From assembly GCF_963853765.1 (NCBI RefSeq), contig NC_088855.1:22878001-22942000 (forward strand): a stretch of DNA of 64,000 nucleotides, read 5' to 3'. How positions within the stretch are numbered: the first letter of the stretch is position 1; each line of letters starts with the position of its first letter. The translations under genes were made by a program, and so were the position numbers. This DNA is from Magallana gigas. Taxonomy: Eukaryota. The notes beneath the pieces were generated by a model. That model saw only the letters and a program-made list of their open reading frames with translations. It searched no databases and had not been told where the DNA came from. This document shows, piece by piece, positions 1 to 64,000 of the stretch.

Positions 1-8
1 CAACTTAC

Positions 9-90
9 ATAAGTGGATATGCACTATTGAAGACGAGAATACAAACCTTGTTAACAAGAAATTCATATATGGTATGCGTGGCCCAAACAT
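9..90 (-). CDS. Possible first coding exon of a gene running off the left edge (hydrophobic leader-like peptide)
   Basis: Minus strand ATG at 90 reads MFGPRIPYMNFLLTRFVFSSSIVHIHL and is followed by a consensus GTAAGT donor at 8-3 (phase 1). An ETS-like ACTTCCTG lies at ~153-160. The rest of the gene is outside the window, so this cannot be verified. Confidence 0.3.
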
Positions 91-688
91 GACTGATCCT
101 GTTGAATGTTGTCACCTGATCAGAGTTGGAAAAAAATACGAGAGTTAACGTTACTTCCTGTTCTTATCTATCGACAGTGTCCGGTTGAAGCCGAAATTTG
201 GCTTATACTAGTATAATACCTCTCTAATTTTTTAAATTATACTTCAGTCTATTAAAAATCTATAAATCACGTACAAAATAAGACACTAATATAGCGAATC
301 AGTATTTTAGTTCGGAAATGTAATATGCATAATCAGCATTTAGTATTAATGACAAATTGTACCCTCTATCCCGGGTCATGACTTTTTTTTTATCAAATGC
401 TCTATTAAATGTTGTTATAAGAGGTAACTTTTATAGTTCATTAAGCATGTTGTTTACTTGGGATTATATAGTACTCAGATTGTTATAAAGTTCAATATTA
501 TGAGTAAAATTTGCTCTAAACACAAAAAGTATTAATAAAAAGAATTTTTTTTTACATAACATTAGTTATTTTTACTTTATTTTGGAATTAGACTCAACCA
601 AAATTGGGCCTTTAGCAAAACAGAGGAAATTCGGGCTAATTTTTTCTTCAGATTTTCTTTTTGTACTGAAATATATTTGACAGTACTA

Positions 689-790
689 TAAAAGCGAGCG
701 CAGCTCGCCGGCCCGCACCTCGGCGAGCGAAGCGAGCTCTAAGAACCAGAGTGCGCGGGAAAAAGAACGAGCTAAACCTACAGTATTTAA
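689..790. repeat. GC-rich palindromic end of an interspersed non-autonomous element
   Basis: AGCGAGCGCAGCTCGCCG...CGGCGAGCGAAGCGAGCT forms an imperfect inverted repeat in otherwise AT-rich DNA. The GCGAAGCGAG motif recalls ends of oyster non-autonomous DNA elements; family not determined. Confidence 0.35.
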
Positions 791-1411
791 AACAATATTT
801 TTTGTCTACGTCCCATAATGCTCTCTAATGTTTTCACCCGTGGTGCTATGCCAAAAATGGCCGACTTTCAACTCGTAATTTACGGTGTCTTAAAGTTTGA
901 AGACACGTTTTGAGTACCGCATATGCTTTTGCGAGACTCAAAAGATTTGTTACATGCTTCCATACCTTCGTATTGAGTCGAGAAACTAAAACAAAGACGA
1001 ACAAAGTCATGGATGACGTCACAGTGCTCTCTCGCTATATTTCCCGCGATAAATTTATAGGTGGATCAAACATCTGTAATGAGTGTACTAGCTATTTCAG
1101 TATAGAGTGCGATACCTGCCTCATTGACATATGATTTGTTTTTAATTTTTTTATATAGAGATTATATAAATATATACTAGTAAGAGCCATACTTTACTGT
1201 CATATCGATCCATTTTTAGACTAATTGTGCATGCATGTACAGTAGGCAGGTAAGTATATGAGTAGGGAGGAAAAAAAACAATAGGACATTTTAAACTAAA
1301 TAAAAAGGAATAAAATGAAAAAATAAACAGTCAAAAAATTTATGTAGATATTGCTTATAGTCAAACCATTAAATTTGAAAGTGGGAAATTTCACAACCTA
1401 CAAACAGGGAT

Positions 1412-1415
<4 letters not shown>

Positions 1416-1452
<37 letters not shown>
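1416..1452. repeat. (CT)n microsatellite
   Basis: Direct reading of the sequence. Confidence 0.95.
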
Positions 1453-1456
<4 letters not shown>

Positions 1457-4400
1457 GGAGAGGGGTAGGGGGTGGGGGTTATGCTGTATGTATCATAATC
1501 ATTAAAATTAATACCTTTGGCATACTTATTGTAGTGTAGTACTCTCTCAAAAATTCTTTCAAATACAATGTAACACAAAGTTGACAATGATGCAAGGTAT
1601 GTGTAATTCTTGCTGCGCTCGCCATAACGGTAGCACCGTAAAACATATTATTAAAAGCTAAAATTTTAATTGTTGGTCAACATGAATTTGCATACATGTA
1701 TTTTCTGTTCTTTTATTTCACTTTTTTCTTTAAAGAGACAAGGTGACGCACATCCTATGATCTACTAAATATCGAATTTTTACACGATTTCCATATATTT
1801 TATGAGGGACAATAAAAAAATACGAAGACAATGTGGCTGTCTATCATATATTATTAATGAAAGTCATACTTAACAGATTAATCTGTGCACAACACTTATG
1901 TTATTGATATGCGAAGTTTTAGTCCATCTGATGAAACGGTATTTTTGTTACCCCTTTTTAAAAACAACATGTTTTGTCACCACGGCGCACGGTAACGTCA
2001 AAACATGACGTCAAGATTAAAAACGCACAGTTTATAGATATACCCCATTTTTATATCACGCTTAGTCTGTTGTGCCTTTCTCCTTACAATTTAAAATGGC
2101 ACTGAACCACTTAACATCTTATTTGCACAAATTTGTTCGAGAATCATAAGTTAGTTCTTTAAAGTTTTCATTTTCTAACCGTGTTTCTCTTAGTTTACAG
2201 TAAGGATAACCCTGAACGTCGGTTGACGTTACTTATTGTTTTTATCAAATATTTACAGATATTCTACTCTCTTTCGGATGTTTTGTATTCAAAATACAAT
2301 TACTACCACCCCCACAAAATGTATTACAGTTAAACACAAACTTGCACATTAATTGTTGATTTATTTTTTGCACCATTGAGCATTTTCACAGCTTGTATCG
2401 GCTTTTCCATGAGTAAAATTCATTCTGTTTGTACTTCTCGTTGCGCCTCGCTGTCATAGTTTTTAGTGAATTCTAAAAAGGACTATCTGTCTTTAGTTAC
2501 TAATATCTGTTCGACAAAACAATATATCCCGTCATTATTTGGTGCATAGAATACCACCACACCAACTTTTGCTAAATTATGTCTACCAAATTAAGTAATG
2601 ATATGACGTTAAGTATCATAGCAATGACAAAAGTCTTTGTATTTTTTGATTGACCCTTAAAGATCTTTTCTCCAGCAATTCATTATTTATCGACAAATAA
2701 AATTTTAAAGAAGTAATTAAATAACTTGTGATTTATCAATGAACTCGTTACCTTCTGTTAAGGAAATTTGCATTGTAAAACGCTATTTAATATCTATCAA
2801 TACTGCTGTAGCCTTAAGAATCGAAGGAAATTCACAAACTGTATATTGTTAGATTGACAAAATAGATAAACTCTCAAGCCTGCAATGGATTTTTTTTTTT
2901 ACAAATTCTGTAAAATGTAGTATAGACTCGGTGACTGCATTTTGAACCACATGTGTACACTATCCATATTATATATAATGTGTACATATAAATTGCCATA
3001 TAAATAAACGCTTAAATTGTTGAAATTTTAAAAGTTTTTGTCTACATGCACAGCAATGCTATTGCAAAGCTGGGGCTAGTCGAACAATGTATATGGTAAG
3101 TTTGAACAGTTTATTTTATCTCTTTGGTTTTAATTTACAACATACTAGTAGAGAATATTACAAACATATACACAATATACACTTTACGCGTGAGTAGAGA
3201 AAAAAAAAATAAACAATTATAATGGCTCTCTACAAAATATAAATAAAGTATAAATGTATAATTTTTCTATGTAGATAAATATTTAGGAATTAATAACCAG
3301 GAGGTTTAGCCTTCTCGTTAACAATACTTATGGATTTACAAAACTTGCTTTATAAGGTAAGGACCGCACTGATACTGCAAAGGTTTAGTTTGTTGTACAA
3401 AAAGCGAATGTACGGACGAAGTATAAGGTTAATACTAAAAAGTAATAGCTTTCCTAAAAGATAAACAAAATCATTTCATTGGAAGAATGCTGCTGTTTAT
3501 ATTTTAGTCATTTAATTAAGAGAAGTAATCAGTCGTTCGGACGCAGGATTTATAACGTTCATTTATGTTATTTTCAATAAAATTAGTTTCTTATTTCAAA
3601 ATTGACAGTGAAATGAAAACAGTTCTACACGTACATGGCATGAAGATAGCAATATTCGAGGCCTTTCAATCACTTTCCAAGCAAAAGACTCTCAAAACAA
3701 TCAAATAAGCGCAAAATAAAAGGCATGCATGGTACATATGGTTTGCTTTCTCTTTTCCTTTTTTCATTTTCAATCTGAAGTTTGAAATTTTAACACGTCA
3801 ATGATTGTCACTTAATTTTTAACATTAGATTAAAAATTAGTAAAATACACATTACATGACAGAATTTTCTAAACCCATTTCTTTAGGCTTATAATGAGAT
3901 TACTAAAGTAAACATTTAATTAAGGGAATATTCCGCCACTTAACCGGAATATGATCTTAGAAAAATAAATATGATTTTAAAAAATCTTTATGAATAATAG
4001 ACGAACCCTAGCTGACCGTGAACATTATCTAATGTGGTTACTTGCCGTTAACCTTATACAGTTTCAAAGTAATAACATTTCTATAATGTACATGTACAGT
4101 GTACAGGTTGATATAACTATGCTTGTGTTTTCCTTCTTCTTAATTTCTTAAAATTACACATATGTGGGTGCAATTTTACCATGTCTTTGACGTTTTTAGT
4201 CTAATAATTTATTGTGCCGCCAAGTCGGACTTAATGCGGATTTAAGAACATGCTATGCATTTATAAATGTGCATGTAACGCCAAAAAATTTTATTTAAAT
4301 TTTAGCTGAAATTTAATTCTATCTCACATCAATCATGTTGATATGAAACACAACATATGTTAATTAAATGAATCAAAAAAAGACATTGCACAATTACTTC

Positions 4401-4469
4401 CTTTACTGCAAATAGTTGGTTTCAGTATCTGGAATCTAACTTTCATTTGTTAAATACAGAGGATGTGAA

Positions 4470-7400
4470 ATGAACCGGGGGATTTTCCTCGTCCTTGTGG
4501 CTTTAGCTGTATACGGTACAGGTAGGTGATTCATAGTACCCAGCTCGTTTATTTTAAGGCGGTGTGGGACACCTGTCGATATAATGTGGATTAAAGTACA
4601 TTTTAATTAAAATAATTTCATCATTTTAGAATTTTCACATTTTACAATATTTTATTTTTAGGTAAGAATTATAAAAGACCCAGTGGAATTCGAACTCATG
4701 ACTGACAGATTCGTAGGTAACACTCTAAATCCACTGCGCTACACTGTTAGGTAGCAATTTCGGGAAAGGAAAAAAAATTAAAACTATACTTGATTTCATT
4801 GTTTATTTCGATATATTTATATCTACCGAGAATGATTCTCTCTATTTCATAGGGAAAGTTAATGTAAATTCATAGCTCTATAGAAACTTAAGAACTGAAA
4901 GCTACACGCCCCGTTTATCGATTGGTCGAAACCTACAGCAACTGAAACTGACAGGACTGAAATCTACACGCCCCATTTACCTACAGCGACCTAAGAAAAA
5001 TCACGGACTGCATGAAATATTTATGATGATGTCATACTCAAATTCCCATAGGAGACGATTTGGCTATTTCTTTTAGCTAACGTATTGATGTACATTAACA
5101 GTAATTTAGTTAATTTAACTTATATCATGCAATCAATTTATTAATTTGTTAAAAGACAGATGTAAGTATGAAAAATAAAATGCTCATTTTGATGATTCGT
5201 GCGGGTTATGAAGGTATACGTAGCGATCCCTGCAGAAAAAACTTTATATAACCCGCTAACGCGGATTATGTATATTTTCTGCAATGTCTCCACCTTCATA
5301 TCCCGCATGACTCACCAAAGAAAGCATTTTATTGTTCAGATAAAGTACGTCATAATATGGAGGTGTCCCATGAATCTGCACATCTCGTCAAAGTCGGCAC
5401 GAAAAACATTTGTAAAGGGGATCATTTAATTGCTTGTGAAAAGAAAACTCTGTATACAGTTACCTTAATCAAGTACCCCACGGAGTTCTCAAAGAGTTGA
5501 CAGCCGGTGACGTGTTCTCTTTTCATTTTCAAAACTTAACGGTATATAATTTTGAATTATTCTTTGTGCATTTATATCAAAAGCCCATGACAAAGCAATT
5601 TTCTGAGTTTTTTGACATTTTCGTTAGGCACAATTAAGAAGAAAACTTTAGAAAAATGTCAAACTTGTATAATTTTTGCATTTTAAGAATAAATGAAAAT
5701 AATGACAATTTTCTGTATAAATTCTTAGATGCCGGGAGACGGAAGCGAGATTTGACCCAGTTCGGTCATATGATCTATTCGTCCACTGGCCGTGACCCCT
5801 TTGAGTTCATCGACTATGGAAATTGGTGCGGTCTCGGCGGAAACGGAAGTGTGATAGACGCCATTGATGAGTATGTAATTGTATTGGTCAGTACCAATTT
5901 TTTAATTAAAAAACTGTGGGAAACGGGGACAAAGTATTAGATTGAAGCGCCCTCAAGGAGAATCCAGTCGATAATTATAGATATAGAATTGAGGATCTAG
6001 GAATCATTCTTTGACTTTAATTTTATAGGGATAAACACATATACCAAGTATGATTCCTTCCATTTCTTACGGAAACTTATAGTTAATTCATAGCTCTATA
6101 GAAACAGTCAGACTGAAATCTACACGCCCTGTTTATCAATTGATCGAAACCTACAGCGAACTAAGAAAAAATCCCGGACTGCACAAAATAATCATGATGA
6201 TGATGATGATGTCAGACTCAAAATGTCCACAGGAGACGATTTGGCTGTTTCTTGAAGCTTAAGTACTGATATACATTAACAGTAATTTAGTTATTTTAAC
6301 ACACTTCTTGCAATCAATTAATTACTAGTAATTTGTGTAAAGAAAGATGTATTATGTATTTTTTCTACAATGATGCCACCTTCATATCCAGCCTGAATCA
6401 AAATCAGGTTATTTTATTTTTCAATATTTTCTTGCAATCTTTATAAATTTTCAGATGCTGTTTTCATCATGATAATTGCTATGCCGTAATCATTGGAAGA
6501 CCAGCATGTGGAAGTGTTTACACCACCAAATACAACTTCAATATCAGCAAAGGGGAAATCGAGTGTCGTGAGTATACAGTCGTAATACATGTATATTAAT
6601 TTCATGTTTATATTCAATACTCTTAAAATGACAAATATAAGAAACATGTATGGATTGTATTAGATACCGAAATCCCCTGACTTAAATTTCGTGTATTCTA
6701 TGAATATTTATTATATAATTACCGCTACTTGCTGCATAAACATAAAGTAATCAAAGTGCGAAATTTATTCCTTGAAGGAGTTGAACTTTTCAAACCAGTG
6801 ACGGAAAATTTGAATCAAATCGTTCATGCACTGCCTAGCAAGTTGAAAAGGATCATAGCTAAATCAAAATCTTAATGAAAACAATTTTAGAGCTGATACA
6901 TGTATACATTTACTGAAAATACATAAAGTTTTGATTCTCCATTTTTACAAATATTTTCTACAAATTGCAGAATATAAGCAATTAACAGGTCTAGATTTTG
7001 ATTTTATCATCAAACACGTGCATTTAATTTACTTCATAAACAAATGAATAAATCGGTGCACACATTGATGTAACCCATCCAAATAATAAGTTTCTCCTGT
7101 AAATCCCCGCGCTTTAAGTGGCTTGGGGAAATTTAAGTACTTTGGATACAAGTTAAAAAGATAAAAAAATGTAAGTAAAACGCCATTTAATTAATATTAG
7201 ACAAGCCACTTTACACGTAGCATTATTAGAATCACTCTAAGAGTATTATGAGGTGGTCAGGGGTGATCAAATCTAAATTAAATACAGTCCGAGAGGCTTT
7301 ATGATATATTTGATCACGCCCGACCTTATTTGAGCATCACATCATATTCAAAGAATGATTTCTTATTACTTTTTTGTGTACTGCGTCATCAAAAAGTGGT

Positions 7401-7700
7401 GTATAGAGCCACCTTAAACAAAGACACTGGAGGAATATAAAATGGAGAATGTAATTATATAATCATCACTCTCTGGCATCATGGATAATGAAAAAGTCGA
7501 AATAAATCTTCTTCTTTTTTGTAGATGACGAACGTCCCTGTGAGAGGGCGCTGTGTAACTGTGACAGAAGGGCATCACTATGTTTCCATGCCAACCGTAA
7601 GGCCTACAACAGTACAAACAAAGGAATACTGGCGAAACTCATTTCAAAGTTATTAGAAGGCTTCTCCATAAAAAAAAGAATTCCAATTCAAGCAGAATGA
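4470..7700 (+). CDS. Secreted phospholipase A2 (group I/II-like fold), 160 aa, 4 coding exons
   Basis: Exons 4470-4521, 5729-5870, 6455-6567, 7525-7700 (483 nt, GT-AG, phases 1/2/1). Signal peptide MNRGIFLVLVALAVYGT; RRKR processing site before DLTQFGHMI; Ca-binding loop YGNWCGLGG; catalytic CCFHHDNC; catalytic Asp in CNCDRRA; 10 Cys in the mature domain. Confidence 0.93.
4558..4815. mobile_element. Truncated Kolobok-like non-autonomous element with tRNA-like core
   Basis: TTAA at 4554-4557, then GGCGGTGTGGGACAC, homologous along its length to the complete copy at 42518-42834. Reverse-strand A/B-box segment at ~4680-4750. Right end not found. Confidence 0.65.
4865..5165. repeat. Interspersed repeat, copy 1 (PLA2 coding intron 1)
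   Basis: TTCATAGCTCTATAGAAAC...CTGAAA(G/T)CTACACGCCC...GGAGACGATTTGGCT...ACATTAACAGTAATTTAG is shared with 6085-6360. Confidence 0.8.
6085..6360. repeat. Interspersed repeat, copy 2 (PLA2 coding intron 2)
   Basis: Direct-orientation homologue of 4865-5165. Confidence 0.8.
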
Positions 7701-8579
7701 TTGAAATGAAAATAAAAATTGAAATGATACATAATGATAGCATGGGAAATGATATTATGATTAAAAAAACCTAAAATTTCATACAACCATTGAGTTGTTA
7801 AGTATTCTAAATAGCATGTGAAATTATGTTTTTATACACATTTAAACGACAGACGTATAAGCAGTTTATCATATCGCACTTTGTGCGTCACCTGCTGAAC
7901 TGTTGTCAACACATGTACCTTATTGTATTAGGGGAAATGTCCTATACCATTTCTATCATCAAACTACAATCTATTATGTACACAGATTTAAAACAGATTT
8001 ATTTTCTACGGAGATAAAAGCGTTACAGCTTAAATAATGATACTTAAGATTTAAATCTTATTAAGAGGAGAGGTATTTATCTGTACATTTATATATTGAA
8101 GCAATGCAAGGGTTGCCAATCGTTCGGAAGTCATATGAAAGGAGAGTAATGGCAAAACCAGTTCACAAGGTTAATATTTGGGTGAAAATTTAAACTTCCT
8201 AAAAATGTAGATAAAGCACCTTATGTGATAGTTATATACATTTGTAGATATGAAAATTAGAGGAAAAAGCATGTATTCTTCTATAATTGACATCTTGATA
8301 CAAAAATAAAACTTTTTACGAATGATAGCAAATACAGACTTTTCAGATACATTTGTACTTAATGTTTGTTGCACAAAACTAATTATAGGTAGTATGTCCA
8401 GGCAGAAGTAAATCTAATGATCGACTGCTTCGAGAATTTTCCTATCCCCCAATATTCAAGATCCAAGGGACCAGCGTCCATATCTAATAAAGTTAAACAA
8501 TAATCTAATCATTCCTTATGTCTGTCTCTGAAGCACCAGTACTGTTACAAAATAATTATTTCCAGAAAGAATGTATGGC

Positions 8580-8765
8580 AGAGATGTGTGTCCTCCGCGG
8601 ATCCAGAAAAAAAATTTCGGGGGGGGGGGGGTGGGGTTCCAAATCTATGTTTGCTAAGGGATCCAAGACATATTTTTCTTCATTTAACTATGTAAATTTA
8701 AGAAATTTGCATTTTCCAGGTGTGGGGGAGGGGTCCGGACCACCCCCTCCCGATCCACACATGTT
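8580..8765. mobile_element. Short MITE-like element
   Basis: Left end CGCGGATCCAG plus a poly-G run; right end poly-C plus GATCCACACATG, forming imperfect terminal inverted repeats. Confidence 0.45.
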
Positions 8766-9937
8766 AGGAATGCCGACAGGGATCTGTTTGCAGTCCTAGA
8801 CTTTGAACCGTCTCATCCTAAAATGGTTGCTCTTCTGTGTTACTATAATAACGGATGTTACTCGTGTATACAGATTAACATCTTCATCTCGCCAATGGTA
8901 TAAACCAATAAGCAAGGGTCTTGTACCTGGAAATATTCATTTTGAGGTCAATATATAGTTTGAGAATTAATCGATTTTATAAGTAAGTTTACTTAAATAA
9001 TTTTGACATTCCACTATAAATCTTGCGCCGAGAATAAAAGATATTTATTTCGAAATGGCTCATTTTTAAAAATCTTTTTTTTGTATTGTAATTGGCTTGA
9101 AAAAAAAATGAAAGGATATCAGGATTTGTCAATGGCCATATCTTTGAGTTAGAAATTATCTTTTAAAAATCTAATTATCAAAACCAGTGAATGTGTAATT
9201 GTCAGTATACGGTTTCAGGAGATTTTGGGCAAGCTCTTTAAAAAATCTGTATCATCATATTCATTCTCTTCTTGGTAAAGTTCAAATTTCACCCTCTGGT
9301 GTATTATCGAACTCTTTCGTAGTGCTAAATAACAACACTGTATAAATTCAGTGTAATATCTTGTGTTATACAACTCGCTTTGTTGGTTATGTCATCAAAG
9401 TTTGCCTTTCTTTCGTTTTGTATCTTCTTTTACTTAACACTTATACTCTTGTATTTTGCATTGCCACATTCTTTATGCTAAATTTTTGCAAAGCGGAATA
9501 TCTATACATGTATATAGAACATTTCATTTATTGGATTGTTTTTGGTCTAGTTTCCACGATGCACCACAGATCCCTTCCAATCACGATTTGCTGACAATGT
9601 TTCTGCAATCCATACTGGTCAGGTGTAGTTTTTTCTTGTTGTATTAACGAATTATTTAAAGATCTCCTACTTTTACCACACAAGAATGAAATGTCTGACA
9701 ACAGATTAGTTAGAATACAGTTGTAATACAACCGATCTTTTTAACAATTCCGTGTGTAAATAGCTAAGAGATATTTAACAATTCAATACCAATCAGTTAT
9801 TCTGATCAGTCCATTTAAGAAGCAGACTAGCTTTGATAAAGAGTGAGATTTTAAAGGTTTTCGATTTGGAAAAAAGTTGTGAGCAAGAAGTATCGTACTG
9901 AAAAAAAGTTAACCGGTTCTATTGGGGGAAAATTACA

Positions 9938-11167
9938 ATGATGGCAGTGCTAGGTATCGTTATTTCCATGCTTCTGTTACCGGGGCAGTCTTTTGGCGGT
10001 ACGTCGACGGACTACGACAACCTTTACAACACCATCTTGACAGGATACAACAAAGATGGCAGACCAGTACTGGACCAGGGCACTGCCATAAATGTCACGA
10101 TATCCTTCACCCTGATCACCATTGCCAACTTGGACGAAGTTACGAGCGAGATGATCACTGTCGGAAGCTTCACCATCGCTTGGAAAGACGAAAAACTCCG
10201 TTGGACTCCATCCTCGCACGGGAACACTTTAACGCTAACTATTGATGAGTCCGTGGTGTGGAAACCTTCAATGACTTTCCTTAACCCCATGTCAACCAAC
10301 GTGGGCCTTCTCGGCATGAAGCAGTCTAGAATTAAATATTTCGAAGATGGGTCCGCCTATTGGATGATTGCTGATCGGTATCAAACAACCTGTGATTTTG
10401 ACACCAGATATTTTCCTTTCGATGAGCAAACATGTGACATGAGAGTCATGGCTTGGGATTACTCTACACAGGAAGTTTTAATGTATCCAGAAAAAACTAC
10501 TGTCGACCTAAACCATTTCAGTGAAAACGGAGCTTGGGAGCTGGTGTCCACTGAGACCAGAACTGAGACTCTTTCGACCTTTTCTGTTGTCGTGTTTAGT
10601 CTGAAACTGAAGAGGCGGGCTATGTTTTTCGTTACCAATCTTCTGATCCCCGTGTTTACGATTTTGATGTTGAACACTTTGGTATTCATTTTGCCATCAG
10701 ACAGCGGTGAGCGCGTGGGCTACTCCATCACGTGTCTCCTAGCTTTGGCGGTTTTTCTTACTTATGTGTCAGAAGGTCTTCCGCAAGTTTCTAAACCTAT
10801 GCCGGTGATGGGGTACGTGTTGACCGTGTATTTACTTATCTCTGCATTAATTTGTGTGGAGACGATATTTATCTTGCGTTTGCACCATAAAGACGAGAAC
10901 GAACAAATGTCTCCTTTTTTCACAAAAATATACAATATTCTTACTTGTTCGACCTGTAAGAAAAGGTCAGGAGCTGTCGAAACATCCTCGTCGCACATCG
11001 ACTTAGAAAAAGTGAAGGAATTCAATGACGAAAAGAAACCAGAGCCATTGTCACTCACATGGAAGAAACTTTCATCCCGTTTGGACAAGATATGTTTCAT
11101 TAGCAACTTGTCTGTTGTAGTCTTTGTTGCTGTTATATTTTTTCTGCTTGTGACTGTGAAGTTGTAA
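9938..11167 (+). CDS. Intronless Cys-loop ligand-gated ion channel, nAChR-like non-alpha subunit (copy A), 409 aa
   Basis: Single ORF with signal peptide; Cys-loop CDFDTRYFPFDEQTC; WKP motif; four TM helices; M2 GERVGYSITCLLALAVFLT; short M3-M4 loop; no vicinal Cys pair in loop C. Confidence 0.96.
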   Translation: MMAVLGIVISMLLLPGQSFGGTSTDYDNLYNTILTGYNKDGRPVLDQGTAINVTISFTLITIANLDEVTSEMITVGSFTIAWKDEKLRWTPSSHGNTLTLTIDESVVWKPSMTFLNPMSTNVGLLGMKQSRIKYFEDGSAYWMIADRYQTTCDFDTRYFPFDEQTCDMRVMAWDYSTQEVLMYPEKTTVDLNHFSENGAWELVSTETRTETLSTFSVVVFSLKLKRRAMFFVTNLLIPVFTILMLNTLVFILPSDSGERVGYSITCLLALAVFLTYVSEGLPQVSKPMPVMGYVLTVYLLISALICVETIFILRLHHKDENEQMSPFFTKIYNILTCSTCKKRSGAVETSSSHIDLEKVKEFNDEKKPEPLSLTWKKLSSRLDKICFISNLSVVVFVAVIFFLLVTVKL

Positions 11168-11639
11168 GTGGGGAAATTCTATTATTTGACAATTTTACTC
11201 TTGATGCTTCTCTTAGTTCAATCCTGGGTATCAAAGGATGATCAAGCAATGTTAACCATTTCACAAATTAATAAGATATAGGTAAATCACCATTTCTAAT
11301 TAGTTCGCTTACAAAGCTTTTGTGAAAAGAATGATATTCCAGTACCTGGCAAATCAGAGTGTACAAAGAAGTCATCTGAAGGGCGGTGTTTATTTGACTA
11401 TTAATTAGACATCAATGCAGAAAACTAACATAAAAAATAGCAACACAGAGAAACGAAGATAAAACGGGTTTCCATAAAATAATGCATCGGATTTTATTGC
11501 AAGATACTTCTTATAAATGAAGATAGCTAGAGATTGATATCATGAACTACGTTTTTTTTTCTCTCTCTAAAAAATGTTACACATTGCAATATCGCATACA
11601 TTAGCATACAATGGTGTTAAAAGTTCACGATTTCTATTA

Positions 11640-11826
11640 AAGTACCAATCGCGATGGTTTTAATTTCACGCTGCTTAAAAATCAATTGATCAGAATATAA
11701 GCATTGAAACGTTTTTGAAAACTAATGATAGTATTCACGATGGGTTTAATTTCGCGGGAAAATATTTAATCGCATAATATACATAGTGAAATTAAAACCA
11801 TCGTGATTATTTGCCAATCTACAGTA
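11640..11826. mobile_element. Tc1/mariner-type MITE remnant
   Basis: GCGATGGTTTTAATTTCAC (~11650) is the inverse of GTGAAATTAAAACCATCG (~11786); right end is ...CTACAGTA. Confidence 0.45.
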
Positions 11827-12410
11827 TCAGATCCACACTGACCAAATTTTGATAGCAGTGAATACTTGGGGCTAGGATAGTATTGTAAATTGGTTGTGTT
11901 TTCATGGTTGTCAAACACCTTTGGTTCTTTTCAAGGTTAGATACAAACATTTTCAATTCGTTAAATGATAAAGTCTAAACGAGACAATTTTCATTTCAAT
12001 AATCATACAGACGGTATCGATTGGTGATATGATTGTTATGTAGGCATGACATCAACCAATATCATGTAATGTATTAAATAAAACAATTGCCTGTTCTGAA
12101 ATAAACTTTGACTAATTACTATGACTTTTTAATCATATTGGTCGGATCGCAATTTTCAGATTTGTTATTCCACTGTATTAACTTTCTTTTGTACTTCAGT
12201 CAACATTACATTTCTTTGAACTCAAATTGTTTTTGTGGTTTACATCTAAGTACATCTAGTTTTTACAAACTTAAGTTAAATGACGTTCTTTTTGACAAGC
12301 ATGGCTTGAATGTGATGTGTAAAATATTACAGCTAAAGATAGTTACTTAAAATATAAAGGATTTTTAAAAACCAAAATGCTCTAGATGAAATGATATTTT
12401 ATACTTTTAA

Positions 12411-12859
12411 GGTCAGACGACACGTTCCTCGAGATTCTTTTTTGTATCTCCTCGTAATAAAGAGTTCCAATAAAAAACATTAATTTTATAATTACTTTAA
12501 AAATGATCAAAATTTACTTGAATTTGGTTATGTGTGTACATGGTCGAGTGGTTAGAACCGTGGCCACTCACTGCCAGAAGCGTATAGGTTCTAGAAGTCG
12601 TGAGTTTAAATCCCCGCCCCGGCGGAGATATATTTCTTATTTAGTGAATTTCGATGTGCTGTAGATGTATTTATCTTTATATCAGCAATTCAAGTGTATT
12701 TTCAAGAAGATTATATAGGAAATTGCATACTCTAGTATTTTCCAGAAATGCTTGGTAAGGTACCCTAATTTTTTGCAAGAAAGCTTGTCAAAGTAGTAGT
12801 AAACCATTAAAAAATTCCTGGAAAAAGTTATCTAAAATTGAGAAACGTGTCGTCTGACC
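12411..12859. mobile_element. Kolobok-like TIR element (449 bp) with TTAA target duplication and internal tRNA-like cassette
   Basis: TTAA at 12407-12410 and 12860-12863. TIRs GGTCAGACGACACGTTCCTC / GAGAAACGTGTCGTCTGACC. Internal TGGTCGAGTGGTTAG (A box) and GTGAGTTTAAATCCC (B-box-like) at ~12541-12625. Confidence 0.8.
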
Positions 12860-13677
12860 TTAAGTACCATGCATTAGGCAAATTCTTGTTAAGAATTTCA
12901 ACATCCCATTTAAATCCGATATGTGAGGAATTGTCCCACAAATGGCGTAGGCAGAACACAAATCTTAAAGTCTGTTCACTGCAACTAAGCGTCTATGTTT
13001 TTTTCCATGATCCTTTGACAAACAATTTTAAAAAATCCAGTCGATGTTTTATTTGATTCTTGAAAAAGAAGAAGAAGTAAAAACTAGTCATGTCAGGAGG
13101 CGCAGTATGCGATGTAAAAAATTTCCAGTATTTTCGTCGTTGTTAAACAATTCACGTCGTTTACGATAATAATAACGTTTTATTTCCTAAAATGTATCGG
13201 GAAAAGTTCTCTGGATATGTAAAACAACAGTGATTGGTATTATTTTAGTTTACTATTTGTATTTGCTGCCGATCACTGAAAGGTTACATATTTTATATGT
13301 ATATGCGGTTGGAGATATATACATGTAATAGGTAAATAAGTCAAAGTTTTGTGGCTGAACTTTCTCTCAACTGATATCTGCTATTTACTTGGGGATTTAA
13401 CAAAGCCCATAGGTGCCAGCCAGTTAGGAAAATATTTCATCTTCGAGCTACCATCAGGGCAATCGGTATACGCCTATGGAAGAGCTTATTTATGAGTTCA
13501 AAGAAAAGAAAGTTTCAATACTGCTGGGAACCTCTATGATACTCATTGTAAATTATACAGTTTTAAAAAAAGTAATTAATTAAAATTATATAAAAACAAG
13601 TATTTATTGGGGTGACAGAGAACTTTTTAGAAGACTTTTAAAATAGCATGTCATTTCATTGTTTTTTAATCTGATTA

Positions 13678-13748
13678 AAAGCAGCCGTTCTGATACGCTA
13701 CCGCTCTCGAATCGTTCAAGAGCAGTAACGAATCAGAACGGCTAATTA
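13678..13748. repeat. Mini fold-back (29-bp arms) flanked by 10-bp direct repeats
   Basis: AGCCGTTCTGAT...GAA-TCG-TTC...ATCAGAACGGCT at 13683-13743; TAATCTGATT at 13668-13677 and 13749-13758. Confidence 0.7.
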
Positions 13749-14119
13749 TAATCTGATTGATTGTTTTTGAAGTATACCATTATCTGCCTTTACCCCTTTG
13801 GAATAGGAACCTTGTGTTAAGATCAACATACATGTATTTTCCCTTTTACATGATACTTTGTAGAGGAGAACACTGTGCATTAATGTACAATTTACCTTAT
13901 AACCTGTAGGTTTTTTTTTAGCAGATCCTATCTAAATATATCATGTTACACTTTAAAAAAATTACATATTGATATGTCAGCCCCAAGTATAGGTTAGACA
14001 TCAATTTCATGAAATAAAAAGTATGATATATTAACTTAAAATATAAACAAACTTAGATAAACCTTATGAAAAGAAGCAAAATTGTATATGTCACAATTAC
14101 GGCCCGCCAAATTCGCATC

Positions 14120-14520
14120 GACTGTTAATTATAGTTTACGAATTTTTCATCTGTAAAACCATATTTAAAGATTGTAAAACGGATACGAATGCAAATATAA
14201 GTTTTCTATCCATAAATAACGTTTACAATAGATGTTTTGCTGATAGATACAGATTCATATCTTTAAACTTTAATTTACATTCGTTAGCTTTGGTTAAGAG
14301 TTGTTAATCATAGTTTCACAATCGTGAAACTATATTTATCAGATAAACTATGTTTTGCAATCTCAAATGGTTGTCTTCAGTGTTAATTATATAGTTTTAC
14401 ACTTCTAAAACAGATGAATGTGTTAACTATGGTTTGCAGAAGTGAAATATAGATCGTTATAACTATAGTTTTCCGTCCGCAAACTACAGTTTACAGCCGA
14501 TAAACCTAGTTAATCGACTA
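14120..14520. repeat. Degenerate short-period AACTATAGTTT-type repeat tract
   Basis: Repeated AACTATAGTTT / TATAGTTTCAC / AACTATGGTTT motifs. Confidence 0.55.
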
Positions 14521-16676
14521 ATTCAACTGCATTTTGTAACAAGCATAATATTAGAGGCGATAAGAAATTGTTGTCAAATATACGATCAAAAAATCAAAAC
14601 TTTTTTTTAAAATACTCCTTTAATGTACCCACATTCAAAATGTTTGTCTTATACTTTTGCAGCACGAAAGTCTCATTTAAATGATTCATTCCACCTTAGA
14701 TTACTTTGCCAATATACTTCTCAAATTATTATTTATTAGTGACCAAAAGTATTTGCAAGTGTTTTAGAATAATCATGGATAACTGTTTTTATTTTACCAT
14801 CCCTTGAAAAGGCGATATAACTTTCTAAACATTTTTATTGCAACAATTTTATTGTATGATGTCGAATTTTGAAAGGGCGTTTCTTTGAAGGGAAAAAGCT
14901 TCTGGGTAAACTAAAATTTCCTAAACAAAGTTGTAAACAAAGTATGATAAAAATCTATATTTATTCTAGTAAAACTAGAAACATAAACTTTCTTTATAAA
15001 AATTTAATTGAAAAGAATTGCTTTAAAAAAGGAGCTCAATGTACTAAAGTTGTCCAAAATTATATTAAATATTGCATGAAATTAAATAGCGCATTTTACG
15101 GGAAGTGTGGAATCGTAGTAAAATGGCGTCGACTGCGTTTGAGGCGACTTGTGTAGCACCTCTTTCCTTAAGAGAAGGAGCGGTAACAAATACAATTTTT
15201 ATAAAGATCTGAACTATCTCCGATCCTCAGCAATGTTCGATAACTCTAAATTATCCAATTTTTTTTTCGTATCATAAATTTGCCTTTTAAATAGACAAAT
15301 TTAATTAGCACTGTACTGTTAATACTACCCGTTGCTATTCAATGTACTGTTTGGCTTTGTGGATTCACGGCGACCTACTACTTAAATGGATAGGTATTTG
15401 AGCCACCTTTGCACCAGATTAAACCTTTTTTTTTCTAATTTGATCTCAACTTGTATGTTTATTCCATTGCATGTACATGTATATCTATTGTGGTCAAAGT
15501 TGCAATAAATTCGTAAAATTTTGGATACCATAAACAAATTTCTTTTTGTCTTATTTCATTTATAAAGTTTGAAGGATAAATAACACATTTTTATGATGAA
15601 AAAAATACTTTCAAACTAAGGATCGGAGAATCTTAAAGCACTTTCTAAAGCAACATAATTGCTTAGAAAATTCAAATGCATTTTTTGATCTAGTAGTCAA
15701 ACAAAATACAATACTATTTTTTTTATAGTATAATTACACGAGTATGATGACAACTAAGTGGAAAAATGAACCGACGAAAAACAATTAGTCGAATGCTGAA
15801 CGACACATTCGACATTATGTATTGAAGTTGTTTGGAATCGCCAGATCGTTTGTTCTTAGGCAATATTTCATCAACTAGAAAAGCATAGTGAATACGCATG
15901 ATCATCATGGATGTTTTGCTTGGGTTTATTTCCCATTTAACGTGGGATGATCTCAAAGAAGAAACTGGTTGTCCCGAAAATTGGTGATTTTCAGTAGTCG
16001 TTGGTAATTTCTTATGTTCTTTATCATCTACTAGTATTGGCTGTTTAGTATTGCTTAGACCCGATAACTTAGAATGCTTATTGAGGTTTATGATTGCACA
16101 AAATGCAACCGTTGCTATTTATTTTGTATCTAGCAAAAGTAAATAATAACCTTGCTTTTTCTTTAACCCTTTCACATTCATGTACAATGTACACGGACTT
16201 CTGTGCGCTGCGAGAGGTTTAAAACAGTTTTGATATGAAATATCCATTTTGGTAGGCATGGATTTGAATATCAAGCTAGAAAACAAACACTTCTTGAAAT
16301 AAATGATATTGTAGTTTTCCAATATCCCGTATACATATTCAATGCACATTAATCCGCTAATTATGTAATTATTTGACCCAAAAATGACAAAGGGAAAAGC
16401 GTGACAAAAGATTAAATAGCCAAAATCGTCTTTACATTGTATTTTTTTTAAAAACGTCTACTATCATTGAATATCTGAATACATTCTAGGGCAATTTGAT
16501 CAGCCTATTAAGACTTAATGAAAACATGTTAACTTTTCACTTTAAATTTTGAAACATAAACTAGCCCGTACCATCCTTTGTTGCATTACAAATACAGAGA
16601 GATAGAGAACCAGACGAGTTTTCTTTTTCTACTCGTTTTGAAAGTAGGAAAATAGGTCTTCATCAAGAGAAAAAAA

Positions 16677-17906
16677 ATGAAGCCCGTGCTGTTTGTGGTT
16701 TTCCATATAATCCTGTTACCAAATCAGTCTCTTGGCTGGAATTTGACGGAGTACAACAACGTTTACAATGCCGTCTTGTCCGGATACAACAAGGATGCAA
16801 GACCAATCATGGACCAGACCAAAACCATAAATGCCACGTTAGACTTTTATCTGAGAACAATCGCTAACCTTGACGAAGTTTCCAGCGAGTTGGTGACCGT
16901 TGGTCTCTTCACAATCATATGGAGAGACGAAGTAATCACCTGGAACCCATGGTCATACGGCGGCACGGTATCGGTAAACATCGACGAATCTCTGGTGTGG
17001 AAACCATCTATGACACTCCTTAATCCAATGTTTACTAATGTTGGTCTGCTTGGCTTCAAGCAGTCTAAAATACAATATTTCTACGATGGACTCGCTTACT
17101 GGAACATAGCTGATCGGTATCAAACAACATGTGACTTTGATACAACATATTTCCCTTTTGACAAACAAACCTGTGAAATAAAAATCATGGCTTGGGACTA
17201 CACTACCCAGGTAGTCATGATGTATCCGTTAGTCTCAGTTGTCAATTTGACATATTTCACTGAAAACGGAGCCTGGGAGTTGCTGTCAACAGAGACCAGA
17301 TCTGAAACTCTGTCCTACTACTCCGTCGTAGTATTCAGTCTAAACTTGAAGAGGCGGGCTTTGTTTTTCGTTACCAATCTTCTGATCCCCGTGTTCACAA
17401 TGTTGATTTTGAACACATTAGTTTTCATTTTGCCACCAAACAGCGGCGAACGTGTGGGCTACTCCATCACGTGTCTCCTAGCTTTAGCGGTTTTTCTTAC
17501 TCTTGTATCAGAAGGTCTTCCGCAAGTTTCTAAACCTATGCCAGTGATTGGATATGTGTTGACAGTTTATTTAGTTATCTCTGCGTTAATTTGTGTCGAG
17601 ACAATATATATTTTGCGCCTTCATTTCCGAGAAGAAAATGAAAAAATTGCATCATTTTATGTTAAAATCTACAGATTATTTACTTGTTCTTTCCGTACTT
17701 CCGGCAACAAACGGACTGGAACTGTGAGAAACTTTTCATCAAACGTCGACTTAGAAGACATCAAAGACCCAGAAAAATCGGAGGCTGCACCCTTGACATG
17801 GAAGATTCTGGCATGCTGTTTAGACCGAATTTGCTTTCTAAGCAACCTGTCTATTGTTGTCTTAGTGGCTATTGTGTTTTTCGTGATCGTCAATGTGATG
17901 TCTTAA
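16677..17906 (+). CDS. Intronless Cys-loop ligand-gated ion channel, nAChR-like non-alpha subunit (copy B), 409 aa
   Basis: Single ORF colinear with copy A; Cys-loop CDFDTTYFPFDKQTC; M2 GERVGYSITCLLALAVFLTLVSE; no vicinal Cys pair. Confidence 0.96.
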   Translation: MKPVLFVVFHIILLPNQSLGWNLTEYNNVYNAVLSGYNKDARPIMDQTKTINATLDFYLRTIANLDEVSSELVTVGLFTIIWRDEVITWNPWSYGGTVSVNIDESLVWKPSMTLLNPMFTNVGLLGFKQSKIQYFYDGLAYWNIADRYQTTCDFDTTYFPFDKQTCEIKIMAWDYTTQVVMMYPLVSVVNLTYFTENGAWELLSTETRSETLSYYSVVVFSLNLKRRALFFVTNLLIPVFTMLILNTLVFILPPNSGERVGYSITCLLALAVFLTLVSEGLPQVSKPMPVIGYVLTVYLVISALICVETIYILRLHFREENEKIASFYVKIYRLFTCSFRTSGNKRTGTVRNFSSNVDLEDIKDPEKSEAAPLTWKILACCLDRICFLSNLSIVVLVAIVFFVIVNVMS

Positions 17907-18346
17907 TTAGGCTAAAAAATTTGGACACGTACTTTTCTTTTAAATTTCTACACGTTTATAATAATCATAAAATCGTGAGTTGGACTGAATTATTTTTTAA
18001 TTTGCTCACTTCAATATCCAAACATGAAAGAGAAAGAGTTTACTTTGGAATACTTATTCATTTAACCAATCTAATTACTAAGTATATAAGAAATAAAGGC
18101 AAGGTAAGCAAAAGTTAATACATTTATAGACATATTAGTCTAAAACGTTAGAATTACAATCGAAAGTGAATAGTTCTAATTTCATAAATTAAACATTACA
18201 GGGTGATGGATATATAACAAACACTAAATGTGTCAGAAGAAGGACAATATTCAAAGATGTTTTGAAAACTTTTCAAAAAATTTCTAAGACGAGAAAATTT
18301 CAATGCCAAAAAATGACGTTTATCAATAAATCAGGTCATGATTCGG

Positions 18347-18577
18347 TAAACCAACTTTTATTTGAGTGCGAGAAATTTTCGCAAGATTTGCGAGATCCTC
18401 GTCGTCTCATGTTTTTTTTTTTCGCTTCAATCCAGTTCTGGTCGTATTTGTGGTCATGGTTGAATTAACAACAAACCTCTAGATAAGGCTTGGTCGCTAA
18501 ATTTAGTTGTCGCGAACTAGTTTATCTCTAGTTAAACGCGAAATAAAGTCGTCGCGAATTTCAGTTGGTTTACAGTA
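18347..18577. mobile_element. Tc1/mariner-type MITE
   Basis: Left GTAAACCAACTTTTATTTGAGTGCGA is the inverse of right TCGCGAATTTCAGTTGGTTTACAGTA. Confidence 0.6.
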
Positions 18578-20283
18578 TTTGCCTATGAATCTAGATATGT
18601 GTTGTTGACCTATACTTTTATTTCATATATAATATATTTATTTTTATTTTTATAAATGTCCAAATGTACCATTAACTTGTAATTCTTACGTCTTATTCAT
18701 TTACTAGCCACTAAAACAAATGTATAAACATTCTAAATACATGTATTAGATGTATCCATTTTATTTTCTAAATTGTTGCATATATACATGTCATAGCTTA
18801 TCATTTTTTTTCTGAACAGTTTTGCGTGATACATGTGTAAGTTACAACTTATTTCTTTATCAGATATTTTAAACTTTTTAAATCCCTTTTCTCATTATGG
18901 ATGTTGAAAACAATAAACAACTGAAAATGAATAAATTTACTTGTTGTCTATACCTTTTTATGATAGAACCAAGAAAATGAAACTATCTAAGTATTGCGAT
19001 ATTTTATTAATCTTCTAAACAAATCCTCCTTTTGTTCAGGAGCACGTAGAACCAATGAACTTGTATCTTTTACAAAAGGCTAAAAATGTCACTAGTATAT
19101 GAATTTTACAAAAGTAAGTCTTTATATTAAGGTATTCTTTAAAATCTATATCCTAAGGAAAGTTTCTTTCATGGTAACAAAATCCATGGTCGGTCTTAAG
19201 GAGGCTGGTTTGTCATCAGATGTACCTTAAATTTTCGAAAATGATTTACTCAGCTTAAAACTATTATTCAGTAATAATTTTCATATTTTTTTTTAACTTT
19301 AGAATTTGAATTTTATCCTTATACAGAGTTCTTTTTATGGATATTATTAAAGGAAAAAAAATGGGCACGACCATTTAGACGGACTACACATTTTGTATAT
19401 GTATGTACTAATAAGTTAAATGGAGTCGTAATTTTAACAATTGCACAATCAGCTATAGATATGTCTTCCTATCTGTAATTATAGTGTAAGAATCTTGATA
19501 AAAATTATATCAAGTATTTCCAAGAAATGTTCTTAATCTTCTTAAACTCGAACAACTGCTGCTGTCAAAATGGGGGAAGAAATGATTTGGCAAATCAAAG
19601 AAACCAACAATGATACAAAGATAAATTTTAAAACTTAAAAAAAAAATTCTGAAAACATTTCCCCCACTTTCCACATTCATTTTGATGTTAGTTCTTCAAC
19701 ATACATTATGTTTACTTTACTTTAATTTAAATTTTAACAGTACAGCAATATCAATAACTATATACAATGCCAAACTGACATTGCTAATAACACACACAAA
19801 AAGAAGTTTTAATATAATAAACCAATTCTGGTTTGAATGCATTTTAATCGGCAAAAAGTAATGAGTCTAATGTTTAAATAATTAAATATTATCTAATATT
19901 TAAAATTTTATTTTGTTCAATATTCACTACATATAGTTGCAGGTCTATAGCTCTGGGTCTTAAAAAAAACTCGGATGGACGACCAAGTACGACCGACATT
20001 GACCTGTATTATATAAGTAAAGTCCAGAATTGACTTTGAAATTAAAAAAGGAAAAAGAAAAAGGCTGTTCTGTCCAATTTGTTTTTACAATTCATTTTTA
20101 AACATTTAAAATAATATATTAGTTGGATACATTCCAGGTAACTTTGCTCAGTTTACAAGTATTTAAACTGTTACTATAAGTGTTAAATTAAACGTTAAAT
20201 CCTTCTGGATAGACATATCTTTAAATGTAGCATTAAAGACGTAACATAGAGATAGGTCACTGTGCTTTACCTGTTACAAAACA

Positions 20284-20765
20284 CTATAAAGTCTGTCCCA
20301 AGTTATTGCTTCCATCAATATTTGATGATTTTTAATAAAAATACACATACCTGTGAAAGAAATACAATTGAAAAGATGAAAGGGAATATATCCAAGATAT
20401 TTTCATTGAACAATTATCCCTTTTCACTCATAAAATTTCACAGGAACGAAAACAATTTTCTTACGGAGATTTGTAATGGGAAATGTTTACATCTTTTCTC
20501 CATTCGGAATACACTCGGACTACATCGCGCAATTTTTCAACATTATCATCCGGGCTTATTAATGGCTGATGCAATGCAAATTCTCCGTAGATTTTCAATT
20601 TTTGGATGTGTATTGAAACCTGAAGCGGTAGAGGGGGCGTTTCAAAACAGATAATCTGGACATTTTTCTTATTAGTGGATGACGTAGTTTGAGTACAAAG
20701 GTATTTACTATTATTGAAATATCAAGCAAAAAGTGGTGGAAGCAAAAACTCGGGACAGACTATAG
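20284..20765. mobile_element. MITE, copy 1 (TIR CTATAGTCTGTCCC...GGGACAGACTATAG)
   Basis: Inverted termini. The internal sequence (AAAATACACATACCTGTGAAAGA...CTCCGTAGA...TTGAAACCTGA...GGGGCGTTTC) matches 29457-29771. Confidence 0.75.
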
Positions 20766-20810
20766 CTAACGATAAGTTGAAGAATTCCTCCAGATGAACA
20801 AAAGAATAAA

Positions 20811-21030
20811 AGAAAGATAGTTCTTTTTGTGTGTTTCTGTTTATGGTCCATTAATTTACTTTTGGATTGATGCTGACAGAGTAGAACAACTGTAACAACA
20901 CTATTTAAAAACAACAAGGATGGCAGATCCGTTCTGAACCACAGCAATACCATTCTTAACAAGTAAAAGTATACCATCGCTAACTTCAAAGAAAGAAGGG
21001 TACAGGAAGATGATACTGTCAACTTTCACT
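20811..21030 (+). pseudogene. Eroded 5' fragment of a third nAChR-like paralogue
   Basis: KIVLFV (copy B: KPVLFV); LTE*NN (LTEYNN); NKDGRSVLNH (copy A: NKDGRPVLDQ); TIANFKE (TIANLDE). In-frame stops and frameshifts are present, and no downstream homology was seen. Confidence 0.7.
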
Positions 21031-21959
21031 TTTATATCCCGTAATTTGAGAATATCAATTTAACCGAGTTGTGAAATTTTCGTGAAGACGGAATTCAGCG
21101 AAGATTTTAAATTCTTTTAAGACATATAATCCAAGATTATCCCGAATTTTTAAATCGATTACTCTCTCCCACGCTTTGTTATATACTCCATTATATGCAA
21201 GATCCCGTTTGATTCGAAGTATCTAACTTTTTACAGTTACATGTATACCAGTATTTAGGTGACATTTTCAAATATTTTTGTCCTCATTATAACGGATTCT
21301 CAACTATATATATGTAATAGTGTTAATTGTGGCTGTGTTTTTAAGAGGAGTAAATGGAAAATAATGTCCCTTTATTTGTTACTATGAAGAAGACATTTTC
21401 ATTTTCTTCCTTATACTTTGAATAACAAATCAAGACATTAAGATATTTATAATATTTTGATATTTTTATTACAACTTTTGTTTGTATCAAACCCTCCACC
21501 TGTATGGTAGTAGCACCTGAGACTAATTAATTTTTAACAAATGAAAAGGGACATTTATAAATAAAACGAAGTAATAAATTTCTAAGAAATATGGATTTCG
21601 TTTCAAATGTCCATTCATCATCTTACAATAGTAGCCGGCTTTACCGACTTACTTTAAAGACACTTTAAAGTCAAAATATATATATATGAACTACATGCAC
21701 ATCGAATCAATACATTTTATATCATTAATAAAAACAAGTCAAAGCGAAGTATGATACAAAAATATTCAATGAGTCATGGAATAAAGTCTTAATTATGAAT
21801 AATGATATTTGTACAATAAGCGTCAAGAGAAACACATAATCATATACAATGTAAACCAAGATGAAAACGTATCGCATATTTAATTAACGGTATATTACAT
21901 AGTGTCAAACCTCAGTTTTACAATATAATGTCATATATCATAACGCTCCTATTTCGTTT

Positions 21960-23780
21960 GTATATCAAGAAGTAACTCAAACTAAACTCCCTTCAACAAA
22001 CGACCACCGACTGTTTGTAACAGCAGACTCCGTAACAAATATCACATGACACACCTTCTCTTAAGAGGCAAGCAGAAATGCTTGCATCCAAAACGTGAAA
22101 CTTTGAAATATTTCAGATATCGGTCTTAAAACTACTGCTTTTCAACTACAACTATGTACACAAAAGATTAAAGATGTGGGCATTTACCTCATTTTACCAT
22201 ATCCGGACAATGTATCCTTGCAACTACACTTGCAAACAGTGCCTAAACCAGACATCCACCATAACTTCGTAAGATTTGCTGAGTCTTAATGTTGAGCTAA
22301 TATTTTCGTGTCATCGTTCTTTTCCCACTAACAATTCTAGCAACGTCTATTTTCCCTTTCCCATTTACACAACAATTAAAAATAATCATATCCTAAAACA
22401 ACACACAAAAAACAACACTTACATACAACATCAATCCTATACCAGACAACTACACCATTAAAGCATGCAATCTCACAACATTTAGTTTACAACATCAATA
22501 TTTAAGGTAAACTAGTTAGTATTCTTAGTATTCTAAAACATGCGGAACAACATGACTAAACACAGATTATTCCAGATTTGAGTTTGTCCTGTCACCATCA
22601 TCAACAATAGGGTATGTACAACACTTCAAATTTGGAACTATCTATACATCAAACTAAACCATCACCAATCACAACAACGAAAACGACATCGAGATACAAC
22701 AAACCAAGTTAAACAATTTATGTTCGCAGTTAATTCCGTCACCATAACAACAACTAACACACAACAACATCGAGATCGATTAACCCAGTACAACAACTAA
22801 TGTTAATGCTAGTAGTTAGTTCCGTCACCGCCACAACTATCACAACAACAACATTAGAATACAACAAACCCAGTACAACAAATAATGTTAATGCTTGTTA
22901 GTTCCATCACCGCCACAACAGCTATCACAACAACAACATTAGAATACAACAAACCCAGTACAACAAATAATGTTAATGCTTGTTAGTTCCATCACCGCCA
23001 CAACAGCTATCACAACAACAACATTAGAATACAACAAACCCAGTACAACAGCTAATGTTAACATTTCCACCACCATCACAACAGGAACAACATCAAAATA
23101 CAGAAACCCAGTACAACAATTAATGTTAATGCTAGAAATTAGTTCCGTCACCTTTACAACAGTTATCACAGCAAGACACATTAAGATACAACAAACCCAG
23201 TACAACAAATAATGTCAATGCTGGTTGTCAGTTCCATCACCATCACAACAGCAACCACACAAACAACATCAGAATACATAAAACCTTGAACAACAATAAA
23301 AGTTAACAGTAAATTCCGTCACCATCATAACATATATCACAACAACAACAAAGCTAACAACAACAGAATCACTTTGGCTAAATTATTCACTGGAAAAGTT
23401 TAAATGTTCTTTTAACCTTTATTCCCAAACAACGTTCGTACTTTGTAAGCCATTATTTTTTGTTTATTTTTAAAGTTATGCTTGGTGATACAATGAAAAC
23501 CAATGTTTCTGAGGAAATTATATGTATTAACAGCAAAACAGGCAAACAGTGACCTAAATAAACAACAACACATCTAGTTACCACCCCACCCCCCGGTAAC
23601 AACAAACAACACTAATCCATCACCAAGACAACAAACAATAATTACCCCGCCATGACAACAAACAACACTACCTTTTACCGTAACAACAAAGTGCACTCAA
23701 AAACATTTACTACTACAACATCAATAACTTAAACAACGATAACATACATCCCTTTTACAACCTACTCTACTTAATTATTT
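21960..23780 (+). repeat. Decayed Thr-rich (ACA/AAC-rich) mucin-like region with an ~85-bp tandem repeat core at ~22620-23400
   Basis: TTAGAATACAACAAACCCAGTACAAC recurs at 22854, 22939 and 23024 (period 85). Translates in patches as TTTTTLEYNKPSTT...SSITATTAIT, but is interrupted by frameshifts and stops. Confidence 0.75.
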
Positions 23781-24299
23781 TAACCGATCTATTGCCTACA
23801 GGGAAAAATACTGATATGACTAACGAGTTTTAAAAACTTCATTATAAATCAATAAGAAATAATAATTATCATAATTACTATACAAGGAGAGCATATGATA
23901 TTTGTAAGGAGCACTTTGACTAGAACACAAAGGGAAGATGAACAGCAAATACTTAGTATGCTACGACATGACCATATTTATGAAGAATCATTTCAAAATG
24001 TCGCTGATAATGAATGAAAAAAGATGCGCACAAAAGCAAAATAAGCTCTACAAGGAATTCTCTGGCAATTCGATCAATCCCACCTAGGAATTGCCTTTCC
24101 TTCCAATCTCAAGCATAAAGTACATGTATTACAAATATAATTTTTCCGATCGAGCGGTACATGAGACGCGACCCCATACGTTGTTCTTCTAGTGTTTGGC
24201 ACTTGACTGGTTTCGTGGCAAGAACCAGTTCGATTTGTTACTCTACCACTGACTGGTCGTTGATTTGTTATGGTTCATCCATTGTTCATCTATTTCATG

Positions 24300-27200
24300 T
24301 CACTTCCGGTCGTCTGTTAAAAGTTTGGACGCCGCTGAATGGCCGTCACTCACATCGACCTCAAAGTCGTCTGCTTCTTTATCTCCAGTGTCCACGTGAT
24401 TGTAACTAGAATAGAACTTCCGGCCGTAGTCTACCTTATCGTCCCATCTGCGGTATTTTTTCGTTTTGGATGCTCTTTTCTTTTTCACAACTACGATTAT
24501 TATGATCAGTAAAACTAAAGCACCAACTCCACTTCCAACTCCGATGGCTATCCTTTTATCAACGTGCTTCAACATTTCCTTTATTTTTTGTCCTGTACCC
24601 GTTGGCTCTCTTGTACTTCCGGTATTATCCGATTTCTCATCATGCTCCGTCGTAGACGGTTTCCCCTGGTTGTTGTTGTTGTTAATAATTTGCTTCTCTT
24701 TTTCCTTTACTTTTACAATTTTCTCGTTGATTTCGTTCGATAATGTCTGTTGTTTGAATGGTCCATGGTTATCTTGTATTACCATTACCGAATCAATGAC
24801 CCGTTTTGTAAGCAGATTATATTGCTCCCAGTATAAATGCGTGGAATTCAGGACTTTCAATTTACCCACGCTACTGAGTGATTCATTTGCATTTGCAAAG
24901 GCTGACCATTCTTCTGTAAAAAAAAAAACCCAATCAACTCTGTCAGTGAATTTTTTTGATTGATGAAGAAAATAATATAAAGAAAACGAATATCACGCAC
25001 AGCTATAAGATTATCAGAGTCTGCAAACTCATGTTTGTTAAATCTTCCTAAAAATCCAGTTCATATAGCTCCTTCATATGAAAATACAATAAAATACAAT
25101 ATTTAATTTCCTGACATAGAGCGAATATATGAAAAAAATTGAAATTTACAAATCTAATTCACAAAAAAATGCAATATTTGTCGTCGTGTAAAAATTAAGG
25201 TGATACATTCCTCTACAATAAATTGACAAAAAATAGGCAATATTTCTAGTCATGTAAAAATCAATGTGTTTCATTTGTTCTCTTATATTTGATTAACAAA
25301 AAATAGACAGTAATTCAATTCATGCAATTCATGCAAAAATTAAGGTGTTACTGTATACCTCTTTGAGCTTTTTCCGGATCATCCCTGTGCCTACTTCCGG
25401 CTGCCCCGGAAATGAGCTGAACTGGTGCTTGTGGATTCGTGTAATTTTTGCTCAGAACCACTCCTTTATACTGCGGCCATAACCGCTCGTAGGAGTGTTC
25501 ATGTGCTTGTAGGACTATGTCGACGCCGTAGTTGTAGAATATGTCCTCTAACCTAAATTGAACAAAAAAAAATTGAAATAGAATAATAATGAGAACGCGC
25601 TCGATTTTTTTCTATTTTTTATTTACATGTAATATGTTACTATCTATAATTTCAACAACAGTACTGGCATAAAATTTTCTATACACAAATATAAAGTCAA
25701 ATTTAATATAGATCTTAAAAACCTCTAATTAAAGTTTACATAGAAGAAACTCTCATCAAAATTAAAAAATTCTTCAAATATTCATGGTACTGGACATGCA
25801 AAAGCAACCACAGCATATTGGGGAATTGAAGCATATTTCCATAAAAGGAGAGTACACGTGTACTTGCCCTGCCCGGACTTTGGAGTCCGCCTTGGTACAG
25901 TCATCGCCGTCACTGTTGGAGCAGTAGAGGGGGCGGTGGCCCAGGGCGATGACCCACGGGCGCCGGGCCCGGTTATCATTGGCCTGCTTCAGGTCAGCCT
26001 TCAACCAGTTGTTCTGTTCCGTGACGTACTGACCGTCTGAGGTGAAGAACACTTCGGTGGAATAGCTAAAAAATGGATTTGATATAAACGATTTGTAGTA
26101 ACAAGCAGGGACAATATGAATTAATTAACGTTAAATCTTCAGTTCAAATGATAGCGCCTGGAGGTTTCCTTTATTCTGACAGTAAGGATTTAAAAAAAAA
26201 ATGTTATCAACCAATACCAGGTATTTCGTAGTACATAATCATGCACTTTACTCCCAACCCCTTTTTATTTTTCACATTTTATCATTTACTATTTATAAAA
26301 TATTAAACACTAAACAACACAACCAAACATCTGTCGCATATAATGAGGAGAGTCATGGAGTCATCTTTCGATGGAAACTTTTACAATCAACCATATCAGA
26401 AAGATCTAGAATGTCTTTTCACATACTGTAAAATGATATTTTAATGTGTTACCTGACGAAGTGCACTAGACCAATATCGATACTGTACCACATCTTGTTC
26501 AGTGGGATAGGCCAGGGCGTCCCTGGGGTAGAGAACCGGTGTCGGTAATGGGCAAAACTACCGGTGTCTATTTCTGCAAGGAAAGGGATTTTTGATATAA
26601 TATGAAAGGGAAACAGCAATGCATTGTGCTCGTTGATATCTATACGAGTGTTTATCAAAGGAGAAAGGGTTTTGTGGTAGTAAACTCACCGTGATTCCCC
26701 GGTGAAGTCAAATACTGAACCCTGGCGGAAAAGTCCTCGATAATTTGTAGAAACAGGTCACCCCTCTGTGAATCAAATTACAAAATAAGAAAAAACGGAA
26801 CTTTTGATATTGATAACGAAATGAATCGTCGTTGTTTATATGGTTGTGTACATGCACAAAGCACTATCACATTTAGGATTTGTAATTGTTATACTTTCAT
26901 GTTAAATACTGAAATCTGATTGGTTAAAACGCAGTTAATAATATTTTCTATTACCCTCAGCGTTAGTAACGCACTTAGCAACGGGTAACATTAAAAAATG
27001 TTACATGCGCGAAAATTATGCGCGTACGGTTCGCTGTAGAATTCACGTTATTCTTATATAAAAGCAGTAAAATTTTCTTAAAAATTAAGACATTCAGTAT
27101 AACAAAATAAATAGTGCCTGTTTGGGAGGATAACAGTGGAAATTGACACCCCTCGAAAACCATTGTCAACCTCCGCTTCGCGTCGGTTGACAATGGTTTT

Positions 27201-28035
27201 CTCGGGGTGTCAATTTCAACTGTTACCCTCCCAAACAGGCACTATTTATATAATGTCACACAGTATTTACAAAGGCGTGCCATATGTTGCCCACATCAAA
27301 ATTCAGTACATGAACATGAGAGGGAGGGTTGTACTTAAAATGATTGCATTTGTCCTCTCGACATTCTGGCTAACTACGATTAAGCAAGCGTATATACCCC
27401 CCCCCCCCCTTAATTAATTACCACCAACACCACACTTCTCAAGAAGACCACCTTTTTTCATAAAATTAGTTTCCGCGATTGAAAATAGAAATGTTATTTA
27501 TGTATTCGTAATGGGATTAAACACTGTGTATGTAAATGTAAAATAGTTTTGATATTAAATAGAAAACAACAACAAAATCTAGACGCTTTCTCGCAAAGTA
27601 ATCTATTTTTACGCTGCTAATTTACCGCTAAAATAAATATGAGATATATATACATGTAAATATATGCAGGATAACATGCAAACACCATCGTGCTCCAATT
27701 CTCACCTGTGTACATTGATCCGGGGAAGTTTCATTGAGGGAAGTATTACTTTGCTGTGAGAAAAATGAATCTATCAACTATTGAACTAAAGTACTTAAAA
27801 AAAATTCCTGTTTTCTTTTAATTAATTAATAGATACCCAATCCATCAATGAAAATAATATAAACAAGAGAAAATTTAATTGGCCCCAAGCTCTTCAATTT
27901 AATACACAGGTTTTTTTAATTTTAAAAGGATGAACTTAAAAAAGAAACATTACCGATACTAAAAGTGCGTTAAAACGTTAAGAAATATTGGTAGTGCATT
28001 AAATAACTGTGATGGCTTCCAAATTAATGAATATC

Positions 28036-28108
<73 letters not shown>

Positions 28109-29841
28109 GCATTCGTTACCTTTCCCCCGTCGTCTTCCATGTTGTAAGCCATATCGCCGACATGAAATATGGCGGTGTATTTTCCCGACAATGCCTCCTT
28201 CTCCAGAGCAGGGACCACGTCTGACTCTACCCCCATGTCGCCATACACCAGAAACTCCGGAATCCATTCCTAGAGGAGAAAATATGACATATGTTGGTCT
28301 AAACCATAAACTTCAAGATTTTTTAATTGTAGATGAGCAATACCTTTCAACGTCACGTGACGATTTGGTTTCCACACATCTACAGATTTTTGAATCCCAA
28401 TCATGAGTATTTTGACGTTTATGCAAGTAAAATACTTTCTAATGAAAATGTGAACTCATGATGGATTCCTCATAAATGAACTGACAATGTTTTTTTAATT
28501 GCTGTTAATTAATAAAATAACAGTGACAAACAATGTTATAATTATTTTCTAGACTACATGTGAAATGCTTGTCCCCAGAGACCGCGTCCTGTAATCAATA
28601 CAACAATCATTTATACCCCTTGTATACATGTAAATCGAATTATGTAGGAAAACTAATATCCGAAATAGAATTATATTCCGTACACACATAAGAAAATTAA
28701 GACATTTAATTAATTGCCCACTCCGTGCAAGAAAAACCCCATTCTTAGCCCATAAATTTCTACTGGTTGAGTCTGATGCCGTTATTCCTTTCTGACAGGA
28801 TACGTAAAGTCGCCCACGTACGCGTCATACTTCACACTTTACAGACAGACAGACAGACACAGTGTCATATCTTGTAGTTCAACCGACAGACTGGTTTATG
28901 ATTTTTTCCTCCCTCCCTTTTATTTACACAGTAAAATACGTACGTATCCTGCTGGTGGCGTTTTGAAGAAGAGAGGTCCTCTACTGATTTGGTTACTGAC
29001 GGGTCTGTAGAAATAAGTTCTGGCGTTCTCCAGGTCCTGAGTAAAAAGAATTGACAAACCGGTCTTTCTTTAAGATCTACGTATGTTTTGGTGGTATGAA
29101 AATGCAAATTTCTCTTTTGACGTTATTCTTTTAATTTCCAATTCAACTGAATTGGTGAATATAAGTTACTTTGTTTGTACATATATAACAAAAAGCTGAA
29201 GACAGACTAAAGACTTACTTTAAGAACAACTCGGTGGAGGTAGCGTTGTCCATTTGGGTTGGACTCGGTGAATTCCTTTGTCTCCCCAGCGGCTCTCAGG
29301 GAAAGGTCCCAGGGCCCGAGTCCGTACTCCACGGAGGTGGAACAATTCCCCGCCGTGGACCACATTACAATTGCGTCAGACACTTTGTCACCGAAGGTAA
29401 TGTGGACTCCATTAGGGTGACATGGCACTAGCAAGGGAAATAAAAAAAATGGTGTACTATAGTCTGTCCCAAGATATTTGTGCAACACATTTGGGCGATT
29501 TTTATTAAAAATACACATACCTGTGAAAGAAGTGCAATTGAAATAGTTGAAAGGGATATTTCCCAAGATAATTTCATTGACACATTATCTCCGTAGACAT
29601 CATATTTTTAAGCATTGCATTGAAACCTGATAAGCTAACAGGGGCGTTTCGACTTAGAAATCTTGGAAATTTTTCATACTTTTGAATGAACATCGTTTGA
29701 ATCCTGAGGTATTTATAAATATCAAGCAATTAAGCCAAATGTGAATCCAGAATATCTTGGCACAGAGTATAACTGGCTTACATAACAAATGCTTATACTT
29801 TTAAAGATCGATCATTTCAAACAAACTACAGTTACAAGTAT

Positions 29842-29914
<73 letters not shown>

Positions 29915-32090
29915 CACCCAGCCATCCAAAAATGTATGACTTATGTAAAGTATGGTTGGCAAGCCCTGTACATAAATTTACTTTGTTTCTAAATAGATAG
30001 AACATTATAATGCTAAAGCATATTTCCTTCAGGCATACATGTATACGACCGAGATAGGTGAAACAAAAGTCTGGCTAGATAAAACTGATGAATATCAGAA
30101 TAACGGAAGCCTCGGTATCACGTCCCGTCGATCATCGTGTATAGCGATCTGTACATCATATGACATGAGATCAAGATCTGAGATCGGTGATGAAAGTCAA
30201 TTATCCATTATGTAAGCTAATTTTTCAAATGTAAAGAAAAATTAATAGTTCGTGTTGGCTTTTCTCAAGAACTGCTTATTTGTAATAATACAAAGCATTT
30301 CATCTCATTAATAAAGCATAATTACTTAGGCTACTATAGTATCTTACACTTGAATATAGATATTTTAAAATGACAAATTCTAAAACAAAGAAAAATAATA
30401 ATTCAATAATTTGAGATTGTTATAGATAGATCTTTTGAGGCTGGATATTTTTCTGTTTCTTAATACCGAGCTCTTCTTCTCAAGGAGATAAACATTGTAT
30501 AAAAGTGACGACGGCCATTGAGCCCTCTTAATTTCGTTGAATTACATGACATCAATGTAACATATGTCTCGGATAATATTAGAGAACCGCCAAGCTTAAT
30601 TATGAACTTCAACAACTGCTTGCTAATGTCTGTTACTAGTAATTAGTTACATGATTCGTTACGGTAATATGGACGCCAGTAACAAGTCGACTGTGTCATG
30701 CGCCTTCAAGCGGGTAACGATGTTGATGACATTCAAGTTTCGCCATTAATGGCCTATTGCTTTATGTGGGCAAGGCCATACGATCCTCGCTTAACGGCGG
30801 ATGTTAGATCGACAATTTTTGTGAATAATTGAGCAAATAATTCAATTCCGAACACTTTTCTTCTCAATCTTTTATATGCACGTTTGAAATAATTAAATCA
30901 GATACAGACGAGGTTGTCACAAGGGGATTATTAGGTCTACACGAATGTATATTTATCAACCAAGCAAGCTGTCGTCTGGAGACATTCACATTGCGATCTT
31001 TTCACTGTTTTTGCAGAAAAGCAAGAAAACTATCAACATATAAAAAATCAGTGTAAATTATTGAAGAAAAAAATTGTGAAATAAGACAGGCAATAAAAAT
31101 CCATTGTGGTACTGACGCAGGATCTTGTATGTAAAAACTCTTCTTCATAGCCTTTAGGTCTTTCTGTCTGACAGTGTGCAAATCTGTGTAGGCTTGTACT
31201 GTAGAGGGACTATACACCTAGCGTAATGTGGATTAACAAACGTGAAATACATGATGTGTAAAGGGCATTTGATTTTCATCTAATCTGTACATTTGAAACT
31301 AGTTGAACATTACTATTTTGATTCTAAAAATATGAGAAATATACTTTATATAAAACAAATGTGTCTATCGCACCAATTATTGTCTGTCTCTCGATCCGTC
31401 TGTCTGTCTGTCTGTCTTTCTCTCTGTACAAAACGCTCAGATTGAGTATTTGCGTATATTATTTGGATGTGATTACAATAATAAAGACATGCAGCTCTCC
31501 TGACGACATTTGTTCTCAGCTGAATCAATACAAGGTACAGTCACCATCGTCCGACATTTTTTGCGTCACAGCTGCAAGCCTGTTGATGCTACAGGTCACT
31601 TGACGGTTTATTTACTTTTGCAAAAATTTAAGCGAATACTTAGATGGGCCTAAAGCTCATCCATGGCATATTTTCAAGACTGACATTTAGAACAATTGAG
31701 TTGTCTGAACCCTTTCCCCATCCTCACAAAAAAGAACAAAAACAATTGAGATTAGTTCTAATTTGTTGGTGTTCTTATGAGCCGATAAGCAAAGTCAATA
31801 GTGATTACCACATGCATGAGATAATTTAATTCCTTCTTAATTTGTTTGAAGTGACACCACGTGTTTATCGCCCCATACCCCAACCCAGCCTATTTTAACA
31901 GACTATAATCGAATTTTAAACACCGGGTACTAACTTAATTTTCTGTCAACAATGCAAATGACACCTTGTACAATATATAATGGACGTTTCTCGCATACTT
32001 AGTCTTTATAGTCTTTACCATGCGTTTGTTGACACCTCTTATCTTTGGGATAATAATATGTGTACATCATTTCAATTGTTATAATAAGCG

Positions 32091-32126
<36 letters not shown>

Positions 32127-32356
32127 CACACTCATATAGACACATACACAACATACATGCACTGTCATAGGCTAACAGTACATAACAAGCACATACACAT
32201 GTAAAACTTTCAAAACAATAAAAAAAAACCCCTAAATTTGTTAGTTTATAAAAAGCAAAAATGAAAGTTAGTTTTCTTACCTTCTTCATCGTGTGAGGAA
32301 TGGACAGCAGTAAAATAAAGAATGAGAGAAAGACCCCCAAACATAATAGAAAACAT
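24300..32356 (-). CDS. ACP7: Purple acid phosphatase (ACP7-like) with C-terminal stalk, TM helix and cytoplasmic tail, 576 aa, 9 exons
   Basis: Exons 32356-32281, 29427-29219, 29036-28944, 28269-28120, 26765-26690, 26573-26453, 26065-25868, 25552-25359, 24913-24300 (1731 nt). Signal peptide MFSIMFGGLSLILYFTAVHS; N-terminal FN3-like domain (PNGVHITFG...HRVVLKDL); all five metal-ligand motifs: GDMG, GDMAY, GNHE, ALGH, AHEH. The symbol denotes the family only; strict orthology is unverified. Confidence 0.92.
26880..27250. mobile_element. Non-autonomous DNA element ending in a ~64-bp-arm hairpin
   Basis: Near-perfect inverted repeat 27108-27171 / 27185-27247 around the loop TCCGCTTCGCGTC. Possibly Crypton-like; not confirmed. 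Confidence 0.6.
28037..28105. repeat. (GA)n microsatellite
   Basis: Direct reading; lies ~15 nt into the intron after phosphatase exon 4. Confidence 0.95.
29457..29771. mobile_element. MITE, copy 2 (in phosphatase intron 1)
   Basis: Left CTATAGTCTGTCCCAAGATATT and right AATATCTTGGCACAGAGTATA are inverted termini; homologous to 20284-20765. Confidence 0.75.
29843..29912. repeat. (CT)n microsatellite
   Basis: Direct reading. Confidence 0.95.
32096..32124. repeat. (CT)n microsatellite
   Basis: Direct reading. Confidence 0.9.
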
Positions 32357-32399
32357 AACGAGCTCGATGTGCTGTGGACAAGTGCACGCTCTGTTCTAT

Positions 32400-32934
32400 A
32401 TCATCGTGGAAAAATTCGTCACTGCTCCCTAGTACTGCCAGCTGTTGCGCTATAATAAAATCGATTTTTTGAGATAGAGCTTTTCCTTTGCCGGGACACG
32501 TGATATAATAGAGGGACTTTATTTAGTGCAATGCTGATTTAAAAATAAATTGAAAGAAAGATCCTGTACAATTTTGAATGAAAATCGATACAAAATTAAA
32601 TCCTATGGACGCATTCAAACGGAAATCAGTGGATATGTTTGCTGTTTCTGTATCGTGTTCAGAGACATGGCCGGTAAATATGGCTGGGGGAAGAATTTAA
32701 TAGTTCATTGAATTCTAAGTTTGTGTATACATGTTTACTGCAACACTGATCAAGCGTTGAGACTGGCACATTATTATTTGTCCTGGGTAGCAAATTTAAA
32801 GGAAGATCGACTGATAGAAAGATATAATATTAATAGCGAAAAATAAATCGAATGTCAATTTACATGAACATGCACGTGTACCCGAATCCGTAAACGTTAT
32901 ATACATTGACGCAAATTCATGGTGCATATAAATG

Positions 32935-32976
<42 letters not shown>

Positions 32977-33240
32977 ATCAGTAGTTATAAAACCTACATA
33001 ATATAACGCAGATTATAATCATTATTGATTGTAAGGCATCGCATTAAATAAATTGCTACTCTCATCTGTATATATATCATGATAATATTTACCTTGCTCA
33101 GGAAAGACGAATTTAACCCCCCCCCCCCCCCCATCACTCTAATTATCAGGGAAGATAACTCTGTTTGCAATTTATCGCACCTGTTCACTTCCGGTTATAG
33201 GTGACCTGCGCTAGCAAGGCTGAAAACCGAGAAGTGAAAG
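32400..33240. promoter_or_regulatory. Divergent promoter region between the phosphatase and CUB-LDLa genes
   Basis: Phosphatase ATG at 32356 (-). Candidate non-coding first exon of the CUB gene ends at 33298 with a CAAAG|GTAAGA donor. ETS-type CACTTCCGGT at ~33186; locally CpG-rich; (GA)n at 32939-32972. Confidence 0.5.
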
Positions 33241-35550
33241 CTTGACAAGGATGAGTAGATTGGAAGAGTGTAATTAAAACACCTAAATATCCTCAAAGGT
33301 AAGATCTTTCGAACATGACAGCGATTCCTGCGTATATAACTGGATACATGAGTTGACGCCAAATGTCAACAGATGGTACCTAACCCGAGGAGCCATTTGA
33401 CAATATTTATAACCATGTAGTGCTTTAGGTTTGCGTCTTTTCTTTTTAGATCCCGTGATTCTTATTTATGTAATTCAAGTACATGTACTATATTCTAACC
33501 CTTTGCAACGATAGAAAGAACCCAACACTCTAGAATAGACTTCTATACAGATAATTTTTAAGAAATGGTGCGTTTTTACATATATCTATTTTGTACATGT
33601 ACCACCATGACACATAGGAAGACAATTTTTTAGCAGTTTTTCCTTTACTTCCAGGTTACAAATACATTAACCTTTACATATGTACATTATGCATGCAAAT
33701 GAAATAGCAATCAACTCAGGTTAACAGGATATTTAAAATGATTATTTATTCACCTAGCTATATGTTAATTTACTTGTCAACTTCTATCTCTTGTTGGCAC
33801 CAGTTTTTTTTTTAAAGGAGATAAAAGAAATGCAAATACTGGTGGTATATATATTGCTGTAATAATCATAATAGAGACTTATGTAGCATTGAAAGGTTAA
33901 TTTACAGTCTGAGAATGAGAGATCCATAGATTTATTAACAAAGCTGCATGGTGAAGAAAATGTGTACAAGTAATGCTGATCATCAGAGCTTCCAGAATGC
34001 CCTTCAATATTTTTCATTAAAAGTAAACCATGTATAATGTGTGATATATGAACAGTCTATGAATTTGCATCAACTGAGATGTTTTATAATTCGTGATTGG
34101 AAGGAAGAAAAAATATGTTTAACATAGTCTTTAATTATAAAGGTAAAATTTACAGTATCAAGAATAAGTAACTCCATGGACAATGGGCTTCTCAATTTGT
34201 CATTAATAGTTAGACATATTTTCAAAAGTTAAATATATTAATAGGAAGCCAGTCATGAGGACTTTAAAATCGCTATAAACTTTGATGTACCCATGCTATT
34301 TAAGATATCAATTAACGCCTGATAAGTAAAAAAAAAAAATCAACTGTATTTGCTTTATTACTTAGCTAGCATAAATTAAATGACCTAACTCGAATAATTT
34401 TGTCATATGATATGCTTTAGTTGTAAGAAAAATACCAATATCACAATATTACTGGTACGTAGATAGGATGATTATGTTATACATGTAGTATAAAACTGAT
34501 ATATAATTATTATAACTTTGTTGGATTTCTAAACAAATGCTAGTACACGTCTCACATTACTGACTGGTCTTACAACTGAATTCTGTTGGTATTATAGGGA
34601 ATGTACGTACTATAAAAAAGATTTTACTATGGGAATTGGTTCTTTTGTTCCTATCTTTCTCCAGAATATCACAATTGTGAAAGGATGAATTTGACATAAC
34701 ACACAAGTTTTATAAAATGCCAAGAGAATGATTCATTCTGTGCAACGACTCTTAATCCCCCCTCGATCCTATAAAAAATCAAAACCTTTGTCAATTGAAG
34801 ACTTCTAGGAATAAATAACTGTGATATCCCCCACCTCCTAGTTTTAATTTGTACATAATTATGCATTAAATCAAAAAGTTATCTATTATTTATGTGGATA
34901 TGCTGTTATTGCTGAGAGTTTGTTAGATATTGCTGATTGATTTCTCGTCAGATTCAATCTGTGTACATCCACTGAAGCTGAACTGTCCATAGATCATATC
35001 ACTCCTCTTTGTTCCCTCACCGAGTGGCTAGTTACATACAGTAACAAAAAAAGATCATTCAGCGTTATATTGAAAACTTACTTTCCATTGATTGTAAAAA
35101 AAAAAAATTATTATCATCATACTGGTACCGGTAATCAGAATCTTTGATGATAATTTTAGAACACACCACCCTTACCAAAACAGCAAGCCTCTATATATCT
35201 TGTGGTTCATACACCTATGAAGTACATGGATTTGAAGTTAACATTGTGTTATCAGAAGTTGTTTTATTTTATTGAATGTAATATGCATTTACAGTGTTGA
35301 ATTATACAATGGAAGTGGCATAGACCGCTGCTGGTTAAGCTCTCAGCACTGGCCCAGCCACTACATGTCGGCAAACAAAGGGTTTTAAATCTTGTGCTGT
35401 GCAAACATCCTGAAGCTATAGTCTAGTGGACACATCCCTAACTCTTTACACATCAGACATGTTAATTTGTTTTTTTATACTTAATTTACACATGATTCTT
35501 TTTATAACAGATGAAGCAGTGACTGCAGGTCCCATTGTATGTAAGCCAAG

Positions 35551-38500
35551 ATGATGAGCCAAGGTCTTGGTAAGGCTTTTTTTAATGTGTAGCCATTTTT
35601 ATGACACCCCCCCCCCCCCAAAAAAAAAAAAAATTGTCTGCCATGTTGACCTACTGGCCTGTAAAAGTTAAATTATCGTCTCTTTATTGTTTGATTTTTT
35701 TTTTTTAGTGTACCTGACAAACAAAATGCAAGTTAAAGAGCTTTCTATCAAAAAGTTGTTAATTCAAAATGGTTATATTTTTTCCCCTGCATTTTTGTTT
35801 TAAGAAATGGTACAAAAGTGATATTACATGGGCCTGTTTGAATATGTTTCTGCACTCATGTATCTAAAAGTATGATTTCTATGTTTGCAGTACATGTATT
35901 GCATAAATGAATAAGATGGAGAAAATTTATTTATCATAAATGTGTCTTTGAAATTACTTGTACTTGTTTGAATTTTTGTTTATAAGAATTTTATTGACTT
36001 GTTTTGCAGTCCTTGTCGCTGTCATCTTCATATCATTTACATCACATGCTTCAGGTAAGGTTATTAATCTAACATTTTTACTGTAATACCATTTTTCACA
36101 TCAATGAGCAAAGATTGGTTGGATCAATATCTGCATTCAGCTATAAACAAGTTAATGTCTTGCTTTTAAAAATGCTTAATATATACAGAAAAAGACTTAC
36201 ATTGTAGTAGGTATTGAATTCACTACTTACTGGTATTGCACTCCACTGTTAAACATGAATAAACTGAAAGAATAAAAGTATTAAAGTAAAGGTGAATTTT
36301 ATTGTTTATTTAAAGAAGTACATCACAGTATGAAGGTGTCCCATACCACCTTAAAAATATCGATAAAATATGTTTAATTTGTTAATTTACATAATCTTTT
36401 TTTTATATTTCTCAACAGGATTTGTAGACATTTGCAAAACAAACTATCTGACCTTGCCCTTTCCTGGGGATCAAGGATTTTTGGGGGTCACCTCAAGTTC
36501 GAGACCCTCAGAAAATAGTCCATGTATCCTCCGTCTGTCAGGATGCTCCCAGTGCCGTATCTCCATGCACCCCGTGGGCGACGAGTGGACCTTTCCAATC
36601 TGTTCCAATCAATTCAACCAGTACTCAATGAAAGAATGTAAACCAGGGTGAGTGCATGCATTTAACTGGTAGATCGTGTCCCGGCCAGTAACTCCGTCAA
36701 AAGCATGCAAAAGTTGCCTGTTTGTCATCCAATGTATCACTCTCTAGATATGTAGCTTTAAGGTGGCTCACTACATTGTGAAATGTTTTCTCAAACCAGC
36801 AGAAAATTACTTGATTATGATAGATATCATAATACTGTAGATAAGAAGTATTTTAGTCTAATAGGCCAAAAAATATGCAATTTTGGATGAAAAATTACAT
36901 TTTAAAAAATTTAATTCAGATAACATGAACCAAAGCTCCAGGCGGATTCCAACTCATGATCTGCGGTTGAGAAGCCCGATACTTTAACCACTGAGCTACG
37001 ACAATATACAACCCAATTGAACGATATAAACAGTTTAACAAAACATTTAAATTGCCATCTTGTGACGTAGTGTCTTAAAAAGTATAAGTGTTGGTGTAGT
37101 GAGGTACCTTAATGCAAGTTATGACCATAAAAACTATACTTGTCTGGGACATGTATATAGATATTTTATTTACCATAAATACTGTGGAATCTCTTTATTC
37201 GTGGGGGTCAATGTTAGTGGGTAGCCAAAATTTGGGGATATAATTTCGTTGGTTGTATAATCATGATAAATTTCATAACTATTCAAGAAATGATTGTGTA
37301 TAGGTTCGTTGGGATATAAATTCTTGGGCAAGGGTTACCCATGAAAATCGTGAATACTGGTCCCCCACAAACAATGATAATTCAACAGTAGCTTATTGAT
37401 AATTGTAGGACTGATATGATACATCTTGATGTTCTTATATATCTACTTATTTTTTGAATACCAGTGAAAACTTACCTTCTTATGGCTTTATATGACTGCT
37501 TATAATAGTATTATTTTTTTTTTTTTGCTAGGTGTTCCTATATGTTTGTGTTCGACAGCATTTACTTAAATGAGACTTTGAGGTTTTACGACACTAGCAA
37601 CTGGCCGGGGGGAGAGTTCAAGTCCATTTCCAGTGCAGTGTTCATAGGCCTGTGTTCTCGTCCAAATCCACCTAACATCACCGTCAAGTTCAATATTGAT
37701 TGTGAGTTCTTTTTTCTCAATTTTGATTTTAATAAAAAAGAATTTGTTTTATGTCTCGCCAAGATTCATTCACATGTGTTGAGATGTTGGTTAAATGCCA
37801 AAAAAAAATTAGCTCTAAAATTAAACTAGAGGTCTTGGATTAGGGCCTTTTAGCAGTGATTTAAGAGCTTTCACCTTAAAGATACACTTTTAATTCTTAG
37901 AAGTTGGCAAAAAAATGTTTGCTACCTGCTCATTATCAAAGGAATCAATCCAATAACCTGTCACACATTGAAAAACTCCTTATAAATCTGTACTACTTGG
38001 CAACTGATTTTGTTTATTAATTTACTTTTAGTGATTTTATAAAATTGCACTATGCAATTTTATTTCCTTTATAGGATTTGTTGTCTATATTACCGGAAGT
38101 AAATTCCATAATTATTTACGATGCATTTTTAGCTCACCGAGACGAAGTCAGGGGGAGCTTATGCTATACCCTCGGCGTCGGCGTCGGTGTCGGCGTCGGC
38201 GTCGGCGTCGGCGTCCGGACCTGGTTAAAGTTTTTGTGGCAGGTCCTGTTTCTAAGCTATTACTTGTCCTATCTTCACCAAACTTGCATGGATGATGCAT
38301 CTGGACCTACTTATGGACTTGAAAGACTTGGATGCTGAATCTTAGTCCTAAATTTCAGATGCTGGAGGAGGTTAAGGTGGTTGGACCAGGTTAAAGTTTT
38401 TGTTGCAGGTGCTCTTTGATAGCAATATCTAAGTTACTGCTGGTCCGTACTTCACCAAACTTGCATGGATGGGGTGTCTTATGATACTGATGCACCAGGC

Positions 38501-41500
38501 AGGCTTGGGTGCTGAATCTGAGCCATAGGTTTCGGATGCTGAAGGAGGTTACGGTTTTTAGAGCTGGTTAAAGTTTTGGTTGCAGGTGCCCTCTGATGAT
38601 TATATCTTAGTTACTACTTGTCCTAACTTCACCAAACTTCCATGGATGGTGCATCTTATGATACTGATGCACCTGACAGGCTTGAATGCCGAGTCTGAGC
38701 CATAGGTTTCAGATGCTGGATATGGTTAAGTTTTTTGGAACAGGTCACATGTTTAATAGATAATAGTACTATTTCAGACTTGCAAAGTTGATTAAACTGT
38801 TATATGAATGAATCACAGAGGAAGCTTCAGATGCAGAACTTGATCTCCATTATCAAGGATGCTAAAAAATATATCTTAGTTATTACAGGTCCTAACTTCA
38901 CCAAACTTGAACGGATGGTGTGTCTTATGATACAGATGCACCTGACAGGCATGGATGTTGAATCTGAGCCATAGGTTGCGGATGCTGGAGCAGGTTAAGG
39001 TTTTAATTGCTAGTGCCCTCTGATGATGATATCTTAGTTATTACTGGTCTGAACTTCACCAAACTTGCATGTAGATGCGTCTTATGTATACTGATGCACC
39101 TGACAGGCTTGAATGCTGAATCTGAGCCATAGGTTTCGGATGCTGGATGAGGTTTAGTTTTTTTGGAACAGGTCACATCGTTGATTTAACTATATTATAA
39201 ATGAAACGCAGAGGTTGCTTCAAATGCAGAGCCTGATCTCCATTATCAAGGATGCTAATGAAATTTCCTACCTCACTCAAACCAGCTCGAAAGATAGATG
39301 TGTTTGTTGATAAATGATATAACATGATTCCTATGATATAGTATTGTATGGTATGAAACATTATTGTTTAATATGATACAATATAATATCATATGTAATA
39401 TTATAAAAAGTTATATGATACGATATGATATTGTATCTATTTTTTTTGATATTTTATTTTATGATATTGTATCATGATATCGTTATGTAAAGTATTGTAT
39501 ATTATGATACAATATTGTATAATATTGTATTGTATTATTAATTTATTATTTTATCACATGATACTATTACATAAGATATTGCAAAATATAATATTGTATC
39601 CTATGATACAATATTGTATATTCTATAATATTGTATCATACAATATTGTATAAAAAAACTATATGACATTAGTTTCTGTAATATAGAATTATATCACATG
39701 AAATTGTATAATATGATACTGTAATATTATATAATATCATATCATACGATATTGTATAATATGATATTGGTTAATTATAAGATATATTATCACATCATAT
39801 GAAATTGTATTGTATGATATTGTAAAATATATAATTGTATCATATGATAAATATGTATAATATAATAATGTATTATATAATATTTAAATTTTAATATTCA
39901 CATAATATTGTATCATTTGATATGATACAATGTTGTATCAAATTATATTGTATCATATGATACAATATCATATTATGTATCAAAAATGATACATTATCAT
40001 ACAATATCATAATATATTATACAATCTAATATCATATGTTTCAATGTTATGATGTATTATGTAATATGATATTGTAATATAATACTATATTGTTTTATAT
40101 ATTATGATATTGTATTATTTGATCAAATACAATAACTTATAACACAATACAATGTCATATCATACCTTACAATATCATATCTCATCATTGTTTATTATGG
40201 TATTTTATTGTATTATATGATATATGTATCATAAATGTTGTAAATATGATAGGATGCAATATTTAATTTTATATTATTGTATTGAGTAACATATGAACAT
40301 ATGATTATCATACAATTTTTTAACAGATGATATATGATGTTTTGTCAAAACAGAATCCATGAATATCGAAGATCATAAAGTATGATTTTCATTTAATATG
40401 ATAAAGGTGGTCTCATAAGGTGAAGTCTCATAAGGGTGATGTCTCGTCTCGGTGAGCTTTGTAATCTGTGATTACCTATGTTTAATACATGTATTTATGT
40501 CAAAATATCGTGAATATTAAAATTGCTAATGATTGTAAATCAAACTATGAAAGGTAGTCATCGAATTTCAGAAAATGATCATGATTTATATACACATGTA
40601 ACAAAATTTATCGTGTTGTTTTGTCAGCCAATAATCAAGTTCTGACATCCTACATGGGACAAGTGAGGTCACCAAATTTTCCAAATGGCTACCTTCAAAA
40701 TGGGGATGTCTACACGTGGGTCATTAAAAACAACGAGTACTCCAAGATTTTGGTGGTGTTTGATGATTGGCACATCTCACCATTCAGTGGGGAGGTCTAT
40801 GTAAGTATCCATTCAGTGGGGCTGTATATGTAAGTCACCATTCAGTGGGGAGGTCTATGTAAGTATCCATACAATGGGGAGGTCTATGTAAGTCACCATT
40901 TAGTGGGGAGGTCTATGAAAGTATCCATTCAGTGGGGAGGTCTGTGTAAGTCACCATTCAGTGGGGAGGTCTGTGTAAGTCACCATTCAGTGAGGAGGTC
41001 TATGTAAGTCACCGTTCAGTGGGGAGGTCTGTGTAAGTCACCATTCAGTGGGGAGGTATGTGTAAGTCACCATTCAGTGGGGAGGTATGTGTATGTCACC
41101 ATTCAGTAAGGAGGTCTGTGTAAGTCACCATTCAGTGGGGCTGTATATGTAAGTCACCATTCTGTGGGGAGGTCTGTGTAAGTCACCATTCAGTGGAGAG
41201 GTATGTGTATGTCACCATACAGTGGGGAGGTCTATGTAAATCACCGTTCAGTGAGGAGGTATGTGTAAATCACCTTTCAGTGGGAGGTCTTTGTAAGTCA
41301 CTGTTCAGTGGGGAGGAATGTGTAAGTCACCATTCAGTGGGGAGGTCTGTGTAAGTTACTATTCAGTGAGGAGATCTATGTAAGTTACCATTCAGTAAGG
41401 ATTTATGTGTAAGTCCCGTTCAGTGGGGAGGTCTATGTAAGTCACCGTTCAGTGGTCACTGTTCAGTGGGGAGGTATGTGTAAGTCACCATTCAGTGGGG

Positions 41501-44500
41501 AGGTCTATGTAAGTCACCGTTCAGTGGGGAGGTCTATGTAAGTCACCATTCAGTGAGGAGGTCTATGTAAGTCACCATTCAGTGAGGAGGTCTATGTAAG
41601 TCACCGTTCAGTGGGGAGGTATGTGTAAGTCACCAATCAGTGGGAGGTCTATGTAAGTACATTCAGTTGGGAGGTATGTGTAAGTCACCGTTCAGTGGGG
41701 AGGTCTGTGTAAGTCACCATTCAGTGGGGAGGTCTCTGTAAGTCACCATTCAGTGGGGAGGTCTCTGTAAGTTACCATTTAGTGAGGAGGTCTATGTAAG
41801 TTACCATTTAGTGAGGAGGTCTATGTAAGTCACCATTCAGTGGGTTGGTCTTTGTTAGTCACCATTCAGTGGGGAGGTCTCTGTAAGTCACCATTCAGTG
41901 GGGAGGTCTCTGTAAGTCACCATTCAGTGGGACTGTATATGTAAGTCACCATTCAGTGGGGAGGTCTGTGTAAGTCGCCATTCAGTGGAGAGGTATGTGT
42001 AAGTCACCATTCAGTGGGGAGGTCTATTATCAACATTTTCATTTATGTGGATTGGGAAGCTATAATTTACAAACATGAATTGTGATAGTTTTGCCTAATT
42101 CAGCTTTCTTTATACATGTATAAATCATTAAATTAGTATGTGTAATGATTTTAATATTAATTTGATATTGATACAGATTTCTGTGTAAAATTATTGTATG
42201 TGTATTAAACAATTGAAATAGTTGTGGATTGATTTTCAGTTTGATGAAAGTGACAGACGACGACCCATCAATGGTTCCATGGGCCGCCCAATAGTGATCT
42301 CTAAGGGGCCAGAAATGAAGGTCATATTCAGCACAGGGAACCACTTTTTGGAGGATCAGAATAGATACATGGGCTTCAAATTCACTTATACTTTTTATCG
42401 AGGTATTAAAATTTGCAGAGTCTCAAAATTTTCTCTCTAATATCAATCAACATTAACAATTAAAAACCGCAGAGGTTTCATCACAGATTTAGATCTTGTA
42501 AAAATTGTTCATTTTAAAGTGGTATGGGACATCTGTCGATATTAATGTGGATTAAAGTACATTATAATTGAAATACTTTCACCAGTTTAGAATTTTCAAA
42601 TTTTACAATATCTAACAAAAAAATAATTTTAAAAATATTTTGAAAGGTAAAAATTGTAAAACCCACAGTGGGATTCGAACTCATGACTTACAGATTAGTA
42701 GTAAACCCTCTGACTCACTGCGCTATGCTGTTAGATGACAATATTGGGAAAGAAACTACTTATATAACTGCACTTAATTTTCTTGTTTATTTCGATAAAC
42801 AATACGTCACAACATGGAAGTGTCCCATACCACCTTAAGTACTCTTAAATATGTCAGGATAAAAATTTGGTATTAACTTAAAAAAAAAAGGCACACATTA
42901 TTTTGCAGTATGAATGTTTTGTATTTGTTGATAAAACCTTTTAATGACTCTGTTAGATGTAGTATTACATGAATACGAGGAAAATATATGTACAATGCAC
43001 TAATATCTACTGTAGTATTTTGATGATGAATTTGATTTTATTTCCAGCTGAAGATTACATTCCACATCTGAGTACAGGTATGAGAATTTCAGACTTTTAT
43101 TAGCTCACCTGAACCAAAAGGTTGAAGCTTTTCTGATCAACAGTTGTCCATTGTCCATATTGTTCATCTGACTGTAAACTTTTCACATTTTTTACTTTTT
43201 CTATAGAAGCACTGGTAAGAAAACTTGGTATAAAGCATCCTTATAAATAGGGGATTTAATTTAAGAACCTAATCTTTTATGAAGGGGAGATAATCACAAA
43301 ACAGTGAAAATAGGGTGTAGGTGTTAAAAATCCTCAGTCTCAAGAACCATTGCACCAAAAATGCTAATATTTATAAAACTTATAATGTATTGAAAGATTT
43401 TAAGTTGTTTTAACCATGACCCTCAGACCAATACTGGGGCCCCAAAGAGAGGTTTAAATTTCAATAGAAATATATATATATGGAAAATGTTAAAAAAATC
43501 TTACCTTCTTTTCAGTAACAAAAATGCATCAATTTGTGATATTACTATGCAAACATCCTCAGATAGTGTTGATTCTAATTTGATAAAACCATGACCCTTG
43601 GACCAATATCGGGACCCAAAAGGGGTCAAGAGTTCAACGTATGAACTGTTGTTAAGGCGAGTGATGTGGCCCATTGGCCTCTTGTTTTCACTTTTCACTT
43701 GATTTTTGCCTGTGTCTCAGCATTTCCCCAAAGGTGTAGACTTTATAAAAATACATGAATGTAACCTGTGAAATTTAAAGTGTTTGGATGTCCTTGAATT
43801 CCACTTATATTGTATTCATTTTAAAAATTTCTTATTACTGAAAGAATCTTGGTCAAAGGGCATAAAATGTTTTTTTTAAAAATAACCATAATTTTTAACT
43901 TGTGTTGTATATTTTTAGAGTGTGGAAAAAATTATCTAATCAATGAAGGAGGAATGATAGATTTCCAGCTGAGCAGCAGCATTGAGGGTTATCAATATGA
44001 CTGCACCTGGCTCATTAAAAAGCAACCCGAGTTTGACAAAGTCTACATGAAAATCATCAAGTTCCGTACTGACACACTACGTATGTACCCTTCAGATCTC
44101 TTTTTTTTTTTAAATTAGTTGTGCTCCTTGCAAATTTGTATTTGATAGAAATAAAAGACAACTTAGCAGTGTGATTTGTCCTTTCAAAGCAGCCTTTATA
44201 AATTCATTATCACATGACTTGTTTGATACTGGTAGTTAAAATTTTTACACATCCCTTTGTTTTGAAAAACGGAAATTATAAAATAGATAACAAAAGTCAT
44301 CAAATTTTCTAATTATAATGAGAATTTTTTTCTGTTTTTGTAAAAGTCTTTAATTTCAAATATATTTTTGTGGCCCTGGTTTCGATATTTCAAGAATACA
44401 AATGTTTGCTTACATTGTAAACACGGGATAGTAGTACCGGTATACATATTCCTTTAAGTAAATGTATAAATTCATTTACCACCACGCCTTATTTAATTGT

Positions 44501-47500
44501 ATTTTTTGATAGTGAGCTATAGCAACCAGGAAGTAGTAATCCGCGACGGAGTTACGTCAGACGGCGAAGTTTTGGACAAGATTACCCCAAGAAGCAGTTA
44601 TGGAAAACCTTTCCACAGCACGAGAGGTTTCTACATTCGGTACAGAGGGCGAGTGCGACCCATGGACAATCTCCAGATCGTATTCACTTCCTACCGGGAG
44701 CGAGGGTCCTCTGGTAAGTAGTAGTAAATGTATTACTTGTATTGCAAGGGGGGTGGGTGGGGGTTTGTCAATTAAATTTTGTGGAGGCCAGTTTTACCAG
44801 GCTTCATTGGGACATACCCATATTTCATCTAATATATTTCATTGATATACATGTACTATAGATGCATGATTAATGAATTAAAACTGTGCTTTGTAATGTG
44901 TCCAGGATAAACATGTATATACATTTGTTGGAACCCACAAAATTCATGATAAATTCATACCATGTATTCTAATGATTCCAAAGTATTTCTTGTTGGAAAG
45001 AAAATATTTGAGCATGTTACATAAGATTATTAAATACACAGCAGGTGGAATACTGCTCTATTGATAAAAAATTTTCAGGGGAAACTGAAAATTTGAACTG
45101 AATTACATGCAGTTTCAGCAGACATTTTACTGCATAATTTGGCAAAAATTAGCTTTAAACTTAAGAAGATTTTACTCAGATTTATAGTTTTGAGGTTCTA
45201 CATGATTTTATATTAATGCTTCAATAAAAACAAGTCTTCTTGAGTCAGTTATATAATATGTATAGCCAAGAAGGTTACAGTAATGTTTTTCATTGCTGCT
45301 ATAATTTACAGACTGCAACAGAAGAGGAATGTTTTACTGCAACACAGGGAGATGTATCCCCGCCGAACTGAAGTGTGACAGATTTAACCATTGCGAGGAC
45401 AACTCTGACGAAAGCAACGACAACTGTCTCAGTAAGGCTTTTTGTTGGATGAATCAAATTGCAAATGTGGTATACGTATGGTTTACAAGCTTTCCATAAT
45501 TTGGTCTTTATTGATGATGTACAAGAATTTCACATAAGAATTTCTGCATAACTGTTTTTTTCTGCTGTTGCAAAGTTTTGGTACAAATATTAGAGGTACA
45601 TAAACATGAAAGTTTATTGAACGCAATTTAATTTTCTGCAACTTGTCAAGGTATAATGTATCTTTCCCCATTATAAGTGCTCCAAATACATGTCCATCTA
45701 CAGTTATACTGTAGTGCTGTTATTTTACCGCAGTCTGCAGTGTTTTATCTGACTTGAACCTAATTCTAATCTTAAAGAATCTAGGTTATAAGGAGCAATT
45801 TCAAATTCTTATATCAGTAATTCTTATCATCTGATACACTTAAGGTTATAACTCAATTTTAAGATACAGTGAATGAAATTACTTTGCTGTAATCATGATT
45901 TTGTTATATTAAGCATGTTTGTTGTACCATGTTTTACTGTACATAATTTTGGTCACCTACTTTTGAACAGATGGTGGCGCTGGCTGGTCGCGGAGCAGTA
46001 ACTACACGATGACGGTCAGCGTGATCGTGCCGCTGGTCATCTCCGTCTTCCTCCTGGTCATCCTCTGTGTCCTCTTCTTCCTCATCCGACGATGTCACAA
46101 CGCCCGCGCCCAAGAGATGGACAGGGACACAGGAATTATCCCCACAATTAGTGGAGGGATAGGGAGAAGAAGTAAAGGACTACATATATCAGTCTAAACT
46201 AAGAGATAACTTGTAGTGTTTTTATTTGACATTCGCATTTGGAGATTTTTACGTGCATCGTTCTATTTTGGAGTTCTATTGATGTCACATGTTGTCTGTA
46301 ATTTTTTTTTTCTGTTTCTTTTATATATATTTGGAGTAGACAACCTATGTCAACAATACAATAAAGACTTTTGTAATTTTATAAATTTTAAAATTTAAGT
46401 AGAGAAAATATAAGTTTGCTTTATAAATAGCCTGTCTGTTTCTTTGTTTAACACTAATTTGCATTTGTCCTGTGTTCTAATCTGTAATTAAAATGAAAAT
46501 AATACTAAAGTAAGTAAATCCTATTTATACACTGCTTGGGAATTATGCATATGCCACATAAAAGAGTTGTGTGTTAAATTACCCTCCCTCTCCCACAATT
46601 AAGTATGAACACTGAAGGAAAGACTGATTTAATTATATGGGATTCATTAACGGAGATTTGCTTTCGTTTAAGGACGCCAGAGAAACAGACAGGCACAGAG
46701 GCCGGCCGACTTCCCACCCACCTATGAGGAGGCCCTGGAAAGTCCCCCTTATGAAGAGCCTCCACTGGTAGGTATTATAATTGTGGTGTTTAGACAAACA
46801 GTCCTCTAATTATTAACTTGATGTTACGGCTTTACAGTGTATAAATACTTCAGATTCCGTAAATTGAGGATTAATTATCCGTGTAAACTCTCAAAAACAC
46901 ACCATGTGGATTTTAAAATCTCTGTTTTTTTTCTAAAAGTTCTAAACTGTATGAAATTATCATAAAAATTGGCACTTGCCTCCTGATTCAAACAAGCAGT
47001 ATTGCAGAAGTAGTTACCGGTACTCATATAAAGTGAGGGATGTACAGTACTATGAAGTCCAAGCATTATAAATGAGTTATTCTGACTCCATTGTTTTTTT
47101 TCCAAACCTTAGGGATGTGAAAATGGTATGCTAAAACCTCCTACATACCATGAGGCAATAGGGCATTTGATCGTGGAGCCTCCAGGGGATCAGTATGAAG
47201 AGGAAGACTACCCTCCCCCAGAATTCAGTACCATAGACCGATCACAGCGACACGATTCTTCCACGCCCAATGCAAACAACGAAGACATCAGGCCGGTCAA
47301 TCACTCCCACAGTATGTCCTATAGCTCCGAGTCGTCAACAGAAATCCCCTTAGGTCGAAATGTCTCAAACGTCCACAGTCCCAATTATACGGAGGTTCCA
47401 CATCGGAGAGTGAGGACCTCACACAGAGAGGAGAGGGAAGATGAGTACAGAGAGAGACCTTCCAGCCAGGTTGAAAGACCGGAAGGTAGAAGGAACTGTC

Positions 47501-48378
47501 CTCCTCCACCAAGACCGAAAAGTAACATCAGACAAGAGCTGGAGAGAAAGTTACAGGAAGATCAAATAAATCCAACTAACATACGAAGGAATTTGAATTC
47601 GGATAAGCCAGGACAGATGTCAGACAACAAGAGAAATACTAATTACAGGGAGAGTCAAAGCTTTCCTGAGAGTCCTTCAAGACATGGATCCTCTTCGTTC
47701 CATCCGAAGGCTGCAGAATCAAACAAAGATGAGCAGCACTGGAAGGAGGAAAATAAAAGAAGATCTAAAGGTGATTTGAGAAACAGAGCATCTGACAGCA
47801 GCTCAAAAGGACTACTCTTTAGTGAAGACCATTACACAGAGGGAGAAAATAGGGGCATTCTCAACCAGGCATTCAAAGACTTTGAAAGAAATTCACAACA
47901 TTCCCCACCCAGGACAAACTCAGCCAGTCTTGCCAACCTGCCTTCTTCTCTGGATAAATGGACGGATGATCGGAGAGAAGGGATGGCCATGTCTCTTCAG
48001 CATTTACCTACGACTCACTGCGTGGCCTCAAATAATATCCAAGCTGCCAGATCAGCCCAGGACCTTTCGCATAGAATGTCAACAGCCAATCAACCAAACA
48101 CAAACATCCCCCAACACCTCCAACCATCGGATCGACCCATGTCGCTCTCGGTGGGAAATCTACCCAATCGTTCAAACGCTGGAGAGAATAGGAGGGAGAG
48201 GGTGAGACCCGCTGGTGATTCCCAACGATCGGTGTCACTAGGCGATTTGAACCGGCGACTTAACAGCCAGACCGCTCGACGGCAAACTCATTCCCATGCA
48301 GACTTGTCCAACATTCAAGAAGAGAGAGGTGCTGACTCCATTGTTTTTGCATGTGAGAGTGAAGATGTTTTTGTTTGA
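35551..48378 (+). CDS. Type I membrane protein: signal peptide, divergent Cys-rich CUB-like domain, two CUB domains, LDLa, TM, long disordered tail (NETO/LEV-10/LRP10-12-like architecture), 957 aa, 13 coding exons
   Basis: Exons 35551-35569, 36010-36054, 36419-36647, 37532-37701, 40628-40800, 42240-42402 (alternative in-phase acceptor 42222), 43048-43077, 43919-44080, 44513-44713, 45312-45431, 45971-46171, 46673-46767, 47113-48378 (2874 nt). CUB motifs GQVRSPNFPNGY...YTWVI...GFKFTY and CG...YDCTWLI...GFYIRY; LDLa CNRRGMFYCNTGRCIPAELKCDRFNHCEDNSDESNDNC; TM VSVIVPLVISVFLLVILCVLFFLI; two PPTY motifs. Confidence 0.88.
36290..36350. mobile_element. Right-end fragment of the Kolobok-like family seen at 42518-42834
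   Basis: ...GTGTCCCATACCACC followed by TTAA, matching the right TIR of the complete copy. Confidence 0.6.
36762..37108. mobile_element. Kolobok-like TIR element (347 bp) with TTAA duplication and tRNA-like cassette
   Basis: TTAA at 36758-36761 and 37109-37112; TIRs GGTGGCTCACTACA / TGTAGTGAGGTACC; minus-strand GTAGCTCAGTGGTTAAAG...GATCATGAGTTGGAATCC at ~36935-37000. Confidence 0.78.
37180..37390. mobile_element. Tc1/mariner-type MITE
   Basis: TA-CTGT...ACAG-TA ends with ~33-bp TIRs (TACTGTGGAAT...GTGGGGGTCA / TGGTCCCCCAC...ATTCAACAGTA). Confidence 0.75.
38126..40483 (+). mobile_element. Helentron-associated HINE-type element with (GGCGTC)n, ~165-175-bp internal tandem repeats and a ~1-kb AT-rich simple-sequence block
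   Basis: 5' TTTTTAGCTCACCGAGAC subTIR; GGCGTC microsatellite at ~38174-38215; repeats at 38220-39180; 3' CTCGGTGAGC plus the short palindrome GTAATC-TGT-GATTAC and a T-rich end. Confidence 0.8.
40777..42027 (+). repeat. 29-bp minisatellite (~43 units), consensus TCACCATTCAGTGGGGAGGTCTATGTAAG
   Basis: Direct tandem array with no unique spacers. The first unit spans the last 24 nt of the exon ending at 40800 and its GTAAG donor. Confidence 0.97.
42518..42834. mobile_element. Kolobok-like TIR element (317 bp) with TTAA duplication and tRNA-like cassette
   Basis: TTAA at 42514-42517 and 42835-42838; TIRs (A)GTGGTATGGGACA / TGTCCCATACCACC; minus-strand ATAGCGCAGTGAGTCAG...GTCATGAGTTCGAATCCCAC at ~42662-42730. 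Confidence 0.8.
43095..43687 (+). mobile_element. HINE-type element with Cg170-related monomers
   Basis: 5' TTTTATTAGCTCACCTGA; 3' GGCGAGTGATGTGGCCCATTGGCCTCTTGTT; internal ACCATGACCC...GGGGCCCCAAA monomers. Confidence 0.75.
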
Positions 48379-51062
48379 GGAATTCACTTTGTACATGATA
48401 TACATGTAACAGTGTATACATGTGCATGTGTATTAAGAATATAACTATACATATTTGATCAATGCAACACATCATTTAAAAAAAACAGAAGACAATAAAT
48501 ATTATTATACCTGTACATGTAAATAAGAACTGTGTGAAAATTTTAATCAGAAAAAATGATTATCAGGAAGTTAATTAACATCTATGTATTACAAGAACTT
48601 GTTCTCGTGCAAGGTACAGTGTAACTTGCTTATTATTCAAGATGTTGTGTAATCCAACATTTAGTGCAATCTTAACGTTTTTGTACCTTTATGATAACCC
48701 AAGAGTCCTAATTCTAGTATTTATTTTTTATCAATGTTGTTTGTGTTGGTTGTTTGTTATTCAGCCATATCGGATCAACCCAGATCAGTTTTGTAATATT
48801 TCTACTTTTTTATTTCCAATAATAATTATTGGGGTTTTTTTTGTTATGTCCTTTAAAGTTATTCTTTAATGGTACAAACTTGAACGTGTTCTGTCAAATG
48901 AGTGATGCTTTCTGGAGGAACTGTGCCATGGTGTTCTAACCAAAGTTCAAAAGTTTAGGATTTAAACATCTGGTTTATAGGTTGATCAATGGACATTGTA
49001 TCAGAATACAGTTGCAATTGATTGACTTTTTTTTTTGGCATCAGCAAAACTGTTTTTCCATGTATCTGCGTATATTTTTAAACTGGTTAAAGTGAGATGA
49101 AAATAATTTTAATGTTGTTACATGTATTATTCATAAATTCAGTACATGTATATATATGTATTAGGATATACGGTAAATTGAATCACAATTTTTTTTTGAA
49201 AACTAGCATTTAATTAATATCTACATGTATCTACACAGAAGTATATTTCTCCCCCATAAAAACTTTGATACAATGTTTACACTGTGCTGGTCACAGTCTA
49301 TTTTAATTTCAAATCTGAATCAGGTGCTTTATTATATCAGTCATTTTATTTTATATTTTTATTAAATAATTAGTGATATATATTAAGATAATGTTTATAT
49401 TGTCATTCAAATCAAATATAAGGATTTTTTGGAAAAAGCCATTTCTCTTGCGCTTTGCTTAGAGTTTATAAATCACTTAACTGCTCATGGTAGAATAATG
49501 TACTAACAGATTAAACTATTGCAGCATAATCACATACAGAATCTCTAAGCATTACTCAAAAATATCTTGCCAGAAAATCTTCATGTAATTTAATTTTCAT
49601 TGCCCTTTTTTTGATGCCATGAACATTTAGTACATATTTGACTGAAATATGTTTTGTGCTTAAAAAAATAACTGGTACATTGCTTCATTATCACCTACAC
49701 ATTTTTTTTTTGTTATTGTTGAGACATGTATTTTGCATTTATTAATTTCAATTTAATGAAATTCAAATTGAGTAACGGCCATAACTTACATGTTTGTAAA
49801 CCTTCTCCAGTTTGATTTGGTGAGCATTTAATTTCCCCTTCATGTGTCACCTATCACTATATGTTATACAGGTATTGCCATAGTGTAAAATTATCAGTTT
49901 TAAGTGTACATATATATACATGTTTATAGATAGTATATAAAGCAACATTTAATGATGTCCAGTCCTTGTTGAAATGTTCAGCAACTCTTATTATTTGCTT
50001 CAATCATGGATTCAACTTTTCGATTTAAAAATAAGTAGAAGTTCTTTGTGTTGCAATTTGGAAATAATCAAACATATTAACTCAGTGGTAATGTGGAGAA
50101 TTTTGGACTTTTATGTACATGTATGACCTTATTGTGAATGGACCAACTACATGTAATTTGCTGTTCAAAATTTTAACAAGAATCTCCATGATAAATTATC
50201 CATTTCAGTTCAACAGGGCAAACATGCCTTGCAAACTGTGCAAAACATCTATAGATTCTATGGTAAAATTTCCTTTTTGATTTCAATTTATTATGAAGTG
50301 CGACAAAAGGACATCATTCTAAAGGATGATAAAAACAATGAGAAATTTATGGGGCAGAGGATCAGAAAACCTTAATTATTTCAATAAAAAGCTCATGTAT
50401 GTAATCTGTTTGCATAGTATACTAGAGCTTGCAAAAGGAACATGTTAAATTGAAGGAAATTTTTTTTTTTTTTAAACTGACCACCATGTTTACATACAGT
50501 TTGGAATTCATCACTTGCTCATACATGTGCATTCCATATTATCACAATGTTTTATGTTATTTTCTTTCCTTTTGTGTGTGTGCAGCATTACATGTATTAT
50601 CCTGGATAAAATCATAAGCTTTTAAAACTGTTAATTTGATAATGCATATCATATTGTTTTGTGTTACACGTTTAATTCTTTTTATACATTTTCAAAATTT
50701 AATATGATTATGATGAAATTGATATTTTAAATAAATACATGTATATCATTGGAAATATAATCACGTATTCTTGCCTTGTGTTGTTTTTAATCGTAAGGTT
50801 TTTATGCATTTACATGTCACATGTAATATCAAATACATATACTATGACCATGACCCCCCCCCCCCCATTCCCCCAAAAATACATCTTCAAAGTAGTTTTG
50901 TCTAGCTTTAAACTTTTTTATGAACATGTATTTACATTAAGTAAAGAAAAACCTTAATTATCGTTTTTTTTAGTTAATTTCCTAGTACATTTGTACTAAC
51001 AAAAAATTCAGCTTTAATCTTAATTTGTTAAGGGTCCATTGTGAATTCAATAACGGTATTTT

Positions 51063-51063
<1 letters not shown>

Positions 51064-51098
<35 letters not shown>

Positions 51099-51690
51099 GA
51101 ACAATAGGTATGATAAAATCATAGTCATAATACAAACTATCTGAACAATGTACAATAATACTTGTAGATCCTGTATAAATAAAATCCATTTCCCCCCTGG
51201 ATATTCTTATGTTTATAATCATTAGTCCCTTTCCTAACAGGATGATTTTATAGTCATATCATATGTTGAGTATTGCAGTTCTCAAAAAGATCTTTAACAA
51301 TTGTTTATATGTGGTATATACCGTATTTGGAATATAAACCAACATCAAACTCTGAACCTTCTTGCGAGGCCGAAGTATTGTCCTGGGGCCAAAGTCTTTA
51401 AAACAATTATAAAGAATCATCTGGCTGATTAGTTTCTGAGAAGAAGATTTTTAAAGATTTACTCTATGTTCCTATGTTTAACTTCGACCCCCCCCCCTTG
51501 TGGCCCCACCCTACCCTTTGGGGTCATGATTTTCACAACTTTGAATCTACACTACCTGAGGATGCTTCCACACAAGTTTCAGCTTTCCTGGCTGATTAGT
51601 TTCTGAGAAGAAGATTTTTAAATATTTACTCTATGTGTTCCTATGTTAAACTTCAACCCCCCAATTGCTTTCAGCTCAGGTGAGCTAAAA
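51064..51690 (-). mobile_element. Short Cg170-carrying HINE element
   Basis: Ends AACAAGAGGCCCATGGGCCACATCGCTCACCTGAGG and TCAGCTCAGGTGAGCTAAAA match the 57002-59318 element; 1-2 satellite monomers. Confidence 0.85.
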
Positions 51691-52453
51691 AGGAAAGTCT
51701 TGCTGAATATGGTATTGTATGTAGTTTTCAGTGCAAAATTTTTTTCAAATTAAGTAAATGATGAACTAAATTCCGTACAACTATTACATATTTTAACAAA
51801 ATTTTATTGGGAATTTTTTTTTTTACAGCATATTGTATTTACCAGTACCTGGTACATGCCAAGATTGGCAATACTAGTACATCTAGATATTCTTTACATT
51901 AAAAAAATATTTTCCCTGATTAAAAAAAAAAAAAAAGAACTGCACCATAATTTTCTCTTGAGATTTTAACAATATATGAACCATATAAAATGGATCACAG
52001 ATACAATACATGTATTATAAACATTGTCACAGCAATAAAATTTCAGTAATTCTAGCACTGAGAAGACTGGTCTCCCAAGTTTGTACTTTCAACATTTGGA
52101 ATGTAACGATAACACAGCTTTCGATGACTTTTTACTTGGCACGACAACTGACTTGCCCTTCCACCTTGTCAAGAGTACATTTTGTTCACCTTCTGTTCAA
52201 TATTTGCCAGTTTTTATAACAAGGACACACATTTTGTAAGAATCAGAATCCACCCATCACTGATTTGATGACATCACTGCAAAAACATACATTAATCATC
52301 GTCTCAGCACCGTCTTTATACTCGTCCTCCTCATCATCTCACAATACCGGTAATAAACCTATCTCGTTCTATCATCTAAATCAATCCTCAGTTCATCCTC
52401 ATCACCTCAGTCATCCTCGTTCTCATCGCCTCATTCATCGTTGTTCTAATCAC

Positions 52454-55400
52454 TCAGTCATCTTCATCAGAACTTAAATCATCGTCATCCTCCCCATAGA
52501 AAGACTTGGGAGAACACAGCCAGTTCAGGAGAAGAATGAGAATAAACACTGTCAGACCATACAGAGCTGTGAACAGGTGGTTCGTCTTGTGGTGCAGGGA
52601 AAATCCTATGTACCTGGGTTTGAAAGAACATAAAAATAAACAGGCATGCTGAATTGCTTTGGGTTTTGTTTGGATTAAAGACATTAATATGACATGGCTT
52701 GTGAACATAAACATCTGTATACCAAATAAATGAAAAAGAGTTTCAAAATGCTCACACGTTTTACTATGCAAAAACTAAGTAAAGTTGGAATGGAAAGAGG
52801 CAAAATGATGCATGTACAGAATATGTTAATTTAAAGACATTCACATGAAGATGTGATTAAAATTACTATATTATGTATTGAGTGTTTAGGCCTACATAAA
52901 TTCTGAAAAGCATCCAATTTACATTACGTTAAAAATCAAACTGGATACATATATTTGCATGTATATACATGTACATTACAAAGCAATGCAAAGCAATGAA
53001 ATTTAGTTTCATTATGCTATATGATAAACATGTATTTCTTTTGCAAATGGTCAGTTGGAATGGAAAGAGGGACAAAGAAAATGTCAACAAACAGTAAAAT
53101 ATGTTTTTGTTTAGCAAAGGAATTGACAATGACCATCTGCTCTACATATGAAATAAGATTAATGGGTATTTAATACAGGCTCAATTTTATAAAAAAAGAA
53201 TAAACAAATAACCAACCCTAGACTACAGGTGACAATGACATCATTTACTCCATCGTTGTCGAAGTCTCCCACAGTGAGGGGGGCTGAAGGGGAGCAGGGG
53301 AGGGAGTGTTCAGCCAGGAGGTTCCCGTTGACCAGGTCCACCAACACAAACTCGGAGAAACCACTCAGGGCAGCCACATTCTGTACAGAGGTACATTACT
53401 ACATGTAGAATGTAACACAATCTTCAAGGAGCAAATTGTCTCCCTTGGCATCAAACAAAAAAATTATCATTTTATAAAAGACTGCGAATGCTAACACCTG
53501 TTTCCCGCCTACATTTTACATTAAAAAATATAACTGTCAGATATTCAAAAACAAAGTTATCTACTAAAAAAAGTATAATCAATTCCTTGTTGATTCCTAT
53601 TGAAATAAAATTTGTAGTCAAATAATTATTTTTTAAATTTTCTTTAATGAAATCAATCTTTATGAGTAAGGAAAATATTTTTTAGCGGCCGATATGTGCA
53701 TAAAAACACATGCTTATGTTAAATATTAAAGTAAATTTTCATTTCAATTCATATTCGTAATTAATTTTTGAAACATTACGATGCAAAATGCATTTTTTGG
53801 AATGTATTTGTCCCCCCCCAGTGAAACAACAAACCCTTTGTTTCACTGGGGATAAAGATATTTTATGAGATTATGAAATGACCTAATTTAACCCAAAATC
53901 CAAACTTCTCTCGCTTTGTTTGACCAAACATTTATATCTTATGAAAATATACACAAATGTTTACATTATTTAAAAAAAATAAATTTAACTACACAATTAT
54001 CAAAAAATGACTTTTTTGTTAGGCGGCTAGGCAAAGCTATCATTCGCAGTTCTTCGTTTTCATATGGGATTAAAACAATCTTCTACTCCTATTCACAGGA
54101 GGAGCAAATTGTCTCCCTTTAAAAAAAAGAAAAAGAAAATCATTTTACATTGGATCAGCAATAAATGTAATAGAGTGTGTGTACCTGTTGACCGTACACA
54201 GGTATAGACATCAACACACGACTGGGCCAGAACTCCTCCACAAATCTCTGGTAAGCCGCTGGATCAGCCTCTTTGTTCTTCTTTCTATCTATGGCTGCTC
54301 TTGCCCAATTAGCTGGAGTAGCTATCTACAAAGGTATAAATAACACTTTTGATATTACGGGGGAATCTCCATAACTTGAACTTCAGGGCACCATGATTAA
54401 ACTTTTGATATTAAATTGTACTACAATATAACCATATCCCCAAGAAAACAAATCCAAACCAAAATTCTAAATTGATTTTTCCACAAACTATATTGTACAA
54501 GAAATCACTTGGACTGTACTTATACACAACATACAAGTTGACAATGCTATTATCAGATTATATAAATTATACCAATTTGTGCTTCTGAATTTTTTGTCCA
54601 TCCTCCCTAATCCCTATTTATATTTTGATGGTATATTTAACTACAGTACCTGCCAATTAGCGTTTCCATCTCTGTTCCAAGACGACACTCGTCCTACCCC
54701 TCCGAAAGTGATGATGTCATGTTTGTGTGCAAACTTGGGAAGATGATGACCCATGAAATATCTTATCAGTCCTGTTTTCCTTGCAACACTGAAGAGGTCA
54801 AACAAATATACCAGTATTTCATAGAACTGAACTAGTCTTACATGTAAGTCCAATTTTTTCATATTCATGAAAAAAAAATTCTTATGTTCATCTTGAACAT
54901 GAAACTTTTATATTAATTTCTGTTCTTACACAAGCTTTACCTCTTAATAATGATTGGCGGGAGTTTCTTTAAGTTGTCTTCATCATAGGCCCAAGACGAC
55001 GTGAAAAATAAACGGGTAATCCGACAGATTGGCAGCTGCTCTATCCGCTCCTTCACAGGATTAATCCGCCAGATCTCGATGTAACAGGGACCGTAGTCAT
55101 CCTGCAGACCCCAGAGAACTTGTTCTATTTCTCCGTCAGAATCAATGTCAACGTACACCCCCCCATCTCCTGGCAGATGGAGCTCTGTGATTGGTTGACC
55201 GTTCAAAAGGTTCAGAACCTCTATACCATTGTGTGTGTGGATGACAACAGCGTTCGGATTTTCCACATGTTCATGGTTGCTGTGAGGTCTGTGTCCACCG
55301 TAGGCGTAGCCAATAATATGGTCTGGGGTCAGGGCCATTCCTGAGGAGGTGGAGGAGGAGGAAGATGAGTATTTTTCACCTCCTTCTTCAGTCTTCCTAA

Positions 55401-57000
55401 ATCTTCCTAGAGTCAGCTTCGTATCATCGAGATTTACCCAAAGATGAGGCTACAAAAGGGAATGTCATTTATTTTAGTTAAAAATTCAGATGAAATCAAT
55501 GTAGCAAAGCACAAGTCAATATAACTTTTGTGAAGAATCTTTTGTCATAATAGATTCTTAAAAGCTATGTATGTGTAGTTCCATTTTAGAATGCAGGGAT
55601 TATGACTATGTTTGTGGCATTTCCATCTAGAATTTTGTTGTGGTAAACTGGTAATTGTTTTGTCTTAACCGCGGTAATTCAATCTTAATCAAGGGAGACC
55701 TAGATCTAACAAACAATGAACCTTTTATGGCCGTTTCATCTTCAAATAAAAGTGTGGGTCTTAAGGATACAAGTTCATAAAAGCAAAATCTGAATTTGGC
55801 AACTCCCAAACATAAGTGAAGGACTCTTGATAGGAGGTAAAACATTTGAAGTTTTACTGGTACATTTTTATTAGTCATACATGTACTTACTGTGAACTCA
55901 CTGAATTCCTTTTTGTACATGGTCCAGGGGGCCTCTCCAACATGGAGTCTGTGTCTTTTTAAGGCCAACTTCCAATGATGGTCACCATGGATATCCTTAA
56001 AAGGAAAAACCACTGAAACTCTTATATACTAGTAATTGGGTTCAAAATGATAATTGACCTTTGCTAATCTGGACATGTTCAAAAGAAAATCTTTTATTTA
56101 ATGAGAGAGTGAAAAATCTTTCTTATAAGCTTAAGACCAGTAACAAACTTCACACTTTAGGAAAAATTTCATAAAACCAAAAAATAGATACATTTACATG
56201 TACGGTAATGAACAAACTTTGAAGAAGTTTGAAATTAATGTAAAAACTGGTATGAGTTTACTCAAAGTTTATTTGTACTTGAAATATACATTGTAATTTA
56301 AAACTGCCTTATTTAAAAGGCAATGCAAATAATGACTAAAAGAGGGCAGCAATCTTACTTATACTATCCTACATGCACTTTAATAACATACCTTGATGTT
56401 TGTGGCTATTTCTCCGAAGTCACCCGGTAAGTGGTGCCACCTACTCGTCCCATCCAGAGCACTGACCGCGAAGGAGCTGAAGTGGGTCAGCCTGTTATCA
56501 TCTGTCGAGTTTTCCTGCTTCTCCTCAGTCTTATTCACGCTACTGTAAAAATGTTTTTAGAATTTAGTACTACTCAGCTGAATGTCAAAGAGATAATAAT
56601 TCTACCTGTCATTAATTCAAATTCTCTAAATTAGATTAGATTGATCAGAAGAGTGCTGGATAAATGATATTGTATGCTAGAGTACACAGGTTCAAACCCC
56701 AGTAGAGGCAATTTCTGTCTTCTTTATAGGTATACATGTCTCTCAGTCCTTACTGTTTTATTGTGGTGGTGGTGTCTGGGGGAGTGTGGGCAAGGTGTGT
56801 GAAGCTTCCCCCGACAATGACCATGCCCTGGTCCTTCTTCTTGACGTTGTGGGGGGTAATCAGGATCCCCATTGCCTTCACTGTATACGTCTCCCTCACA
56901 TGACTGACGTCCATCAGTCTCTTGTGCCAAAGTAGCTCCAGGTTGTGATCGTAGCACAAGACTTGCCAGTCATCTGTCGCTACTACCACAATCTAAGGGG

Positions 57001-57036
<36 letters not shown>

Positions 57037-59132
57037 GAACAATAGGTATGATAAAATCAGCTTAATGGAGTCATAATACAAACTATCTGGACAATGTACA
57101 ATAATACATGTTGATCCTGTATAAATAAAATCCATTTTCCCCTGGATATTTTTATGTTTATAATCATAAGTCCCTTTTCTAACAGGACGATTTTATAGTC
57201 ATATCATATGTTGAGTATTGCAGTTCTCAAAAAGATCCTTAACAATTCTTTATATATGGGATATAAACGTACATAAACTCTGAACCTTCTTGTGAGGCCA
57301 AAGAATTGTCCTGGGGCCAAAGTCTTAACAATTATAAAGAATCATCTGGCTGATTAGTTTCTGAGAAGAAGATTTTTAAAGATTTACCATATATATTCCT
57401 TTGTTAAACTTTGACCCCCCATTGTGGCCCCATCCTACCCCTGGGGATCATGATTTTCACAACTATGAATTTATACTAACTGAGGATGCTTCCACACAAG
57501 TTTCAGCTTTCCTGGCTGATTAGTTTCTGAAAGGAAGATTTTTAAAGATTTACTTTATATATTCCTATGTTAAAATTCGACACCCCATTGTGGCCCCACC
57601 CTACCCCCGGGGGTCATGATTTTCACAACTTTGAATCTACACTACCTGAGGATGCTTCCACATAAGTTTCAGCTTTACTGGCTGATTAGGTTTTGAGAGG
57701 AAGATTTTTAAAGATTTACTCTATATATTCCTATGTAAAACTTCGATCCCCCATTGTGGCCCCACCCTGCCCCCGGGGGTCATGATTTTCACAACTTTGA
57801 ATCTACACTACCTGAGGATGCTTTCACACAGGTTTCAGCTTTCCTGGCTGATTAGTTTCTGAAAGGAAGATTTTTAAAGATTTACTCTATATATTCCTAT
57901 GTAAAACTTCGACCACCCATTGTGGCCCCACCCTACCCCCGGGGATCATGATTTTCACAACTTTGAATCTACACTACCTGAGGATGCTTTCACACAAGTT
58001 TCAGCTTTCCTGGCTGATTAGTTTCTGAAGGGAAGATTTTTAAAGATTTACTCTATATATTCCTATGTAAAACTTCGATCCCCCATTGTGGCCCCACCCT
58101 ACCCCCGGGGATCATGATTTTCACAACTTTGAATCTACACTTCCTAAGGATGCTTTCACACAAGTTTCAGCTTCCCTGGCTGATTAGTTTCTGAGAAGAA
58201 GATTTTTAAAGATTTACTCTATATATTCCTATGTAAAACTTCGACACCCCATTGTGGCCCCACCCTACCCCCGGGGGTCATGATTTTCACAACTTTGTAT
58301 GTACACTACCTGAGGATGCTTTCACACAAGTTTCAGTTTTCCTTGCTGATTAGTTTCTGAGAAGAAGATTTTTAAAGATTTACTCTATATATTCCTATGT
58401 TAAACTTCGACCCCCCATTGTGGCCCCACCCTACCCCCAGGGGGTCATGATTTTCACAAATTAGAATTTACACTACCTGAGGATGCTTCCACACAAGTTT
58501 CAGCTTTCCTGGTCTTATGGTTCATGAGAAGAAGATTTTTAAAGATTTACTCTGTATATTCCTATGTAAAACTTCGACCCCCCATTGTGGCCCCATCCTA
58601 CCCCCGGGGGTCATGATTTTCACAACTTTGAATCTACACTACCTAAGGATGCTTCCATACAAGTTTCAGCTTTACTGGTCTTATGGTTCATGAGAAGAAG
58701 ATTTTTAAAGATTTACTCTATATATTCCTATGTTAAATTTCGACCCTCCATTGTGGCCCCACCCTACCCCCGGGGGTCATGATTTTCACAAATTAGAATC
58801 TACACTACCTGAGGATGCTTCCACACAAGTTTCAGCTTTCCTGGTCTTATGGTTCATGAGAAGAAGATTTTCAAATATTTACTCTGTATATTCCTATATA
58901 AAACTTCGACCCCCCATTGTGGCCCTACCCTACCCCCGGGGGTCATGATTTTCACAAATTAGAATCTACACTACCTGGTGATGCTTCCACACAAGTTTCA
59001 GCTTTCCTGGTCTTATGGTTCATGAGAAGAAGATTTTTGAAAATTTCTCGAAAATTTTCATAAATTCCTAATTATCTCCCTTTGCAAAAGGGCGTGATCC
59101 TTAATTTTCACAAATTTAAATCCCCTTAGGCT

Positions 59133-59181
<49 letters not shown>

Positions 59182-61766
59182 GAAGATGTTGAAAATGTGA
59201 AAAGTTTACAGACAGACGGACAGACGGACAGACGGACAGACAGACAGACAGACAGACGGACGACAGACAAAATGTGATCAGAATAGCTCACTTGAGCTTT
59301 CAGCTCGGTGAGCTAAAAACCCAAACAATCTAATCAAAATTAGATCTTTGATCTGCTCCTAATAGATTGCTTCAAAAAGATCTTTAAGTAGTGATCTATT
59401 AGAAACAGATCAAAGATCTAATTTATTTCAATATTAGATTGAAAAATTAAGTTCTGTACTTCTCTTGTTAGAAAGATCATCTCTTTGAGTTTTAAAATCA
59501 TACAGTACTTAGTGAAATTGAAGCACAAGGTCACTGTCATAATGAATTTATTATACAGGTATCTTCATTGTGTAATAGGGGTTTCAACTACCCTGCTATT
59601 TCATTGCTGAACCTCCAAATTTAAATCAATGTTGATGAATAATAGGCCATGAATTTGATTTGTCTTTTTTTTGTACAGAATTCAAATTGTCAATCATTGA
59701 AAAAAAAATATATAGTACCCCTTTTACTTTGATTTACTTCGGCAAAGGGGGATTTTGGATGAAACATTTAAAAGCTGATGCTCTGACCTGTTTTCGTATT
59801 TGCATCATAGAACTGTAAGGAACAGTGAACCCTGTTTCCATAGCAACTGGTCGACTGATCTCGGACACATTTATTGGTAGGACAGCTCGCTGCTTCACAA
59901 CAACATGGGGAAGGGTGTCATCATCATCATCAGCTGCTCGCTCAGGAAGAGCCAGAACATTCAACCTATTTATACAAATACATATTCAATCTTTTATTTG
60001 TTAGATTTTGAAATGCAGTAGATTTATTCTAACACTTTTCAGTATGATATAATTGTATACTCCTATTTGAAAATCTTTTCATTGAGAAGGGGTTTTTATC
60101 TTTAATAATTTGAAAAACTGCATCAACTTGTAAAAGTCTGATTTAATCACAGTTTAGAATCAAAACACACTTTCAGTAACTTAGAACTCCATGTCATCAA
60201 ACTACCTCAAAAGCAATTTATAATCATGAAGTTGGTGCACCCTTAGCCAGACATACATTTTTGCACAATTTCTACAAATATATCTGTATAAAGACTTCCT
60301 TCATATAACTAGATGGAATGTTTATTCATAATATTAAGGACGTTGGATCCTGCGATCAAAAGTCTCTAAGTTTTTTTCTAAAGTATTTTTTAAATATCTA
60401 CACACATATCTAAACCAAAATTGAAAACAAAATGTTGGGGTCTATATGCTCCTTTCGGTGCTACGGTGTATTTAATATGACCTTTCTGCACTGAGAATGC
60501 AAATTGCACATAAATCGCTTTTACCTCTGTAGTTTTTTATCGAAATGAACCATGGTATCAAATACAAATTTACATTATCAAGAATTAATAAAATTAAAAT
60601 TATCATAATGAAAAAGTTTGCAATTTTTTCACCTTATTGGTATTTTGACCTTTTTGCACTGAAAAAATACTATTTTTATTCATAAACGATTGAACATGCA
60701 GTTAAATAATTTAAAAGTCTCAAACTTTCTCTCAAATTATGACAGACTTGTCAAAAGAAACTTAAATATTTAGAAAATAAAACCAAAAGTGTAAATTTTG
60801 AGATATGGCATGAAATTAGCTAATTTTAGGGGAAAATTGGAGTTGATTTTTTCTTTACTTTTATGAAATATCACTTAAACATGCCAATATATGTCGATAG
60901 AAATATTGAAATATTGTTAAAATATGTTCTTTGAAACAATACGAAGATATCCCAATGCATAAACTATCTGAAAATTTGGTCTGCACGGAAAATAAGAAAG
61001 CTAAAATTACGGTACTCTAAAACAACTGAGTTATGAAAAATGTTCATTTTCTTCTTAAAAACCTTCCGCCACAAAATATAGTCCCTTACTACACTCTCTA
61101 AATATGGAATTTTTTCTTCACTATTTTATTTAATAGAGTTTATTTGACATTGTAAAAAAAGAATTTACAAGTAGAATTCATATAAGACACAGAATTTCCA
61201 GACTAGAGGTTACACAAAATGGCTACCCAAAATCAAAGGATCGAACCTCTTTAAGCAAACAACCCTCTATATACAATACCTAAGTGTTAGTTTGCTTACT
61301 TGAAGTCATGAGTGATTAACAAAATTTCATTGGTTCCATCCCCATCGAGGTCAGTTATTATTGGTGGAGGAAGACGATCATCAAGTGTTGGGTACAGTCT
61401 GCAAAATCAAGTAAAAATACATCATCATATATTTATATTACATAAAGTGTAATTTGTCAACTACTGTCTAGATACAAAAAAACACCATAATTAAAGTATG
61501 AAAAAATGGCAAGTAGAAGAAGGAAAACATAACTGTGGATTTGTCAAATTGTTGATATGCAGGTATTTTTTTTAACTCCATTTCATCTATAGCATCTCAA
61601 ACACCTACTTGTTTTTATAATGATGAGGTTCGCTTCTCTTTCTCCATACTGGTTTCAGATCGTAAGAATCACTGGCTCGGAAAAGATAAGCAATGACACT
61701 GCATAACAATACAAATATGAAGTGATTGGTATTGATGGATTTAATCTTCTCCCAGAGGAAATCCAT
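52454..61766 (-). CDS. FG-GAP-repeat (beta-propeller) membrane protein resembling Arabidopsis NERD1, 680 aa, 11 exons
   Basis: Exons 61766-61609, 61398-61300, 59965-59788, 56992-56754, 56542-56392, 55995-55891, 55449-54941, 54788-54650, 54325-54185, 53380-53217, 52613-52454 (2043 nt). N-terminal hydrophobic segment; FG-GAP-like DLDGDGTNEIL, DIDSDGEIE and GDFDNDGVNDVIV; C-terminal TM LYGLTVFILILLLNWLC; acidic tail. Confidence 0.88.
57002..59318 (-). mobile_element. Cg_HINE-type Helentron-associated element carrying a Cg170/HindIII satellite array (10 monomers of ~166 bp) and (GACA/GGAC)n
   Basis: The monomer marker CCCATTGTGGCC recurs every ~166 bp from ~57420 to ~58915; microsatellite at 59208-59270; subTIR TCGGTGAGCTAAAAA at the right; GGCCCATGGGCC hairpin at the left. 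Confidence 0.92.
60338..61250. mobile_element. Kolobok-like non-autonomous element (~0.9 kb)
   Basis: TTAA at 60334-60337 and 61251-61254; imperfect TIRs GGACGTTGGATCCTGCGAT / ATCAAAGGATCGAACCTCT. Confidence 0.65.
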
Positions 61767-62271
61767 TGTATCAACTGTTATCTGTTTCTAAAATCTTCGC
61801 TGTGCCATGCGGTGGACAATCTGATATTCATGAATATATTTATATTAAATTTCTCACAACGTTAACCACATGTACGCATAGAAAATGTGAGCTGCTTGAC
61901 ACAAGGATGACAACCTCACGCCAAATGATAACTTGGCAGCAACGACATGTACCCTACTTTCGTTTTGTGACCGGCGATTTTCTTGAGTAATACCAGATTA
62001 ATTCGATTAGATTCTTAACTCTTGTAAAAACCTACAATTCGGAATGATATTATCAGTACAGAAGTGATGATTTTAGTATGATCTATAGATTATTTGTAGG
62101 TAATATATGAATATCTAAAAATATAAAATTAAGAGGGTTTTATGTTTAACATTTTACGAACGATTTAACAAACTTTCAAGATGACAGCTTTCAATACAAA
62201 ATAAGAAATAAAGAATTTAGAATTTTAAATAACTTAAAATAGTCAAATTATAGATATATAATTTGAGAGAG
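61767..62271. promoter_or_regulatory. Bidirectional promoter between the NERD1-like gene and NELFCD
   Basis: Only ~500 bp separate the two divergent start codons; locally CpG-enriched. Confidence 0.6.
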
Positions 62272-63605
62272 ATGGACGACTTTGAAGACGATGAAGAAAA
62301 TATGTGGGAAGGCAGGCACGATGTGGGCGATGTAAGTGTTAATTCAATGAGTTTTTTAAATTTTAAAATTTGTTGTGATCAATTTGTCACGTTGATATTC
62401 TATGAGCAGATGAAAAATATCTAGAACTGCGCATTTTCATTGACATCAGAAAATTTTGAGAAAATAATTGTGACATAAAAATCTCATTTAATTTGTAAAT
62501 TAGTCAGCTTAGTAAATGGTAACAAAGGGAATCTCTCGAATTATAGTATCATATTGAATCCTTGGAGAGAAATCTTCATTGGCTTCATAAACAAAGTCAA
62601 TTTACATGATAAAAGTGCACACACAGCATTGATGCATTACCTTTGTCATCATATGAAAAACGCATTGAAAACAACAAACACCCAGAAAATAAATGAAAAA
62701 AAATCTTAAGTTTGATCAATCTAATTAAAATCTTCCACGCGACATATCGAAAACCAGGGAGCGGATGGAAGTTCTAATTTTAATTAGATTGAAGTTTGAT
62801 AATATATAAAAATCTGGATATCCTACCTCTTTATGTGAAATAGATGGAATGAAAAAAATATAAACTATTATAGTCACCAGATGAGGATGACGAAGATGAA
62901 GAAGAAAAAATGGCTGCCCAACAGGAATGTGTGGACCTGTTCTCCTCTAAGGATTACATCATGGAGCCAGGAGTGTTCGGCACACTGAAAAGGTAACAAA
63001 GCCGTTAACTGTGATCAATTTATTTGTTTCTGTTAATCATGATTATTTGAAATGATATCTTAACCAAACATGGATATTCATTTATGTTTCTCTAGATTTC
63101 TGCAAGCCGGTGGATCTCCAGAGAAAGTTGTGGAGATGTTGTCAGATAACTACACAGCAGTAGCCCAGACTGTGAATCTCTTGGCAGAGTGGCTCATCCA
63201 AGCAGGTAATGTCAGAGCCTATGTAAATAACCTGGCTTCTCCGCATTTTCCTTATACATGGACTTGTATCTATAAAGTCACTAAACAATTTATACTTCTA
63301 AAATTCAATTCTTATTCTTATGCATGAATTGATTGACTAAATGGATTAATGATGCATGCATAAAATTTCGTAGTGCACATCAAAATGTAAGACCGGGATT
63401 AAAAAGATATCAATACACATGGTATTACCGGTATATTTCAATGAATGGTATGTTGATTAGCATATGCATTGCTTATGTATGAATGTTTGTTCCAGGTGTG
63501 GACATTAAGATTGTACAGGAGATGGTAGAGAATCACTTAAAGTCAATGATTATGAAGCACTTTGACCCCAAAAAGGCTGATTCCATTTTCACTGATGAGG
63601 GAGAG
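62272..63605 (+). CDS. NELFCD: Negative elongation factor C/D (TH1-like), first four coding exons; gene continues beyond the window
   Basis: Exons 62272-62331, 62874-62992, 63096-63205, 63496-63605. The peptide [52 protein letters not shown]...[28 protein letters not shown] matches the conserved NELF-C/D N-terminus as I recall it. Confidence 0.95.
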
Positions 63606-64000
63606 GTAGGGCTTCATCAAAAGAAAAGAGAAACCATGCAACTAGTTATTAAGATAAAAAAGTAAATGCATTTTATAAATGCTAGAACTGAACACATGTT
63701 GTAAAATGTACTACATGCAGTACAACTCCTTAGAATCTTGAAGATAGTATCATAATGCTTTTTAGTCTGCCTAAAATCAGAGTTCACATTTATTTCCATT
63801 TTCTTATTGTTGCCATCACTCTGGCATTCATAGTATGGAATTAAGTGAGAAGAAAAATTCTGATATGACCAATAATCAGAGTATAGAAATAAAAGTAAAA
63901 TTGAGGTCTGCATCTTGTCAGACTTGTTTGCTCTGCTTTTAAACTTAAAATACTGATAAACATGAACATGTTTGCATAAAAAAAGTGACAAAGATGAACA

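What the first reader, a model, noticed from the sequence alone, without database searches (positions are those of the whole stretch)
9938..17906. Tandem intronless nAChR-like channels with an intact cation pore but a remodelled ligand site: candidate chemosensory receptors
Seen: both 409-aa subunits keep the Cys-loop, the M2 -1' Glu (GER), 9' Leu and 20' Glu, which point to a gated cation channel. Both lack the loop C vicinal Cys, and loop C is shortened (STETRTETLSTFSVV / STETRSETLSYYSVV). Loop A has no Tyr (WKPSMTFLNP / WKPSMTLLNP) and the loop D Trp position appears to be Phe; only the loop B Trp (AWDY) remains. Known: bivalves have large intronless nAChR expansions, and octopus chemotactile receptors are intronless, tandem nAChR derivatives that lost ACh-binding residues and sense environmental compounds. 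Inference: these may be an independently derived bivalve chemosensory or settlement-cue channel family rather than ACh receptors.
Basis: partly seen in the sequence, partly recalled or inferred. Interest (0 to 1): 0.7.

Follow-up and report, generated by a model that had tools for sequence, protein, structure and literature searches.

The report
Catalogued oyster orphan nicotinic-like channel pair
Two neighbouring single-exon Pacific-oyster genes encode intact, expressed, cation-channel subunits of the nicotinic receptor family that lack a normal acetylcholine site, but they are already-catalogued members of the known bivalve receptor expansion and nothing found here points specifically to a chemosensory role.

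Summary
Two intact 409-aa ORFs (9938-11167 and 16677-17906, + strand, 67% identical) encode complete Cys-loop channel subunits. Both keep the Cys-loop, -1' Glu, 9' Leu, 20' Glu and the loop B Trp. Both lack the loop C Cys pair and the Tyr190 equivalent, and both have Leu at the loop A Tyr position. One correction: the loop D Trp position is Ser/Leu, not Phe.

The window is Magallana (Crassostrea) gigas. The genes are OYG10008612 and OYG10008611 in Jiao et al. 2019, which already describes the intronless, tandem bivalve nAChR expansion and its degenerate ACh sites.

They belong to a small oyster-only subfamily under purifying selection (dN/dS 0.1-0.2). Binding loops are no more variable than the rest of the ectodomain. 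Structure-based identity to cephalopod chemotactile receptors (23%) is no higher than to vertebrate nAChRs or 5-HT3A (24-26%).

Gene 1 is transcribed unspliced. Published RPKM peaks at gastrula-trochophore, is about 1 in pediveligers, and in adults is highest in labial palp and gill. Gene 2 peaks in D-larvae and is silent at settlement.

A non-canonical ligand site is supported. A chemosensory role is untested, and a settlement-cue role is disfavoured. The scan already judged a similar pair elsewhere in this genome ordinary (s1-403200).

The parts
9938..11167 (+). Gene 1 coding sequence (409 aa), single exon. It corresponds to OYG10008612 and the UniProt K1Q996 core, a non-alpha nAChR-like subunit.
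   Evidence: ORF; Pfam LBD and TM domains; identical to K1Q996 from residue 19 onward; unique Cys-loop string match to OYG10008612.
9830..11680 (+). Transcribed span of gene 1 seen as one colinear, unspliced RNA contig. It gives a 5'UTR of at least 108 nt and a 3'UTR of at least 513 nt, and the 3' end runs into a repeat.
   Evidence: X1 record 2 (1850 nt, one mismatch). Unique flanks 8840-9759 and 11968-12335 are silent in X1. Stranded polyA reads in X21 have the first mate on the - strand only, meaning + strand RNA.
10391..10435 (+). Gene 1 Cys-loop (residues 152-166, C-x13-C with FPFD).
   Evidence: lowest entropy region of the ectodomain, 0.29.
10544..10594 (+). Gene 1 truncated loop C hairpin (residues 203-219). 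It has no Cys-Cys pair and no Tyr190 equivalent, and Phe stands at the Tyr198 position.
   Evidence: Alignments; AF2 model shows a tight beta9-beta10 hairpin, strands 200-212 and 215-226.
10703..10783 (+). Gene 1 M2 pore helix with flanks (residues 256-282): -1' Glu, 9' Leu, 20' Glu.
   Evidence: entropy 0.33.
11164..11169 (+). GTAAGT splice-donor consensus overlapping the gene 1 stop codon. It is used in one public RNA contig (L001).
   Evidence: L001 leaves the genome exactly after 11163 and continues with the sequence of the exon at 7525.
11168..16676 (.). 5.5-kb intergenic spacer between the paralogues. It has no detectable similarity to the flanks of the other copy and contains dispersed repeats.
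   Evidence: Self-BLAST; repeat-level depth at 11600-11967 and 12336-12500.
16677..17906 (+). Gene 2 coding sequence (409 aa), single exon. It corresponds to OYG10008611, the tandem paralogue.
   Evidence: Its Cys-loop string matches OYG10008611 and the ID is adjacent to 8612. A 90%-identical colinear contig L002 covers 16294-17947.
17130..17174 (+). Gene 2 Cys-loop (residues 152-166).
17283..17333 (+). Gene 2 truncated loop C (residues 203-219), with Tyr at the Tyr198 position.
17442..17522 (+). Gene 2 M2 pore region (residues 256-282): -1' Glu, 9' Leu, 20' Glu.

Best explanation
These are two functional, old tandem paralogues in the Pacific oyster Magallana gigas (gene 1 = OYG10008612, gene 2 = OYG10008611). 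They belong to a small oyster-specific subfamily within the already described bivalve expansion of single-exon nicotinic-receptor-like genes.

Each encodes a complete non-alpha subunit of a pentameric cation channel: signal peptide, ligand-binding domain with Cys-loop, M1-M4, a cation-type pore (-1' Glu, 9' Leu gate, 20' Glu) and conserved ECD-TMD coupling elements.

Both the principal and the complementary face have lost most of the ACh aromatic box, and loop C is a short hairpin. Pentamers built only from these subunits therefore cannot bind ACh in the canonical way. They act either as non-binding partners of alpha subunits or as receptors for an unidentified ligand.

Shown here: gene integrity, purifying selection, transcription, family placement and site degeneration. 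Inferred: cation selectivity, pentamer formation and orphan-ligand status.
For: - Intact ORFs and domains.
- Residue mapping. Invariant gating residues across 69 homologues: W82, W108, C152, D162, C166, R226, P238, G257, E258, L268, P282.
- AF2 model with pLDDT 84 and a full pLGIC fold; best structural matches are muscle, alpha7 and alpha4beta2 nAChRs at Z 30-32.
- dN/dS is 0.22 between the paralogues (ECD 0.19, TMD 0.15) and 0.10 between gene 2 and a 90%-identical orthologue.
- The genes sit in a 100%-supported oyster-only clade of 27 rows containing Saccostrea, Ostrea and Magallana sequences, with every other bivalve hit below 40% identity.
- Gene 1 RNA contigs are restricted to the gene, with sense-stranded polyA reads.
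- Identity with K1Q996 and with the OYG IDs.
- Published stage- and organ-specific expression.
- The expansion, intron loss, tandem arrays and incomplete ACh sites are all described in PMC6896357.
Against: - No functional data exist for these subunits.
- Expression is low (at most 10 RPKM). Gene 2 is below 1 RPKM in all adult organs sampled.
- Cation selectivity and assembly are inferred from motifs only.
- Assignment of OYG10008611 to gene 2 rests on the Cys-loop string plus ID adjacency. A third M. gigas paralogue (P0013) has the same Cys-loop string.
Confidence: 0.8

Rival explanations
1. One reading: an independently derived oyster chemosensory or settlement-cue channel family, functionally convergent with cephalopod chemotactile receptors. 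It would be gated by external compounds rather than ACh.
For: - The ACh site is degenerate while the pore is intact.
- The genes are single-exon and tandem, like CRs.
- Gene 1's adult expression is highest in labial palp (6.5 RPKM), gill (2.8) and mantle (1.2), and is zero in muscle and haemocytes.
- The literature accepts that divergent molluscan nAChR clades may have moved to other ligands (PMC13174522; PMC10338036).
Against: - The degenerate site is the default state of the whole bivalve expansion sampled.
- The subfamily is small: three Cys-loop strings of this type in the C. gigas catalogue.
- Selection is purifying, and binding-loop entropy (0.42-0.97) is about equal to the ECD mean of 0.84.
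- There is no pediveliger peak, and gene 2 is silent from P2 onward.
- Gene 1 peaks at gastrula-trochophore.
- Labial-palp-high expression is common among oyster nAChRs, and ChAT also peaks in that tissue.
- Structure-based identity to CRT1/CRB1 is 23%, no higher than the 24-26% to vertebrate nAChRs and 5-HT3A.
Confidence: 0.12
2. Accessory (non-ligand-binding) subunits of ACh-gated heteropentamers. They would co-assemble with oyster alpha subunits that supply the binding sites, and would tune conductance, trafficking or desensitisation, as vertebrate beta1 does in muscle receptors.
For: - They are non-alpha type with fully conserved pore and coupling elements.
- The top PDB sequence hits include beta1, beta2 and delta chains as well as alpha chains.
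- Oysters have 33 alpha-type genes available as partners.
- Gene 1's highest adult tissue, labial palp, is also where ChAT is highest.
Against: - Gene 1 peaks before the nervous system forms.
- Typical complementary subunits keep the loop D Trp, which is lost here.
- No partner has been identified.
Confidence: 0.3
3. Non-neuronal epithelial or ciliary signalling channel. The subunits would act in ciliated cells (embryonic ciliary bands, gill, palp, mantle), responding to an endogenous paracrine ligand to control ciliary activity or early development.
For: - Gene 1 RPKM switches on at the rotary-movement and free-swimming stages (0.37, then 2.2). It peaks in trochophore (9.6).
- In adults it is found in the ciliated organs sampled and not in muscle or haemocytes.
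- Jiao et al. note pre-nervous expression of some nAChRs and gill-dominated expression overall.
Against: The argument is purely correlative and rests on bulk RNA. There are no cell-type data, and gene 2 has a different pattern (late D-larva).
Confidence: 0.2
4. Decaying retrogene copies without function.
For: Expression is low. Jiao et al. report more silent genes among intron-poor nAChRs.
Against: - Both ORFs are intact although dS between them is about 0.95.
- dN/dS is 0.1-0.2.
- Orthologues are conserved across Ostreidae.
- Transcription is regulated by stage.
Confidence: 0.03

Closest known systems
Bivalve intronless, tandem nAChR expansion (Jiao et al. 2019, BMC Genomics 20:937, PMC6896357)
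   Same: These are the very genes in that catalogue (OYG10008612 and OYG10008611). They have a single-exon CDS, form a two-gene tandem array, are non-alpha, have an incomplete ACh site, and show stage- and organ-specific low expression.
   Different: Nothing categorical differs. This report adds residue-level mapping, subfamily delimitation (oyster-only clade), selection estimates and transcript structure.
Cephalopod chemotactile receptors CRT1 and CRB1 (PDB 9e6b, 8eiz)
   Same: They are nAChR-derived, intronless and clustered, have lost ACh-coordinating residues, and keep a cation pore.
   Different: The oyster proteins are no closer to them than to vertebrate nAChRs (23% versus 24-26% structure-based identity, Z 23 versus 30-32). 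The oyster subfamily is small and conserved, whereas CRs are a large clade with positively selected pocket residues. No sensory-cell expression or ligand data exist for the oyster genes.
Alvinella pompejana Alpo4 orphan nAChR-like receptor (PDB 8bx5; PMC10338036)
   Same: It is a lophotrochozoan nAChR-like subunit without the loop C Cys pair. It does not respond to ACh or 5-HT, and its ligand is unknown. It is a structural match (Z 25.4, 21% identity).
   Different: Alpo4 keeps the aromatic cage (F103, W159, Y199, Y205, W65). The oyster subunits keep only the loop B Trp and a Phe/Tyr at the 198 position.
Vertebrate non-alpha nAChR subunits (beta1, beta2, delta, epsilon)
   Same: They have no loop C Cys pair and an intact cation pore. 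They are the best PDB sequence and structure matches together with alpha chains.
   Different: Vertebrate complementary subunits retain the loop D Trp and have long intracellular loops and multi-exon genes. In the oyster genes the loop D Trp is lost, the M3-M4 loop is only about 56 residues, and the CDS is a single exon.

Membership tests
Cationic Cys-loop pentameric ligand-gated channel (nAChR/5-HT3 branch) | Neur_chan_LBD plus Neur_chan_memb domains and four TM helices | tested here: met
   Pfam E 3e-42 and 3e-21 for gene 1, and 4e-37 and 2e-18 for gene 2. AF2 helices at 228-250, 258-278, 290-316 and 375-408.
Cationic Cys-loop pentameric ligand-gated channel (nAChR/5-HT3 branch) | Cys-loop C-x13-C with FPFD | tested here: met
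   C152 and C166 are invariant across 69 homologues.
Cationic Cys-loop pentameric ligand-gated channel (nAChR/5-HT3 branch) | Cation-type pore: -1' Glu, no Pro-Ala-Arg motif, 9' Leu, outer-ring acidic 20' | tested here: met
   GER at -2' to 0', L9' and E20' in both genes. Selectivity itself was not measured.
Alpha-type (agonist-binding) nAChR subunit | Vicinal Cys-Cys at the tip of loop C | tested here: not met
   It is deleted together with Tyr190. Loop C is 6 residues shorter than in Drosophila alpha1 or human alpha4.
Alpha-type (agonist-binding) nAChR subunit | Aromatic box: Tyr93, Trp149, Tyr190 and Tyr198, plus the complementary Trp55 | tested here: not met
   The residues are Leu, Trp, gap, Phe/Tyr and Ser/Leu respectively.
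Bivalve intronless/tandem nAChR expansion (Jiao 2019) | Single-exon CDS in a tandem array in a bivalve genome | tested here: met
   Uninterrupted ORFs 5.5 kb apart and a colinear RNA contig.
Bivalve intronless/tandem nAChR expansion (Jiao 2019) | Listed in the published C. gigas catalogue | tested here: met
   Unique Cys-loop string matches to OYG10008612 and OYG10008611, which have adjacent IDs. K1Q996 identity.
Cephalopod chemotactile receptors (CRs) | Membership of the CR clade in a phylogeny | tested here: inconclusive
   No tool returned CR sequences as usable ids, so they could not be placed in the tree. As a proxy, structure-based identity is 23% to CRT1/CRB1 versus 24-26% to vertebrate nAChRs and 5-HT3A. 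No CR appears among the 60 best PDB sequence hits.
Cephalopod chemotactile receptors (CRs) | Loss of ACh-coordinating residues with a retained channel | tested here: met
   The feature is also met by most of the bivalve expansion, so it does not discriminate.
Cephalopod chemotactile receptors (CRs) | Pocket residues under diversifying selection within an expanded clade | tested here: not met
   Pairwise ECD dN/dS is 0.08-0.19. Loop entropies are not above the ECD mean. The subfamily is small. Codon site models were not run.
Cephalopod chemotactile receptors (CRs) | Insensitive to ACh and gated by poorly soluble environmental compounds | not testable with these tools
   Needs electrophysiology.
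Cephalopod chemotactile receptors (CRs) | Enriched in chemosensory epithelium | tested here: inconclusive
   Bulk RPKM for gene 1: labial palp 6.5, gill 2.8, mantle 1.2. There is no cell-level resolution, and palp samples also carry the highest ChAT.

The most novel reading that the evidence does not exclude
The oyster-only subfamility represented by these two genes forms orphan cation channels gated by a non-cholinergic ligand. The ligand could be external (a waterborne or particle-borne cue sensed by palp, gill or larval ciliated epithelia) or a novel endogenous transmitter. That would be a second, independent conversion of nicotinic receptors into a different kind of sensor within molluscs.
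Probability: 0.15. Interest if true: 0.65.

Novelty: already known. Interest (0 to 1): 0.22.

Why it matters
If a non-cholinergic ligand were found, these genes would give a tractable, small, conserved entry point into the function of the hundreds of orphan nicotinic-like channels in bivalves. That question has been open since the expansion was described. They would also provide a convergent counterpart to octopus taste-by-touch receptors. As it stands, the locus is an ordinary, already catalogued example. Its main value is as a clean candidate pair for expression and electrophysiology: intact, expressed, conserved across oysters, with known developmental windows.

Tried and rejected
- Other copies in the window: I looked for further nAChR-like copies or fragments and found none (tblastn).
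- Duplication unit: I looked for flanking similarity that would define one. Similarity is confined to the CDS.
- Placing the genes with cephalopod CRs in a tree: no tool returned CR sequences as usable ids. The word search gave no cephalopod hits among its 120 listed. The PDB tables show only the best 60 and 50 rows, without CRs. Only the VIA-align wide search listed CRT1 and CRB1, so the comparison is structural and by identity, not phylogenetic.
- Paper search by accession (K1Q996 and the XP ids) found nothing.
- The long K1Q996 N-terminal extension is rejected as real: it maps to a dispersed repeat at 8707-8897.
- P0004, an apparent third 'intermediate' paralogue, is rejected. It is a clean chimera of gene 2 (N-terminal part) and gene 1 (C-terminal part), switching in the near-identical M1-M2 region. 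It is most likely an assembly artefact.
- The L001 junction (donor at 11164 joined to the exon at 7525) was sought in four runs and not seen. It remains unexplained.
- Tissue labels of the coded public runs were not available, so tissue expression rests on the published table.

Full report
**What is there.** The window holds two uninterrupted 409-codon ORFs on the + strand, at 9938-11167 (gene 1) and 16677-17906 (gene 2). Their products are 67% identical. Each matches Pfam Neur_chan_LBD and Neur_chan_memb far above threshold. A tblastn of both proteins against the whole window finds no further copies or fragments. At DNA level the two loci resemble each other only inside the CDS (74% over about 1.2 kb), and the flanks and the 5.5-kb spacer are unrelated. 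Only one other ORF over 400 aa exists in the 64 kb, and it is an unrelated low-complexity protein.

I used the HMMER alignment to human alpha4 and a MAFFT alignment containing Drosophila, Ostrinia and Limulus alpha1 as canonical references.
- Confirmed: Cys-loop C152-x13-C166 with FPFD; -1' Glu in GER; 9' Leu; 20' Glu.
- Confirmed: loop A Tyr93 replaced by Leu in both genes, and loop B Trp149 retained.
- Confirmed: loop C is six residues shorter than in alpha subunits. The Cys-Cys pair and Tyr190 fall in the deletion. The Tyr198 position is Phe in gene 1 and Tyr in gene 2.
- Corrected: the loop D Trp55 column carries Ser in gene 1 and Leu in gene 2. It is invariant in the subfamily and alternates with the variable positions of that strand.

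Gating elements are invariant across 69 homologues: pre-M1 Arg226, M2-M3 Pro282, Cys-loop Asp162, and Gly257-Glu258. An AlphaFold2 model built on that alignment (pLDDT 84) shows the complete fold. Loop C forms a tight hairpin, and the M3-M4 loop of roughly 56 residues is largely disordered.

**Identity of the organism and the genes.** The 90% cluster of gene 1 contains Crassostrea angulata RefSeq proteins and UniProt K1Q996 of Magallana gigas. From residue 19 onward gene 1 is identical to K1Q996. The extra N-terminus of that old gene model maps to a dispersed repeat at 8707-8897 and is not real.

Supplementary Figure S2 of Jiao et al. 2019 lists the Cys-loop of every C. gigas nAChR. The 15-residue strings of gene 1 and gene 2 each occur exactly once, under the adjacent IDs OYG10008612 and OYG10008611. 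A third M. gigas paralogue (P0013) shares gene 2's string, so the gene 2 assignment also leans on ID adjacency. These are therefore catalogued genes.

That paper already reports:
- the massive bivalve expansion, with 132 genes in C. gigas;
- 44 intronless genes, and 55% of genes in tandem arrays, including sixteen two-gene arrays;
- only 33 alpha-type genes, of which 13 have a complete principal site;
- the suggestion that LBD diversity may support other ligands.

A 2026 preprint adds that a 'CR-like' clade reaches bivalves. It also proposes that pocket changes in divergent molluscan clades may reflect independent shifts in ligand specificity (PMC13174522).

**Family placement.** In a tree of 82 proteins (IQ-TREE, LG+C20, quick search), the two genes fall in a 100%-supported clade of 27 rows on a long stem. 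The named rows in that clade are all oysters (Saccostrea, Ostrea, Magallana), and the rest are unnamed assemblies. Every other bivalve hit is below 40% identical. Gene 1 and gene 2 each have their own closer relatives (82-87% and 94%), so the duplication is old. dS between them is about 0.95. The degenerate aromatic box is not special to this pair. Nearly all 75 rows of the bivalve expansion sampled lack Trp55, Tyr93, Tyr190 and the Cys pair, while all keep -1' Glu and 9' Leu.

**Selection.** Nei-Gojobori dN/dS values are as follows:
- 0.22 between the paralogues overall: ectodomain 0.19, M1-M3 0.15.
- 0.10 between gene 2 and a 90%-identical colinear contig (L002): ectodomain 0.08.

Across 21 full-length clade members, entropy in the binding loops is not above the ectodomain mean of 0.84:

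| Loop | A | B | C | D | E | F |
|---|---|---|---|---|---|---|
| Entropy | 0.42 | 0.97 | 0.86 | 0.75 | 0.79 | 0.92 |

This is the signature of conserved function, not of a rapidly diversifying chemoreceptor pocket. Octopus CR pocket residues, by contrast, are under positive selection (10.1101/2025.03.03.641191). Codon site models were not run.

**Relation to cephalopod chemotactile receptors.** CR sequences could not be brought into the tree. An exhaustive structural comparison against about 48,000 PDB representatives gave these matches:

| Target | Z | Structure-based identity |
|---|---|---|
| Muscle nAChR, alpha7, beta2 | 30-32 | 24-26% |
| 5-HT3A | 28.7 | 26% |
| Alpo4 | 25.4 | 21% |
| Squid CRB1 | 23.4 | 23% |
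| Octopus CRT1 | 22.7 | 23% |

There is therefore no special affinity to CRs.

**Expression.** Three public RNA runs of one study (X1, X8, X13) hold gene 1; X1 and X13 were laid on the window.
- In X1 a single 1850-nt contig is colinear with 9830-11680. The unique flanks are silent.
- Stranded polyA reads of another study (X21) lie in the orientation expected for + strand RNA.
- Gene 1 is therefore transcribed as an unspliced mRNA.

Published RPKM values from Jiao et al. Table S1 are:
- Gene 1, development: absent until the rotary-movement stage (0.37). It rises through free-swimming (2.2) and gastrula (7.2) to trochophore T2 (9.6), then falls to about 1 from umbo larva through pediveliger, spat and juvenile.
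- Gene 1, adults: labial palp 6.5, gill 2.8, mantle 1.2, digestive gland 0.85, adductor muscle 0, haemocytes 0.
- Gene 2: peaks at late D-larva (D6, 4.1), is 0 at P2, spat and juvenile, and does not reach 1 RPKM in any adult organ.

Neither gene is enriched at the competent pediveliger stage, which speaks against a settlement-cue receptor. The palp sample also has the highest ChAT, so the pattern does not discriminate sensory from cholinergic or neural use. Onset coinciding with first ciliary movement, together with adult expression in ciliated organs, suggests a non-neuronal epithelial role. That is inference only.

**Conclusion.** The genes are functional, conserved, expressed non-alpha nAChR-like cation-channel subunits with no canonical ACh site on either face. 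They are already catalogued members of a published expansion in which this state is the norm.

Whether they are accessory subunits of cholinergic heteromers (about 0.3), epithelial or developmental channels for an endogenous ligand (about 0.2), or external-cue sensors (about 0.12) cannot be settled in silico. The available selection, family-size and stage-expression data lean away from the chemosensory and settlement reading. An earlier follow-up in this scan reached the same verdict for a similar pair elsewhere in this genome (s1-403200). That is not independent evidence.

**Limits.** The large representative search was not used. No referred steps.

Noticed in passing
window 7525-7697 (+), acceptor AG at 7523-7524: This is the terminal exon of a secretory phospholipase A2-like gene, with a C-x-C-D...C-F motif. 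It gives a weak Pfam Phospholip_A2_1 hit to the profile's C-terminal end (E 4e-4, below the gathering score). A polypyrimidine tract and AG precede it. One RNA contig in X13 joins an unseen upstream exon at 7526.
   Followed up: partly
window 11163/11164 joined to 7525; locus L001 1320-1349: One public contig (L001, of unrecorded library type; it reads as spliced RNA) leaves gene 1 exactly at the GTAAGT donor overlapping its stop codon. It continues with the PLA2-like exon that lies 3.6 kb UPSTREAM in this assembly (28 of 30 bases match). The encoded protein is unchanged (TTA TGA). Possible causes are a back-splice or circular RNA from read-through transcription, a haplotype with a different gene order, or an RT artefact. 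The junction was not seen in the four runs laid.
   Followed up: partly
protein P0004 (Logan contig) versus window genes: P0004 is a perfect mosaic. Residues 1 to about 255 equal gene 2 and residues from about 260 to 409 equal gene 1, with the switch in the near-identical M1-M2 region. It is probably a de Bruijn assembly chimera, but an unequal-crossover hybrid allele is not excluded.
   Followed up: partly
window 10625-10891 versus 17364-17630 (M1-M3 codons): Synonymous divergence between the paralogues is much lower in M1-M3 (dS 0.48) than in the ectodomain (1.13) or the ICD plus M4 (1.58). This hints at past gene conversion or extra constraint on this stretch.
   Followed up: no
window 7184-7551, 8656-8839, 11600-11967, 12336-12500: These are dispersed repeats with hundreds- to thousands-fold summed contig depth in a probable genomic DNA run (library type not on record) and in RNA runs. 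The 8707-8897 repeat was wrongly incorporated as an N-terminal extension in the old K1Q996 gene model.
   Followed up: partly
window 47128-48378 (+): A 416-aa ORF encoding a Ser/Arg/Asn/Pro-rich, apparently disordered protein with no Pfam family. Its function is unknown.
   Followed up: no
window 22001-24000 and 40001-42000: Strong local GC-skew excursions (-0.38 and +0.27). The second coincides with the minisatellite noted by another first-stage finding (s1-394930).
   Followed up: no
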